In this document: one piece after another, positions 1 through 64,000 of the stretch | How the letters are laid out: each line of letters begins with the position of its first letter | How positions within the stretch are numbered: the first letter of the stretch is position 1 | Source of the DNA: Flavitalea sp. | Lineage (GTDB): Bacteria > Bacteroidota > Bacteroidia > Chitinophagales > Chitinophagaceae | DNA: 64,000 nt | Direction: 5' to 3' | Assembly: GCA_044224935.1 (NCBI GenBank) | Contig: JBGAJL010000007.1 | Coordinates: 4,161-68,160 of the forward strand | Made by a program: the position numbers and the translations under genes | The notes under the pieces: generated by a model | The model's input: only the letters and a program-made list of their open reading frames with translations | The model's database searches: none | What the model was told of the DNA's origin: nothing

Positions 1-277
1 ATTTCATCCCCTGGTTCTGGCAACAGCCCCCGTTGCACCGGAAGTGATGCTCGTTCCTATTAACGGAAAATGGGGAAATCCAAATCCAGAAAAAGCTGCG
101 TTGTTTGCGCAGGCAATACAACCGAAATATGTGCTTCCCAATCACTACGATTTAATGCAACTGAATGCAGAAAATCCGGAGACTTTTCAATGGTTCTGTA
201 TGCAATATGGTATCGGCAACCGTTGTAAAATTCCTGTTCTGATGCAGCCATTTGCATGGAACAGGGAGGGTGATTAA
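1..277 (+). CDS. MBL-fold metallo-hydrolase (UlaG-like), C-terminal part; the 5' end lies outside the window
   Basis: The frame is open from nt 2 to the stop at 275-277. The tail ...LVPINGKWGNPNPEKAALFAQAIQPKYVLPNHYDLM... resembles the C-terminus of UlaG-like beta-lactamase-fold hydrolases. It lies 10 nt upstream of the next same-strand gene. Confidence 0.55.
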   Translation, partial: FHPLVLATAPVAPEVMLVPINGKWGNPNPEKAALFAQAIQPKYVLPNHYDLMQLNAENPETFQWFCMQYGIGNRCKIPVLMQPFAWNREGD

Positions 278-286
278 AAAATAAAT

Positions 287-994
287 ATGAGATACCGAAA
301 AAATGTAACAACTATGGAGTCAGCCGTAAATTTTTTTAATGACGCGGAAAAATTTAAGTGGATTAAAGAAAATCTATACGTTGCGATCGTCTGCGATGTT
401 TTAGATGTTCTGGGATACAGGAATTGCGCCATGCACCAGCGTTTACGACCGCTTGACCCCAATAATTGCATCATCGTGGGCCGTGCCCGCACATTTCGAT
501 GGATGGAAACTGATTATATAGAAGACGATGCATATGATTTGGAAATAGAAGCAGTGGATTCGCTTAAGGAGAATGATGTAGTCGTTCATTCAACGGATTT
601 TTCCTGCACCAATGCGCCCTGGGGAGAATTAATGAGCACCATTGCCCAACGAAATGGAGCTGTAGGCGCTATCTGCGACAGTATGATCAGAGACTGTCTT
701 AAAATAATGAAAATAGGCTTCCCCTTATTTTATATGGGAATCCGTCCGGTTGACAGTCTGGGGCGCGGGCGCGTGATGGCCTACGACGTGCCGGTTAAAT
801 GCGGAGAAGTATTGGTAAATCCGGGCGATCTTGTTTTTGCCGATTTTGACGGTGTTGTAGTTGTTCCTCAGCATGTTGAAGACAAGGCATTGGAACTTGC
901 ATACGAAAAAGTGTTCAAGGAAAATAAATCAAGAGCCGATCTGCTTAACGGCGATTCATTAAGAACGGTGTACGACAGGTATGGAGTTTTATAA
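287..994 (+). CDS. RraA-family protein (4-hydroxy-4-methyl-2-oxoglutarate aldolase / oxaloacetate decarboxylase-like)
   Basis: 235-aa ORF with RraA/demethylmenaquinone-methyltransferase-like blocks: GELMSTIAQRNGAVGAICDSMIRD, GDLVFADFDGVVVVPQ. An alternative start is at nt 314. Confidence 0.8.
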   Translation: MRYRKNVTTMESAVNFFNDAEKFKWIKENLYVAIVCDVLDVLGYRNCAMHQRLRPLDPNNCIIVGRARTFRWMETDYIEDDAYDLEIEAVDSLKENDVVVHSTDFSCTNAPWGELMSTIAQRNGAVGAICDSMIRDCLKIMKIGFPLFYMGIRPVDSLGRGRVMAYDVPVKCGEVLVNPGDLVFADFDGVVVVPQHVEDKALELAYEKVFKENKSRADLLNGDSLRTVYDRYGVL

Positions 995-1033
995 CAGATA
1001 TACTTATTTTGCTTACCAACATTTAATACTATT

Positions 1034-1741
1034 ATGAATATTATTTGCATAGCCGCTCATCCCGATGATACCGAACTGCAATGCGCAGGCACGCTGGCCC
1101 GCTACGCCAAAGACGGGCATCGTGTTACAATAGCTGTTTTTACCAACGGAAACATGGGAGATGCGGTAATTCAGCCCGACGTACTCGGTGCGGCCAGGGA
1201 AAAAGAGGCGCGCGCCGCAGCTGCGGTAATTGGCGCAAATTTTATTTGGGGGAATATTACCGATGAACATGTTTTTCCCAACCAGGAGCAGAGGCGCCTG
1301 ATGATTGACATACTCCGGGAAGCCGACCCCGATGTAATCATTACCCATTCACCCAATGACTACCACCCGGATCACCGGTATGTCGGTCAGCTGGTGTTCG
1401 ATTCCTATTTTCAAAAAGGACTTCCGTTTATCCCGGCTCAGTCGCGGCCCGCATGCCGTTTCGGAAACGCACAGCTATATTACATGGATAATTCCGCCGG
1501 GATTAATTTTAACCCGACAGAATATGTTGACATTACCGAAACCTTTGAGACTAAAAAACAAATGCTGCTTTGTCATAAAACACAATTTGTAGCCATGCAG
1601 GATCTGGCCAATACGGATATGCTGGAGATGATCGAAGTGCAGGCGAAGTTCCGCGGTATGGCGGCAGGATGTAAATATGCAGAAGGATTTACCCGGCTGG
1701 ATGCCTATCAGCGCGGACTTACCCGGCGTGTTTTGCCCTAA
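1034..1741 (+). CDS. PIG-L / LmbE-family N-acetyl deacetylase
   Basis: N-terminal signature IICIAAHPDDTELQCAGTLA (AHPDDxE), followed by HSPNDYHPDH zinc-site-like motifs. 235 aa. Confidence 0.85.
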   Translation: MNIICIAAHPDDTELQCAGTLARYAKDGHRVTIAVFTNGNMGDAVIQPDVLGAAREKEARAAAAVIGANFIWGNITDEHVFPNQEQRRLMIDILREADPDVIITHSPNDYHPDHRYVGQLVFDSYFQKGLPFIPAQSRPACRFGNAQLYYMDNSAGINFNPTEYVDITETFETKKQMLLCHKTQFVAMQDLANTDMLEMIEVQAKFRGMAAGCKYAEGFTRLDAYQRGLTRRVLP

Positions 1742-1847
1742 CGCTTGACCCACTGGCAGCAATATCCCTGCGATCCTGCTTTGCCCGACAGGTATTATAT
1801 CAATTGCAGTATTTTCATTAAAGACAAACAATAAAATCGGCTATCCC

Positions 1848-3449
1848 GTGAATGATTTTAATCTTTCCATACTTGATATTTTCATTATTGCAGGGGTAAC
1901 ACTGTTGGTGGTTGTTATTGGTTTGATAGCCGCCAGGAAAGTAAAAAAAACTTCGAATGATTATTTTCTTGCATCAGGCAATATGCCCTGGTATCTTATA
2001 GGAGCCGCTTTCGTTTCTACTGCCGCAACCAGTGAAGCAATGATTGGTACAACAGGCGCTACCTATAAAAGCGGGCTGGGCATTGCCAATTGGGAATGGT
2101 GGGGCCTACCCACTTATTCGCTGACCATGCTTTTTTTTATTCCCATGTATCTCCGGAATAAAATTACGACGGTGCCCGAGTTACTGAATCGCCGTTTTGG
2201 CCCGGTTTGCAGGAATATTTACAGCATTGTAATCCTGTTTGGATATTTGATAATTTTCCTTCCGCCTATTATTTATAGCGGGAGCATAACCGTAAGTGAA
2301 TTAACCGGCTGGAATCATTACTATATTATGGCTGGATTGATAGTGGTTACAGGAAGCTATACGATCCTCGGCGGCCTTACTTCCGTAATGTGGACAGATG
2401 CCATACAGTGCGTTCTTCTCGTAGGCGGGGGCGTATTATTTTTTCTTGTAGCTCTCGACCATATTCCCGGCGGATGGCCGGCGATGGAAGCAGCTACCCC
2501 GGAACGCTTTCACCTGTATCATCTGCCGTCTGATCCCGATTCCCCGTTTTTAGGGCTCATTGTGGGCTCGCTCGGCGCATTTTTATTTTACCAGTCATCC
2601 AACCAGGTGATGATCCAGCGGATACTGGCCGCTAAAAGCACCTGGCATGGCATTATGGGAATGATATTCGCGGGTTTTATAAACCTCGTGCGCCCGATGG
2701 TAACCTGTTTAATTGGCGTGATCGTATACCATTGGCTGGAGGTGATGCATAAAGGCCCGTCGCTGTTGCCATATGACCAGGACAGGGCTTTTCCTTATGC
2801 ATTAAATACCTTTGCGCCGTCTGGTCTTAAAGGAATTATACTGGCCGGATTCTTTGCAGCAGTAATGGCATCCACAAGCGCATTGGCCAATTCTATTGCC
2901 ACTATTTTCACGCTTGACGTTTACCGCAACTTCTGGCGGAAAAATGCAACGGATAAAGAAATGATTACAGTGGGCCGTATCTCTGCGGCGGCGGCGTTGG
3001 TAATCGCCTGCGTATTGGCCCCCTTATCGGGATCGGTAGGATTATTCAAGTATTTTCAGATAGGCGTCACTTATATGGCAACCCCGTTTATTGCGGTAAT
3101 ACTAATGGGCATTTTTTGGAAAAGGACCAGCTATGCCGGAGCTATCGCAGGGCTGGTAGGCGGAGTGATTATTCAAACCGGTGTTGCACTCGCCGTATAT
3201 CTTCTGGATATACAACTTCACTGGTTGTATGTTGGCGGCATTGCGGAAGCGCTGATTATTCTTCTGATCATAATTGTTTCCCTGCGCACCAAAGCCCCCG
3301 CGTACGAGCAGGTAAAACCATTTATATGGAGACCCTCCTGGCTATCGACGCTCAACGATGGTATAAAACGTCCCTGGTGGAAACGCATTGGATTTTGGGC
3401 GACTTTATATGCGCTGGCAGCATGTTACATATATTGGCGTTTTTGGTAA
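1848..3449 (+). CDS. Sodium:solute symporter (SSS) family transporter
   Basis: 533 aa and highly hydrophobic, with about 13 predicted TM segments and SSS-like blocks (GNMPWYLIGAAFVSTAATSEAMIG, TSVMWTDAIQ). An apparent GTG start at 1848 is the only in-frame start before the first TM segment. Confidence 0.85.
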   Translation: MNDFNLSILDIFIIAGVTLLVVVIGLIAARKVKKTSNDYFLASGNMPWYLIGAAFVSTAATSEAMIGTTGATYKSGLGIANWEWWGLPTYSLTMLFFIPMYLRNKITTVPELLNRRFGPVCRNIYSIVILFGYLIIFLPPIIYSGSITVSELTGWNHYYIMAGLIVVTGSYTILGGLTSVMWTDAIQCVLLVGGGVLFFLVALDHIPGGWPAMEAATPERFHLYHLPSDPDSPFLGLIVGSLGAFLFYQSSNQVMIQRILAAKSTWHGIMGMIFAGFINLVRPMVTCLIGVIVYHWLEVMHKGPSLLPYDQDRAFPYALNTFAPSGLKGIILAGFFAAVMASTSALANSIATIFTLDVYRNFWRKNATDKEMITVGRISAAAALVIACVLAPLSGSVGLFKYFQIGVTYMATPFIAVILMGIFWKRTSYAGAIAGLVGGVIIQTGVALAVYLLDIQLHWLYVGGIAEALIILLIIIVSLRTKAPAYEQVKPFIWRPSWLSTLNDGIKRPWWKRIGFWATLYALAACYIYWRFW

Positions 3450-3513
3450 TTTTTAGCAGGAGGTGTTGCGCCCGTGTGATTATAAGAGTCTGGAAAAAGT
3501 TTATATTTAACTA

Positions 3514-4380
3514 ATGAAAGCAAACTATAAACCCATCCCACCGGACGAATCCAGTTTGTTCAATGTTGTTTTCCAAAAAGGCAAAAAAGAATTTGAATAC
3601 CCCTGGCACTATCACCAGGAATATGAACTGACATATATTCCCAAAGGGCAGGGACTGCGGTATGTAGGAAACAGTGTAGAAAATTTTCTCAGCGACGATC
3701 TGGTTTTGATAGGTTCTAATTTGCCACATTGCTGGATCAACGAATCAGGAAGCAGTGAGAAATCGGTCGATGCGATTGTTGTTTACTTAAAAGAAGATTT
3801 TTTCGCACAGGCATGGCTGAAAAGCTACGAGTTTGAAGCAATCCGGGAGCTATTGGAATTGTCCAGCAAAGGGATTAAGTTCAGCCAGGCCATGGGGTCG
3901 AAATTAAGAGAGAAATGTATCGAGCTGCCAAAGCTTCCACCGCTTCAGAAATTTATTCTGCTGATGCAGATATTGCAGGAATTAAGCGAATCATCGGAGT
4001 ACCGTTTATTGTGCGAACAAACATTTTCCTGTGCGCTTGATCCCGGCTATCGTGAACGCATCAACGCTGTTTATAAATATATCGATCTTCATTACCGGGA
4101 AAAAATATCTCTTGCCGATGTCGCGGCTCATCTTTATATGACTCCTGAATACTTTTCCCGCTTCTTCAGCAAAACGATGAAGAAATCTTTTTTTGAATTC
4201 CTGAACGAATATAAGATCAGCCGGTCATGTAAATTGCTCATAGAAACGGACAAACGTATAAGCGAGGTCTGCTATGATTCGGGATTCGACAGTATTCCCT
4301 TTTTCTACCGGCAGTTCAAGAAATTTAAAAATTGTCAACCCAGGCAATACCGGAGCAATTATTTCAAAGCCTTTTCATAA
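3514..4380 (+). CDS. AraC-family transcriptional regulator (N-terminal cupin + C-terminal HTH)
   Basis: Cupin-like segment WHYHQEYELTYIPKGQG...LIGSNLPHCW. C-terminal AraC HTH: ISLADVAAHLYMTPEYFSRFFSK...ISEVCYDSGFDSIPFFYRQFKK. Confidence 0.9.
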   Translation: MKANYKPIPPDESSLFNVVFQKGKKEFEYPWHYHQEYELTYIPKGQGLRYVGNSVENFLSDDLVLIGSNLPHCWINESGSSEKSVDAIVVYLKEDFFAQAWLKSYEFEAIRELLELSSKGIKFSQAMGSKLREKCIELPKLPPLQKFILLMQILQELSESSEYRLLCEQTFSCALDPGYRERINAVYKYIDLHYREKISLADVAAHLYMTPEYFSRFFSKTMKKSFFEFLNEYKISRSCKLLIETDKRISEVCYDSGFDSIPFFYRQFKKFKNCQPRQYRSNYFKAFS

Positions 4381-4542
4381 CACCCTCCCACCCTGCCGGC
4401 ATATTGCTTTCATTGAAACAGTAATGCTCCCGGAATCAAAAGGTTTTCAGAAGTTTGAAGCGCTATACATTTCCAGGAAAAGAAAGACAAAATAAGCTAC
4501 ATATTTATCTATATCGGGTAAAAAGACCAAAGTGCCGTTTGC

Positions 4543-4550
4543 TAAATTTG
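4543..4550 (+). promoter_or_regulatory. Candidate Bacteroidota -7 promoter box (TAAATTTG) upstream of the ceramidase-like gene
   Basis: It matches TAnnTTTG and lies 58 nt upstream of the ATG at 4608. No TTTG -33 element sits at the expected 19-21 nt spacing. Confidence 0.25.
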
Positions 4551-4607
4551 AATGATAATTTATAGCAGCCCTGTAAATGCATAACCAAAAACCGACTTCT
4601 TGCTTGT

Positions 4608-5999
4608 ATGAAAAAAAGTAAAACGACCCGGAATAAAAGTTTGGGTGGCACAATGGAAGTTGGGGTAGCGCAGATAGACATTACCCCGCAAACACCGGTT
4701 CGCCTATCCGGTTTTGCGGGAAGAGTTAAATCCGAAACAGGCAAAGTGATCCGGAGGCTGCATGCTAAGGCGCTTGCTTTCGGAAGCGATGTGCAGCGCC
4801 CATCGCTGATTATAACAGTTGAACTGATAGGAATACAATGGAGAACAACCAGCCGGATAGTGGAATCACTGGCAAAAAAAATGCGGATGAGACCGGAGCA
4901 GATTGTTATTTGCGTTACGCATACGCATGGCAGCCCGGAAGTGGGCTGCCTGATCAACCACCTGCAATGCAGGGGAGACTACCCGCGCAATTATAAGTTC
5001 AGCGATTCGCTCCTGGAACTTGACCAATTGATACATATTGCGCAGTATAATGAAGAGCTTGTAAAGAGGCTCGAAGAGGTGGCACTTGCGGCGTTAAAAA
5101 ACCGGAAGCCTGCTATGGTATCCTGGGGAAAGGGACGCGCTTTCTTTGCGGAAAATCGCAGGGAAGCCGGTGGGCCCGTGGATCATTCACTACCTGTTTT
5201 GCGGGTGACCGATCCTGATGGAACGCTCAGGGCAATCTGGCTAAATTATGCCTGTCATGGCATAGCGGTCGGGCCAGATGTGAATGCAATTCACGGCGAT
5301 TGGATGGGCACGGCACAGGATGCCATTGAAGCAAATCATCCCGGAGCCATGGCCATGATCTCCATTGGATGCGCCGGTGATGCCCACCCCGCGCTAAGAG
5401 ATAAAATGGAGTATCTGAAATTATACGGCCAGGAAATCTCCGATAATGTAGATAAATTATTGAAATCAAAGTTACAACCCTTAACACGGCCCCCCGTGGG
5501 AAGGATGAAGTGGATTAAATTACCCTTTGCAAAAGTTCCGACCGTGCCGGAACTGATTGAATTAACGAAAGACACTACGATAAAAGGATATTACGCGCGC
5601 CTGGCCCTTGATCGTATTCAAAGGGGATTTTCTCTCCCGGATGTGTTGAATTATCCTGTACAAACCTGGCAATTTGGCAACAAAATGCTGATGATCAATA
5701 TGGGAGGTGAAGTGGTAGCGGATTACAGTGTGCGGCTCAAAGAAGAATTAAACGAGGATAAGCTTTGGATAAATGCTTATGCCAACGATGTAACCTGTTA
5801 TATTTCTTCGAAGCGGGTAATAAGAGAAGGAGGATATGAGCCGGATATCAGCATGTATTGGTATGATCAGCCCTCTCCCCTTTCTGAAAAAACAGAAGCA
5901 ATCATTATCGACGCGATAAAAGAAATAATTCCCGCAGTATTTAAAAAGAGAAAGCAGAAAACCAGGTCGCAATTATTGCAGGAAACTGTTAATCGATGA
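4608..5999 (+). CDS. Neutral/alkaline ceramidase-like N-terminal-domain hydrolase (function unknown)
   Basis: 463 aa. The N-terminal block GVAQIDITPQTPVRLSGFAGR and later CVTHTHGSPE and NYACHG resemble the neutral ceramidase fold family. No clear signal peptide. An alternative start is at 4653. Confidence 0.55.
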   Translation: MKKSKTTRNKSLGGTMEVGVAQIDITPQTPVRLSGFAGRVKSETGKVIRRLHAKALAFGSDVQRPSLIITVELIGIQWRTTSRIVESLAKKMRMRPEQIVICVTHTHGSPEVGCLINHLQCRGDYPRNYKFSDSLLELDQLIHIAQYNEELVKRLEEVALAALKNRKPAMVSWGKGRAFFAENRREAGGPVDHSLPVLRVTDPDGTLRAIWLNYACHGIAVGPDVNAIHGDWMGTAQDAIEANHPGAMAMISIGCAGDAHPALRDKMEYLKLYGQEISDNVDKLLKSKLQPLTRPPVGRMKWIKLPFAKVPTVPELIELTKDTTIKGYYARLALDRIQRGFSLPDVLNYPVQTWQFGNKMLMINMGGEVVADYSVRLKEELNEDKLWINAYANDVTCYISSKRVIREGGYEPDISMYWYDQPSPLSEKTEAIIIDAIKEIIPAVFKKRKQKTRSQLLQETVNR

Positions 6000-6008
6000 G
6001 TAAAGTTT

Positions 6009-6398
6009 ATGAATAAAACGAAAATAGATCACCCCGACAGGGAGGCTGGTTTTGTAACAGGAGTGTTTTCCGACGGGATCTTAATGGATGGCTTTTTATT
6101 TGTCAGCGGTCAGGCATCGGTTGATTTTAAAACTTCAACGTTTGTTTTGGGAACTATCGAAGAAGAAACGGAGCGAACGCTTGAAAACATTAAAGCGATA
6201 GTCGAAGCAGCCGGCGCGTCAATGGAGAACGTGGTAAAGTGTACGGCACATTTAAGTGATATCAGCGACTTTGATCGTTACAATGTAGTATATGAGCGAT
6301 ATTTTCCAGGAATAAAGCCGGCAAGAACAACCGTTCAATCCGTTTTAGGAAAGGGAATAAAGGTCGAAATCGATTGCATCGTAAAAGTTCCGTCTTAA
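6009..6398 (+). CDS. ridA: RidA / YjgF / Endoribonuclease L-PSP family protein (reactive enamine/imine deaminase)
   Basis: 129 aa with typical blocks LFVSGQ, ENIKAIVEAAGASMENVVKCTAHL, PARTTVQ, VEIDCI. It lies 10 nt after the preceding gene. Confidence 0.85.
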   Translation: MNKTKIDHPDREAGFVTGVFSDGILMDGFLFVSGQASVDFKTSTFVLGTIEEETERTLENIKAIVEAAGASMENVVKCTAHLSDISDFDRYNVVYERYFPGIKPARTTVQSVLGKGIKVEIDCIVKVPS

Positions 6399-6531
6399 GC
6401 AGCCGCAGTATGTAAACCATTTCTAATTGTGAGGGACCCGCTGCCGAAATTCAGGATTGGGTTGACAGATTTGGAAATACGACCACATTCTAAATAAAAA
6501 ACAGTATAATATGAAATGAAGAAAAAACATT

Positions 6532-6566
6532 AAAAAAAAGCGGAAAATGTTAGCTGCATTTTCCGC
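6532..6566 (-). terminator. Intrinsic terminator, canonical only in minus-strand orientation
   Basis: Perfect 10-bp stem GCGGAAAATG (6540-6549) / CATTTTCCGC (6557-6566) with a 7-nt loop. On the minus strand it is followed by T8 (complement of A8 at 6532-6539). On the plus strand it is followed by AATTAGTAAG, which is a poor U-tract. Confidence 0.6.
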
Positions 6567-6616
6567 AATTAGTAAGTTATAACTGTCCCCAGACAGTCAT
6601 CTTCCAAAACTCATTA
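6532..6616 (-). ncRNA. Candidate ~80-85 nt small RNA, antisense to the 5' leader of the first susC-like gene
   Basis: It is bounded by a consensus minus-strand promoter (6621-6653) and the minus-strand terminator (6532-6566). It contains a second 6-bp hairpin (6582-6587 / 6592-6597). No meaningful ORF is present. The transcription start is inferred, not observed. Confidence 0.35.
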
Positions 6617-6620
6617 ATTG

Positions 6621-6653
6621 CAAAAGTATGAAAAAAATTGACGATCATGCAAA
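6621..6653 (-). promoter_or_regulatory. Candidate Bacteroidota sigma-AB promoter on the minus strand (TTTG-N21-TACTTTTG)
   Basis: The reverse complement of 6621-6653 reads TTTGCATGATCGTCAATTTTTTTCATACTTTTG. This gives a -33 TTTG, a 21-nt spacer and a -7 TAnnTTTG. It overlaps the susC start codon (6628-6630) and points away from susC. Confidence 0.4.
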
Positions 6654-9600
6654 TGATCTGTTACACCCCTGCTTCAAACATGTCTTGCTGATAAAGCTGG
6701 CCCTGATCGCGCTGCTAATCAATACATTTCCCGCTACTGCCCGAACAAGCTCTGCTGAGAAGAAAATTGGTCTCAGGAAAATATTTATTAATCTGTCGTC
6801 GGAAAACAATAAATTTTCCGGCGAACGATTCGAATTTATTAATGCAGTATTGCCGATACACGGAAGGATACTCAATGAAAAAGGCGAGCCTTTAAGCGGA
6901 GCCAGTATCGAAGAAAAAGGAAAGAACAACGGCACCACTTCCGCAGCCGATGGCAGTTTTTCCATAAAAGTTGCGAACGAAAATGCAATACTGGTGATAT
7001 CCATCGTAGGATATACCCAAATGGAAGTACCGGTTAAAAATAACAGAACACCCACCATTGTGCTGACAGCCCTCCAGAATAATATGGATGAAGTGGTGGT
7101 AGTGGGATATGGAAAGCAGAAAAAACTCAGCGTTACGGGCGCCATCGCTTCCATACAGACAAAAGAGCTGAAACAAAGCCCCGCAGCTAACTTAGCCGTT
7201 TCCCTTGCCGGACGCCTGCCCGGGCTTACCGCTATCCAGAAAAGCGGAGAGCCGGGACGGGATCTCACGCAATTATTTATCCGGGGCCAGGGAACCGTGA
7301 ATGTTCAGAGCCCAATTATCATGGTCGATGGAATTGAACGGGATCTAAAATCAATCGATCCGAACGAAGTAGAATCGGTTACCATTTTAAAAGATGCTTC
7401 TTCTACGGCCGTCTTCGGCGTGCGCGGCGCTAACGGTGTTATACTGATTACCACGAGAAGGGGAAGATCTGAAGCTCCCGAGGTGAGTTATTCATTTCAG
7501 ACCGGTATGCAGGATTTTCCGCGATTGATCAAACCCGTAAATGCATTCGAATATGCCACATTGAAAAATCTCGCGCTGACTAATGATGGCCTGAGTCCGG
7601 CTTATTCGGATGATGCCCTGGAACGGTATAAGCTTCATGACGATCCTGTAAGATACCCCGATAATGACTGGAATAAAATCAATCTGAAAAAATACGCCTT
7701 CATGCAAAGGCAAAACCTGACGATTTCGGGTGGTGGCAAATTTGCGAAGTATTTTGTAAATGCTGGATACCTGAAACAGGGTGGACAATTCAGAACGGAA
7801 CCCGGTCAGCCATTGGGATATGACCCGGCATTTAAACTTGACCGGTATAGTTTCCGGTCTAATATCGATTTCCAGTTAAACAAAAACCTGACAGCATTTC
7901 TGAATGTGGCCGGATACGTGGAAAAGATAAATTCTCCGTGGGGCGCAACGGGAAGCAATGCCTCTTTATATATTATTGCATTCGGTAACGATATGCCCGC
8001 AAACGCTCCCGGGCCCTTAACGCAAAAAGGAGAAGTGCTTGTTGGAAGCGCCGGACAATGGTCACAGTTTGCCCTGATAAATCGTTCGGGTTACGTAAAA
8101 ACCACCAGCGGAAACATAACATCTTCTTACGGGATGGAACAAAAGCTGGACTTTATAACAAAAGGGCTGTCGGCAAAAGCAATGGTGTCGTTCGATTTAA
8201 CCCCGGTGAATAATCTCAGCGCTTCGAGAGGCTATGAAAGCTGGATGCAGGTGATCGATCCGAACCTTAAAGGCATCGATGGAAAGGACAGCGTTTATTA
8301 TGTTCCTTCCAATGCCGGCGTAAATACTCCGCTTAGCCTCACCGGCAATACGAGCTTTACATCTTTATCCAATATTCAGGCGACCATCAACTACAGCAGA
8401 ACCTTTAATAAACATTCACTCACATCACTTGTTTTATTTCAGCAGCAAAACCTGGTTATCGATGCGCAACTGCCTTTTAATTCAAGGGGCTTTGCTACCC
8501 GGTGGGCGTATGGCTATGATAGTCGGTACTTCCTTGAATTTGATGCCGGCTATAATGGATCAGAGCAATTTGCAAAAAAGAAACGGTACGGCTTTTTCCC
8601 CGCCTTGTCAGGCGCCTGGGTAATTTCAAAAGAAAGCTTTCTTGAAGATGTATCGGCAATCAGTTTGCTGAAGCTAAGGGCATCCTACGGATTGGTAGGT
8701 AATGACAGGCTTGGCGCTCAGCGGTTCCTGTATCTCGACGATGTGCAGCTCTCCGGCGGTGGATATAGCTCCAGCCTGGGATTGGGTCAGACCGTTATAA
8801 CCAATCTTCTTAAAAATGAAAACCTGCGATGGGAAGTAGCAAAAAAACTGAATGTCGGCGTTGAGCTGGGATTATTCAATACAATAACGCTTTCCGTAGA
8901 TGTGTTCAACGAAAGACGGAACAATATACTTCGCAACCGCGGTACAGTGCCACTGTTGAACGGATTACCTATCAGCGTACTGGCGCCCGTGAATATCGGG
9001 GTCGTTGAAAATAAAGGATATGAAATAGAACTGGATTATCAGAAGAAATTCGATAAAGACTGGTCATTTCTCGGAAAACTCAATCTGAACTATGCCAGGA
9101 ACCATCAGCTGAATGCAGATGAGCCGCTTCTCCCGGAAGACTATGCATATCGATATCGCGAAACAGGTTACCGGATAGGACAGTTATTTGGTTATAAAGT
9201 AGATAAATATTTCGACAGCCAGGACGAAATAGATCTTTCTCCTGTACAAAATGTTGGCGGCCATCCATCACGTCCCGGCGATTTCAAATACAGGGATATT
9301 AATGGAGATGGCGTAGTGGATTTAAAAGATCAGGCTCCTATCCTGTATTCTTCCGTTCCTGAATACTCTTTTGGAATGGCGCTCCAAACCTCTTATAAGA
9401 ATTTCGATTTGAGTGTATTGGTTCAGGGCGTTACCAATGTTTCGAACTATTATATGTTCCGCGGCACCAATTCGGTCAGTAATTATGTGGCCCGCCACCT
9501 CGAAAGCTGGACCGAAGACCGTGCAAGCAAGGGATTGCCCATAGAATATCCCCGCCTGACAACCCAGGCAAATCCCAACGAAATAATGAATGATTTCTTT

Positions 9601-9828
9601 ATTAATGACGCCAGCTATATAAGGCTTAAAAATGTGGAGATTGGCTACAACCTGCCAACCCGGATGATGAGCAGGCTAAAAATTAATGGAATCAGAATTT
9701 TTGCCAATGGCTTTAACCTGGTGACTTTAGACAGGCTGCCTACAAAGAACTTCGATCCTGAACTCACAGGGGACCTTTCCTACCCCCTTGTCCGTATATA
9801 TAATTTTGGAATCGATGTTCATTTCTAA
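6628..9828 (+). CDS. susC: SusC/RagA-family TonB-dependent outer-membrane transporter (PUL 1)
   Basis: 1066 aa. CarboxypepD_reg-like segment (IHGRILNEKGEPLSGASIEEKG), plug motifs (DEVVVVGYGKQKK, LFIRGQGT, VDGIERD, ILKDASSTAVFGVRGANGVILITTRRG) and a C-terminal ...NFGIDVHF with terminal Phe. A SusD gene follows after 18 nt. Confidence 0.95.
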   Translation: MKKIDDHANDLLHPCFKHVLLIKLALIALLINTFPATARTSSAEKKIGLRKIFINLSSENNKFSGERFEFINAVLPIHGRILNEKGEPLSGASIEEKGKNNGTTSAADGSFSIKVANENAILVISIVGYTQMEVPVKNNRTPTIVLTALQNNMDEVVVVGYGKQKKLSVTGAIASIQTKELKQSPAANLAVSLAGRLPGLTAIQKSGEPGRDLTQLFIRGQGTVNVQSPIIMVDGIERDLKSIDPNEVESVTILKDASSTAVFGVRGANGVILITTRRGRSEAPEVSYSFQTGMQDFPRLIKPVNAFEYATLKNLALTNDGLSPAYSDDALERYKLHDDPVRYPDNDWNKINLKKYAFMQRQNLTISGGGKFAKYFVNAGYLKQGGQFRTEPGQPLGYDPAFKLDRYSFRSNIDFQLNKNLTAFLNVAGYVEKINSPWGATGSNASLYIIAFGNDMPANAPGPLTQKGEVLVGSAGQWSQFALINRSGYVKTTSGNITSSYGMEQKLDFITKGLSAKAMVSFDLTPVNNLSASRGYESWMQVIDPNLKGIDGKDSVYYVPSNAGVNTPLSLTGNTSFTSLSNIQATINYSRTFNKHSLTSLVLFQQQNLVIDAQLPFNSRGFATRWAYGYDSRYFLEFDAGYNGSEQFAKKKRYGFFPALSGAWVISKESFLEDVSAISLLKLRASYGLVGNDRLGAQRFLYLDDVQLSGGGYSSSLGLGQTVITNLLKNENLRWEVAKKLNVGVELGLFNTITLSVDVFNERRNNILRNRGTVPLLNGLPISVLAPVNIGVVENKGYEIELDYQKKFDKDWSFLGKLNLNYARNHQLNADEPLLPEDYAYRYRETGYRIGQLFGYKVDKYFDSQDEIDLSPVQNVGGHPSRPGDFKYRDINGDGVVDLKDQAPILYSSVPEYSFGMALQTSYKNFDLSVLVQGVTNVSNYYMFRGTNSVSNYVARHLESWTEDRASKGLPIEYPRLTTQANPNEIMNDFFINDASYIRLKNVEIGYNLPTRMMSRLKINGIRIFANGFNLVTLDRLPTKNFDPELTGDLSYPLVRIYNFGIDVHF

Positions 9829-9846
9829 CAATTAAGAGATACTGCA

Positions 9847-11568
9847 ATGAAAAAGCTTTTAATATACACTTTCTTTATTATTTGCGTGTTTGCGAGTTGT
9901 AACAAGAAGTTTCTTGATATAACCCCGAACGGGCGAATAACGCTGAATGATATCTTCAATAACGAAGACAGAACAGGTGCATACTTAAACAAAGTATACG
10001 CACATATACCGAGCTATTACTGGTTTTATAATTTTTATGCATTCCTGGCAGGAATTTCCGATGATGCCCACGACAGCGATGTGGGTAATGAAACCAGCAG
10101 TATGGCACACCAGTGGTTTGGGAATGCTTTAACTCCCAGCAGCGATCCTACCGGCGACTCTTACTCGGTTTTATGGGCAGGCATTTACGATGCAAATGTT
10201 TTCCTGGAAAATATAGACGGCGCCAATGTTACGACCGGCAACAAAAAAATGCGTTATAAAGCAGAGGCGCAGTTACTGCGCGCTTTTTACTACCTGGAAC
10301 TGGTCAAAAAATATGGACCTCTGCCATTCGTCGACAAGCCTTTTGATAACAGCTTCGACTATTCACAGCTGACACGCCCTTCATTTCAGGAAGTCACCGA
10401 TAAAATTGTCAACGATTGTGATTCCGCCATCAACAATCCGGCATTACCGATGCGGATCACCACCGACAATGAGCGGGGACGGTTTACAAAAGCAATCGCT
10501 TACGCCATTAAATCGGAGATATTATTATTTAATGCCAGCCCGCTCTGGAATCCATCCAATGATGCGGCAAAATGGCAAGCGGCTTCAAATGCCGGACAGG
10601 AAGCGCTCCAGGCATTAACCGCCAATGACACCTACAAGCTATTCAACAATTATAGCCTGTACTTTTTACATAATTCCGATATTTCTGCGACACCCCTCGA
10701 CAAAGAAACAATTTTTGAACGGCCGCTGGGAGGTGCTTCTGCCCTTATTAACAGCATTCCAAGTAAGCCGGGAATGATGAAAGCCGGCTCCTGTCCTTCG
10801 CAGGAACTGGTTGACAGTTATGATATGCAAGCGACCGGGGAACCGCCCATACTGGGATACCAGGATGAGCAGCATCTGCAGCCTATCGTTAATTCCGCTT
10901 CAGGATACGATCCGAACAATCCCTTTGATAATCGCGATCCGCGCTTTTATGCAACGGTTTGGTATAATGGCGCCATATATGATATGGGCAACGGCTTATT
11001 GCATACGATGGCTACATATGCCGGCGGCGCCGACCAGATTCTCAAAACACCGCCCAGCAGGCGAAACACCCACACCGGGTATTATTTAAGGAAATTCATA
11101 GATCCCACCATCCCGGATCAGAATCAGCAGAACTCATCCAATTGGAAAAAATTCAGGCTTGCCGAAATATACCTCAACTATGCCGAAGCAGAAAATGAAG
11201 CGAACGGGCCTACGGCGAATGTTTACAACGCGGTAAATATAATCCGGGAAAGGGCCCAAATGCCCGATCTGCCAGCAGGATTGAACCAGGCGCAGATGCG
11301 GGATCGCATACGCAGGGAAAGACGGGTGGAATTTGCATTCGAAGAACTGCGGTTCTGGGATGTGCGGAGATGGAAAATACTGGATAAAACAGACAAATAT
11401 GTAACAGGTATGGAGCCTATTAAAAACAACGATGGTTCGTTCAGCTTTGAACGGTTTGTTGTAAGAAATACAAACGTATGGCAAAGCAGGTATTTGCTGT
11501 TTCCTATCCCGCTTAAAGATGCATCCATCATTCCTGATTTCAGCAAAAATCAGAACCCGGGCTGGTGA
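9847..11568 (+). CDS. susD: SusD/RagB-family nutrient-binding outer-membrane lipoprotein (PUL 1)
   Basis: Lipobox FIICVFASC. SusD blocks RAFYYLELVKKYGPLP, FRLAEIYLNYAEAENE, RRERRVEFAFEELRFWDVRRWK. It ends in NQNPGW. Confidence 0.95.
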   Translation: MKKLLIYTFFIICVFASCNKKFLDITPNGRITLNDIFNNEDRTGAYLNKVYAHIPSYYWFYNFYAFLAGISDDAHDSDVGNETSSMAHQWFGNALTPSSDPTGDSYSVLWAGIYDANVFLENIDGANVTTGNKKMRYKAEAQLLRAFYYLELVKKYGPLPFVDKPFDNSFDYSQLTRPSFQEVTDKIVNDCDSAINNPALPMRITTDNERGRFTKAIAYAIKSEILLFNASPLWNPSNDAAKWQAASNAGQEALQALTANDTYKLFNNYSLYFLHNSDISATPLDKETIFERPLGGASALINSIPSKPGMMKAGSCPSQELVDSYDMQATGEPPILGYQDEQHLQPIVNSASGYDPNNPFDNRDPRFYATVWYNGAIYDMGNGLLHTMATYAGGADQILKTPPSRRNTHTGYYLRKFIDPTIPDQNQQNSSNWKKFRLAEIYLNYAEAENEANGPTANVYNAVNIIRERAQMPDLPAGLNQAQMRDRIRRERRVEFAFEELRFWDVRRWKILDKTDKYVTGMEPIKNNDGSFSFERFVVRNTNVWQSRYLLFPIPLKDASIIPDFSKNQNPGW

Positions 11569-11609
11569 CCTGATAGTTAACAACTATAATAATTATTTAA
11601 AAGAGCAGC

Positions 11610-12797
11610 ATGAAGATCAAATATATAATACTGATGTTGACAGTCTTGGCATCATGTAATAAAAACGCGATCGATGTGGAAGACCTTAGCCGGTTCCACA
11701 AAGTATATATTGTACAGGCTGGCCAAAACCCGTTTGCGAGCCTATTGAAAATTACAGATTCGGTACAAACCATCCGCATAAACGGAGGTATCGGCGGAAC
11801 AAAGCCCGCGGACGAAGATCTCCAGCTCAGTTTTGAAGTTATGGATGACTCTGTTGCAGCGTACAATGCAAAAAATTTCACCAATTACGAAATTGTGCCC
11901 AGGGAATGTTTTCAGCTTTCATCCGAAAAAGTATCAATTAAGAAAGGAGAATATTTTTCCACCCCGGTGGAAATACAATTTAAAACCCTCGGTTATATAG
12001 AAGGGGGTAAATCCTATCTGCTGCCTATTGGCATAAGCAAAGCAGTAAATGGAATTCCCGTTAATGAAAAGTACGGAGTAGTTTACCTGCTGATTACCGG
12101 ATCGTACCCACTCGGAAAAGAACCACCCAAAATTGTATATGACCTGTCTGGCAAATCGCTGATTTCAGCATTTCTCTATCAGAGTGCGTTGATATTAGTA
12201 GAATCGAATGGAGTATTCAGCACACATGAATGGGATGCCGCCAACAACGTCTATAGCCCTACCGATGTTTTCCCCAACGGCGGATGGAATATATTTGACA
12301 TGGTGCTCGGTTCAAATGGAAGGTTGATTACCCGTTGGGCAGGTTCAGGTATGTTGTGGGAATATCCATTTGATGTGTCGAAGAGAAGCATGAGTTTCGA
12401 TGGCGTATCCCGGGGAACCAATTTCAATGATTACGATGTCATTAGTTACTCACAGCAATTTGATGCACTGATATGCAAAACACCAGCAGGTGAACTGTCA
12501 CTCATCAAAAGGAGCGCTTCGGCATGGGATCAAAAAACCACGCTAAGTAGTGATTTTGCGGACTTCAGTAAAATCGAAGCCTACCTGAATGGTTTTCTTT
12601 GTGTGGATCAGAGCGGAGAACTGTTTTTCTGTGCGATAAACAGTGATTTAAGCCTGGGAGAAAAAACACATGTGGGAAGCGGATGGTCGAAGTACAGCAA
12701 GATCATGTCCAGGGGAAATCAGTTGCTGGGATTGGATTATAACGGCGTTCTATGGATATATAATTTCGATCTCGCCGGCTTCTGGGATATTCGATAG
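11610..12797 (+). CDS. Surface lipoprotein: DUF1735 (BT_3987-like) N-terminal domain + five-repeat tachylectin-2-like beta-propeller (candidate surface glycan-binding protein)
   Basis: Lipobox MLTVLASC. The N-terminal half resembles DUF1735 (DLQLSFEVMDDSVAAYNAKNFTNYEIVP...SIKKGEY). The C-terminal half (from about nt 12132) has five ~40-aa repeats of the pattern G-W-x-f-x(8-12)-G-x-L-w-x-Y. It occupies the SusE/F position. Confidence 0.75.
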   Translation: MKIKYIILMLTVLASCNKNAIDVEDLSRFHKVYIVQAGQNPFASLLKITDSVQTIRINGGIGGTKPADEDLQLSFEVMDDSVAAYNAKNFTNYEIVPRECFQLSSEKVSIKKGEYFSTPVEIQFKTLGYIEGGKSYLLPIGISKAVNGIPVNEKYGVVYLLITGSYPLGKEPPKIVYDLSGKSLISAFLYQSALILVESNGVFSTHEWDAANNVYSPTDVFPNGGWNIFDMVLGSNGRLITRWAGSGMLWEYPFDVSKRSMSFDGVSRGTNFNDYDVISYSQQFDALICKTPAGELSLIKRSASAWDQKTTLSSDFADFSKIEAYLNGFLCVDQSGELFFCAINSDLSLGEKTHVGSGWSKYSKIMSRGNQLLGLDYNGVLWIYNFDLAGFWDIR

Positions 12798-12834
12798 AGA
12801 AAATTGTGATAACTATAAATTAATAAGATAGACT

Positions 12835-14607
12835 ATGAAAAGAAGATCCGTAATAAAAAATGGTTTGGCTGTAGGCACATGGTCCGTACTCGGTGCCCCG
12901 ATTTTATCCGCAGGTCGCAGTCCGGATCATGAGAAAAAACAGGCAGAAGCGGGCATAGAAAAAGGCCAGCTCCAATTTTGGCTGGAAACATCTATGCGCC
13001 GGGTGTATCCCAATACGCCGTCGGGTAGCAGGGAACAATTAACGTTGCTGGCCGCGCGAAATGAACAAATCTCGTTCCAGGTATGCTTCAAAAATCTGAG
13101 CACCGATTCGGCCGAAGTAAAATGTGAACTGGCAGACGAGGGCGGCTTCAAAACGCGAATAAGGCGGGTAGGCTTTGTACCTATGAAGCAACTGAATACC
13201 TATACACCCAAAGATGAGTTGGAAGGAATAGGATTTATACCCGGACTTTGCCCCGATCCGCTTTTCGATGAAACCAGCGCGCACGTGGGCCCCATATCCA
13301 ATGGCGTATTTTGGGTTACCGTTTCCGTGCCGCAGGATATGAGCCCCGGCGTGCATACAATGCAGGTAAAAATGACTTTACTAAACCGTTATGGATATGT
13401 AGGATTTACAAATCCGGAGCAGGTAAGCGTTCTTTTACCGGTTAAAATCGATGTACGGTCACTGGTGGTGGCACCCCGTAAGAATTTCCCCGTAACAAAC
13501 TGGGTCTCGGCCGATTCCATATGGGAGTATTACAAAATAGAACCCTGCAGCGATCGCTTCTGGGAACTGGCAGATAAATTTATCGCCAATCTCGTTGCCC
13601 ATCATAATAATGTACTGTACACCCCTATTTTTAATGCGCGGCATGAGCTTTTGAAACGTCCCGCACAGTTGCTCAAAGTGAAAAAGCTGGGGAAAGATCA
13701 ATACGAATTTGATTTCGGCGACGTTCGAAAATGGGTTCAACTGGCTTTAAAACATGGTGCCAGCTATATTGAATGGACACATTTTTTTACGCCGGCGCCT
13801 ACCAGTGGAAAATATCCGCAGCGTATTTACGAGCGCACGGGGAGCACGGTGGGTGAAATGCTTTGGCCTCCTGAAATAAGCGCCACGTCCGATACCTATA
13901 AAAATTTTCTGAAACAATTTATTCCACAGTTTAAAATTTTCCTCGAACAGGAGAAAATCCTCAACCGCTCATTTTTTCATTGTGCAGATGAACCCGATGG
14001 GCCGGAGCAGGTGGCCGATTATAAAAAGGCCAGGGCACTATTGAAGGAACTGGCGCCATGGATGCTCGTAATGGATGCGCTGAGCGATACCCGCTACGCA
14101 AAAGAGAAGATAACGGACATGCCTATCCCAAGTATTACTTCGGCCCTGGAATTTAAGGCAGAAGGAATAAAGTCATGGGTGTATTTTTGCTGTGGCCCGA
14201 GGGATAGCTACCTGCAACGCTTGTTTGATACGCCATTAGCAAAAATAAGAATGAATGGCGCCGTCTTCTATAAACTGGAAGCACATGGCTTCCTGCATTG
14301 GGGCTATAACTATTGGTATAAGTTCGTGACCAGCGAGATTACAGATCCGTTTATTAATGGTGATGTTACAGCCTGGCCCGGCCTTCCTTACGGGGATCCG
14401 TTCGTCGTTTACCCGGGGCCCGACGGCCCGTTAGATTCCATACGATGGGAAGTATTTGCCCAGGGGCTGCAGGACTATGCGCTATTGCAGTCTGCAGGTA
14501 TAAAGCCGACCGATCCCTTGCTGGCAGATATAAAAACCTATGCTGATTTTCCTAAAAATGAAGAATGGCATTCCAATTTAAGAAAAAAGATTTTAGACCG
14601 GTATTAA
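12835..14607 (+). CDS. DUF4091 / GH123-like glycoside hydrolase candidate with twin-arginine signal
   Basis: 590 aa. Tat-like signal MKRRSVIKNGLAVGTWSVLGAPILSAG. The motif FFHCADEPDG is typical of DUF4091 proteins, as I recall them. Confidence 0.6.
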   Translation: MKRRSVIKNGLAVGTWSVLGAPILSAGRSPDHEKKQAEAGIEKGQLQFWLETSMRRVYPNTPSGSREQLTLLAARNEQISFQVCFKNLSTDSAEVKCELADEGGFKTRIRRVGFVPMKQLNTYTPKDELEGIGFIPGLCPDPLFDETSAHVGPISNGVFWVTVSVPQDMSPGVHTMQVKMTLLNRYGYVGFTNPEQVSVLLPVKIDVRSLVVAPRKNFPVTNWVSADSIWEYYKIEPCSDRFWELADKFIANLVAHHNNVLYTPIFNARHELLKRPAQLLKVKKLGKDQYEFDFGDVRKWVQLALKHGASYIEWTHFFTPAPTSGKYPQRIYERTGSTVGEMLWPPEISATSDTYKNFLKQFIPQFKIFLEQEKILNRSFFHCADEPDGPEQVADYKKARALLKELAPWMLVMDALSDTRYAKEKITDMPIPSITSALEFKAEGIKSWVYFCCGPRDSYLQRLFDTPLAKIRMNGAVFYKLEAHGFLHWGYNYWYKFVTSEITDPFINGDVTAWPGLPYGDPFVVYPGPDGPLDSIRWEVFAQGLQDYALLQSAGIKPTDPLLADIKTYADFPKNEEWHSNLRKKILDRY

Positions 14608-14637
14608 CAGCAAATGCCCGTTAGCAAATAAAAAGTG

Positions 14638-15894
14638 ATGATGATTCGAAAAAAGTATAGTATAAGAATAGCCGTATTGACTTTATCTATTCTCTTTATA
14701 ACCCATATCGCGAAAGGACAGGATCGGTTTTCCAACGATGATTCTTTCTTCCCGTTGACCGCCTGGGATGATGTGAGGGATGAAGCGACCATAAAGAAAA
14801 TGGCAGATTGCGGCATTAACCTTATAGCATTCACACCCGCATCGCTGTTGGATGCCTGTAAAAAAAACGGCGTTAAAGCTATCCTTTATGACCCGGGTGT
14901 CTCACCCCGGTGGGACGAGGCTTTTAAGTCTGATACCGCAAACATTGCCTTGCGGGAAATAATCAGAAAATACAATAAGCATCCTGCATTATTCGGGTAT
15001 CATTTAAAAGACGAACCTGATGGAAATCAGTTTAAAGAGCTGGGAAAATCATCTACCCTTGTAAATAAACTGGCACCAGGAAAGTGGGCTTATATCAATT
15101 TGCCCCCCGGTATGGGTGCATGGTATGATTCGAGTTATATTCAACTTTTTGTTGATCAGTGCAAGCCCAAGATTATTTCCTATGATAATTACGCCATCGG
15201 AGAAAGCGACCGGTTTAATTTTTCGTGGGGATATTGGGCGAATATCTGGGATGTCCGGTCGGCATCTCTCCGGAATCATATTCCTTTTCATACTATTTTA
15301 TTGACAGCGGGTCATTTTGGATACCGGGCTCCGAGCTTTAATGATTTAGCATTGCAGGTTTACGGTGCTTTGGCGTATGGGGCAAAAGGATTAGGTTACT
15401 ATAAAGTTGTTGGAGAAACGCTTCAGGTGCTGCATGCTCCTGAGCTGGGAAACTGGAATGGCTCTCCTCTCGACGAGTTCCATGATATCAATCCCGTTCC
15501 GTATTACAATATGAAAAAAATCAACAAAAGAATTCGGGTTATGGCGCCTGTCTTGCTTAATCTGAAAAGTACCGATGTATACCATATTGGCGGCGACAGT
15601 ATCCCCCAACGGAATCACAGCATCACCGACACCAGCCTGATTCAGGGTATGGAATCCGGTTATGCATTTATTGTTGGAGAATTTACACATATCAAAGACG
15701 GAAGCAGGTGGATTATGATTGTAAATAAAGATTTAAAAGCATCCACTTTTGTGCGGCCGAAATTTTCAAAAAGAATAGACCCTTCTTCTATTAAAATACT
15801 GTCACAGGCAACAGGAAAGCTGATCGGCTGGCCCGGGATCTGGTTCTCCCTGGAACCGGGGCAGGGGGTCCTGATGAAGGTAGATGTAAAATAA
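14638..15894 (+). CDS. Secreted hypothetical protein, GH42-like TIM-barrel glycosidase candidate
   Basis: Signal peptide (IRIAVLTLSILFITHIAKGQ). Blocks FPLTAWDDV...MADCGINLIAF and GYHLKDEPDG are reminiscent of the N-terminal (beta/alpha)8 domain of GH42-type enzymes. The family is not assigned. A GTG at 14635 is an alternative start. Confidence 0.45.
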   Translation: MMIRKKYSIRIAVLTLSILFITHIAKGQDRFSNDDSFFPLTAWDDVRDEATIKKMADCGINLIAFTPASLLDACKKNGVKAILYDPGVSPRWDEAFKSDTANIALREIIRKYNKHPALFGYHLKDEPDGNQFKELGKSSTLVNKLAPGKWAYINLPPGMGAWYDSSYIQLFVDQCKPKIISYDNYAIGESDRFNFSWGYWANIWDVRSASLRNHIPFHTILLTAGHFGYRAPSFNDLALQVYGALAYGAKGLGYYKVVGETLQVLHAPELGNWNGSPLDEFHDINPVPYYNMKKINKRIRVMAPVLLNLKSTDVYHIGGDSIPQRNHSITDTSLIQGMESGYAFIVGEFTHIKDGSRWIMIVNKDLKASTFVRPKFSKRIDPSSIKILSQATGKLIGWPGIWFSLEPGQGVLMKVDVK

Positions 15895-15901
15895 CGATGC
15901 C

Positions 15902-16567
15902 ATGTTCCAGTTTTCCGAAATTACACCGTGGGGAAAGAACCTGGAGGAAAGTAAAACTATTTTCGGTTTAACGAATGAAGATCTCGAAAAAAAGATAGCA
16001 GGCTTTGCGGACGGGGCTTCCAGCTTAAATTGCGAGCTCAGCCGTATGGGTAAAGACATTATTTCTTTTGATCCGATATATGGTCTGCCGGAAGAATATT
16101 TACGATCCTGCTTCAGCGAGGTTATGGAACGATCTTCCCTGTTTATAAAAAGCGCACCCGATGCACAACACGTGGAATTAAAAGAAATAGAAAAGATCAG
16201 GAAAAAAACGGTGAACCTGTTCCTGGAAGATTATGAAGCCGGGCAAAAAGAAGGAAGATACAGGCCTTACAGCTTTCCAGGAACAACAGGTTTTGCGGAT
16301 CAATTTTTTGATCTTGGGCTTTGTTCCAACTTCCTTATGCTGTATGAAGAATTAGGAATAGAATTTCACCTCGCATCGGTATCGGAAATGTTGAGAATTT
16401 CCCGCGAGATCAGGATATTTCCCGTGATCAACTTCCTTGGGCAGCGCTCAGCCATGCTACCTTCATTGACCAGCTATTTTCAGCATTTGTTCCGGATCGA
16501 ATTTGTTGATGTGTATTGCGAACCCGGACCGCAGAAATTCAGCATGCTAAAAATGAGCAGGCTTTAA
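15902..16567 (+). CDS. Class I SAM-dependent methyltransferase-like protein (cytoplasmic; no signal peptide)
   Basis: 221 aa. The pattern PWGKNLEES...FGL...LEKKIAGFADGASSLNCEL...ISFDPIY...GRY...FADQFFDLGLCSNFLMLY...IRIFPV is collinear with a widespread small methyltransferase family, as I recall it. Its stop overlaps the next start (TAATG). Confidence 0.45.
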   Translation: MFQFSEITPWGKNLEESKTIFGLTNEDLEKKIAGFADGASSLNCELSRMGKDIISFDPIYGLPEEYLRSCFSEVMERSSLFIKSAPDAQHVELKEIEKIRKKTVNLFLEDYEAGQKEGRYRPYSFPGTTGFADQFFDLGLCSNFLMLYEELGIEFHLASVSEMLRISREIRIFPVINFLGQRSAMLPSLTSYFQHLFRIEFVDVYCEPGPQKFSMLKMSRL

Positions 16568-18348
16568 TGTTCAACACGGAAATAAAATATTTGCTATTTG
16601 TTGTACTTCTACATACAACAGCAAAGCACACTCAGGCTCAGCCCCTGTTCGGCACGGATGAACTCGGCAGAACTTTACTGCAAAATAATTCGGTAGGTGA
16701 TCCCAGGCCCGGCAGGCATATTGCCTTGTTTTATTTTTTATGGCAGGGAGATAGCCGGTCCCCTACTTCCCCCGGGAAATGGGACCTGGATGAAATAGTC
16801 AGCCATCATCCGGAAGTGCTCGATGATAACAAAAATCTCAACTGGGGCGGAAACATCGGAGATTATTACTTTTGGGGACAACCTATCTACGGCTACTACC
16901 GGGGAGATGACTATTGGGTACATCTTAAAAACATTCAATTATTCACCGATGCCGGGGTGGACCTGCTGATACTGGATGCTACAAACGCCATTACCTATTC
17001 CTTACAGGCCGAAGTGCTGATGAAGGCTGCCGATGCTGTACGGGCGCAGGGAAAAGCGCCGCCGGCCATTGTCTTTTATACCAATACGGAATCCGGAAAA
17101 ACAATGCAGGAAGTCTATAATAATTTTTATAAACATGGCGCACCCTATTGGCACCCCGGCTGCTGGTTCCGCTTAGACGGTAAGCCGCTCATCATTGGCC
17201 ATGCAAAAGAAACAGAGGGAAGAGACTTTAATACCTTCTTTACTTTCCGGGAATCGCAGTGGCCCAATTTGCCACAGGTACCCAACGGCTGGCCCTGGAT
17301 CAGTTTCAACAGAGCTCCCGAAGTGCATTATAACCTCCGCGGCAAGCCGGAAATTGCCAATGTTTCCGTTGCACAGCATCCCGATCCCCTGGCAGGCATG
17401 GGCGGCGCTGCTTTTTATGGCAATAAAAACAATTGGGGAAGAAGCTATCACAACAACAGTCATGGTGATCCTGCTGAAGACATCCGGTATGGATATAATT
17501 TCCAGGAACAATGGGATCATGTTCTAAAAGAAAAACTTCCCTTTATTTTTGTTACGGGCTGGAATGAATGGATAGCCGGACGCTGGAAAAGCACGGATGA
17601 AAATCCTAAACACTCCTATTTCTGCGACCAGGCAAGTCCCGAATACAGCCGTGATATCGAACCCACGCTCACTGCCGGGTTAAAGGATAATTATTTTATG
17701 CAATTGGTAAATAATATCAGGCGGTATAAGGGAATTGAAAAAAACAATAGTATGCCACCGGTGAAACAAATACGTGATATGGATGACTGGAAAAAGATTT
17801 CTTTCGCGTACAGCGACTATACAGGAGATACACGGCACCGCGACCATCCCGGCGCACAATCAAAGCCCGCAGTCGTATATGCCAATACAACAGGCAGGAA
17901 TGATTTTCGTCTTGTTAAAGTGGCGCATAATAAAAAGAATTTGTTCTTTTATGCAGAGACAGTGAATGAGATAACCCCATTTTCGGGTGATAACTGGATG
18001 CGGCTGTATATTGACTGGGACAGAAACCCCGCGACGGGGTGGAATGGCTATGACTATCGTATTATAGGGGGTAATACACTTCAGCAATACAGAGCGGATG
18101 AATGGATTACCATTAACCCGGTACCACTTAATAAGATTATTGAAAAAAATAAACTGATGATCACTCTTCCCATATTCCTTCTTAAGGGGCACACGCCCAG
18201 GGAGTTTGAATTTAAGTGGAGCGACAATATGCAGCGGAACGACCCGATGGATTGGTATATTAACGGCGATGCTGTACCGGGAGGACGTTTTAATTATTGC
18301 TATACGCCGCAACTGCATAAAAAAGCAGGTGAGACAATCAGTAAATAA
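16567..18348 (+). CDS. Secreted unclassified glycosidase-like protein (GH99/GH71-like sequence pattern); paralogue of the N-terminal module of the 1483-aa fusion
   Basis: The start is moved to the ATG at 16567, which gives the signal peptide MFNTEIKYLLFVVLLHTTAKHTQAQ. Blocks FYFLWQGD, WGQPIYGYYRGDDYWV, AGVDLLILDATN, VTGWNEWIAGRW, SPEYSRDIEP. The family is not assigned. Confidence 0.6.
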   Translation: MFNTEIKYLLFVVLLHTTAKHTQAQPLFGTDELGRTLLQNNSVGDPRPGRHIALFYFLWQGDSRSPTSPGKWDLDEIVSHHPEVLDDNKNLNWGGNIGDYYFWGQPIYGYYRGDDYWVHLKNIQLFTDAGVDLLILDATNAITYSLQAEVLMKAADAVRAQGKAPPAIVFYTNTESGKTMQEVYNNFYKHGAPYWHPGCWFRLDGKPLIIGHAKETEGRDFNTFFTFRESQWPNLPQVPNGWPWISFNRAPEVHYNLRGKPEIANVSVAQHPDPLAGMGGAAFYGNKNNWGRSYHNNSHGDPAEDIRYGYNFQEQWDHVLKEKLPFIFVTGWNEWIAGRWKSTDENPKHSYFCDQASPEYSRDIEPTLTAGLKDNYFMQLVNNIRRYKGIEKNNSMPPVKQIRDMDDWKKISFAYSDYTGDTRHRDHPGAQSKPAVVYANTTGRNDFRLVKVAHNKKNLFFYAETVNEITPFSGDNWMRLYIDWDRNPATGWNGYDYRIIGGNTLQQYRADEWITINPVPLNKIIEKNKLMITLPIFLLKGHTPREFEFKWSDNMQRNDPMDWYINGDAVPGGRFNYCYTPQLHKKAGETISK

Positions 18349-18353
18349 TTTGT

Positions 18354-20117
18354 ATGATGAAATCTTTTGTAACGAAATGCCTTTTATTGATCCTGTTACC
18401 CGGCATATCCCGGAGCCAGCTCCCTCCCCCTTTCAGCCAGGCCGCAGCAGCCAGGGCACAATCAATAGAAACGTCAATACGCTATCTTTCTGCCGAACGA
18501 ATAGTATGGCAATCGGAAAGCGCTGCAGATAATATTAAAAACGCGCAGCGGCTGTTGAAAAAAGGTAATGGTCAGGCCGATCTGGCCAACAAGGATATGT
18601 GCGTGTTAACAAGCACAGAGCGTAGTAAACCGGCATTGCTGCTCGATTTCGGCCGCGAACTGCATGGGGGCCTGCAAATCGTCACCGGTATGTACCCGGA
18701 TAAGAAACCGGTAAAGCTGCGCGTTCGTTTTGGCGAATCGGCCAGCGAGGCCATGAGCGATATAGAACCAAAACAGAACGCTACGAACGATCATGCCATG
18801 CGCGACATGATAGTGGAAGTACCCTGGCTGGGAAAATTGGAAATTGGAAATACCGGCTTCAGGTTTGTTCGTATTGATATGGTAGACGCAAATGTGGAAT
18901 TGCAACTGAAAGAAGTGCGGGCAATTTTTATTTTCAGGGATATACCCTATCTCGGATCATTTAATTGCAGCGATACCCTGCTCAATAAAATATGGATGAC
19001 GGGCGCTTATACCGTGCAGCTCAATATGCAGGATTATTTGTGGGACGGTATCAAGCGCGACCGCCTGGTATGGGTAGGCGACATGCACCCGGAAACCTCA
19101 ACCATAGCTGCTGTATTCGGCAATAATGATGTGGTACCCAAAAGCCTCGATCTTTCCCGGGATATCACACCGCTACCCGATTGGATGAATGGTATCAGCA
19201 CCTACTCTATGTGGTGGATCATTATTCACAGGGACTGGTATATGCATAATGGAAATCTCAGTTATCTTAAACAGCAGCAGCGCTATTTGGTGAAACTGCT
19301 CGATCAGATCATCACCAAAATAGATAAGAACGGAAAAGAGATGTTAGATGGCACCCGGTTTCTCGATTGGCCATCAAGCGAAAATACAAAAGGAGTAGAT
19401 GCAGGTTTGCAGGCCATGATGATCTTATCGCTGCAGGCAGGCAGAGAATTATGTAAAATATTAAATGAACCAGGCTCCGAACAAAAATGTGCAGCAGCAA
19501 TAAACCGCTTAAAAACCTATGTTCCGGATCCGAATAATTCAAAGCAGGCCGCTGCACTGATGACACTGGCCGGGTTAATACCCACCGGCAAGGCCGATAA
19601 GGAGATTATCAGCGTTGAAGGCGCTCATCATTTCTCCACTTTTTATGGATATTATATGTTGCAGGCCATGGCCAAAGCCGGTGACTACCAGGGAGCAATA
19701 AACGCTATCCGCAGCTATTGGGGCGCGATGTTAAAGCTGGGCGCCACCACTTTCTGGGAAGATTTTAATCTTGACTGGTTACCGAATGCTTCCCGTATAG
19801 ACGAGCTGCCCCTGCCGGGCCAGAAAGATATTCATGGCGACTATGGCGCTTACTGTTATATGGGTTTCAGGCACAGCCTCTGTCATGGATGGGCATCGGG
19901 CCCCACACCGTGGCTTAGCGAATATGTATTAGGCGTTAAAGTTCTAGCGCCCGGTTGCAGCGTAATAAAAATAGAGCCTCATCTGGGTGATCTCGATTTT
20001 GCAGAAGGAAGTTTTCCTACACCTTATGGCGTCATCAAAATAAAACATGTGAAGCGGCAGGATGGAAAAATAACCTCGACAGTGGATTCTCCAAAAGGAA
20101 TAAAAATCATACAATAA
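18354..20117 (+). CDS. GH78-related (alpha/alpha)6-barrel protein (rhamnosidase C-terminal-domain-like)
   Basis: Signal peptide MMKSFVTKCLLLILLPGISRSQ. The block DGIKRDRLVWVGDMHPE parallels the GH78 DCPQRDERLGWTGD motif, followed by HGWASGPTPWL. It lacks the N-terminal GH78 domains. Confidence 0.6.
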   Translation: MMKSFVTKCLLLILLPGISRSQLPPPFSQAAAARAQSIETSIRYLSAERIVWQSESAADNIKNAQRLLKKGNGQADLANKDMCVLTSTERSKPALLLDFGRELHGGLQIVTGMYPDKKPVKLRVRFGESASEAMSDIEPKQNATNDHAMRDMIVEVPWLGKLEIGNTGFRFVRIDMVDANVELQLKEVRAIFIFRDIPYLGSFNCSDTLLNKIWMTGAYTVQLNMQDYLWDGIKRDRLVWVGDMHPETSTIAAVFGNNDVVPKSLDLSRDITPLPDWMNGISTYSMWWIIIHRDWYMHNGNLSYLKQQQRYLVKLLDQIITKIDKNGKEMLDGTRFLDWPSSENTKGVDAGLQAMMILSLQAGRELCKILNEPGSEQKCAAAINRLKTYVPDPNNSKQAAALMTLAGLIPTGKADKEIISVEGAHHFSTFYGYYMLQAMAKAGDYQGAINAIRSYWGAMLKLGATTFWEDFNLDWLPNASRIDELPLPGQKDIHGDYGAYCYMGFRHSLCHGWASGPTPWLSEYVLGVKVLAPGCSVIKIEPHLGDLDFAEGSFPTPYGVIKIKHVKRQDGKITSTVDSPKGIKIIQ

Positions 20118-20160
20118 GCAGAGCGGTAAACCTATTATTAATATTTTATAAACAATACTG

Positions 20161-23049
20161 ATGGTTATGCGGGTTTTACAGTATATAGCAGGCGCGGGCG
20201 CAATATTACTATCTTTTTGTTGTCCTTTGATATTGGTTGCCCAGTTCGATTTGGTGCCAGTCAATCTGCGCGCAGAGTATAAGAAAAATGATTTTACCGA
20301 TGTTGCCAAACCACGGCTTGGCTGGGAATTAAAATCGGCCGTACACAACCAGTCTCAAACCGCATACCAGGTAATAGTAGCTTCTTCAACAGCATTACTT
20401 ACTCCCGAAAAAGCTGATATATGGAATTCGGACAAAATTTCTTCAGAAGAAACCATTCAGATCGAATATAACGGCCGGCCGTTGCAATCGAACCGAACCT
20501 ACTACTGGAAGGTGAGAAGCTGGGACGCGAAAGGAAACCCGGGTCAGTGGAGCCAACAGGCTTTTTGGCATACTGCACTTATGCAGCAAACCGACTGGAA
20601 AGCCGAGTGGATAGGATATGATGTGAATGCTTTATCCACTGACAAGGTGTATCATCTTCCCCCTGCACCTTATATGCGTAAAGAATCCGGGCTGAAAGCA
20701 AATATCAGAAAGGCAAATCTATACGTAACGGCGTTGGGATTATTTGAATTCTATATTAATGGCAAAAGAATAGGGAACGATTATTTTGCGCCGGGCTGGA
20801 CAGATTATAACAAAAGGGTTTACTATAATGCTTATGATGTAACCGCAAACCTGAAGGCCGGCCGGAATGCATTTGGGGCAATATTATCCACCGGATGGTA
20901 TGCGGGCTATTTAGGATATGCATTGCTGGTAGGCAGTGCTGTTACCCATGAATTTTATGGAAAAATTCCTTTGCTGAAAGCGCAGCTAGAAATAGAATAT
21001 ACCGATGGAACGAGACAGACGATTATATCCGATTCTTCGTGGAAAGCTTCTACAGGTGCCATACGCGAAGCCGATATCCTGAATGGTGAAATGGTTGATG
21101 CCAACAGGGAGCAGACGGGATGGAACAGGGCCGGTTTTAATGAAAGCAGTTGGAAGAATGTGCAATTGTTTCCGGAAAAAACGAATCTAGCCCTGCAATT
21201 ATACTCCGGGAACCCGGTACAAATTATAGCCGAGCTGACGCCGGTTGCAGTAAAGCAGCAGGGTGAAAGAAAATTTATAGCCGATATGGGGCAGAATTTT
21301 GCCGGTGTAATAAAATTGAATATTAAAGGAAAAAAAGGGGATACCATAGTGGTGAAATACGGGGAAATGCTTCTGCCCGATGGAAAATTAATGACCGAAA
21401 ATCTCCGCCGGGCACGTTGCACCGATACCTATATACTGAGTGGAAATCCGCAGGGAGAAACCTGGATGCCGAAGTTTACGTATCATGGGTTTCAATATGT
21501 GGAAATCAGTGGAATTCGCTATAAGCCTTCCCCTACAGCTATTAAAGGCATTGTGATGAGCGCCGCTACGCCAGCCGCAGGAAGCTTCATCACGGGTAAC
21601 GCAATGATCAACCAGCTGTACAAAAATATTGTATGGACACAGCGATCGAATTATTTTGATATTCCCACCGACTGCCCCCAAAGGGATGAACGCCTCGGAT
21701 GGACCGGAGATGCGCAGATTTATATGCGCTCCGCCGCTTTCAACACCGATATTGCTGCATTTCATACCAAATGGATCACCGATCTCAACGATGCGCAATG
21801 GCCCGATGGCGCCTATCCCGTTTATGCCCCTATGCCGGTAGATGCCGATGGTAAAGCCGCGATCCGGCCAACTGACACCTACTCACCTGGCTGGGCCGAA
21901 GCCGGAATAATTTGCCCGTATACTATTTTTAAAATGTATGGCGATACGCGCATCGTAAAAAAATCATGGCCCTATATGCTGCGGTATATGGATTTCCTGG
22001 AGAAGAAAAGCGACGGAAAATATTATTTTCCCGAAGCGTCCTTTGAAGATATTTCTCCAAAAGGAGGCTTTGGCGATTGGCTTTCTGTAGGCAGGAAAAC
22101 ACCGCCGGATATGCTGGCGACCATTTATTATTATTATTGCGCAGCGATGATAACAGAAATGGCAAATGGAATACAGGATACCATAGCAGCGAAAAAATAT
22201 GAAGAGACAGCAGAAAAAATCAGGGCAGCATTTGCCAGGCATTATATTGACAAAGATGGAAAATTCAAAACAGATACGGCGGCTTATGCCAATGGCGATG
22301 GATACGTGGATGGCTCACTGGGTTTTTCGGGGCATACACAAACGGCTTATGCCAATGCTATATACGCCGGAATATTGTCGTCCCGAAATATTGTCCTTGC
22401 CGGAAGATACCTGCGGGAACTTGTAGTTGAAAACAATAAACAGCTAACAACCGGTTTCCTGGGTTTTAAACCGCTATTGCCCGCGCTTTCCGCTACCGGC
22501 AGCAGCGACCTTGCCTATACACTTATAAAAGATACCGCTTATCCTTCACTGGGCTTTGAAGTGGTAAATGGCGCCACCACCATATGGGAACGCTGGAACA
22601 GCTATATTAAAGGAAAAGGATTCGAAAACAATATAGGCATGAATTCTTTCAATCATTACGCCTTTGGTGCAGTTTGCGAATGGCTGTTCCAGGATATGGC
22701 AGGTATTCAGCCGCTGGAACCGGGCTTTAAAACATTTATGATAAAGCCGGAAATATTCACCTCCGCAATTCCGTATGTGACGGCAACCTATCATTCGATA
22801 AGAGGAGTTATCGTTTCTTCCTGGAAAAAAAGTGATGGCAGGATTATTCAAAAACTGTCTATTCCGGTAAATACCCATGCGTATGTGCATATTCCTGCGG
22901 GACAAAACGAAATATTCCTGTCGGGGAAAAAAATAACCGACACTAAAAATATTCGTTTGCAAGAAGCAAAAGAAAGCTATACCGTTCTTGAATTAGGATC
23001 GGGAGAATATCGTTTTGAAATAAATGCGGATAAAAACAAGGGCCAGTGA
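20161..23049 (+). CDS. GH78 alpha-L-rhamnosidase
   Basis: 962 aa. N-terminal LRAEYKKNDF...PRLGWEL...QTAYQVIV...YYWKVRSWD, catalytic-domain hallmark PTDCPQRDERLGWTGDAQ, and C-terminal TTIWERWNS. Confidence 0.92.
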   Translation: MVMRVLQYIAGAGAILLSFCCPLILVAQFDLVPVNLRAEYKKNDFTDVAKPRLGWELKSAVHNQSQTAYQVIVASSTALLTPEKADIWNSDKISSEETIQIEYNGRPLQSNRTYYWKVRSWDAKGNPGQWSQQAFWHTALMQQTDWKAEWIGYDVNALSTDKVYHLPPAPYMRKESGLKANIRKANLYVTALGLFEFYINGKRIGNDYFAPGWTDYNKRVYYNAYDVTANLKAGRNAFGAILSTGWYAGYLGYALLVGSAVTHEFYGKIPLLKAQLEIEYTDGTRQTIISDSSWKASTGAIREADILNGEMVDANREQTGWNRAGFNESSWKNVQLFPEKTNLALQLYSGNPVQIIAELTPVAVKQQGERKFIADMGQNFAGVIKLNIKGKKGDTIVVKYGEMLLPDGKLMTENLRRARCTDTYILSGNPQGETWMPKFTYHGFQYVEISGIRYKPSPTAIKGIVMSAATPAAGSFITGNAMINQLYKNIVWTQRSNYFDIPTDCPQRDERLGWTGDAQIYMRSAAFNTDIAAFHTKWITDLNDAQWPDGAYPVYAPMPVDADGKAAIRPTDTYSPGWAEAGIICPYTIFKMYGDTRIVKKSWPYMLRYMDFLEKKSDGKYYFPEASFEDISPKGGFGDWLSVGRKTPPDMLATIYYYYCAAMITEMANGIQDTIAAKKYEETAEKIRAAFARHYIDKDGKFKTDTAAYANGDGYVDGSLGFSGHTQTAYANAIYAGILSSRNIVLAGRYLRELVVENNKQLTTGFLGFKPLLPALSATGSSDLAYTLIKDTAYPSLGFEVVNGATTIWERWNSYIKGKGFENNIGMNSFNHYAFGAVCEWLFQDMAGIQPLEPGFKTFMIKPEIFTSAIPYVTATYHSIRGVIVSSWKKSDGRIIQKLSIPVNTHAYVHIPAGQNEIFLSGKKITDTKNIRLQEAKESYTVLELGSGEYRFEINADKNKGQ

Positions 23050-23065
23050 CCCTCTATTTTTAATT

Positions 23066-24247
23066 TCAGCGGCTTATTTCCAAGGCCTTCCCCAGATCAT
23101 CAATTAACACGCCGGCATCTTCCAGACCAATCGCGAGCCGGATCAGCCGGTGACCCCTATTATTTCCGTCGAAAGATCCGTCAGGAACAGTGACACATCC
23201 CGGCATCACCTGGCTCTCATAACCGCCCCAGCTCACCGCCATCGTGAAATATTCGAGATGATTGCAGAACGACTCGATCGACTGCCTGCTTTTATTTTTA
23301 AGCACAATGGTGATTAATCCAAACGCATCTTTCATCTGTTTCTTCGCAAGCGCATATTGCGGAAAATCCGGATCGAAAGGGAAAATAATTTCTTCCACGG
23401 CAGGATGCGCCTTCAGGTATTCCACTATTTTTTTCGTAGTAATGCTGATACGCTCGAGCCGCACAGGCAAAGTGCGCAAGCCCCGCAACAGTAACCAGGA
23501 ATGAAAAGGAGAAGTCTGCAATCCGAAGGTCATAAATGGCCCCCCGATTATCGGTTCAATCAATTCCTTTTTTGCACAGATAACGCCGGCGATCACATCG
23601 CCATGACCACCGATATATTTTGAAGCGGATTGCAGTGAGATATCAATACCAAAATCCAGTGGCCGCTGGTAGAGTGGTGTGCAATACGTGTTATCGATAA
23701 TAGTCAGGATGCCATGCCTCCGGGCCAGTTGGCCGACCGCATCCAGGTCCTGCAGTTCATACGTCCAGCTATTGGGCGATTCGAGGTAAATGATTTTTGT
23801 ATTGGGCCGTATGGCGCTGGCTATATTGGTGATATCGGTACCATCTACGTAAGTCGTTTCCACGTTCAGCTCCTTTATCACATTATCAAATAATGCGGTA
23901 GCCCAGTAATAAGGTTTATTAATCGAAATGATATGCTCACCCTGATGAATATGCGCCATAACCGCAGCGCTGATGGCGGTGGAACCGCTGTTTACCACCA
24001 GGGCCGCTTCTGCCCCATCGAGTGCGGCGAGTTTTTTCTCCAGTATTGCGGTGGTGGGGTTATGCCCGCGTCCGTAAACAAAACTGTCCGATTCATTGAT
24101 CATCGCATTGCGCATCTCCGCCACCGATTCAAATGCATGTTTGGCAGTTTGCATAATGGGAGGAGATGTGGCGCCTGCATAGCTTTGCCTGTCTTCGTGT
24201 AAATGGTTTAAGATATATGAGAGATTATTTTCGACCGGTGTCATCAT
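23066..24247 (-). CDS. Cys/Met-metabolism PLP-dependent enzyme (cystathionine beta-lyase / gamma-synthase / methionine gamma-lyase family)
   Basis: 393 aa. YGRGHNPT, LESPNSWT, and the PLP-lysine block SLQSASKYIGGHGDVIAG. Confidence 0.85.
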   Translation of the reverse strand: MMTPVENNLSYILNHLHEDRQSYAGATSPPIMQTAKHAFESVAEMRNAMINESDSFVYGRGHNPTTAILEKKLAALDGAEAALVVNSGSTAISAAVMAHIHQGEHIISINKPYYWATALFDNVIKELNVETTYVDGTDITNIASAIRPNTKIIYLESPNSWTYELQDLDAVGQLARRHGILTIIDNTYCTPLYQRPLDFGIDISLQSASKYIGGHGDVIAGVICAKKELIEPIIGGPFMTFGLQTSPFHSWLLLRGLRTLPVRLERISITTKKIVEYLKAHPAVEEIIFPFDPDFPQYALAKKQMKDAFGLITIVLKNKSRQSIESFCNHLEYFTMAVSWGGYESQVMPGCVTVPDGSFDGNNRGHRLIRLAIGLEDAGVLIDDLGKALEISR

Positions 24248-24300
24248 AACAGCTATTGATGCTGCAAAAATAGCATAAAGCTTCGTTACCCATTCTGTCC

Positions 24301-25548
24301 TTATTGCGGAAGGGATGTGACTTCCGAACTGAAATGTTCCTTTGAAAGCATAGCAGCGCTGTATATCCTTCCCGAGCTCTGCAGGCCTCTCTCATCGGTT
24401 ACGGATAAAAAACACATAACCGTATGCGCGGGGACAATGCCTGACCGCAGGGTATTTCCCCTGACCGGAACGGGTATCGATTGCCATTTTCTCTTTTGCT
24501 CATCGGAGCTGGTATCGGCAGTGTACATAAGCCGGGCACTGACAGGGCGTGCATCGTATTTCATTTTAGCAATCAACCTGTTCCCCCTTTTCTTCTCTGT
24601 CGTGAAATGAGCCAGCCCTTCTCCATTTTGCAGGTGCTGGCTGATAAATGCATAATGCTCTTTTATTTCGTATCCCATTCCATTTGTATAATGACCATGC
24701 TGCAGGCCGGGTTGAATGGAAAATTGCTTATGCTTTACCAGGCTGGCGGTGGCTATAAGCGGTGACAGATAAAATGCAGGGTCGTTGGTCCCGTTGATAA
24801 ACAGTACGGGATGTGTTATATACGACACATAATTAGCCGGATCATATTGATTCAGCCATAATTTTTTATCTCCGGGAGAAAGTGAATTGAGCCCTTCACC
24901 CAACATAGGGCTTGTAGGAAAAAAGCCACAGCCATAGATACTGGCAGTGGCCTTAAACCGTTGATCCACCGAGGCCGCGACAAGTGACAATACCGACCCC
25001 CAGCTGATACCGGCCAATGCAGTCCTGTTTGTGTCGATCTCCGGAAAGCTCCGCACGAGGCTATGCGCAAAAATAATATCAGCAATGGCCTGGAAGAACC
25101 ATTGCTCATCCAGAGGCAATGACACATCATAAACAGGCGTGCCCGATGCTGTTTCCTGGAAACCCTGCGGCAAATGCCGACCGTCAGGATAATTTCCTCT
25201 TGTATCCATAGCGATTGCTGCATAACCTCTTCTCGCCCATTCCTTCACCCAGCCAATAAATGCGGTGCCCCCACCGCCATGCACAAGCACCACTGCGGGA
25301 AGACTGTGCCCGGTATCCGTTTCACCCCTTAATGATCCCGGCGTGGCATAATAAGCAAATGTTCTTTTTGTCGATCCCTTATAAGGTAATCCTGAGTAAA
25401 TTATTTCAAAAACAGAGTCCTTTAATACACGGCTGTATTCCGGCACATGAGTAATGCCCGGCACGCTCCACAGGCTCTGCCTTATCTGTGCCTTGCTGCA
25501 AAAGGAAATAAGCGACAATGCTATTATAAGCGACAATGATCTTTTCAT
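24301..25548 (-). CDS. Secreted alpha/beta hydrolase (acetyl-xylan-esterase / dienelactone-hydrolase-like carbohydrate esterase candidate)
   Basis: Signal peptide. VVLVHGGGGTAF, nucleophile elbow GISWGS, GTNDP, HGH. Its ATG overlaps the stop of the upstream kinase gene (ATGA at 25545-25548). Confidence 0.7.
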   Translation of the reverse strand: MKRSLSLIIALSLISFCSKAQIRQSLWSVPGITHVPEYSRVLKDSVFEIIYSGLPYKGSTKRTFAYYATPGSLRGETDTGHSLPAVVLVHGGGGTAFIGWVKEWARRGYAAIAMDTRGNYPDGRHLPQGFQETASGTPVYDVSLPLDEQWFFQAIADIIFAHSLVRSFPEIDTNRTALAGISWGSVLSLVAASVDQRFKATASIYGCGFFPTSPMLGEGLNSLSPGDKKLWLNQYDPANYVSYITHPVLFINGTNDPAFYLSPLIATASLVKHKQFSIQPGLQHGHYTNGMGYEIKEHYAFISQHLQNGEGLAHFTTEKKRGNRLIAKMKYDARPVSARLMYTADTSSDEQKRKWQSIPVPVRGNTLRSGIVPAHTVMCFLSVTDERGLQSSGRIYSAAMLSKEHFSSEVTSLPQ

Positions 25549-26900
25549 ACATGTGCCCCATTGGTAACCACTGCGCTCCAGCGCTTCAACCGGAGAATAT
25601 CAGCGGGAATTTTATTATTATTCCAATGCTCATGGATCGCAAGGGCTGCGCCCAGTGAAGTGCCCTGCACCATAGTGGCAGCATACACTTTTTTACCGGC
25701 AAAAGCATTGGCCAGGTATTGCATATAAATAGTGTTCCTGCAAAATCCTCCATCCACATAAATGTTCTGAACGCTGCTGTTTTTTAAAACCATATTGGTA
25801 TAAACAGTCTGCTGGCAGATCATGTCTGCCATAAGATGGTAATATGCCTGTCCGGGAGAATGGAAATCATCTAAATTGCGTTGGCTGAACGGGCCCTCGG
25901 AAACGGTGCCTGATAACATTGACCCGGTATCAGCAGATAACGTTTTAAAAAAACCTGCGTCTATATTAAAGTGCTCCGCAATTCTCGACACCTGCAGGTC
26001 GTGTTCATTACCAGCAAACAGCATAGAGGTTTTCACAGGTTTTCCCCTGTAGGTCAGGTAGCTTAAACATCCTTTGGACAGCTCTGCCGGGTCGGGTAAG
26101 TTTTGATTGAAAGGATTTAAACTGATCGCCCATGTGCCGGTGGAAAGAATAATAAACGGCTCCGTGAAAATGCTCAGGTAAGGAATAATAGCTGCCGAGC
26201 TGTCGTGCAGGCCAATGCCCACGGCTATGTCTTGCCCGGTATATTCATTATTTATTTTAACGACATGGCTTCCCGGTGTTATCGGTGATAACCTGGACCG
26301 GATGCCCTCTTTTTCCAACCAGGGATGATATTGCATGCGCTGAAAATCCCACATTGCGGAATGGCAGCCCAAATTAGTTGTTTCGGCAAATTTTTTCCCG
26401 GTAAGCAAAAAGCTCAGGTATTGTGGAAAATGCAATGAACTGCGTATCCTGGCAAACAATTCGGGGCGCTTATGTTTTAACCAATACAATTGCATGCCTG
26501 CATTGAGATGACCCATAATGGGTGAACAGGTTTCACTGAGAAATTTTCCGTCTGCATAAGTGAGCTGAAACTCACGCATCAGATCATCAGGGTAAGGCTT
26601 CAGGTAATTGTACAGATAGCCCACCCTGTCTGCCGATTCATCGATGTGCACAAGCGAAGCGCCGTAGGTTGAAAAATTAATGGCCTTCAGAGAAAAGGTT
26701 TCCGATTTTTTCAGCTCGCCGACCTTTGATAATATCCACGCCGACAGGCTGCCAATGTCTTCGCATGGAAATCCGTCTTCATCTGCGATTTCATCAAAAC
26801 GTACCGATTCCTCTCTTACAATATTATAATCGCTGTCAAAGACCAACAGTTTTTTATTGGTCTTTCCGATATCGAATATGGCAACAACCGGAACTTTCAT
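25545..26900 (-). CDS. FGGY-family carbohydrate kinase (candidate rhamnulokinase by context)
   Basis: 451 aa. N-terminal ATPase motif AIFDIGKTNKKLLVFD and later FGGY-like blocks (STGTWAISL, VDGGF). It is adjacent to rhaT. Confidence 0.7.
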   Translation of the reverse strand: MKVPVVAIFDIGKTNKKLLVFDSDYNIVREESVRFDEIADEDGFPCEDIGSLSAWILSKVGELKKSETFSLKAINFSTYGASLVHIDESADRVGYLYNYLKPYPDDLMREFQLTYADGKFLSETCSPIMGHLNAGMQLYWLKHKRPELFARIRSSLHFPQYLSFLLTGKKFAETTNLGCHSAMWDFQRMQYHPWLEKEGIRSRLSPITPGSHVVKINNEYTGQDIAVGIGLHDSSAAIIPYLSIFTEPFIILSTGTWAISLNPFNQNLPDPAELSKGCLSYLTYRGKPVKTSMLFAGNEHDLQVSRIAEHFNIDAGFFKTLSADTGSMLSGTVSEGPFSQRNLDDFHSPGQAYYHLMADMICQQTVYTNMVLKNSSVQNIYVDGGFCRNTIYMQYLANAFAGKKVYAATMVQGTSLGAALAIHEHWNNNKIPADILRLKRWSAVVTNGAHV

Positions 26901-26903
26901 CTG

Positions 26904-27986
26904 CTAATGATTTAATGAATTACCATAACCAACAATAATCACTGCCGAAATAATAGTGACGATGCCCAGTATGATCGTACGGCGAGTACGCCTGCTGACG
27001 CCCTTCCATTCTTTAAGGGCAAAACCCCATAAGTTGGCCACCAGGATAATAAATGCCATGTGCAGTATCCAGGAGCTGGCGCCGTTGCCCAGCTTGCTCT
27101 CTCCCATTCCATAAAATAAATATTGCATAAACCATACAGTGCCTGCGAGAGCAGAAAAAATGTAATTCCTCAGCAAGGGCGTACGTGAATCGGTGTAATC
27201 ACCAAATGTTTTATTCCTGGCGCTAAGTACCATGCACCAAATAAAATTCGTAGTGAGACCGCCCCATAATAACACCACGTAGATAACATTGTTCCTGAAT
27301 AGGAAATTTATATTTTCAGCAGGGTGCGCCGCTTTCCATATTTCATTCGCCCGCTCAGCCAGTGAGGCGCCAGCCTCAATGCCATAATTAAACCCAGCGC
27401 TTAATATCCCGGAAATTATGCAGACAACCAGGCCCTTTTTAAGATTGAACTCTTTCACACTGTCTTTCTTTACCTCTTCGGGCAATTCTTTTTCTTTCAT
27501 ATACCCGGCCCTGCCGCACAGATAAATTCCAATCAGGCACAATGCAACGCCCAGCAACACAACCTGCCCCCATGAGTGCGTTACCAGATCTGTAAACGTA
27601 ATTTTTCCTTTAACATTGGCAAGGTCGTAGTAAATGGAAGGAGCAAGCGCACCGAAAGCGGAAGTGAATCCCAATAACACCGAGTTCCCCAGCGACATGC
27701 CCAGGTAGCGCATTCCCAGGCCATACATCAACCCCCCGACACCCCAAAGCGCACCCCAGAAAAAGACCCAGAACAGATCAGTAAAGGAAGCTTCGGCGAT
27801 AATGGTGCCAAAACCAGGAACAGTGAGCCATGCCACCAGTGGCGGCATGATCAGCCAGGAGAAAAGCCCGCCGGTGAGCCAATAGGTTTCCCAGGACCAG
27901 CCCCTCACTTTTTTATAGGGCATATAAAAGCTGCCTGATGCGGCGCCGCCAATAAAATGATATATAATTCCAATCAGAACCTGCAT
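26904..27986 (-). CDS. rhaT: L-rhamnose/H+ symporter RhaT
   Basis: The N-terminus IGIIYHFIGGAASGSFYMPYKKVRGWSWETYW closely parallels E. coli RhaT ([29 protein letters not shown]). 360 aa with about 10 TM segments. Confidence 0.9.
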   Translation of the reverse strand: MQVLIGIIYHFIGGAASGSFYMPYKKVRGWSWETYWLTGGLFSWLIMPPLVAWLTVPGFGTIIAEASFTDLFWVFFWGALWGVGGLMYGLGMRYLGMSLGNSVLLGFTSAFGALAPSIYYDLANVKGKITFTDLVTHSWGQVVLLGVALCLIGIYLCGRAGYMKEKELPEEVKKDSVKEFNLKKGLVVCIISGILSAGFNYGIEAGASLAERANEIWKAAHPAENINFLFRNNVIYVVLLWGGLTTNFIWCMVLSARNKTFGDYTDSRTPLLRNYIFSALAGTVWFMQYLFYGMGESKLGNGASSWILHMAFIILVANLWGFALKEWKGVSRRTRRTIILGIVTIISAVIIVGYGNSLNH

Positions 27987-27995
27987 GCGTTATGT

Positions 27996-30900
27996 TTATC
28001 GTTGCACAGTGAAATGATATGTGCCGGATCCGGTATTTAACCTGATCTTTCCGTCGGAAGCTGTTGTTTTTCCCTTTAATAATTCAGCCGGCAATTGCTT
28101 ATCCCCCTCCTTTATTTTATTTATTTCGGCTGTAGGGAATGTTATTTCCGCCGATGCATTCGGAGGAATAGTGATTGTCCAGTCCAACCTCTGATCCGAT
28201 TTGTGCCATTCGCTTTTCACTTCACCGTATTTTGTTTCGAGTGATGCCCTGACAAAATTCAACCCATCAGGAAAAACCGGGTGCATGATTATCTTTTTGA
28301 ATGCCGTTTGCTTTGCATCTGTTTTTATTCCTGCCAGGTATTCATAATACCAGATCAGCAAATCGCCCAGGAGCATTTGGTGATTTCCTGAATTCATCAC
28401 AGGGTTGGCCGCATCTCCATTCCATAATTCCCAGATAGTGGTGGCGCCTTTTTTAACCATGTATCCCCAACTGGGATAAGTGGTATTGGTTGCCAGTTTG
28501 TAAGCCAGGTCGGTAGCCCCGTTATCACTGAGCCCACGCATCAGCCACATCCCGCCGATTATCCCGGAATTAACATGATCATCAAATTCTTTCAGTTTTG
28601 CGCGTATATTCTGAAACACCGCCTCCCTGTCCTGCCCGGGCACCATATTGAAGCTAAGGGGCAGCAGGTTGGCAGTTATCGTATTATTTGAATAAGATTT
28701 AGATTCCGAATGATAGAATTTTTTGTTGAAGGCCACTCTGATCTTTTGCGCTATCGCTTCAAAACCAGCAATGTCTGCCCGCTCGCCAACCAACGAAGCG
28801 TAATCTTTCATCAGGCCCAGGCAATAATAGAAATAAGCAGACGCCAGCAATCCGCCATCTGTGATCCTCGCAGGATCTTTAGACCATATAAGATCCAGGG
28901 ATTCAGGAGGCACGCACCAGTCACCATAAATATCTTTCAATATCAGATCATCTTCCCTGTATGTATTCCACATATACATGATCCATTTGCGCATGGCGGG
29001 ATAATGTTTACGGATACCGGACGAATCTCCGAACTGACGCCGCAGCATTTCAGGTATGAGTATAAATGCACTCGGATAAGTGACATTATCGGCATAACAA
29101 TCCCAATACGTAGGTGCAATATTCGGCAGGCTGCCGTTGGATTTTTGCGAATCGTCTATATCATCCAGCCATTTTGCATATAATCGGGAGTTATCGAAAA
29201 TAAAGCTTTCTCCATAAGAGCTCATCACTCTGTCTCCCAGCCAGCCTACTCTTTCATCGCGCTGCGGGCAATCTGTCGGCATCCCGCGATAATTACCACG
29301 GATGGTCCAGTAGGCATTTTTAAATATCGCATTTATCGTTTCGTTGGATGTCTTGAATTTCCCGATTGTCTGCACGTCATCGTAGAGCACCTTTCCTTCA
29401 AAATCGTTGGGAGCAGGAGCTTCATGCAATCCCCATATTTCAACATACCGGAACCCGTGATAGGTGAACCGCGGCTCCCATCTCTCTTTTCCTTCACCTT
29501 TTAATATATATTTATCCGTTACCTGTGCATTCCGCATATTAGCGGTATAAATAGCATCTTCACCTTTCATGGTCTCAGCAAACTGCATACGCACTGTGTC
29601 GCCCCTTTTTCCATTCACGGCAATGGCAAGCCATCCTACCATATTCTGCCCCATATCCAGGATATAGGAACCGCGCGAAGTATGTTTAACAGCGACCGGA
29701 TGAAGAATTTCCTTCACAACAATATTCTCATTGGGCTGTGCCGTTATTAATTCCTTGCCTGCCGGCATAAGCGCTGCATTTTTCCAGTCGCCGTCATGAT
29801 AGCCTGCTTTGTTCCAGCCGGTTAATTCTTTATTTGCATCATATTCCTCACCGTCGTATTCATTATCAGCCAGTATGGGGCCGTTATCTGTTACTTTCCA
29901 GCTCTGGTCCGTTACAATAAAAGACGACGAGCCGTCTGCATACCGGATCCGGATCTGCATCAGCAATTGTGGCAATCCATATGTTTTTTGCGGAATGCCG
30001 GTAAGCGGATCCGGCTTGCCGTGATAATTCCTCATGCCGAAGAAACGGCCGTTCCCTAATATAACACCTACACAGTTAATCCCCTGCTTGAGGCAGTTGC
30101 TGATATCATAAGTGTTATAAAAGACCCGTTTGTCATATTCCGTGGGACCGGGCGCTAACACATCCAGGGCCACCTTTTTTCCATTGATATATAACTCATA
30201 TAATCCCAATCCGCTGATATATGCAGTTGCATCGACCACTTTCTTTGCAGCGGAAAATTCTTTTCGCAGGAACCTGGCGGATAATCTTGTCATTACACTG
30301 TCTGGCTGGTCTGACTTGTTAAATCCGTTTAAACCGATCCATTTTGCCTGCCAGTCGGAAGGTTTCAACAATCCCATTGTCCATAGCTGCGGATCGCTGA
30401 TCGCCACATTGCCGTTATTGTCCCACACTTTCACGCGCCAATAGCAGCGCTGATAAGAGCTGAGTGGCTTTCCACCATACGGTACATTCACTGATTCATC
30501 AGAAAAGATTTTATTGCTTTTCCACAGATCAGCTTCATTATTCAGCAATTTTTCCCTGCTTGATGCAACCCATAGCTCATACGCTGCCTGTTTAATGCTC
30601 CTGCCGGTGGATTGCAACTTCCAGCTCAGCCGGGGTTTCAGGATATCGGTTCCCAATAACAATTCGCGGCCTTCCACCGTTAAATGCGCCACCTCCAGCT
30701 TTTTCACTGGCGCGATCCTGTATAAATAGCTCAGCCTGCCCATTGGAAGCGCGCTTCCCGATACATAATATTCCATAATATCGGAAGGTTTACCGATGCC
30801 ATCCGCAACTTTAAAATAGATCTGTGCAACACGCTGGGCCTGCAGGCACTTGCGGGGAATTTTTATCTGGACAGTGTTTCCATGCACGGCCATTTCGGCT

Positions 30901-32447
30901 TTACCTGTATTTTGCCTGTTATAATTTGAGTCCAGCTTATAAACATTTCCGGCTTCTATTAAATATTCATACCCGTTCCATCCTTTCACAGAAGGCTCAT
31001 CCTTTCCGATGAGCAATTGAAGGTGGTTTGCCCCTGAAGCAAATGGATTCATCGCGCTAACAAAAAAATAGAATGATGAGTTATCGTGGGCAACTTTTAT
31101 TTCTTTTAAAATGTTTTCGGGCGCCGCGAGCGTATATCGTATTTTTTTGGACACGCCGAAATTATCCCTGCCTTTTTCTATTATATTTAAGTTTTCATAT
31201 TTTGCTTTGACATCATTCCATTGCGCAACCGGTCCGTGAATATTCATTGGAGTTGAAACGCTTTCATTTTCTCCGTCAGCCAGCCCTTTGAATTTCCTTA
31301 TATTTTTGATCAGTTGGATGTAAAACGCATCTTCATAGCCTCCTCTCATCGGTTCAATATCCCTTGAATATTCCCTGCTCGCTGCGTCACAGAGCATGTA
31401 TTCATCGCCATACGGTTGTTTATAAGCAATCCATTCGTTCCATCCTCCCACGAAAACGGTGTCGGGATCCATCTTCAAAGCATTATCCCACTGCAATTGA
31501 AAGAATGTGCCGCGGTCGATGTTTTCTTTTTTATTCTGCCTCGTTTCAGGATCCCATCCCCGCCCCCAGTTTATCCATCCCGAAGTGATCGAGCGCGACA
31601 TCGGCACTTTGGGATGGCTGGCCACGGTAACGTTCATTATGCCGCCATGCAAAGGCTGCGGGTAGCGCCATTCGATCCAGGGAAAGCCGTTCTCATATAC
31701 AGGGTCGAAAGGCCATTGCGGTTTTTTGAAATAGAAAAAGTTTTTAAGCTCCCCGGAATAAGGAACCGGCTTATATGCCGTATCGTTCCTGCTTAACGCT
31801 TCAGCAATATCATCTCCCGTGTCTGTGTATGCAATGATCATTGGCTTGCCCCCAACCTTGTACCATGCAGAAGAAAAAAGCCCCGGTTTATATAATTCTT
31901 CATACAACTCATGAGTGGTTGCAAACGATCTTGAATGCGTATAAAAAACAACTTTGGGAGGATTGGCACCCTGCTTCATCATCTCTTCTATCACCTTAAA
32001 CACACGCTCGTACACAGCCCGGTAAGTGACGCGGTTCGTAAGATCGAAGACAATGAAATCTATACCGGCCGTGGTAAGCATTTTCATCTGGCGGCGGATC
32101 ACCCATTCATCTTCGGAATTATAATAGCCCCATAAAGGTTCTCCCCAGAAATGCGCCTGGCCACTGGGGCTTACACTGTCGTTAAGATATTTAAAATCGT
32201 ACAGCAGCTTAAGCCCGTTGGGCATTGCGGCTATTTTTGTTGCGTCATACACTCCGCTCGCATAAGGCTGCCCTATCCAGGGCCAGTAAAAAATCCCCAC
32301 CTGCTTTACGTTGTTATAACCGCCAATGCTGGGAAAAGTTCTCCCGAAATGGTCTACCCCCACCACTTTATAATCGCTGTTATTGACCTGCGCTGAAATC
32401 GTCAGCGAAATAAAAAACATATACAGTAATACGGATAACGGTTTCAT
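27996..32447 (-). CDS. Fusion protein: unclassified glycosidase-like module (aa 1 to ~580) + GH78 alpha-L-rhamnosidase (aa ~581 to 1483)
   Basis: One uninterrupted 1483-aa ORF with a signal peptide. The N-terminal half is collinear with the ORF at 16567-18348. The C-terminal half has GH78 hallmarks (KPRLSWKL, YWRVKVWD, PTDCPQRDERVGWLGD, TTIWELWNG). Confidence 0.88.
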   Translation of the reverse strand: MKPLSVLLYMFFISLTISAQVNNSDYKVVGVDHFGRTFPSIGGYNNVKQVGIFYWPWIGQPYASGVYDATKIAAMPNGLKLLYDFKYLNDSVSPSGQAHFWGEPLWGYYNSEDEWVIRRQMKMLTTAGIDFIVFDLTNRVTYRAVYERVFKVIEEMMKQGANPPKVVFYTHSRSFATTHELYEELYKPGLFSSAWYKVGGKPMIIAYTDTGDDIAEALSRNDTAYKPVPYSGELKNFFYFKKPQWPFDPVYENGFPWIEWRYPQPLHGGIMNVTVASHPKVPMSRSITSGWINWGRGWDPETRQNKKENIDRGTFFQLQWDNALKMDPDTVFVGGWNEWIAYKQPYGDEYMLCDAASREYSRDIEPMRGGYEDAFYIQLIKNIRKFKGLADGENESVSTPMNIHGPVAQWNDVKAKYENLNIIEKGRDNFGVSKKIRYTLAAPENILKEIKVAHDNSSFYFFVSAMNPFASGANHLQLLIGKDEPSVKGWNGYEYLIEAGNVYKLDSNYNRQNTGKAEMAVHGNTVQIKIPRKCLQAQRVAQIYFKVADGIGKPSDIMEYYVSGSALPMGRLSYLYRIAPVKKLEVAHLTVEGRELLLGTDILKPRLSWKLQSTGRSIKQAAYELWVASSREKLLNNEADLWKSNKIFSDESVNVPYGGKPLSSYQRCYWRVKVWDNNGNVAISDPQLWTMGLLKPSDWQAKWIGLNGFNKSDQPDSVMTRLSARFLRKEFSAAKKVVDATAYISGLGLYELYINGKKVALDVLAPGPTEYDKRVFYNTYDISNCLKQGINCVGVILGNGRFFGMRNYHGKPDPLTGIPQKTYGLPQLLMQIRIRYADGSSSFIVTDQSWKVTDNGPILADNEYDGEEYDANKELTGWNKAGYHDGDWKNAALMPAGKELITAQPNENIVVKEILHPVAVKHTSRGSYILDMGQNMVGWLAIAVNGKRGDTVRMQFAETMKGEDAIYTANMRNAQVTDKYILKGEGKERWEPRFTYHGFRYVEIWGLHEAPAPNDFEGKVLYDDVQTIGKFKTSNETINAIFKNAYWTIRGNYRGMPTDCPQRDERVGWLGDRVMSSYGESFIFDNSRLYAKWLDDIDDSQKSNGSLPNIAPTYWDCYADNVTYPSAFILIPEMLRRQFGDSSGIRKHYPAMRKWIMYMWNTYREDDLILKDIYGDWCVPPESLDLIWSKDPARITDGGLLASAYFYYCLGLMKDYASLVGERADIAGFEAIAQKIRVAFNKKFYHSESKSYSNNTITANLLPLSFNMVPGQDREAVFQNIRAKLKEFDDHVNSGIIGGMWLMRGLSDNGATDLAYKLATNTTYPSWGYMVKKGATTIWELWNGDAANPVMNSGNHQMLLGDLLIWYYEYLAGIKTDAKQTAFKKIIMHPVFPDGLNFVRASLETKYGEVKSEWHKSDQRLDWTITIPPNASAEITFPTAEINKIKEGDKQLPAELLKGKTTASDGKIRLNTGSGTYHFTVQR

Positions 32448-32450
32448 ATG

Positions 32451-35132
32451 CTACCATTTTGAAATAAACCGGTAATTACCTGACCCTATTTCATAGACAG
32501 CCGCGCGATCTTCGCGGCGAAGGAATTTAAACTCTTTGTTCCCGCTGATGGATCTGCTATTTTCCCTGACCGACGACGGGTCACTCGTGGGAATATACAC
32601 AGTGGCAACAGAATTGGCAGGGACGCTTACAGAATATTCAATTTTGCCATTGATCTTTTTCCATGAAGATTTAATTTCCCCTTTCACTGATTTATACGAT
32701 CCTTCGGCAAACTGTAATTGATCGAATATATAAGGATGTAAAATAAACCTGTCGAAGCCGGGATAATTAACATCCGGCAATATTCCCAAAACATATTTAT
32801 ACATCCATGATCCGACAGACCCCATCATTGGATGATTGTGTGAATTCATCGATCCGCCGGTTGCATATTCCCAGCGCTCCCATAAAGTGGTGGCACCCTC
32901 CGAAAGCATATATCCCCAGCTGGGATAGGTTTCCTGGGTGGCGATCTTATAGGCAGTTTCTGCTTCTCCGTTTTCGGTGAGCATTTCAAGCAAATATTTC
33001 GTGCAGAGGTTTCCGGTGGTCAGGTGATATTTATATTCCTGCACTTTCTTCACGAGATTGGCAACTACCCGCGCTTTTTTTGTGCTGTCCGGTGCACCGA
33101 TGAACAAAGCAAATGAATTGCAGGATTGGTTATTGCTGCCATAACCCCCCTTTTCTTCATCCCAGAATTTTTCATTGAAGGCTTTCAGCGTATTTTCAGC
33201 CAACTGCTCATATTTATTTTTATCGTTGAGATTTCCGATAATATCAGCCATCCGGGAAAGCACTTTGGCCGTGTAATAAAGATATCCTGTCGACATCAGC
33301 TCACCGGGTGTTTCGGTGGAAAGAGCCCCATATCCTGAACCCTTCTTTCCAAATTCAGCGGGCGGAGACCAGTCTCCATAATAACTGTAATCAACAATAC
33401 CGTTCTTTGTTCTGCCTGCCACATAATCCACCCAGGCTTTCATATTCGAATAATTTCTCTGCACGATATTCCTGTTTCCATAATATTCATAGCTCTTAAA
33501 AGCCAGTAATAAGAAACTGGCGGAAACAGGATCAGCAGGCTCTGCTCCATATCTGAAAGGAGCGGTGTCGGCTATCTCACCGTCTTTATCCTGCGTGTCG
33601 CATATATCCCTGATGAACTTTTCATAAAAGCGATTCAGATTAAAATTGTAGAGTGCCTGTTCGATGCGAACCGTAAGATCATTGAGCCATCCCATACGCT
33701 CATCGCGCTGGGGGCAATCTGTGGGAACGCTGTGCAAATTACTGGCCTCTGTGCGTTGCACCATCCGGTTGATACGGTTGAGCAGATCATTGCTGCAATG
33801 AAAGCTGCCGGACGATTCCACATCCGAGCGGACCCTTTTTAAAGTGAACTGCTCAATGGCCGGCTTACCGGGCCATCCTTCAATCTGCACATACCTGAAA
33901 CCATGATAAGTGAATCGCGGTTCCCATTTTTCTTCACCGCCACCTTTGAGAATATAGGTATCTGTTGCCATAGCCGTGCGAAGATTTTCCTGGTTCACCG
34001 TTCCATTTTCATAAATCGTTTCCGCAAAGCGCATGGTAATCTTCGTTCCCCGCTCCCCGTTCACCTGCAGCGCCAGCCAGCCCGCCATATTCTGTCCGGC
34101 ATCCAATACAAAAATGCCTGGCTTCACTTCTTTTATGCCCGCAGGCGCAAAGCTGTCCACCACTCTGATAGGCTCCAGTACCTGTGCGGTCATCGCACCT
34201 CCGGGAGCTTCCACTATATTGGCAACGCCCCAGTCTTTGCTGGGTATTGTTTTGATAATTGAGTCAGATGGAATTCTCCATTCCGGTTTCTCAAGCCTTG
34301 CGTCATACATTTCTCCATCCAGTATCCCCGCAGACACCACAGGCCCGAGCGTAACATTCCTGACAGACGAGGAATTGATCACGTCAACCGTTCCATCATC
34401 GAAATAAAATTCCATCTGCATGCGCAGCTTCGGCATTCCATACCATCCCGGCGCAACAGCAATTATCATTACATTTTCCTTTTTCAGGAAGCTGCCAATA
34501 TCATAAGTGGTATAGTAAACCGTTTTACTGAAATCACTGGTTGCAGGGTCGAGAACGTTCAGGCCCACTTTTTTTCCATTAATCTCCATTTCGTTATACC
34601 CTATTCCCGATACATAGGCTCTTGCTTTAATCACATGCTTATTTAAAGAAAATACACGCCGGAAATAATGCACTTTACCAATCCATCCTGATGGAAATCC
34701 CACCCAACTGCCGGTCCAGTCCGACTGGTTAAGGAGGCCCATCTCGAAATCGGCGATTCCACTTTCTTCCATTTTGCTTCCGCCCGACCACACTGTCACT
34801 TTCCAGTAATATTTTTTTCTCGACTCGAGAGGAAGGCCTTTATAAATAATTCCTGAAGATTGCGGGGAAGATATTTTCCCGCTGTTCCAGATATTCCCTT
34901 CCCCTCCTTTTAATTTAACTGAATCGTCGGCAACCAGAACCTGGTAGGCCAATTGCCTGTAGTTTCTGAACGCGGATCTTATTTTCCAACTGAATTGCGG
35001 GGTGGGATTATCAATGCCCAGCGGGTTTCTTGCATCCTCACAACGGGGGTCTTCCACACCTGCCGAGACATAAGCGGGAAGCAATAATAACAGGAACATC
35101 CATGAGTACAGGGAGAGAAAGCGGTTTGTCAT
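32451..35132 (-). CDS. GH78 alpha-L-rhamnosidase
   Basis: 893 aa, with a signal peptide. NPLGIDNPTPQFSWKI, YYWKVTVWS, PTDCPQRDERMGWLNDL, TTLWERWE. Confidence 0.92.
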   Translation of the reverse strand: MTNRFLSLYSWMFLLLLLPAYVSAGVEDPRCEDARNPLGIDNPTPQFSWKIRSAFRNYRQLAYQVLVADDSVKLKGGEGNIWNSGKISSPQSSGIIYKGLPLESRKKYYWKVTVWSGGSKMEESGIADFEMGLLNQSDWTGSWVGFPSGWIGKVHYFRRVFSLNKHVIKARAYVSGIGYNEMEINGKKVGLNVLDPATSDFSKTVYYTTYDIGSFLKKENVMIIAVAPGWYGMPKLRMQMEFYFDDGTVDVINSSSVRNVTLGPVVSAGILDGEMYDARLEKPEWRIPSDSIIKTIPSKDWGVANIVEAPGGAMTAQVLEPIRVVDSFAPAGIKEVKPGIFVLDAGQNMAGWLALQVNGERGTKITMRFAETIYENGTVNQENLRTAMATDTYILKGGGEEKWEPRFTYHGFRYVQIEGWPGKPAIEQFTLKRVRSDVESSGSFHCSNDLLNRINRMVQRTEASNLHSVPTDCPQRDERMGWLNDLTVRIEQALYNFNLNRFYEKFIRDICDTQDKDGEIADTAPFRYGAEPADPVSASFLLLAFKSYEYYGNRNIVQRNYSNMKAWVDYVAGRTKNGIVDYSYYGDWSPPAEFGKKGSGYGALSTETPGELMSTGYLYYTAKVLSRMADIIGNLNDKNKYEQLAENTLKAFNEKFWDEEKGGYGSNNQSCNSFALFIGAPDSTKKARVVANLVKKVQEYKYHLTTGNLCTKYLLEMLTENGEAETAYKIATQETYPSWGYMLSEGATTLWERWEYATGGSMNSHNHPMMGSVGSWMYKYVLGILPDVNYPGFDRFILHPYIFDQLQFAEGSYKSVKGEIKSSWKKINGKIEYSVSVPANSVATVYIPTSDPSSVRENSRSISGNKEFKFLRREDRAAVYEIGSGNYRFISKW

Positions 35133-35144
35133 ATTCTTCTGTAT

Positions 35145-36116
35145 TTAAGCGATCAGTTTGCGTAAAAACCTGGAAGTCTTTATAGCATCATTCTCTTTTA
35201 TCAATGCTTCTATCTCTGCATAATGATGATCCGCTATCTGCTCGTATTTCTTCACCCATAAAATACTTTCAGATATTGCATCGGCGGCATCTTCGCGATA
35301 AGGATACTGATCCATCGATATCCATCCGTCGTATCCTGTTTTTCTCAGCCAGAACATCAATTCAACATAACAGGTGAAATGCACATTGCTTACGATCATA
35401 TCATCATCCCAGTTGCCATGATTATCGTTAAAATGCATATGAAATAACAGGTTTCCCGCACGCTTCGCAAGCACCACCGCCTCAGCAACATTTTCCCCGG
35501 CAAAAAAACTGTGACCCGTGTCGATAGTGACTCCGACATTGCTGCAGCCCGTCTCCTTTGCCGCGAGTATGGTATCGGCCATTCTCGCATGATAGGAGAA
35601 ATTGCGGGGCTCTTTCGGTTTGTATTCAAGCGCAAAGCGCAGGGAGGGGAATTCTTTTGCCAGAGCGGTTGTATTTTCTTTCAGCCATTCTCTTTCATTA
35701 TCATAATCCGTTGCCAGCAGATAATCGTAGCCATCCTGTCCGAGCCACAGATTAACGATGCCGCAATTCATGGCAAGCGCCACTTCGCTCATCTGGCGCA
35801 AATAATTCAGCGCTTCGGTTCTTACTTTTTTATCAGTGCTGGTTATGCTTCCCTTTGCATATAATGCGCTGGTGAATGTGTCGGGTATGATGCTTGCACA
35901 GGCCACTCCCGCATCATCGAGCCTTTTTCTCATATCGCCCACATTATCGGGCCTGATATCCCATGTGCCCACGAGCTCGATGCCCTGTATGGCGGGCATC
36001 CTTTCGAGTGCTATTTTCAGCATCTCTTCTGTGCCGGGATTGTTTTTATAGCTTTTGCAGAAACGATCGCATGTGTTTCCCAGGTTACCCAGGATAATTG
36101 AATACTTGTAATTCAT
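35145..36116 (-). CDS. Xylose-isomerase-like TIM-barrel aldose-ketose isomerase (candidate L-rhamnose isomerase by context)
   Basis: 323 aa. LEYKPKEPRN (compare the xylose isomerase IEPKPNEP block) and VGVTIDTGHSFFAGEN...LFHMHFNDNHGNWDDDM (compare the xylose isomerase metal-site blocks EVGHEQMAG...LFHIDLNGQ...DQDL). Confidence 0.65.
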   Translation of the reverse strand: MNYKYSIILGNLGNTCDRFCKSYKNNPGTEEMLKIALERMPAIQGIELVGTWDIRPDNVGDMRKRLDDAGVACASIIPDTFTSALYAKGSITSTDKKVRTEALNYLRQMSEVALAMNCGIVNLWLGQDGYDYLLATDYDNEREWLKENTTALAKEFPSLRFALEYKPKEPRNFSYHARMADTILAAKETGCSNVGVTIDTGHSFFAGENVAEAVVLAKRAGNLLFHMHFNDNHGNWDDDMIVSNVHFTCYVELMFWLRKTGYDGWISMDQYPYREDAADAISESILWVKKYEQIADHHYAEIEALIKENDAIKTSRFLRKLIA

Positions 36117-36163
36117 GGCAGCAATTTATTTTTATATCGGATCAATACAATTGGTATTCCGGG

Positions 36164-37486
36164 CTAGATCTTCCATTCATAATTCTTCCATCGTCCCATC
36201 ACTTTGCCCAGCTCGTTTACCTGGTCTTCACTGATAGGGATCATTGTGCCCAGGGAGGTGGACAGCACCAGCGATTTCGCACTGAATTCAGCCACTTCCA
36301 GGTAATCGAATGCCTGCAATAGTTTAGAGCCCGCTACCATAACGCATTCATTCTTTACCAACACCACCGGAGTCTGGGTCGATATCATCGATGATATGGT
36401 TGCCCTGCCGGGAAACTGATCGCCGAACGAAGCCATTTGCACATCCTGCAGGTATATCCATGTTTCAGGGATCGTGCGCACGTTGAATTCAGAGCCCGTG
36501 ATTGCGAATGAAGTGAGATAAACAGGCTGTGTGATGATAATGGCATTCACATCGGGATGCCTTTCATATATTTCCTGATGCAGGTAACTGGACAGGGCAG
36601 GTTGTTTTCCTTTTTCCCTTCGGCCGTCTTTGATCTGCACAATATCATTCAGTTCCAGGTCCCATTTGGAAACATCCTCCGGTGTGATCAGGAAATCATT
36701 TCCCTGCCAGCGCGTGGATACAGATCCGAATGAGCCGAGCATCAGTCCCTGCTGGCATGCACGGTTTACGATTTTGCAGATCTCGAAACGCTTTTCCCTT
36801 TCCAGCGAGGGATAAGAAGTCTCCTTCATTTCCGGTAAGGGCTCCTGTAATTCCGCGGCATACGTGCTGATGTCTTCATCAGACAGATAAAAAGGTTTGC
36901 CGATCATATTTCCGTATAAAACAGATCTCGAGGTGATTTCGATCGCCTCGAACTTATGATAAGCATCGGCCATATTTTTACCGCCTATAACGGTGCCATG
37001 ATTTTCCATGATCACCACGGAAACACCTTTCTTAAATTCTCTCGCAATGCTTTTCCCGAGGTCTTCGGTGCCAGGCAGAGCATAAGAGGCGTAACCAATT
37101 TTACCACAGAGAAATTTAGCCTGCGGCAGCACATTCGTGTTTGGTGTTTTTCTCACGATGCTGAATGCCACCATTCCGGGCGGATGGGCATGCACTATGG
37201 CTTTTATATCCGGGCGCTCTTTATAGATCGCGAGGTGAAAAGGATATTCTGAAGAAGGCTTGTTATCGCCGATAATTGTTCCATCCGCTTTTACACAGAT
37301 AATATCGGACGGCTTCATCAGTCCTTTGTCCACACCTGTTGGCGTGATCCATATATCTCCGTTATCATCGATAATTGAAAGATTTCCGCCCGACGTCGTC
37401 GTCAGCACCCTGTCATAAATACGTTTCATAATCACAGTTATCTGGTCCCGCGGGTGCATCATCTTAATATCCAGCAAGCTATCCAT
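36164..37486 (-). CDS. Tandem class II aldolase/adducin-domain protein (intact N-terminal domain, catalytically degenerate C-terminal domain); candidate rhamnulose-1-phosphate aldolase
   Basis: 440 aa. The N-terminal half has PSSEYPFHLAIY, AIVHAHPPG and MENHGTVIGG. The C-terminal half repeats the fold pattern (FGSVSTRW...ITPEDV) but reads LSSYLHQEIY, AIIITQPVY and VKNECVMVAG at the same positions. Confidence 0.75.
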   Translation of the reverse strand: MDSLLDIKMMHPRDQITVIMKRIYDRVLTTTSGGNLSIIDDNGDIWITPTGVDKGLMKPSDIICVKADGTIIGDNKPSSEYPFHLAIYKERPDIKAIVHAHPPGMVAFSIVRKTPNTNVLPQAKFLCGKIGYASYALPGTEDLGKSIAREFKKGVSVVIMENHGTVIGGKNMADAYHKFEAIEITSRSVLYGNMIGKPFYLSDEDISTYAAELQEPLPEMKETSYPSLEREKRFEICKIVNRACQQGLMLGSFGSVSTRWQGNDFLITPEDVSKWDLELNDIVQIKDGRREKGKQPALSSYLHQEIYERHPDVNAIIITQPVYLTSFAITGSEFNVRTIPETWIYLQDVQMASFGDQFPGRATISSMISTQTPVVLVKNECVMVAGSKLLQAFDYLEVAEFSAKSLVLSTSLGTMIPISEDQVNELGKVMGRWKNYEWKI

Positions 37487-37518
37487 TTATTAGTTAGTTA
37501 GATTAAAATCCAGGTTGA

Positions 37519-37526
37519 CAAACTTA
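37519..37526 (-). promoter_or_regulatory. Candidate -7 box (TAAGTTTG on the minus strand) for the rhamnose/rhamnosidase operon
   Basis: The plus strand reads CAAACTTA at 37519-37526, which is TAnnTTTG on the minus strand, 33 nt upstream of the aldolase ATG (37486). No TTTG -33 element sits at consensus spacing. Confidence 0.3.
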
Positions 37527-37632
37527 AAAAGACAACCCCGCTTTTCTATCCTGTTTTGACCTGAAAAATTTATTAATCCAAAAAAATAACGGAAGTCCGG
37601 TTTAATTAATTTAATAATGCTAATTTTTAGCA

Positions 37633-46880: not shown

Positions 46881-48213
46881 TCAACCCGATGAAGGTCCGT
46901 TCTGACTGGCCTGGAACAACCCGGAATCAAGAATGGTCTGGCATATATAGGATCTGGAAGAAGCGAGACGATAGTTGCCGGATTGGTTCTCACCCAACAC
47001 ACAACCGGTGAATAAATTACCGCCCGCACCGGGTTGATGCATATCGTCTTCAACGATGCCCGCACCATCATTATAAAAAATATGCACCGCGCTCCAGGCA
47101 GAATGGCTGCAGCCTTCCAATTGCAGGCCATTGCCGGTATGTCCCCGGGCATGTATGCCGGAAAATGTCATATCGTGCGTTTTGATTGCCCGTATCCCGT
47201 GAGCCTGTGCCACGCGGAAAGTGGGCAATTCCCTTCTTCCCACATTAATCATATTCACACCATGAACGAACCTGCAGTTGTCCATAAGCACGCTGCCATG
47301 ACTGCACAGAGAAGCCACAACGGTGTCGAAATAAATATACCAGGTTTGTTCAAACCTGTATCCCACCCCACCTGAATAATCGGCCATGCAATTATGAAGA
47401 TGGATCACCTCGCATTTCTTAAACAGGAACCCGTTGTTATCAATGTGGCCGTTTCCGCCCGTAACATCACATTTGTCGAGAATGATTCCCTGCACGATTT
47501 CAATAATGATCCCGCTATAATCGATCGGTGTTCCCTTATTGGCTTCGGGAACATTGTCAACAGTGACATTGGTAAAATAGATGTAACCGAAAGCATTCGT
47601 TAAATGAATGGTGGCGCCCCGGTTGTTCCTGCAATATATGTTATCGAGATGCAGGTTAACAATCTGTCCCTTTCCATTGGCATCTCGTAAAAACATAGCA
47701 GCCTTCCACGAAAAGAAGGCTCAGGAAAATATCTCTCAGGCGTTCCTTGGCTGAATCGATGAAAACAACAACAGCATTCGCTTTGGCAGCGCTCATATCC
47801 ACATGAAAATTGGACAGGTACACCGTGTTGCTGGAAATATGAAAAAGAACAGTTGTGGAAGATTTAGCGATAACAGGTATTTTTCCCCCGGCGCCTTCAA
47901 TTTTAACCGGCCGGGTGATTTTGATATCGCCCAGCAGGTATTTTGCCGCAGGTGGGAAAACCACAGTACCGCCTACTTTCTCCGCTGCGAGTACTGCCGC
48001 CTGAACCGCGGCAGTGTCGTCATGTTTTCCATCGCCCACTGCTCCGAATTTCAATACATTGAACACCCACTCCTTATCAGGTGAGCCGGCAACACCAGCG
48101 GCATGGATAGCGGGCATTGCGGCCATCGCTCCTCCGAGACCAGCCATCTTCAACAGCGCACGCCTCGACCATCCTGAAGCTTCCATTGAGGGATCATTCA
48201 CAGAAGTTGACAT
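46881..48213 (-). pseudogene. Tat-signal right-handed beta-helix protein (pectate-lyase-superfamily / GH28- or GH55-like), split by a frameshift
   Basis: Two overlapping minus-strand ORFs in different frames (48213-47656 and 47696-46881). The first carries the Tat signal SRRALLKMAGLGG plus the N-terminal motif FNVLKFGAVGDGKHDDTAAVQAAV. The second is only beta-helix repeats with no signal and no N-cap. The frame switch must lie within 47659-47720. Confidence 0.55.
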
Positions 48214-48251
48214 TTCATTTTTGTTTAGCTGTTTTCAAAAATATGCCGGGA

Positions 48252-48869
48252 TCAATAACCTGCAGAGCGCAGCAATGTATTCAACGTTTCTGTCATCACC
48301 TTGCAGCCTTCTATGTTGACATGAACCCCGTCGAAGGTCAATTCTTTCTTCAGCCCTCCTGTTGAATTGCGCATCAGGTGATGATAGTCGACAAATAAAA
48401 ATCCCGCTTCTGCCGCAAATTGACGCAGCTTCATGTTCAATTCAATGATTAACGCAGAAGGCTCGATGGTCTTACAGCAATCGGACACCGGCAGCACAGA
48501 GGAGAAAACGACTTTCACACCCTTTTTATAGGCTTTCATTCCCATCGCCACGATGTTTTTAAATATAGTGTCCACCGGGATAAGCCCGGCGAGATCGTTG
48601 GTGCCGCCCAGTATCACCGCCACATCAGGATCGAGTGCCAAAACATCGCTGTCAAAGCGGGCCAGCATCTGGGCAGTTGTCTGACCGGAAATTCCTTTGT
48701 TAATATAATCTTTGCCGGGAAACCACTTAACAAGATCCCAACCGGCTGTGATTGAATTTCCCATGAAAACAATACGCGTGCCTGATGATTTTTTTTGAGG
48801 CTGGTTCGGCTGGCTCATGACGGCAAAAGTGCTTAATATCAGAATGCCCAGGAAAAATGGTCTACGCAT
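48252..48869 (-). CDS. Secreted SGNH/GDSL hydrolase (acetylesterase candidate)
   Basis: 205 aa, with a signal peptide. Blocks FMGNSITAGW, GISGQTT, ILGGTNDL, DGVHVN. Confidence 0.85.
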   Translation of the reverse strand: MRRPFFLGILILSTFAVMSQPNQPQKKSSGTRIVFMGNSITAGWDLVKWFPGKDYINKGISGQTTAQMLARFDSDVLALDPDVAVILGGTNDLAGLIPVDTIFKNIVAMGMKAYKKGVKVVFSSVLPVSDCCKTIEPSALIIELNMKLRQFAAEAGFLFVDYHHLMRNSTGGLKKELTFDGVHVNIEGCKVMTETLNTLLRSAGY

Positions 48870-48908
48870 GGTTCGTTTAAATTTTATAGTTTGAATAATA
48901 ATGATGAA

Positions 48909-50648
48909 TTACCATCCGGGGTTTTGATGAGCGGAAAAATCGGGTATGAGATTCGTTTCATTTAAAGGTATTGGGAAAACCAGGTATTTATCCTGCCATC
49001 CTGCATTTCTGCGCTCGGTGACAAAGCGGGTGTAGGAAAAAGAACCATTACCATTTTTAGTGATTCGCATCCCCGTCACAAGTTTATCTGTATGGTTCAG
49101 TGTTTTCCATCTCCGGGTATCCCAAAACCTGTTTTCCTCAAAGGCAAATTCCACGCGGCGTTCGCGGCGTATCCTATCCCTGAGCTGGTCCTGTGTCAAT
49201 CCTCCGGGCAACAGCGGCATATGCGCTCTTTTCCTGATCTCATTAACGGCGTCATAAGCATCCTGGGTGGGGCCATTCGCTTCATTTTCTGCTTCTGCGA
49301 GGTTGAGATAAATTTCTGCCAGGCGGAATTTTTTGAAACGGGAGCTCTGGCCATTATATCCCTGAACAGAAGGATCATAAAATTTTCTCAGGTAATAACC
49401 AGTCCTGGTATGTTCCATCTGCGTATGATCCAGCAATTGATCTCTTCCTCCTATATAGGTATCTATCGTATAAGGATCACCGTTTACAACTCCATAGTAA
49501 GCTCCATTATACCATACGGTGGCATAAAACCTGGGATCTCTGCCCACGTAAGGATTATTTTCGTCGTATCCCGATGCAGGATTGATAATAGGCTGCAAAT
49601 GATCTTCATCATTATATCCCAATATCGCCGGCTCACCTGTGGCCTGCATATCATAACTGTCCACCAGTTCCTGCGAAGGCACAGCGCCCGCTGCGGTTCC
49701 ACCCGACAGTGTGCCCGGAATAGCATTGATCACGCTGAACACCATATCATTGGTGCCCGGGATTTCGTGGATAGTTTCCCTGTCAATCAATACAGATCCA
49801 AGATCCTGCGTTTTTTGAAAATAACTTTCATAATCCGCCGCCAGCGCATACTCGCCGTTCTGCGTGAGCGCCTGCAGGGCTTCTTTTGAAGCCGTTGCTG
49901 CGCGCGCCCATTTCGCTACATCACCGCCGGAATTCCATAGAGGGCTCGCGGCAAACAGCAGGGCCTCCGATTTAATGGCATAAGCCACCGATTTAGGAAA
50001 TCGCCCACGCTCATTTTCATTCAGCAACCGCATGGGAACGTTGGGATTATTTATAATATCATCGCACTCGCTGATAATAAAATCAATGCTGGTTTGAAAA
50101 TCAGGCCTGACCAGCGAAGCAAAATCATATCCGGGTGCAAACGGTTCTTTCACAACCGGCATAGCGCCGAATTGTTTGATCAGTTCCCAATAGAAAAAGG
50201 CTCTCAGTATCTGGGCCTCACCTTTCAGGCGGCTTCTGTAGCTTTCATTGGATATTTTAGCCTGGTCGATATTGGCCAGGAAAAGATTGGCATAGTTGAT
50301 ACCTCTCCACCAGGTGGGATAATCAAGAGGGAATATAGGATTGTAAGTGGTGGTGAGACCGCCGCTGATCCAGCGTTGCGGCATCATCCAACTGATAAAG
50401 GTACCCCTGGCGTCCTGCGCCTCGTCGGTTATGCCGGCTAAAAACTCAAGCCAGTCGTACGAATAAAAATAATGAGGTATCTGTCCGTAGACCGTGTTTA
50501 AAAATGCTTCTGTTTTTATCTCATCTTTAAACACATCATCAATTGTGATTCTACCATCCGGTGTGATATCCAGCGGATTTTTTTTGCAGCCACACAGCAT
50601 TATCAGGCTCGCGGTGGCCAATGACAGGAATATTTTTGACATCTTCAT
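48909..50648 (-). CDS. susD: SusD/RagB-family lipoprotein (PUL 3; close paralogue of the SusD at 9847-11568)
   Basis: Lipobox SLIMLCGC. Long shared blocks with the first SusD: QELVDSYDMQATGEP, RDPRFYATVWYNGA, FRLAEIYLNLAEAENEANGPT, RDRIRRERRVEFAFEE, and the HQNPGW end. Confidence 0.95.
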   Translation of the reverse strand: MKMSKIFLSLATASLIMLCGCKKNPLDITPDGRITIDDVFKDEIKTEAFLNTVYGQIPHYFYSYDWLEFLAGITDEAQDARGTFISWMMPQRWISGGLTTTYNPIFPLDYPTWWRGINYANLFLANIDQAKISNESYRSRLKGEAQILRAFFYWELIKQFGAMPVVKEPFAPGYDFASLVRPDFQTSIDFIISECDDIINNPNVPMRLLNENERGRFPKSVAYAIKSEALLFAASPLWNSGGDVAKWARAATASKEALQALTQNGEYALAADYESYFQKTQDLGSVLIDRETIHEIPGTNDMVFSVINAIPGTLSGGTAAGAVPSQELVDSYDMQATGEPAILGYNDEDHLQPIINPASGYDENNPYVGRDPRFYATVWYNGAYYGVVNGDPYTIDTYIGGRDQLLDHTQMEHTRTGYYLRKFYDPSVQGYNGQSSRFKKFRLAEIYLNLAEAENEANGPTQDAYDAVNEIRKRAHMPLLPGGLTQDQLRDRIRRERRVEFAFEENRFWDTRRWKTLNHTDKLVTGMRITKNGNGSFSYTRFVTERRNAGWQDKYLVFPIPLNETNLIPDFSAHQNPGW

Positions 50649-50697
50649 GCAATTAAAAATTTTGGTGTTGGAAAATCAGACAACTTTTCTTTAACCA

Positions 50698-53600
50698 CTA
50701 AAAGATTACGTTTACGCCAAAGTTGATTATTCGTGGAATCGGATAAGAAGTGCCTGCGGGAATCTCAGGGTCCAAATCAATCATGCGTAAGTGATCCCAG
50801 GTGGAGATGTTTGATGCATTGGCATAAACCCTTATTTTATTAGCAGATATTTTATTGGCCCACCTGATTGGCAGATTGTAACCGATCTCTGCATTCTTTA
50901 AACGGATAAAGCTCGCATCATTCAGGAAAAAATCATTCATGATTTCATTAGGCGAAACCTGCGTTGTCAAACGGGGATAATTAATAGTCTCTCCGTTAGC
51001 AGCTCTTTCAGCCGTCCAGCTTTGTAAATGGCGGGGCGTATAATTTTTAGAATCATTGGAGGCAAAAACACCCCTGCCCCAGAAGTACCTCGAAACATTG
51101 GCTACGCCCTGGAACAGTACGCTGATATCGAAGTCGCGGTAAGTGAAGCTAAACGCAGCGCCAAAAGTATATTCAGGCACGTCGGAATAACCTATGGGCG
51201 CAATGTCGCGTTCATCAACAATATTGTCTTTATTCAAGTCGGCATATTTGAAGTCTCCGGGTCTTGAAGGATGGCCGCCAACGTTTTGTACAGGTGAGTT
51301 AAGAACATCTTCTTCGTCTTTAAAATAACCCAGCACTCTGTAGCCAAAATACTGTCCCAGCGAATACCCGGTTTGCCTGTATTTATAAGCAAAGGATGAG
51401 TTCAGCATCGGTTCATCCGCATAAATCTGTTTATTGATGGCGTAGTTGAAATTCAGCTTGGTAAGAAAAGACAGATTTTTGTTGAAAGCTTTCCGATAAC
51501 CCAGTTCTATTTCATATCCTTTATTCTCGATAACGCCTATGTTAACAGGGGGTAGTATGCTGGCGGCGAAACCATTAATGAGCGGAATGGTTCCGCGCGA
51601 GCGCAAAATATTGCTCCTTCTTTCTCTGAATACGTCTACTGTAAGATCAATCGTATTCAGGAGGCGCAGCTCAAGCCCGATATTCAGCTTCCTGGCAATC
51701 TCCCAGCTGATGTCTGCATTCTTAAGCATATTAATAGCAATGCTCTGCGTGCGGCCCAGTGCAAGATTATATCCACCGCCCACTACCGTAATATCATCCA
51801 GGTATAAAAACCTGCGGCTGCCAATGCGATCGTTTCCGACCCATCCGTATGAGCCACGCAGTTTCGCCGAAGTAATCACTTCACTGTTCTTCAAGAAATT
51901 CTCTTTCGACATGAGCCAGCCGGCAGAAAATGCAGGGAAAAATCCGTATCGCTTTCCTTTGGCAAATTGTTCGGATCCGTTATATCCCGCATTGAATTCG
52001 AAGAAATATTTATCATCATATCCATACGTGAAACGCCCCGACACACCGCGAAGATTATAGGGCAGGTCGATATTCGCAATATTTTGCTGTTGCTGGAAAA
52101 GCAGCATTCCGGAAACATTATGCCTGCCGAAGGTTCTCGCATAATTCAGGTAACCCTGGAAATTTGATAAAGAAGAAAATGTTCTCCCACCACCAATGCT
52201 CAGTGGCGTATTTTCATGAGCGGAATACTTATTGAAGTATACACTGTCTTTGCCATCGCTGGCAGGCACATTGGGGTTAATCAATTGTATATACTTGGCA
52301 AATTCCCGGTTGCCCCACATATTGTTCACTGCACGGGTATCGAAGGATGCGATCACTTTTGCAGACAGACCCGGAGTGATAAAATCAAGTTGCTGTTCTG
52401 CACCGAAAGAGGCCAATACACTGCTCCTGGTTTGTTTTACATAGCCCGAACGGTTCATTAACCCGTAAGCAGGCCAGTCAACATTCGCGGCTGTGACCAC
52501 TTCTCCATCGGGAGTCAGGGGACCCGGGGTGTTCGCAGGCAGGTCGGCAATATTGATGATCAGGTATCCCGCCGGCGATTCGCCGGTGAGTACCTGGTTT
52601 ACATCTCCCAGCCTGGCCAGCATGCCCATAGGCATATTTTGTTTTTCCAGGTAGCCGGCAACATTCAAAAACACCTTCAATGATTTGTTCAGTTTCAAAT
52701 CAATATTCGAACGGAAAGAATACCTGTCCAGTTTGAAGGAAGGGTCATAAGGCAGGCCCTTTTCCACGTTAAACTGGCCGCCCTGGTTCAAATAGGTTGC
52801 GTTCACAAAATAAGACATCGCCTTATTATTGCTGGTTCCGGAAATGTTCAGGTTGTATCTGTTCTGCAGCGACACATCCTTCACCATGATTTTCCGCCAG
52901 TCGGTGTTCGGAAAGCGAAGCGGATCTTCACCGGTGCGATACATCTCCAGCATGTGATCCGAATACATAGGCGACAACCCATCATTTTCCAGTGCCAGGT
53001 TTTTAAGCGATGCGTAATCATATGCATCGACGGTTTTAATAAATTTTGGGAAGCTCTGTAGCCCCATTTCCATGCTGAAGTTGATCTGCGGCAGTTCCGA
53101 AGTGCCTCGTTTGGTAGTCACCAGTACTACACCATTGGCGCCGCGAACACCAAACAATGCTGTAGCTGAAGCATCTTTTAATATGGTCACCGATTCCACT
53201 TCGTTGGGATCGATATAAGAGAGATCTCTTTCAATACCATCGATCAATACCACCGGGCTGGTCTGATTAACCGTCGCACGACCCCTGATGAACAGGTAAG
53301 TGAAATCACGGCCGGGCTCACCGCTGGTCTGCAATGTTGTAAGACCCGGCAGCCTTCCGGCCAGTGTAACGGCAAGGTTAGCAGCAGGGCTCTGTTTAAT
53401 CTCGCGGGTTTTGACGGAAGAAATAGCGCCTGTGACTGTTTCTTTTTTCTGGGTGGAGAAAGCCACCACCGCCACTTCATCAAGACCGAGATAAGAGCTG
53501 ACCATCAATACATCGATATTATTCCGGTTCCCCACATACACATATTTTTCAGCATACCCCACATGACGAAAAACCAGCGTCGCATTTTCACTGGCACGGA

Positions 53601-53856
53601 TATGATAGCTGCCATCAATGCCGCTCCTGGTTGTTCTGCCTGCACCCACTACTTCTATGGTAACGCTCACAAGCGGGCTCTGATCCAGCGAATCCCTTAT
53701 TTTTCCGCTGATATCTATCTCCTTCGGGGGCACTGAAGAATTGATGTCACCTTTAGCTGCCTGTCCTGAATACCCATCGCGTGGAATACACAGCAACAGC
53801 AAAATCAAACATGCCTGATAAATGGCTGTCTTAAATTGAAATGAAACGATTCGCAT
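50698..53856 (-). CDS. susC: SusC/RagA-family TonB-dependent transporter (PUL 3; close paralogue of the SusC at 6628-9828)
   Basis: 1052 aa. IKQSPAANLAVTLAGRLPGLT, LFIRGRAT, IDGIERD, NEVESVTILKDASATALFGVRGANGVVLVTTKRG, GHPSRPGDFKYADLN, and a C-terminal ...NFGVNVIF. Confidence 0.95.
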   Translation of the reverse strand: MRIVSFQFKTAIYQACLILLLLCIPRDGYSGQAAKGDINSSVPPKEIDISGKIRDSLDQSPLVSVTIEVVGAGRTTRSGIDGSYHIRASENATLVFRHVGYAEKYVYVGNRNNIDVLMVSSYLGLDEVAVVAFSTQKKETVTGAISSVKTREIKQSPAANLAVTLAGRLPGLTTLQTSGEPGRDFTYLFIRGRATVNQTSPVVLIDGIERDLSYIDPNEVESVTILKDASATALFGVRGANGVVLVTTKRGTSELPQINFSMEMGLQSFPKFIKTVDAYDYASLKNLALENDGLSPMYSDHMLEMYRTGEDPLRFPNTDWRKIMVKDVSLQNRYNLNISGTSNNKAMSYFVNATYLNQGGQFNVEKGLPYDPSFKLDRYSFRSNIDLKLNKSLKVFLNVAGYLEKQNMPMGMLARLGDVNQVLTGESPAGYLIINIADLPANTPGPLTPDGEVVTAANVDWPAYGLMNRSGYVKQTRSSVLASFGAEQQLDFITPGLSAKVIASFDTRAVNNMWGNREFAKYIQLINPNVPASDGKDSVYFNKYSAHENTPLSIGGGRTFSSLSNFQGYLNYARTFGRHNVSGMLLFQQQQNIANIDLPYNLRGVSGRFTYGYDDKYFFEFNAGYNGSEQFAKGKRYGFFPAFSAGWLMSKENFLKNSEVITSAKLRGSYGWVGNDRIGSRRFLYLDDITVVGGGYNLALGRTQSIAINMLKNADISWEIARKLNIGLELRLLNTIDLTVDVFRERRSNILRSRGTIPLINGFAASILPPVNIGVIENKGYEIELGYRKAFNKNLSFLTKLNFNYAINKQIYADEPMLNSSFAYKYRQTGYSLGQYFGYRVLGYFKDEEDVLNSPVQNVGGHPSRPGDFKYADLNKDNIVDERDIAPIGYSDVPEYTFGAAFSFTYRDFDISVLFQGVANVSRYFWGRGVFASNDSKNYTPRHLQSWTAERAANGETINYPRLTTQVSPNEIMNDFFLNDASFIRLKNAEIGYNLPIRWANKISANKIRVYANASNISTWDHLRMIDLDPEIPAGTSYPIPRIINFGVNVIF

Positions 53857-54164
53857 AAACCTGGTTAATTTGGTTAATATTAATTATCGACCCTCGGTGA
53901 TTGCATACGCTTATTCAAAAGCGGATGGACTGAAACATTTTACTATGGATTTATATTTTCTTAAATGCGGTCCGGCACTGAACAAAGATTTGAGCTGACT
54001 TCAACTAACTGATTGTAAAACGATCTGCGAAACCATTGAAACTGCAATATCATTGGCAGAAAGTGCACTGCGCAGATACACTTCTGATAACCTTTTCCAA
54101 AAATATTAAATGCTGATAAGTTGTGGCAGTAGAAAGTTAACAAGATATGTAAATCGGTTAACAT

Positions 54165-55337
54165 TTACCAAACGTTATTTAATTGATTAAAGGAAATGTT
54201 TATAGCAGAGATCCTTGAAATAAGCTTTCCTAACTGAGCGGATGTTCGGGTAAGATTCACAGTTGTCAATGCAAGCGATTCTTTAAGCTCGTCCAATCCT
54301 TTATTTATCGGAAACAAACTATCAAAATATGCTTGCATCTGTGCGTTTGGCATCAGCGGAACACTGCCAGCCAGCCCAATGACAATTATATTTTGCTGTT
54401 TTGCTCTCCTGGCAACACCAAAAGGTGCTTTGCCGGATATTGTCTGTTCATCTATGCTTCCTTCTCCCGTGATGAGGACGTCGGTTTTAAGCAAAGCCTC
54501 GTTAAAGCCCGTAACGTCCAGGAAATAGTCAATGCCATTCACCAGCTTCGCATTCAAAACAGCATGCAACCCGGCAGCAGTTCCGCCCGCAGCTCCGCCG
54601 TGCGGTATCTCTTTTACATCAATATCCAGTTGCTGTTTCAATATATAAGAAAAATGCGCCAGTCTTATTTCCAATTCATGTATGGTCTTTTCGTCTGCTC
54701 CTTTTTGAGGGCCAAAAACACGTGCTGCACCTTCTTTTCCAAGCAGCGGGTTCTTTACATCGCACAGCACAATAACCTCGCAGCCGAAGATCCGCTTATC
54801 AATACCTGAAAGATCCAGTTTGGCGAGTTGCAGAAAACCCGACGGTAAGAAAGAAATAGAATCGCCATTCTTATCCAAAAAATCAACGCCCAATGCTTTT
54901 AATATACCTGCTCCCCCATCAACAGTGGCCGAGCCGCCCATTCCCAATATTATTCTCGAAACACCGCGGGCCAGCGCATCATTAATCATTTCACCGGTTC
55001 CGTACGAATTCAGGTTAAGCGGATCCAATTGATCTTCACGTAAAAGATGTATCCCTGTGGCGGCAGACATTTCCATAACCGCCGTTTTATTATTATCCAT
55101 CAGGTAATAACCGGTCCCAGCCGCTCTCCCCGCAACCGAAGTCACTGTCGTGCTGATTTCACGGGCGTGGTATTTATCTGCGATCAGCCTGGCTGTGCCG
55201 TTGCCGCCGTCGCCTATTGGAAACAATGAACAGTTCGCGTGCAGGCCACTCATTTCTATCCCTTTCTTTATCGCTGCCGCCGCCGTTTCTGCATCAATGC
55301 TATGCTTGAAAGCATTGGGCGCTATCAAAATATTCAT
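54165..55337 (-). CDS. Glycerate kinase (GlxK/GarK family)
   Basis: 390 aa. N-terminus MNILIAPNAFKHSIDAETAAAAIKKGI (compare MKIVIAPDSFKESLSA...), then GDGGNGT, MGGSATVDGGAGILKALG, and GEGSIDEQTISGKAP. Confidence 0.88.
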   Translation of the reverse strand: MNILIAPNAFKHSIDAETAAAAIKKGIEMSGLHANCSLFPIGDGGNGTARLIADKYHAREISTTVTSVAGRAAGTGYYLMDNNKTAVMEMSAATGIHLLREDQLDPLNLNSYGTGEMINDALARGVSRIILGMGGSATVDGGAGILKALGVDFLDKNGDSISFLPSGFLQLAKLDLSGIDKRIFGCEVIVLCDVKNPLLGKEGAARVFGPQKGADEKTIHELEIRLAHFSYILKQQLDIDVKEIPHGGAAGGTAAGLHAVLNAKLVNGIDYFLDVTGFNEALLKTDVLITGEGSIDEQTISGKAPFGVARRAKQQNIIVIGLAGSVPLMPNAQMQAYFDSLFPINKGLDELKESLALTTVNLTRTSAQLGKLISRISAINISFNQLNNVW

Positions 55338-55365
55338 AAAATTCTATATAGCATTAACCCGCTGT

Positions 55366-56670
55366 TTACATTCCTGCAAGCACTTCATGCGCTTTGTCTA
55401 TGGCAAAATCAATATCATCATGTGTATGTGCAGCGCTGATATACCAAAGTCCGCGGCCAATTATCCTTACTCCCGAATCATGCATGCCCGCAATAAATTC
55501 ATTGAGTTTTCCTTTATCGGCAAGAAGCGTGTCCCTGTAATTTTTAAAATACCTCAATGTTGTAAAGCTGGTGGTAAACATCGGGCCAGGGCCCTGTATC
55601 AGCATTGCATGATTATGCCGGCGTGCAGCTTGCGACAACCCGTCCATTAATTTTCTTCCCAGTTCAAAAAACCGCTGGTAAGGCAGCTCTTCTTCGAGCA
55701 CCTCAATCGTTGCCAGCGAAGCCGCAATTGTAGGGTTGCTCGAATTCATTGTGCCTGCATGAATCACTTTGCCCGAAGCAACCAGGTTCATCCATTCTTT
55801 TTTGCCAACTATTGCGCTGACAGGATATCCACTGCCCATTGCCTTGGCAAAAACAGACAGGTCGGGCGTAACGCCAAAATACGTTTGCGCACCTCCCAGG
55901 TCTATCCTGAAACCTGTGATCACTTCATCAAAAATCAAAGTGATGCCATATTTATCACACAGTTTTCTCATCAATGACAGGTATCCATTTTCAGGGAGAA
56001 TACATCCATTATTGCACATAATAGGTTCGGTGATAACAGCGGCGATCCCGGCATGTTTCTCTGCGAGCACTTTTTCAAGCAGTTCCCCATCATTCCATGG
56101 AATGATGATAAACTCGTTTCTTGCTATTTCCGATATCCCGGCGCTCCATGGAAAAACATTGGGAGATTCAGGGCTGCCAAGCGCTTCAATATTCGGGGCA
56201 GATATGCCAAAAGCTACATTATCCAGCCAACCGTGATAATGACCTTCGAAACGCAAAAATTTTTGCCTGCCCGTTTTGGCCCTTGCTATTCTCAGCGCCG
56301 TCTGTATCGCTTCAGTTCCGTCGAGACAGAACCTTACAAGCTCGGATGAGGGAATTAACCGGTTCAGTTTTTCCGCAAGCTCCAATTCTTTGACATGCTG
56401 GCCGGCAAACATTTGTCCCAGGCTCGAATATTCATTAACAGCCCGGAGCACTTTCTCGTGTGAATGTCCCAGGATCAACGGTCCCTGGCTCAATGTAAAA
56501 TCAACATACTCATTTCCATCAATATCATAGATCCTGCTTCCTTTGGCATGAGAATAGAAAAGAGCATGGGGATGATTATACTTTCGGAACTCGGAAGACA
56601 CACCGCCGGCAAGCGCTTCCTTTGCGCGCGTAAGCATGGCAGCAGAGCGGGCATATTTAGAACTTTCCAT
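55366..56670 (-). CDS. Class III (GSA-aminomutase-like) PLP aminotransferase
   Basis: ALAGGVSSEFR, YDIDGNEYVDF, GPLILGHSH, FDEVITGFR, KAMGSGYP. The start is uncertain: the ATG at 56670 leaves a 19-nt gap, whereas the ATG at 56706 would overlap the upstream gene by 17 nt. Confidence 0.8.
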   Translation of the reverse strand: MESSKYARSAAMLTRAKEALAGGVSSEFRKYNHPHALFYSHAKGSRIYDIDGNEYVDFTLSQGPLILGHSHEKVLRAVNEYSSLGQMFAGQHVKELELAEKLNRLIPSSELVRFCLDGTEAIQTALRIARAKTGRQKFLRFEGHYHGWLDNVAFGISAPNIEALGSPESPNVFPWSAGISEIARNEFIIIPWNDGELLEKVLAEKHAGIAAVITEPIMCNNGCILPENGYLSLMRKLCDKYGITLIFDEVITGFRIDLGGAQTYFGVTPDLSVFAKAMGSGYPVSAIVGKKEWMNLVASGKVIHAGTMNSSNPTIAASLATIEVLEEELPYQRFFELGRKLMDGLSQAARRHNHAMLIQGPGPMFTTSFTTLRYFKNYRDTLLADKGKLNEFIAGMHDSGVRIIGRGLWYISAAHTHDDIDFAIDKAHEVLAGM

Positions 56671-56689
56671 AAAATATTCTTGATGTTTA

Positions 56690-57658
56690 TTAAATCTTTT
56701 CAACACTTTCCTGTAAGCCCCTGAGATATCCTATTGCAAAAAGGCGCCCTAATTCACTGTAACCGGGCTCATCATTGCTTTCGCCTTCAAGTGTTGGCGT
56801 ATGATCAATCCGCACCGGTCCCTCAAAACCGATTTCCTTGTAGGCCTTTATGGCTTCATACATATCCGTTTGCCCGTCGTCATGAAAGGTTTCAACAAAA
56901 TTTTCCGCTGTTCCCCTCACATCCCTGAAATGAACAAAGAAAATTTTCTTTTGCTTCCCGAACTGCTGTATCACGGATGGAATATCCACACCTGTTGTAG
57001 CCAGGGTCCCCTGGCATAACGTGATTCCATTGTATGCACTCGGTACGAGATCGATAGCCTTCTGCAGCGCTTCTGCGCTGGTGATAATTCTCGATATGCC
57101 CTGTATGGGAGAAATCGGGGGATCATCCGGATGAAGGGCCAGTTTCACTTTATACTCTTCTGCCACAGGCACTATCTGCTCCATGAAATATTTGAGGTTA
57201 TCCCATAAACGCTGCTCTGTTACAAAACCTGCGTCTGTGAATGGTGCATTCTTCATCAGCGCATGATTGTAACTTGTAACCAGCGCCCCGCCGCGGGATA
57301 CCGTCGAAACGGAAGTTCTCATCCAATTGAACTGGGCCATGAAATTGTAGCATAAAACAGGGATTCCCAATATTCCCATGTTACGGATCAGCTTCTTGCA
57401 ATTTTCAATTTCTTCCTCCTTTCCGGTCACTCCCAGTTTTATTTTATGCATCTGCGCATTTAATCCCGGTTCAAGCACTTCAAGTGTAAAACCGAAATCA
57501 CTGAATTTCTCTTTAAGCGTCAGCAGGTCGTTATAATCCCACGAAGCTTCCCCGTTTTCCTTTGCAGGTAATCTCGAAACTGCATGTGTTACGCCAACCT
57601 GTTTGGCCAAATACCAAAGCCTGTGCCTCGACAGTGGCAATACATCGGCAATCTTCAT
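56690..57658 (-). CDS. Mannonate-dehydratase-family (UxuA-like) TIM-barrel protein, short form
   Basis: 322 aa. KLALHPDDPPISPIQGISRII...GITLCQGTL...IFFVHFRDV...DMYEAIKAYKEIGFEGPVRIDH...EPGYSELGRLFAIGYLRGL is collinear with the E. coli UxuA C-terminal two-thirds, as recalled (LAVHPDDPPRPILGLPRIV...FTMCTGSYG...IYFTHLRS...DMYEVVKAI...MRPDHGH...NPGYSAIGRLKGLAEVRGV). Confidence 0.7.
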   Translation of the reverse strand: MKIADVLPLSRHRLWYLAKQVGVTHAVSRLPAKENGEASWDYNDLLTLKEKFSDFGFTLEVLEPGLNAQMHKIKLGVTGKEEEIENCKKLIRNMGILGIPVLCYNFMAQFNWMRTSVSTVSRGGALVTSYNHALMKNAPFTDAGFVTEQRLWDNLKYFMEQIVPVAEEYKVKLALHPDDPPISPIQGISRIITSAEALQKAIDLVPSAYNGITLCQGTLATTGVDIPSVIQQFGKQKKIFFVHFRDVRGTAENFVETFHDDGQTDMYEAIKAYKEIGFEGPVRIDHTPTLEGESNDEPGYSELGRLFAIGYLRGLQESVEKI

Positions 57659-57699
57659 ATTGTGTATTTTAATTAGTTTAAATCCTCCTTATTCCCAGA

Positions 57700-59274
57700 T
57701 CAGAGTTCCTGCAATGCAATCTTCATCGATTGAATAAGCCTGGGACTGTAATGTTCAAGTCGGGCATATCCTCTCTTTATACGTTCAAATGCCGTATCAC
57801 CTTCGTCATCCACAGGATTTAAAGAATCCAGGGTTTTGTTCAACTGTGCGGAGCCGAGCTTCCTGAGCGCTTCATTCATTTTAGGCCAGTTCCACTGATT
57901 GCTGTAGCCATGTTTGACCTGCCATTTCTCCACGGAAACAATAAAATCCGATAAAGTTTTTTTTATCTGCTGCCGGTGAAATCCCGGCTCGTTCACTTTT
58001 TGTATGAAAGCCTGGAGAGTGTATGCAATGCGCAATTCATCAACCAGGTCTTCAACAAATCTTTTAGGATCGCCGAATAATAATCCTTTCAACGGACCGG
58101 TGACCAACCGCCCATTATTTAATTTTTCCAATTTGCCAATTGCCACCTGGACCTGTTTCAGGTTGCTGCTGTTCAGGGCCTCCCATCCTTCAACAATTAT
58201 TTTTCCCTTGCCAACAATCAGGTCGTCGGCAAAAGATATATAGTCCGATTTGCCGGCAGGCCTGCCCTGTGCAGCTCTTGCAAATGCAAAAGTGTTTGGC
58301 AGTTGCACACAATGCGTCTGGGCATTGCCGAACACGCCGCGCGCTGCCATATTTTTACCGCCTTTATACGCTGAACCGTTATCGCCCTCTTCATAAAGCG
58401 TAAAAGGAAATGTGGGCTCACCTTCAATTGCTCCATAGTTGATAGCCAGCCCGCGATCTTTCAGGCCCAGCGGTCCCAACAGGTCATTCACATTATAAAT
58501 ACTCGATCCCACGCCCCACGGTTCATAATGCTGTTTGGCAAGCAGACTGATCACTTCCCTGAAAACCTCCGGTTTATCTACTTCAAAAACACCTGTTGCA
58601 TAAAATTTTCCGTAAGCTTCCCATCCTGCATGCGCCCAATAATATAATTCGATGCCCGGACGGATGCGATCAAGCAATCTTCTGTATTGCCCCACCAGGT
58701 ACACAAAATCAAGATAGGTCGAGTTCGGCCATCCACCCGGATCGCTGTCGATGAGAGTAATTCCATCCGCCTTCTCCAAAATAGGCCGGTACAGCTTCTC
58801 CGTGCGATCCATAAACCTCGCCAAAGCAGCCGGGTCCGCAGGGTTTACGCGCTCATCCGTATGGAAAAAGGGCCTGTTCTCATACGTATATTTTTGCGCT
58901 TCACGGTTATCCTTGACCGTTATATTAGGACATATCGGGAAAAACACGCGCATATTAATGGAATGCGCAAAATCAATAACCTTCACCATCTTTTCCACGT
59001 ATGCAGAATCGCTGGGAGTTTGGGGAACAGGCATGGTCTCCATCACGGCCCAAATAAAAACAGTGTTGTATCCCAAAGCGGAAAGCCCCTCCAGGTAGCC
59101 TTTCCAATCCTCCAGCGTCCACGTCCGCGCAGAATAAGGATGGTTATAAGACCAGTGCTGATGCACATACATGCTGATTATCTTCTTCGATGATTGCTGA
59201 TTATTGCTCTGTGCCCGGATTGCCTGAAGACAGCCAATCAATAAAAATGAAACGAGGATAATATTTTTTTTCAT
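57700..59274 (-). CDS. Secreted hypothetical protein (possible TIM-barrel glycosidase; family unknown)
   Basis: 524-aa ORF with the signal peptide MKKNIILVSFLLIGCLQAIRAQ. It is tightly spaced within a same-strand gene string. The segment WTLEDWKGYLEGLSALGYNTVFIW is reminiscent of (beta/alpha)8 hydrolases. No family was recognised. Confidence 0.5.
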   Translation of the reverse strand: MKKNIILVSFLLIGCLQAIRAQSNNQQSSKKIISMYVHQHWSYNHPYSARTWTLEDWKGYLEGLSALGYNTVFIWAVMETMPVPQTPSDSAYVEKMVKVIDFAHSINMRVFFPICPNITVKDNREAQKYTYENRPFFHTDERVNPADPAALARFMDRTEKLYRPILEKADGITLIDSDPGGWPNSTYLDFVYLVGQYRRLLDRIRPGIELYYWAHAGWEAYGKFYATGVFEVDKPEVFREVISLLAKQHYEPWGVGSSIYNVNDLLGPLGLKDRGLAINYGAIEGEPTFPFTLYEEGDNGSAYKGGKNMAARGVFGNAQTHCVQLPNTFAFARAAQGRPAGKSDYISFADDLIVGKGKIIVEGWEALNSSNLKQVQVAIGKLEKLNNGRLVTGPLKGLLFGDPKRFVEDLVDELRIAYTLQAFIQKVNEPGFHRQQIKKTLSDFIVSVEKWQVKHGYSNQWNWPKMNEALRKLGSAQLNKTLDSLNPVDDEGDTAFERIKRGYARLEHYSPRLIQSMKIALQEL

Positions 59275-59327
59275 TATTATAACTTATAGATATGCTGATA
59301 TGTTAGCGGTTACCGATTCAATTATTG

Positions 59328-60692
59328 TCAGTGCCAGAATTCACTGATCTTTTCGAGGCTCAATCCTTTTGTTTCAGGAACAAATTTTAAAGAAAATACC
59401 AGGCACAGCGTGCAGATACCTGCAAAGAGCCAGTACACGCCTGCTGTGGAATCGTAATGTTTAGTAAACCAGTCGGTCATCACCGGGAAGAACTGCGCGG
59501 TGATAAAAGAAGCCAGGTATAAAAAAAAGCAAACCACACCAAGCGCCCTGGCCCTGATCCTGTTAGGGAAAATTTCCGATACGATGATCCAGCTCAGGGG
59601 CGCCAATCCGATTGTGAACGCTCCTGTTGAAATCAGCAGCGGTATTAAAGAAAACAAAGGAGGCCAATGCATATGGAGATTTATAGCCATAATTATATGA
59701 CCGAGTATCATAAATATGACGCTGCCGGCCAATAATCCTCTCCTTGAGAATCGCTTTATAAAATAAAACGCCAGGACAGTAGTGAACAGGATCAGTGAAT
59801 AAACAGGAATTGAGCTTAAGATAGCAGAAGAGCCAAAGCTGACCCCCACTTCTGTCATAATAGTCGGCGCATACAGCAGGATCATATTCACACCATTGAT
59901 CTGCGAAAATATCATCAGCACTATACCGATAAAAAGCGCGGTGCTGTTGCCAGCCTTAAACAGATCTTTAAAATCACCCTTGTTGTCTGCAGAGCGGATG
60001 AGCTCTTCTTCTATTTCTCTCAACTCATTTTCTGCATTCTTCTTTCCATTAACCTTTGTCAGAACGTCCAGCGCCGCTGCCGATCTTCCGCGCGCAGCCA
60101 GCCATCTCGGGCTCTCAGGAACCAGCAGCAACCCCAGCATCAGCAGCCCCACGGGGATAGCCTGTGAACCGAACATCCAGCGCCATCCCCAACCATCAAA
60201 TGAAAAAAAATACCCCACGATGACCGCAAGATTAATACCTATTACATTTGATAACTGGTTAACATTTACAAGCATACCCCTGAGATGCGGAGGTGACAAT
60301 TCAGCAATATAGATCGGTGAGGAAATCATCGCCAGGCCAATACCGATCCCTCCCATGAACCGCCATACCGAAAAATCCCATATTCCCATAGCAAATGCAC
60401 TTCCTACGGTAGATATCATAAAAAATACAGCAGCAAACATCATGGTTTTTCGCCGGCCAATCTTTTCGGTGAACCACATTCCGAAAAGTGGGCCCGTGAC
60501 CGATCCCAAAATCGCGCTGCTCACCGCAAACCCCTTAGTGAGCGGCGTTAAATGAAAATCTATTTCCAAAAATGGAAGTGCCCCTGCTATCACCACCAGG
60601 TCGAACCCAAACATGAAGCCGCCAAACGAAGCAATTAACACAATAAGATATGTAAACCTGGAAGCGCCGTTACCTATTTCTTTTTTTTGCAT
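59328..60692 (-). CDS. MFS sugar porter family transporter
   Basis: About 12 TM segments. Sugar-porter signatures GRRKTMM, PESPRWL, PVMTDWF...ETKG. The ATG at 60692 is preferred over the GTG at 60695. Confidence 0.9.
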   Translation of the reverse strand: MQKKEIGNGASRFTYLIVLIASFGGFMFGFDLVVIAGALPFLEIDFHLTPLTKGFAVSSAILGSVTGPLFGMWFTEKIGRRKTMMFAAVFFMISTVGSAFAMGIWDFSVWRFMGGIGIGLAMISSPIYIAELSPPHLRGMLVNVNQLSNVIGINLAVIVGYFFSFDGWGWRWMFGSQAIPVGLLMLGLLLVPESPRWLAARGRSAAALDVLTKVNGKKNAENELREIEEELIRSADNKGDFKDLFKAGNSTALFIGIVLMIFSQINGVNMILLYAPTIMTEVGVSFGSSAILSSIPVYSLILFTTVLAFYFIKRFSRRGLLAGSVIFMILGHIIMAINLHMHWPPLFSLIPLLISTGAFTIGLAPLSWIIVSEIFPNRIRARALGVVCFFLYLASFITAQFFPVMTDWFTKHYDSTAGVYWLFAGICTLCLVFSLKFVPETKGLSLEKISEFWH

Positions 60693-60823
60693 CACAAATA
60701 TTTAAACTTTTAAACTTCGTTTTTCATTCAGATAAAACTATTCAGAAAGATTTTCATTCCATGATGATATATTGACGAAGAATATAAAATGATTGGCAAC
60801 ATGGTATTAAATGAATTCAGGAT

Positions 60824-61645
60824 TCAGAATAATTTCATCAGGACAAAGCCACCCGGTCCCGGCTCGTCAAAGCCTCCCGTCACAAACACATGATCACCAT
60901 CTATAAACAGGTTGCTGGGACGGGGAAAATCCACCGGCAAGCTGTCTATACAGTCTCCATTCCTATCCAATACCTGGATAACCTGCATTCCATAATGTGC
61001 AACCCAAAGAGTATCATCGCCGGCTATTTTAATTCCATCCGGGAAATTAAAGCCAGGCTGCCGGGTATTTTCCGGCAGGTTGGCAAACACTTCACATTCA
61101 CCCGCACCTGCTCCCGGTCCCAACAAAGACAAACACAGTATCCTGTTTTTATAGCTCTCGGCAATAAATAATGTGCGTTCGTCTTTCGACAACGCTATTC
61201 CATTGGGAAAATCCATATTCCGGGCAACAACTTTCTGAACTCCATCCGAAGAATAATAATATACATAGCCATGATGCCGCACCGAGTCGGTGAAATAAAT
61301 ACCTCCGGACGAATCTGCAATAATATCATTAGGTGCGCTGATCTTTTCTCCTGCGCAATGATCCTTCACATCATATCCCAATAAATTCCCGGAGATATCA
61401 TAACGGCTGATGCTTGCATTACCTGCATCGCAAACAAGATGATGGCCGTTCGGCAAAATAACCTGTCCGTTGGGCCTGATACCTTTTCCCCATTCTGCCG
61501 CTTCATCATCATTGGCACCTATCCGCATAATGGCTCCTCCATTCAACGTGGTAAAAAAGAAAGCGCCCGAACTGTCTCTCGAAGGGCCCTCTGTATACCA
61601 GGGCAGTTCCCTGAATTGTTTTGACGCAACTTTTCTTTTTTTCAT
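60824..61645 (-). CDS. SMP-30 / gluconolactonase / LRE-family protein (lactonase candidate)
   Basis: 273 aa. Six-bladed-propeller-type repeats with PNDIIADSSGGIYFTD, FPNGIALS, FPDGIKIAGDDTLWVA. Its ATG overlaps the stop of the upstream gene (ATGA at 61642-61645). Confidence 0.8.
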   Translation of the reverse strand: MKKRKVASKQFRELPWYTEGPSRDSSGAFFFTTLNGGAIMRIGANDDEAAEWGKGIRPNGQVILPNGHHLVCDAGNASISRYDISGNLLGYDVKDHCAGEKISAPNDIIADSSGGIYFTDSVRHHGYVYYYSSDGVQKVVARNMDFPNGIALSKDERTLFIAESYKNRILCLSLLGPGAGAGECEVFANLPENTRQPGFNFPDGIKIAGDDTLWVAHYGMQVIQVLDRNGDCIDSLPVDFPRPSNLFIDGDHVFVTGGFDEPGPGGFVLMKLF

Positions 61646-63126
61646 AGTTTATTGTTGATAGTATCCAGCGGTTCAAAGGGAAACATAGGCCTCCTTATGT
61701 TCCGGTAGGTGAATCTTGTCATATCCGCCTGCGTTACGCCCGGTGTATCGGCCTGCAATACAATGGGGCAAACCTCGCCATATGCCGCAACGGGAGCATT
61801 CACACCTTTAGCCGTGAGCACATCAAATTCTCCGGGCTTTATTCCAAATGATAATAGCTGATTCAGGCTAAATGGGGCCAGCCTGACCGAATGGATCATC
61901 ACCGTGTTTCCTGCATCAGTATTCACGATAACCGTCGGACCCATGTCATAATTCACTTCACCGCCATGCCTGGGATTATCATCGCTGAATTTGCCATCCA
62001 CAACCGCAAGAAGCGTGACCTTCGTATGATAAGGTTTTCCCGTTTCATATTCTTTTCCAAACGACAAGTCGAATTCATCTCCTGTATGATAACATGCTGC
62101 AGCCTGCACAGCCGCAGGATCATGAATACATACAAAGGATTTAAACCGGCCGTCACGCTCCAGGGCATGCAGCAGAAAAACATTGTCACCGTTGGAGCCA
62201 CCGCCAACATTGTCTCCCATGTCCAACAGTAAAACGGGCTTGGGCAATGAAATTATTGCTGACAGTTGAGCTGCTAACGGTTCCTTATGCCCCACAAAAT
62301 CGGTATGATGCTTAAGCAATGTGTTCAAAAGTTTCTCTGCCGAACTGCGTGCAAGACTTATATCATTATTTGTAACAATTAAAAAAGAGGTGCCCATCTC
62401 CGCAACATCTGCGTAAGGAAATCCCAATAAAACGCTGGCGTTTAAAACAACCGGGTTCGCTGCAATATCCGTAGCCTTCTCAAATAATAATGTGCAGGGA
62501 TATTGACTGCTGTTTTGCTGCTCGATGCTGATTGCGACCGGAGCATGTGCGAGATATTGCACCGGCTGTATTCTTCCGCGCAATATATCTGTCAGCAGTT
62601 TCGCCGCACGTTTGCCGGTTTGCCGCTGGTCTATATGAGGGTTCGTTTGATAGGCCACCAGTACGTCGGTGGCATCCACCATTCGCTGGCTAAGATTCGC
62701 ATGAGGATCGAGCGTGCCTGCAATTGGCACGTGGGGTCCGACAATTTCGCGAACCCTGCTCAACCAGTGTCCATCCATATCCGGCTCTGTCTGCGCAACC
62801 GCGGCACCATGCGGCACCACCAGGCAACCATCAACCGGCATTGCATTCTTCAACATATCCATCATTTCATCCAGCAGCAGCCTGTACGCATTGTCTTCAA
62901 CCACACCGCCGGGTACAGCGGAAGCGAATAAAAGCGGGATCACTTCCACCTCTTCATCATTCATTACTTCCAGCATTCCGCCAATTTCATGATGGGCATC
63001 CCGGTATCGTTCTTTGATCGCCTCTCCACGCAGCAAACGCCCTCTCTTAAAATTTTCGAGGCTTGTCGTTTCTGTTATAAAAGTATTCGACTCATGATAA
63101 ATCCCCATCAAAGCTACCCGAAACAT
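61642..63126 (-). CDS. M81-family (MlrC-like) metallopeptidase/amidohydrolase
   Basis: 494 aa. The characteristic N-terminus is RVALMGIYHESNTF, followed by VPHGAAV and the two-domain MlrC length and pattern. Confidence 0.8.
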   Translation of the reverse strand: MFRVALMGIYHESNTFITETTSLENFKRGRLLRGEAIKERYRDAHHEIGGMLEVMNDEEVEVIPLLFASAVPGGVVEDNAYRLLLDEMMDMLKNAMPVDGCLVVPHGAAVAQTEPDMDGHWLSRVREIVGPHVPIAGTLDPHANLSQRMVDATDVLVAYQTNPHIDQRQTGKRAAKLLTDILRGRIQPVQYLAHAPVAISIEQQNSSQYPCTLLFEKATDIAANPVVLNASVLLGFPYADVAEMGTSFLIVTNNDISLARSSAEKLLNTLLKHHTDFVGHKEPLAAQLSAIISLPKPVLLLDMGDNVGGGSNGDNVFLLHALERDGRFKSFVCIHDPAAVQAAACYHTGDEFDLSFGKEYETGKPYHTKVTLLAVVDGKFSDDNPRHGGEVNYDMGPTVIVNTDAGNTVMIHSVRLAPFSLNQLLSFGIKPGEFDVLTAKGVNAPVAAYGEVCPIVLQADTPGVTQADMTRFTYRNIRRPMFPFEPLDTINNKL

Positions 63127-63259
63127 ATTATCCTGGTTTTAATGCAACAGTAATCGTATGCATACCGAAAATATCAACAAATCAAAACGACCGATATATA
63201 ATTATTGATATGAAATATCAGTATATTGACAAATTGATCCTATATGAAAGAAGGGAAAA

Positions 63260-64000
63260 TCAGTCATGATAAACATACATGTATTTATTCGACTCCTGCA
63301 CCCTGCGCTTGTATTGATAAGGGCTTTCTCCTGTGTATTCTTTAAAAACCTTGCAAAAATAAGAGTCAGAGTTATACCCACTTAAAAAAGCAATATCGGA
63401 AATAGGTTTATCATCCGAACGCAATAATTTACAGGCATGATCCATCCGGAGCTCAATGAGGTAATTGAAGAACGTTTTATTTGTCCGGCTCTTAAAGAAC
63501 CTGCAGAAAGAATGTTTCGACATGCAGGCAAGATCAGACACTTCTTCGAGAGTGATCTGATCATGAAGATTGTTTTCGATATACTTTAAAACAGCGATCA
63601 GGCGATCGGAATACTGTCCTCCTTTCAGGCTCTTCCCATTGTTGGCAATAATAAAGTCTTTCTCTTCGGTAACGGATATCAGATGAACGATCTCCAGTAA
63701 GCAAATGACTTTTTCAAATCCCTCCATGCGCTGCATTTTCAATAAATGCTCTCTTATGAGGTCGCGCGTTTTACCAAAAATATGAATGCCTTTTAAGGCC
63801 GTTTCAAGCATGTCCTGTATTTTAGACATTTCAGGAAAAAATGCAGCCATCTGGCTGAATATCTCCGGCCTGATGAACAGGGTGATCGCTTTTGAATGGG
63901 TATTGGAATATTTTAAATAATAAGCGGGCTCATTAAGCCAGGTGTGCGGCAGATCAGAACCGAGGAAAACCATATCGCCCGGACCGAAATCATCCACCTG
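63260..64000 (-). CDS. AraC-family transcriptional regulator (cupin + HTH), N-terminus outside the window; paralogue of the regulator at 3514-4380
   Basis: The frame is open to the window edge. GDMVFLGSDLPHTW matches DDLVLIGSNLPHCW of the first regulator. C-terminal AraC HTH: ITLEEVSDLACMSKHSFCRFFK...ISDIAFLSGYNSDSYFCKVFKE. Confidence 0.88.
   Translation of the reverse strand, partial: QVDDFGPGDMVFLGSDLPHTWLNEPAYYLKYSNTHSKAITLFIRPEIFSQMAAFFPEMSKIQDMLETALKGIHIFGKTRDLIREHLLKMQRMEGFEKVICLLEIVHLISVTEEKDFIIANNGKSLKGGQYSDRLIAVLKYIENNLHDQITLEEVSDLACMSKHSFCRFFKSRTNKTFFNYLIELRMDHACKLLRSDDKPISDIAFLSGYNSDSYFCKVFKEYTGESPYQYKRRVQESNKYMYVYHD

Follow-up and report, generated by a model that had tools for sequence, protein, structure and literature searches.

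Gene content of the fusion locus

The window, by which we mean the whole stretch of 64,000 nucleotides that was analyzed, carries on its reverse strand a reading frame that runs without interruption and encodes 1483 aa (Table 1). In order, the protein consists of a signal peptide, a module of about 560 aa, five linker residues (APVKK) and a complete GH78 α-L-rhamnosidase, which agrees with the first-pass annotation of a single ORF joining an N-terminal module to a full GH78 enzyme. All five GH78 Pfam domains (Ig_Rha78A_N, Bac_rhamnosid_N, Bac_rhamnosid, 6-hairpin and the C domain) were found at aa 586-1448, far above threshold (E = 5e-16 to 4e-101), together with the motif DCPQRDERVGWLGD. PDB relatives of this half include 6I60 (E = 1.6e-168), 3W5M and 6GSZ, and the DCPQRDERxGWxxD motif is common to all three long GH78s encoded in the window. 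The GH78 half begins with ...LEVAHLTVEGR and, as already reported, has no signal peptide of its own; the N-terminal one, assigned to the SPI type by eye, is the sole export signal of the entire fusion. The earlier position of the junction (about nt 30700) was about right, and could be refined to the linker itself. The C-terminal β-sandwich of the module ends in the conserved Y-x-x-G-x-x-x-P-x-G-R...LSYLYRI.

Table 1. Coordinates of the fusion ORF, its parts and conserved motifs, and the surrounding genes in the window.
Feature	Position	Strand	Evidence or remark
Stand-alone module paralogue, subfamily B	16567..18348	+	593 aa from ATG; own signal peptide
Divergent short GH78-like gene	18354..20117	+	5 bp after paralogue; 6-hairpin domain, E = 7e-19
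Third full-length GH78	20161..23049	+	962 aa; in the PUL of the paralogue
Cys/Met PLP enzyme	23066..24247	-	Downstream of fusion
α/β-hydrolase esterase	24301..25548	-	Downstream of fusion
FGGY kinase	25545..26900	-	Downstream of fusion
RhaT rhamnose/H+ symporter	26904..27986	-	Downstream of fusion
Whole fusion ORF (module, linker, GH78)	27996..32447	-	1483 aa; ORF call, Pfam domains
GH78 α-L-rhamnosidase half, aa 584-1483 plus stop	27996..30698	-	Pfam, PDB relatives
Linker APVKK, aa 579-583	30699..30713	-	Sequence, comparison with relatives
Module, C-terminal β-sandwich, aa 410-578	30714..31220	-	AF2 model, residue conservation, GH71-like architecture
Module, (β/α)8-like barrel, aa 20-409, distant GH99/GH71 relative	31221..32390	-	AF2, Foldseek, profile against PDB
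E359-Y-S-R-D363-I-E365 motif	31353..31373	-	Conservation, all ≥92%
N337-E338-W339; E338 aligned with first catalytic Glu of GH99 'EWHE'	31431..31439	-	Profile alignment
D135-L-T-N138 motif, β-strand end	32034..32045	-	Conservation
N-terminal signal peptide, aa 1-19 (MKPLSVLLYMFFISLTISA/QV)	32391..32447	-	Sequence
Upstream GH78	32451..35132	-	893 aa; own signal peptide; 3 nt ahead of fusion start
Xylose-isomerase-like TIM, probable RhaI-type isomerase	35145..36116	-	Upstream part
Double class-II aldolase	36164..37486	-	Upstream part
GntR regulator	37633..38664	+	Upstream part
SusD	38672..40498	-	Upstream part
SusC	40485..43595	-	Upstream part
GDSL esterase	43704..44897	-	Upstream part

The genes downstream of the fusion span 23066..27986 on the same strand, while the upstream part (35145..44897) has the same gene order in two related loci, L001 and L002. 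Adjoining SusC and SusD genes, glycoside hydrolases and a regulator mark the locus as a Bacteroidota polysaccharide utilization locus (PUL). A second PUL lies at 6628-23049 and contains a stand-alone paralogue of the module, for which an alternative TTG start at 16516 would give 610 aa. The collinearity of paralogue and module noticed before extends over the whole length (aa 7-576, 31% identity over about 600 aa, E = 8e-89), and all motif pairs quoted for the two proteins are present in the alignment. The short GH78-like protein that follows the paralogue matches BT1001 (3CIH) with E = 7e-44.

Origin of the fusion

In close relatives, the gene order is GH78, module, GH78 and RhaT, all of which are separate. 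Module and GH78 were found as separate genes in six loci, among them the orthologous loci L001, L002 and L084, so that the halves are indeed two independent proteins, as had been proposed. In L001 and L002, the gap between module and GH78 is 7-12 bp and the downstream GH78 has a signal peptide; orthologous stand-alone GH78s carry about 35 extra N-terminal residues, the signal peptide among them. At the junction, the window lacks about 110 bp found in relatives, which comprise the last two codons of the module, the stop codon, the spacer, the ATG and the GH78 signal peptide, and APVKK stands in their place. Homology picks up exactly at the mature N-terminus of GH78 (LEVAHLTVEGR in the window, LQVNALTVEGR in L002). 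A deletion of this size would have joined two neighbors of a conserved Bacteroidota L-rhamnose-utilization locus by taking out everything between the end of the module and the mature GH78, and the GH78 would now be exported via the signal peptide of the module.

The same fusion was found in none of 120 related loci (82 from genomes and 38 from metagenomes), and the top 120 module homologues are all 560-680 aa long. Because of this absence, the fusion is best read as a recent, singleton in-frame deletion. If the fusion is judged as a Rosetta stone, following Marcotte et al., its parts do occur as separate proteins in other genomes, but it is neither recurrent nor conserved among those loci.

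Fold and distant homology of the module

The module had been described as unclassified and glycosidase-like, and searches of Pfam, NCBIfam, PDB sequences and PDB folds likewise assigned it to no family and found no solved structure for it. When PDB was searched with the family profile, GH99 was the only sequence relative (E = 1.3e-5), with the Asn-Glu-Trp of the module aligned to the NEWHE motif. The AF2 model of the module (pLDDT 86.4, pTM 0.91) shows alternating β/α elements to about residue 390, followed by an all-β part at 397-559 (residue ~397 of the model equals aa ~416 of the fusion). Using Foldseek, the best matches were 18 entries of GH99 (probability 1.00, E = 2e-6 to 1e-4, TM about 0.5, 12-14% identity), and the second family was GH71 (Agn1p, E = 1e-4, TM 0.25-0.36). 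The (β/α)8 barrel of GH99/GH71 type suggested from the sequence is therefore borne out by both profile and structure comparison. In GH71 enzymes, the barrel and a C-terminal β-sandwich pack onto each other (PMC12394665), and the model shows the same tight packing of the two domains in the module; highly conserved residues are also present within this sandwich. In our reading, the module family represents a third branch within the GH99/GH71 superfamily; this family may already carry a CAZy number.

Conserved residues of the module family

Conservation was calculated from 133 non-redundant members that are less than 60% identical to each other. GH71 and GH99 share the position of a catalytic dyad, D/E-x-x-E (PMC12394665), which in GH99 is E-W-[H/G]-E (E333/E336 in BxGH99; PMC11025385, PMC12394665). 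The first dyad Glu (E338) is kept in 128 of the 133 members. At +3, the window module has Ala341 (motif N-E-W-I-A), and in the family this position is Ala in 118 members and Val in six, the rest including a single Ile, Gly and Met; neither Asp nor Glu occurs there in any of the 133. The dyad of GH99 is thus absent from these members, and so is the D-Y-G-E of GH71, the equivalent place holding E-W-[IVT]-A when the correspondence is drawn via the GH99 alignment and the shared dyad position (PMC12394665). Since the second catalytic acid is missing, activity and mechanism are not transferable from GH99 or GH71.

Ten carboxylates together with N138, K201, R296 and R362 are ≥90% conserved (n = 133). 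D135 is found in 132 members and N138 in all 133, and the D135-L-T-N138 motif is a candidate for catalytic or substrate-binding residues. The acids of E359-Y-S-R-D363-I-E365, along with D354 and D373, are candidates for a relocated second catalytic acid; presumably this group comes from a separate set of invariant carboxylates, D135, D354, D363, E365 and D373.

Distribution and genomic context of the module family

The family comprises 4167 matches at E ≤ 1e-5, nearly all of them 'hypothetical proteins' of about 600 aa, in 2019 clusters at 50% identity; species-representative genomes from at least eight phyla contain 589 or more loci. Longer members bear fn3 domains, galactose-binding-like CBMs and a GDSL esterase. 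No biochemical data on any member were found in the searchable literature, and the family may be regarded as large, unnamed and uncharacterized.

Among 82 loci, GH78 is by far the commonest neighbor of the module (26 of 82 within 6 kb). Subfamily A, to which the fused module belongs, has as its most conserved partner the GH78 of the 893-aa type encoded upstream of the fusion, not the fused GH78: the two genes adjoin, often overlapping or closely spaced, in Chitinophagaceae, Prolixibacteraceae, Tannerella, Dysgonomonadaceae, Proteiniphilum and Prevotella. For subfamily B, the conserved partner is the short GH78, which follows it in Niabella, Prolixibacteraceae and Bacillaceae (three loci) and, more weakly, in five further loci, as in Paenibacillus/Cohnella. 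In Bacteroidota and Bacillales, the two subfamilies share operons with GH78 genes, which corroborates the functional link apart from the fusion. The connection of module, GH78 and rhamnose that had been predicted from the fusion thus appears to hold, and this recurrent adjacency across lineages supports it far more than the singleton fusion. RhaT, the kinase, the isomerase-like protein, the aldolase and SusC/D in the window locus also point to rhamnose. No GH78 lies within 6 kb of the module in about 40 Clostridia and gut loci, so the family is not everywhere tied to GH78; a GH106-like neighbor was detected in three Clostridia loci.

Possible function and alternative explanations

In our interpretation, the ORF is a lineage-specific deletion fusion whose module is probably a catalytically active glycosidase from a new family related to GH99/GH71 (or from one already numbered in CAZy), working with GH78 on rhamnose-bearing oligosaccharides. 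The module would act in the periplasm with GH78 exo-α-L-rhamnosidases on imported oligosaccharides, often joined by acetyl/GDSL esterases, and its likely role would be to cleave a bond beyond the reach of GH78, either a rhamnosidic linkage that is internal or unusual, or that of the sugar next to rhamnose. As GH78 genes adjoin it in many bacteria, the family is a good candidate for a new enzyme on rhamnose-containing glycans. A narrower version, which we consider unlikely, is a new GH family on α-L-rhamnosidic bonds (e.g., an endo- or linkage-specific rhamnosidase acting on rhamnans or rhamnose-rich oligosaccharides) that arose from the GH99/GH71 stem and kept the GH99-type Glu. L-Rhamnose is 6-deoxy-L-mannose and its 2-OH is axial as in mannose, for which reason this Glu could drive a GH99-like neighboring-group (1,2-anhydro-sugar) mechanism, with the general acid coming from another loop.

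One rival explanation is that the fusion arose as an assembly or sequencing artefact, in which case the living organism would have two genes, like all its relatives. In its favor, the protein forms a singleton cluster and comes from one NCBI contig of 74.7 kb, a second assembly with the junction was not found, and the 120 related loci are unfused. However, a clean in-frame loss that covers exactly stop, spacer, start and signal peptide is unlike a point error, the junction has by eye no evident repeat or low-complexity sequence, and a GH78 without signal peptide would be mislocalized unless fused. We regard an artefact as quite improbable; judged from the sequence, the ORF appears to be real, recent and specific to the lineage, its junction being known from one assembly.

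The never acidic +3 position, and the fact that in Bacteroidota the module is always accompanied by genuine hydrolases, could also mean that a glycosidase fold has lost catalysis and become a carbohydrate-binding or scaffold domain that aids substrate binding by GH78. A lectin would hardly keep so many acidic residues, the first dyad Glu and several Asn, Arg, Lys and aromatic residues among such divergent members; moreover, long members own CBM-like and fn3 domains as enzymes do, and many loci have the module without a nearby GH78, which makes a purely binding role a doubtful proposition. Still more doubtful is a divergent GH99 endo-α-mannanase or GH71 α-1,3-glucanase that lies near GH78 without sharing its substrate. 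These two families are the only detectable relatives, some UniRef names read 'Glycosyl hydrolase family 71', and Pfam GH99 (PF16317) matches weakly at E ≤ 0.01 in 22 of 42 members (best E = 5e-6). Yet none of the 42 comes near the PF16317 cut-off of 33 bits (22.3 bits for the isolated window module, 18.6 for the full fusion at aa 50-207), no GH71 (PF03659) match at E ≤ 0.01 was obtained in any of the 42 aligned members, the defining dyad is lost, similarity to GH99 structures is low, GH78 and rhamnose-catabolic genes adjoin two paralogous subfamilies in two phyla, and the operon contains no mannose or glucan genes. On the preferred reading, the fusion would pair a standard rhamnose-releasing GH78 with a probable glycosidase from a large family that has gone unstudied, within a rhamnose-utilization operon.

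Comparison with known systems

Compared with GH99 endo-α-1,2-mannosidases/mannanases (BtGH99, 4ACZ/4AD0; BxGH99, 4AD1), which belong to the same superfamily, the module shares 'FYxxW' in β1, 'G-x-Y-x-x-x-D' and the Asn-Glu-Trp holding the first catalytic Glu, but has Ala for the second Glu of EW[H/G]E, carries about 170 aa more at its C-terminus in the form of a β-sandwich, and lies in a genomic context of rhamnose and GH78 rather than mannan or N-glycan. With GH71 α-1,3-glucanases (AnGH71C; Agn1p, 8YFH/9M6L) it shares the two-domain architecture according to the model, but it lacks the DYGE dyad, with Glu (as in GH99) in the place of the first acid and Ala in that of the second, and its family is bacterial and occurs in PUL or rhamnose contexts. 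The C-terminal 900 aa are a complete, ordinary GH78 like DtRha (6I60), SaRha78A (3W5M), AT-Rha (6GSZ) and BT1001 (3CIH), except that this GH78 has no signal peptide and is tethered by five residues to the module. Bacteroidota PULs also encode multi-enzyme fusions, such as BT1020 and BT0996 of the RG-II PUL, reportedly described by Ndeh et al. in 2017 and said to be conserved and biochemically characterized. The window fusion resembles them in placing two catalytic modules (here predicted) for one complex glycan in one polypeptide, and differs in being a singleton that would stem from a recent deletion between operon neighbors.

Fusion of a secreted module to a GH78 rhamnosidase

As the first-pass annotation had claimed, the fusion gene is one unbroken ORF with a complete GH78 half. 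The C-terminal half is an ordinary GH78: aa 586-1448 carry the full Pfam domain set, namely Ig_Rha78A_N, Bac_rhamnosid_N, Bac_rhamnosid, the six-hairpin domain and the C-terminal domain (E = 5e-16 to 4e-101). For the first 580 aa (hereafter the module), the sole Pfam match was to GH99 and was sub-threshold (18.6 bits against a cut-off of 33), and NCBIfam recognised the rhamnosidase part only, with nothing for the module. The free-standing paralogue, which had no Pfam or NCBIfam match, is collinear with aa 7-576 of the fusion protein (31% identity, 49% positives, E = 8e-89), and all the motif pairs from which this relationship had been proposed were found in the alignment.

Features of the two loci in the window
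Feature	Coordinates	Strand	Length	Remark
Hypothetical gene 1	14635-15894	+	419 aa	second PUL
Hypothetical gene 2	15902-16567	+	221 aa	second PUL
Paralogue of the module	16516/16567-18348	+		subfamily B
Short GH78-like partner	18354-20117	+		second PUL
Fusion gene	27996-32447	-	1483 aa	module of subfamily A, then GH78
Fusion linker	30699-30713		5 aa	APVKK, left at the junction
Upstream GH78	32451-35132	-	893 aa	3 nt upstream of the fusion
Xylose-isomerase-like TIM protein	within 35145-37486	-	323 aa	weak RhaI_grampos match, in place of RhaA
Double class-II aldolase protein	within 35145-37486	-	440 aa	two class-II aldolase domains
Cytolysin-like gene	44941-46869	+	642 aa	thiol-activated cytolysin family (PF01289, E = 9e-14)

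The nearest homologues of the module are all stand-alone proteins of 560-680 aa, whose C-terminus lies two residues past '...LSYLYRI'. Syntenic loci were found in Chitinophaga sp. MM2321 (L002) and on a metagenome contig (L001), in the order GntR, class-II aldolase, xylose-isomerase-like TIM protein, GH78 (906 aa), module (595 aa), GH78 (934 aa), RhaT (L002 only) and FGGY kinase. In both, the module and the downstream GH78 are separate genes 7-12 bp apart, which bears out the earlier reading that the fusion unites separate proteins, and this GH78 begins with a signal peptide. DNA alignment revealed that about 110 bp are missing at the junction in the window: the module gene has lost its stop and the two codons before it, the spacer is gone, and the GH78 lacks its ATG and signal peptide. 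Homology picks up again at the mature GH78 N-terminus, which reads LEVAHLTVEGR in the window and LQVNALTVEGR in L002. The fusion originated by a clean in-frame deletion, neither by a frameshift nor by a lost stop codon, and its GH78 half now relies on the signal peptide of the module for export.

The fusion was absent from all 82 loci of species-representative genomes and from all 38 metagenomic loci found with a junction-spanning query, and the protein forms a one-member cluster from one NCBI contig. Several loci (L099, L105/106, L116/117/119) had appeared to cross the junction; they were rejected, since the alignments only ran over into signal peptides of GH78s or C-termini of modules. Exact look-up of the fusion, RhaT and the upstream GH78 retrieved no second assembly of the junction, which leaves a small probability that the fusion is an assembly artefact. 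The sole match among the exact look-ups was the paralogue in Logan SRR28480385, in which contig 38049 is an independent assembly with the identical paralogue and its two neighbours; the source organism is probably present in this run. The fusion, a singleton, is a minor and recent event.

A large family with a GH99/GH71-type fold

At 90% identity, each of the two subfamilies searched falls into more than 4,000 clusters. At 50% identity the family has 2,019 clusters (E ≤ 1e-3; 759 at E ≤ 1e-30), and at least 589 loci were found in species-representative genomes. The groups carrying it include Bacteroidota, Clostridia, Bacillales (Paenibacillus, Cohnella), Planctomycetota, Acidobacteriota, Actinomycetota, Chloroflexota and Verrucomicrobiota. 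Members are named 'hypothetical protein' or, now and then, automatically 'glycosyl hydrolase family 71' in their sources. The uncharacterised 'GH99_GH71_like' subfamilies of NCBI CDD may include it, in which case the relationship in fold would already be on record, unlike the function and the GH78 coupling.

Used as a single query against PDB sequences, the module matched nothing but repeat proteins (designed PPR proteins and DARPins); these spurious matches were discarded, and a family profile was required to reach GH99. This profile, from an alignment of 42 sequences, matched GH99 endo-α-mannosidase alone among all PDB sequences (E = 1.3e-5), with W-N-E-W-I-A of the module sitting on F-N-E-W-H-E of GH99. 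The AlphaFold model from the same alignment, a confident one (pLDDT 86.4, pTM 0.91), has an alternating β/α barrel to about residue 390 (model numbering), followed by an all-β domain. When the model was compared with the PDB by Foldseek, GH99 structures came top (E = 2e-6, target-normalised TM about 0.5, 12-14% identity) and GH71 Agn1p next (E = 1e-4), with nothing nearer. The initial guess of a GH99/GH71-type barrel was therefore correct. A solved structure of the family itself was found neither in the PDB sequences (copy of 2026) nor among the fold entries (to April 2026). The family was also not described in the literature searched (GH99 with rhamnosidase, endo-rhamnosidase or rhamnanase, GH99-/GH71-like with GH78, PULs, rhamnose regulons, founding-member and TIM-barrel reports), and a rhamnose-regulon paper (PMC3870299) does not mention it.

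Altered catalytic centre

GH99 and GH71 have a catalytic dyad D/E-x-x-E at one common structural position, in the form EW[H/G]E in GH99 and DYGE in GH71, and the GH71 barrel is intimately packed against a C-terminal β-sandwich (PMC12394665, PMC11025385). The module has E-W-[IVT]-A at the dyad position. Of 133 family members that share less than 60% pairwise identity, 128 keep the first Glu and 118 have Ala at the +3 position; the other residues seen there are non-acidic (Val in six; Ile, Gly and Met in one each), and Asp or Glu occurs in none of the 133. Ten carboxylates are at least 90% conserved (D32, D113, D130, D135, E338, D354, E359, D363, E365 and D373, fusion numbering), as are N138, K201, R296, R362 and many aromatic residues. 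This conservation is at odds with a decayed binding module. Judged from the alignment, it is in keeping with an enzyme in which the second catalytic group has been relocated.

Association with GH78 and rhamnose catabolism

Downstream of the fusion lie RhaT, an FGGY kinase and an esterase; further upstream are the xylose-isomerase-like TIM protein, the double class-II aldolase, a GntR regulator, SusD/SusC and a GDSL esterase. The TIM protein and the aldolase represent a variant rhamnose pathway. The cytolysin-like gene adjoins this PUL, between the GDSL esterase and a β-helix protein. The paralogue belongs to a second PUL, where a divergent short GH78-like gene follows it after 5 bp and a further GH78 lies beyond. 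The closest solved structure of the short partner is BT1001 (3CIH, E = 7e-44); this partner lacks the DCPxRDERxGW motif that the three long GH78s of the window carry, and it may differ in specificity. Between GH123 and the paralogue are two genes whose products had no Pfam match and, across the 120 related loci, no homologue.

GH78 was by far the commonest neighbour family (within 6 kb in 26 of the 82 genome loci), followed by SusD (12 loci) and SusC (9 loci). When the genes of the window were mapped onto all 120 loci, two conserved pairs emerged. In one, a GH78 of the upstream 893-aa type precedes an adjoining subfamily-A module, and the two genes often share a few bases (Chitinophagaceae, Prolixibacteraceae, Tannerella, Dysgonomonadaceae, Proteiniphilum, Prevotella and other Bacteroidales). 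In the other, a short GH78 follows a subfamily-B module; this pair occurs in Niabella, Prolixibacteraceae and Bacillaceae, and Paenibacillus and Cohnella have it at lower similarity. Downstream of the module, the GH78 type fused in the window occurs in Chitinophagaceae only, so the basis of the functional inference is the synteny conserved for two paralogous subfamilies in two phyla and not the singleton fusion. The first-pass annotation had derived a substrate shared with GH78 from the fusion and had proposed counting fusion and co-occurrence across genomes. Its observation is confirmed and its interpretation supported, in that co-occurrence and conserved synteny uphold the rhamnose link, whereas the fusion does not recur and is not a basis for it.

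The GH78 link is not universal, as about 40 Clostridia, gut and rumen loci have tandem module copies without GH78 within 6 kb, and the family has a second ecological context outside the rhamnose-operon model. Two or three tandem module genes occur in L086-L095, L029, L033, L034, L046, L048, L070 and L077, and some copies in Clostridia, rumen and human-gut loci have N-terminal extensions of 200-600 aa. Three of the GH78-free loci contain a GH106-like gene (27 bits, just below threshold).

Fusion partners were rejected as a substrate clue: the long members, from Firmicutes, carry fn3, galactose-binding-like CBMs or GDSL esterase only, and no second GH. Protein P0251 (1851 aa) has a GDSL esterase at its C-terminus, and P0161 (862 aa, ENA metagenome) joins a subfamily-B module to a metallo-β-lactamase-fold domain (PF00753). 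In Paenibacillus/Cohnella loci, a DUF5722 protein of about 1,200 aa (E = 6e-143) with a galactose-binding-like domain adjoins the module and GH78 (L035, 31-3702, and five other Bacillales loci) and is another uncharacterised candidate partner. Locus L012 (QFQQ01000010.1, 58700-72373), titled 'MAG: Citrobacter freundii', has the Bacteroidota arrangement of SusD, GDSL esterase, module, GntR, aldolase, RhaI-like protein and GH78, and its contig is probably mis-binned.

Export and possible role of the module

Both copies in the window were found by eye to have SPI-type signal peptides (...ISA/QV and ...TQA/QP); regex sorting of lipoprotein and SPI signals over-called lipoproteins and was set aside. 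In Bacteroidota, SPI-type signals suggest that the protein is periplasmic and its substrates therefore oligosaccharides. The module is a secreted two-domain protein of the GH99/GH71 superfamily with enzyme-like conservation and, judging by gene spacing, is co-transcribed with exo-rhamnosidases, esterases, SusC/D and a rhamnose catabolic pathway. Imported rhamnose-containing oligosaccharides, possibly acetylated, would be de-esterified and trimmed by two GH78s of different specificity, the module would cut a bond beyond the reach of GH78, and the freed rhamnose would enter via RhaT for isomerisation, phosphorylation and cleavage. The operon encodes catabolism of rhamnose only, which is compatible with, though not proof of, the module itself freeing rhamnose or rhamno-oligosaccharides. 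The fusion would tether two sequentially acting enzymes, and it rescues export of the GH78.

Rhamnose-bearing glycans include pectic RG-I/RG-II, gum arabic-type arabinogalactans, ulvan, bacterial rhamnans/exopolysaccharides and plant rhamnoglycosides, and their full breakdown often stops at linkages resistant to GH78/GH106. As a constant operon partner of GH78, the module family is a specific candidate for the missing activity and would improve substrate prediction for PULs. If active, it would constitute a third branch of the GH99/GH71 superfamily, widespread in soil, gut and rumen bacteria (about 2,000 clusters); its catalytic centre would be altered, and these glycans would be a clear lead to its substrate. 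GH99 enzymes are retaining, via an epoxide intermediate, and GH71 enzymes are inverting; the E-x-x-A variant offers a natural test case for the divergence of the two chemistries.

Comparison with known families

GH99 and GH71 are structurally the nearest families to the module, which has the same two-domain architecture as GH71, a barrel with a C-terminal β-sandwich. It differs from both in that their membership thresholds were not reached and the dyad is not conserved. The module would work like other PUL CAZymes. Judged against Pfam, NCBIfam, PDB sequences and folds, it represents a large GH99/GH71-related family that is uncharacterised and whose catalytic motif is altered. This family, with its strong and testable tie to GH78/rhamnose loci, is a more valuable result than the fusion.
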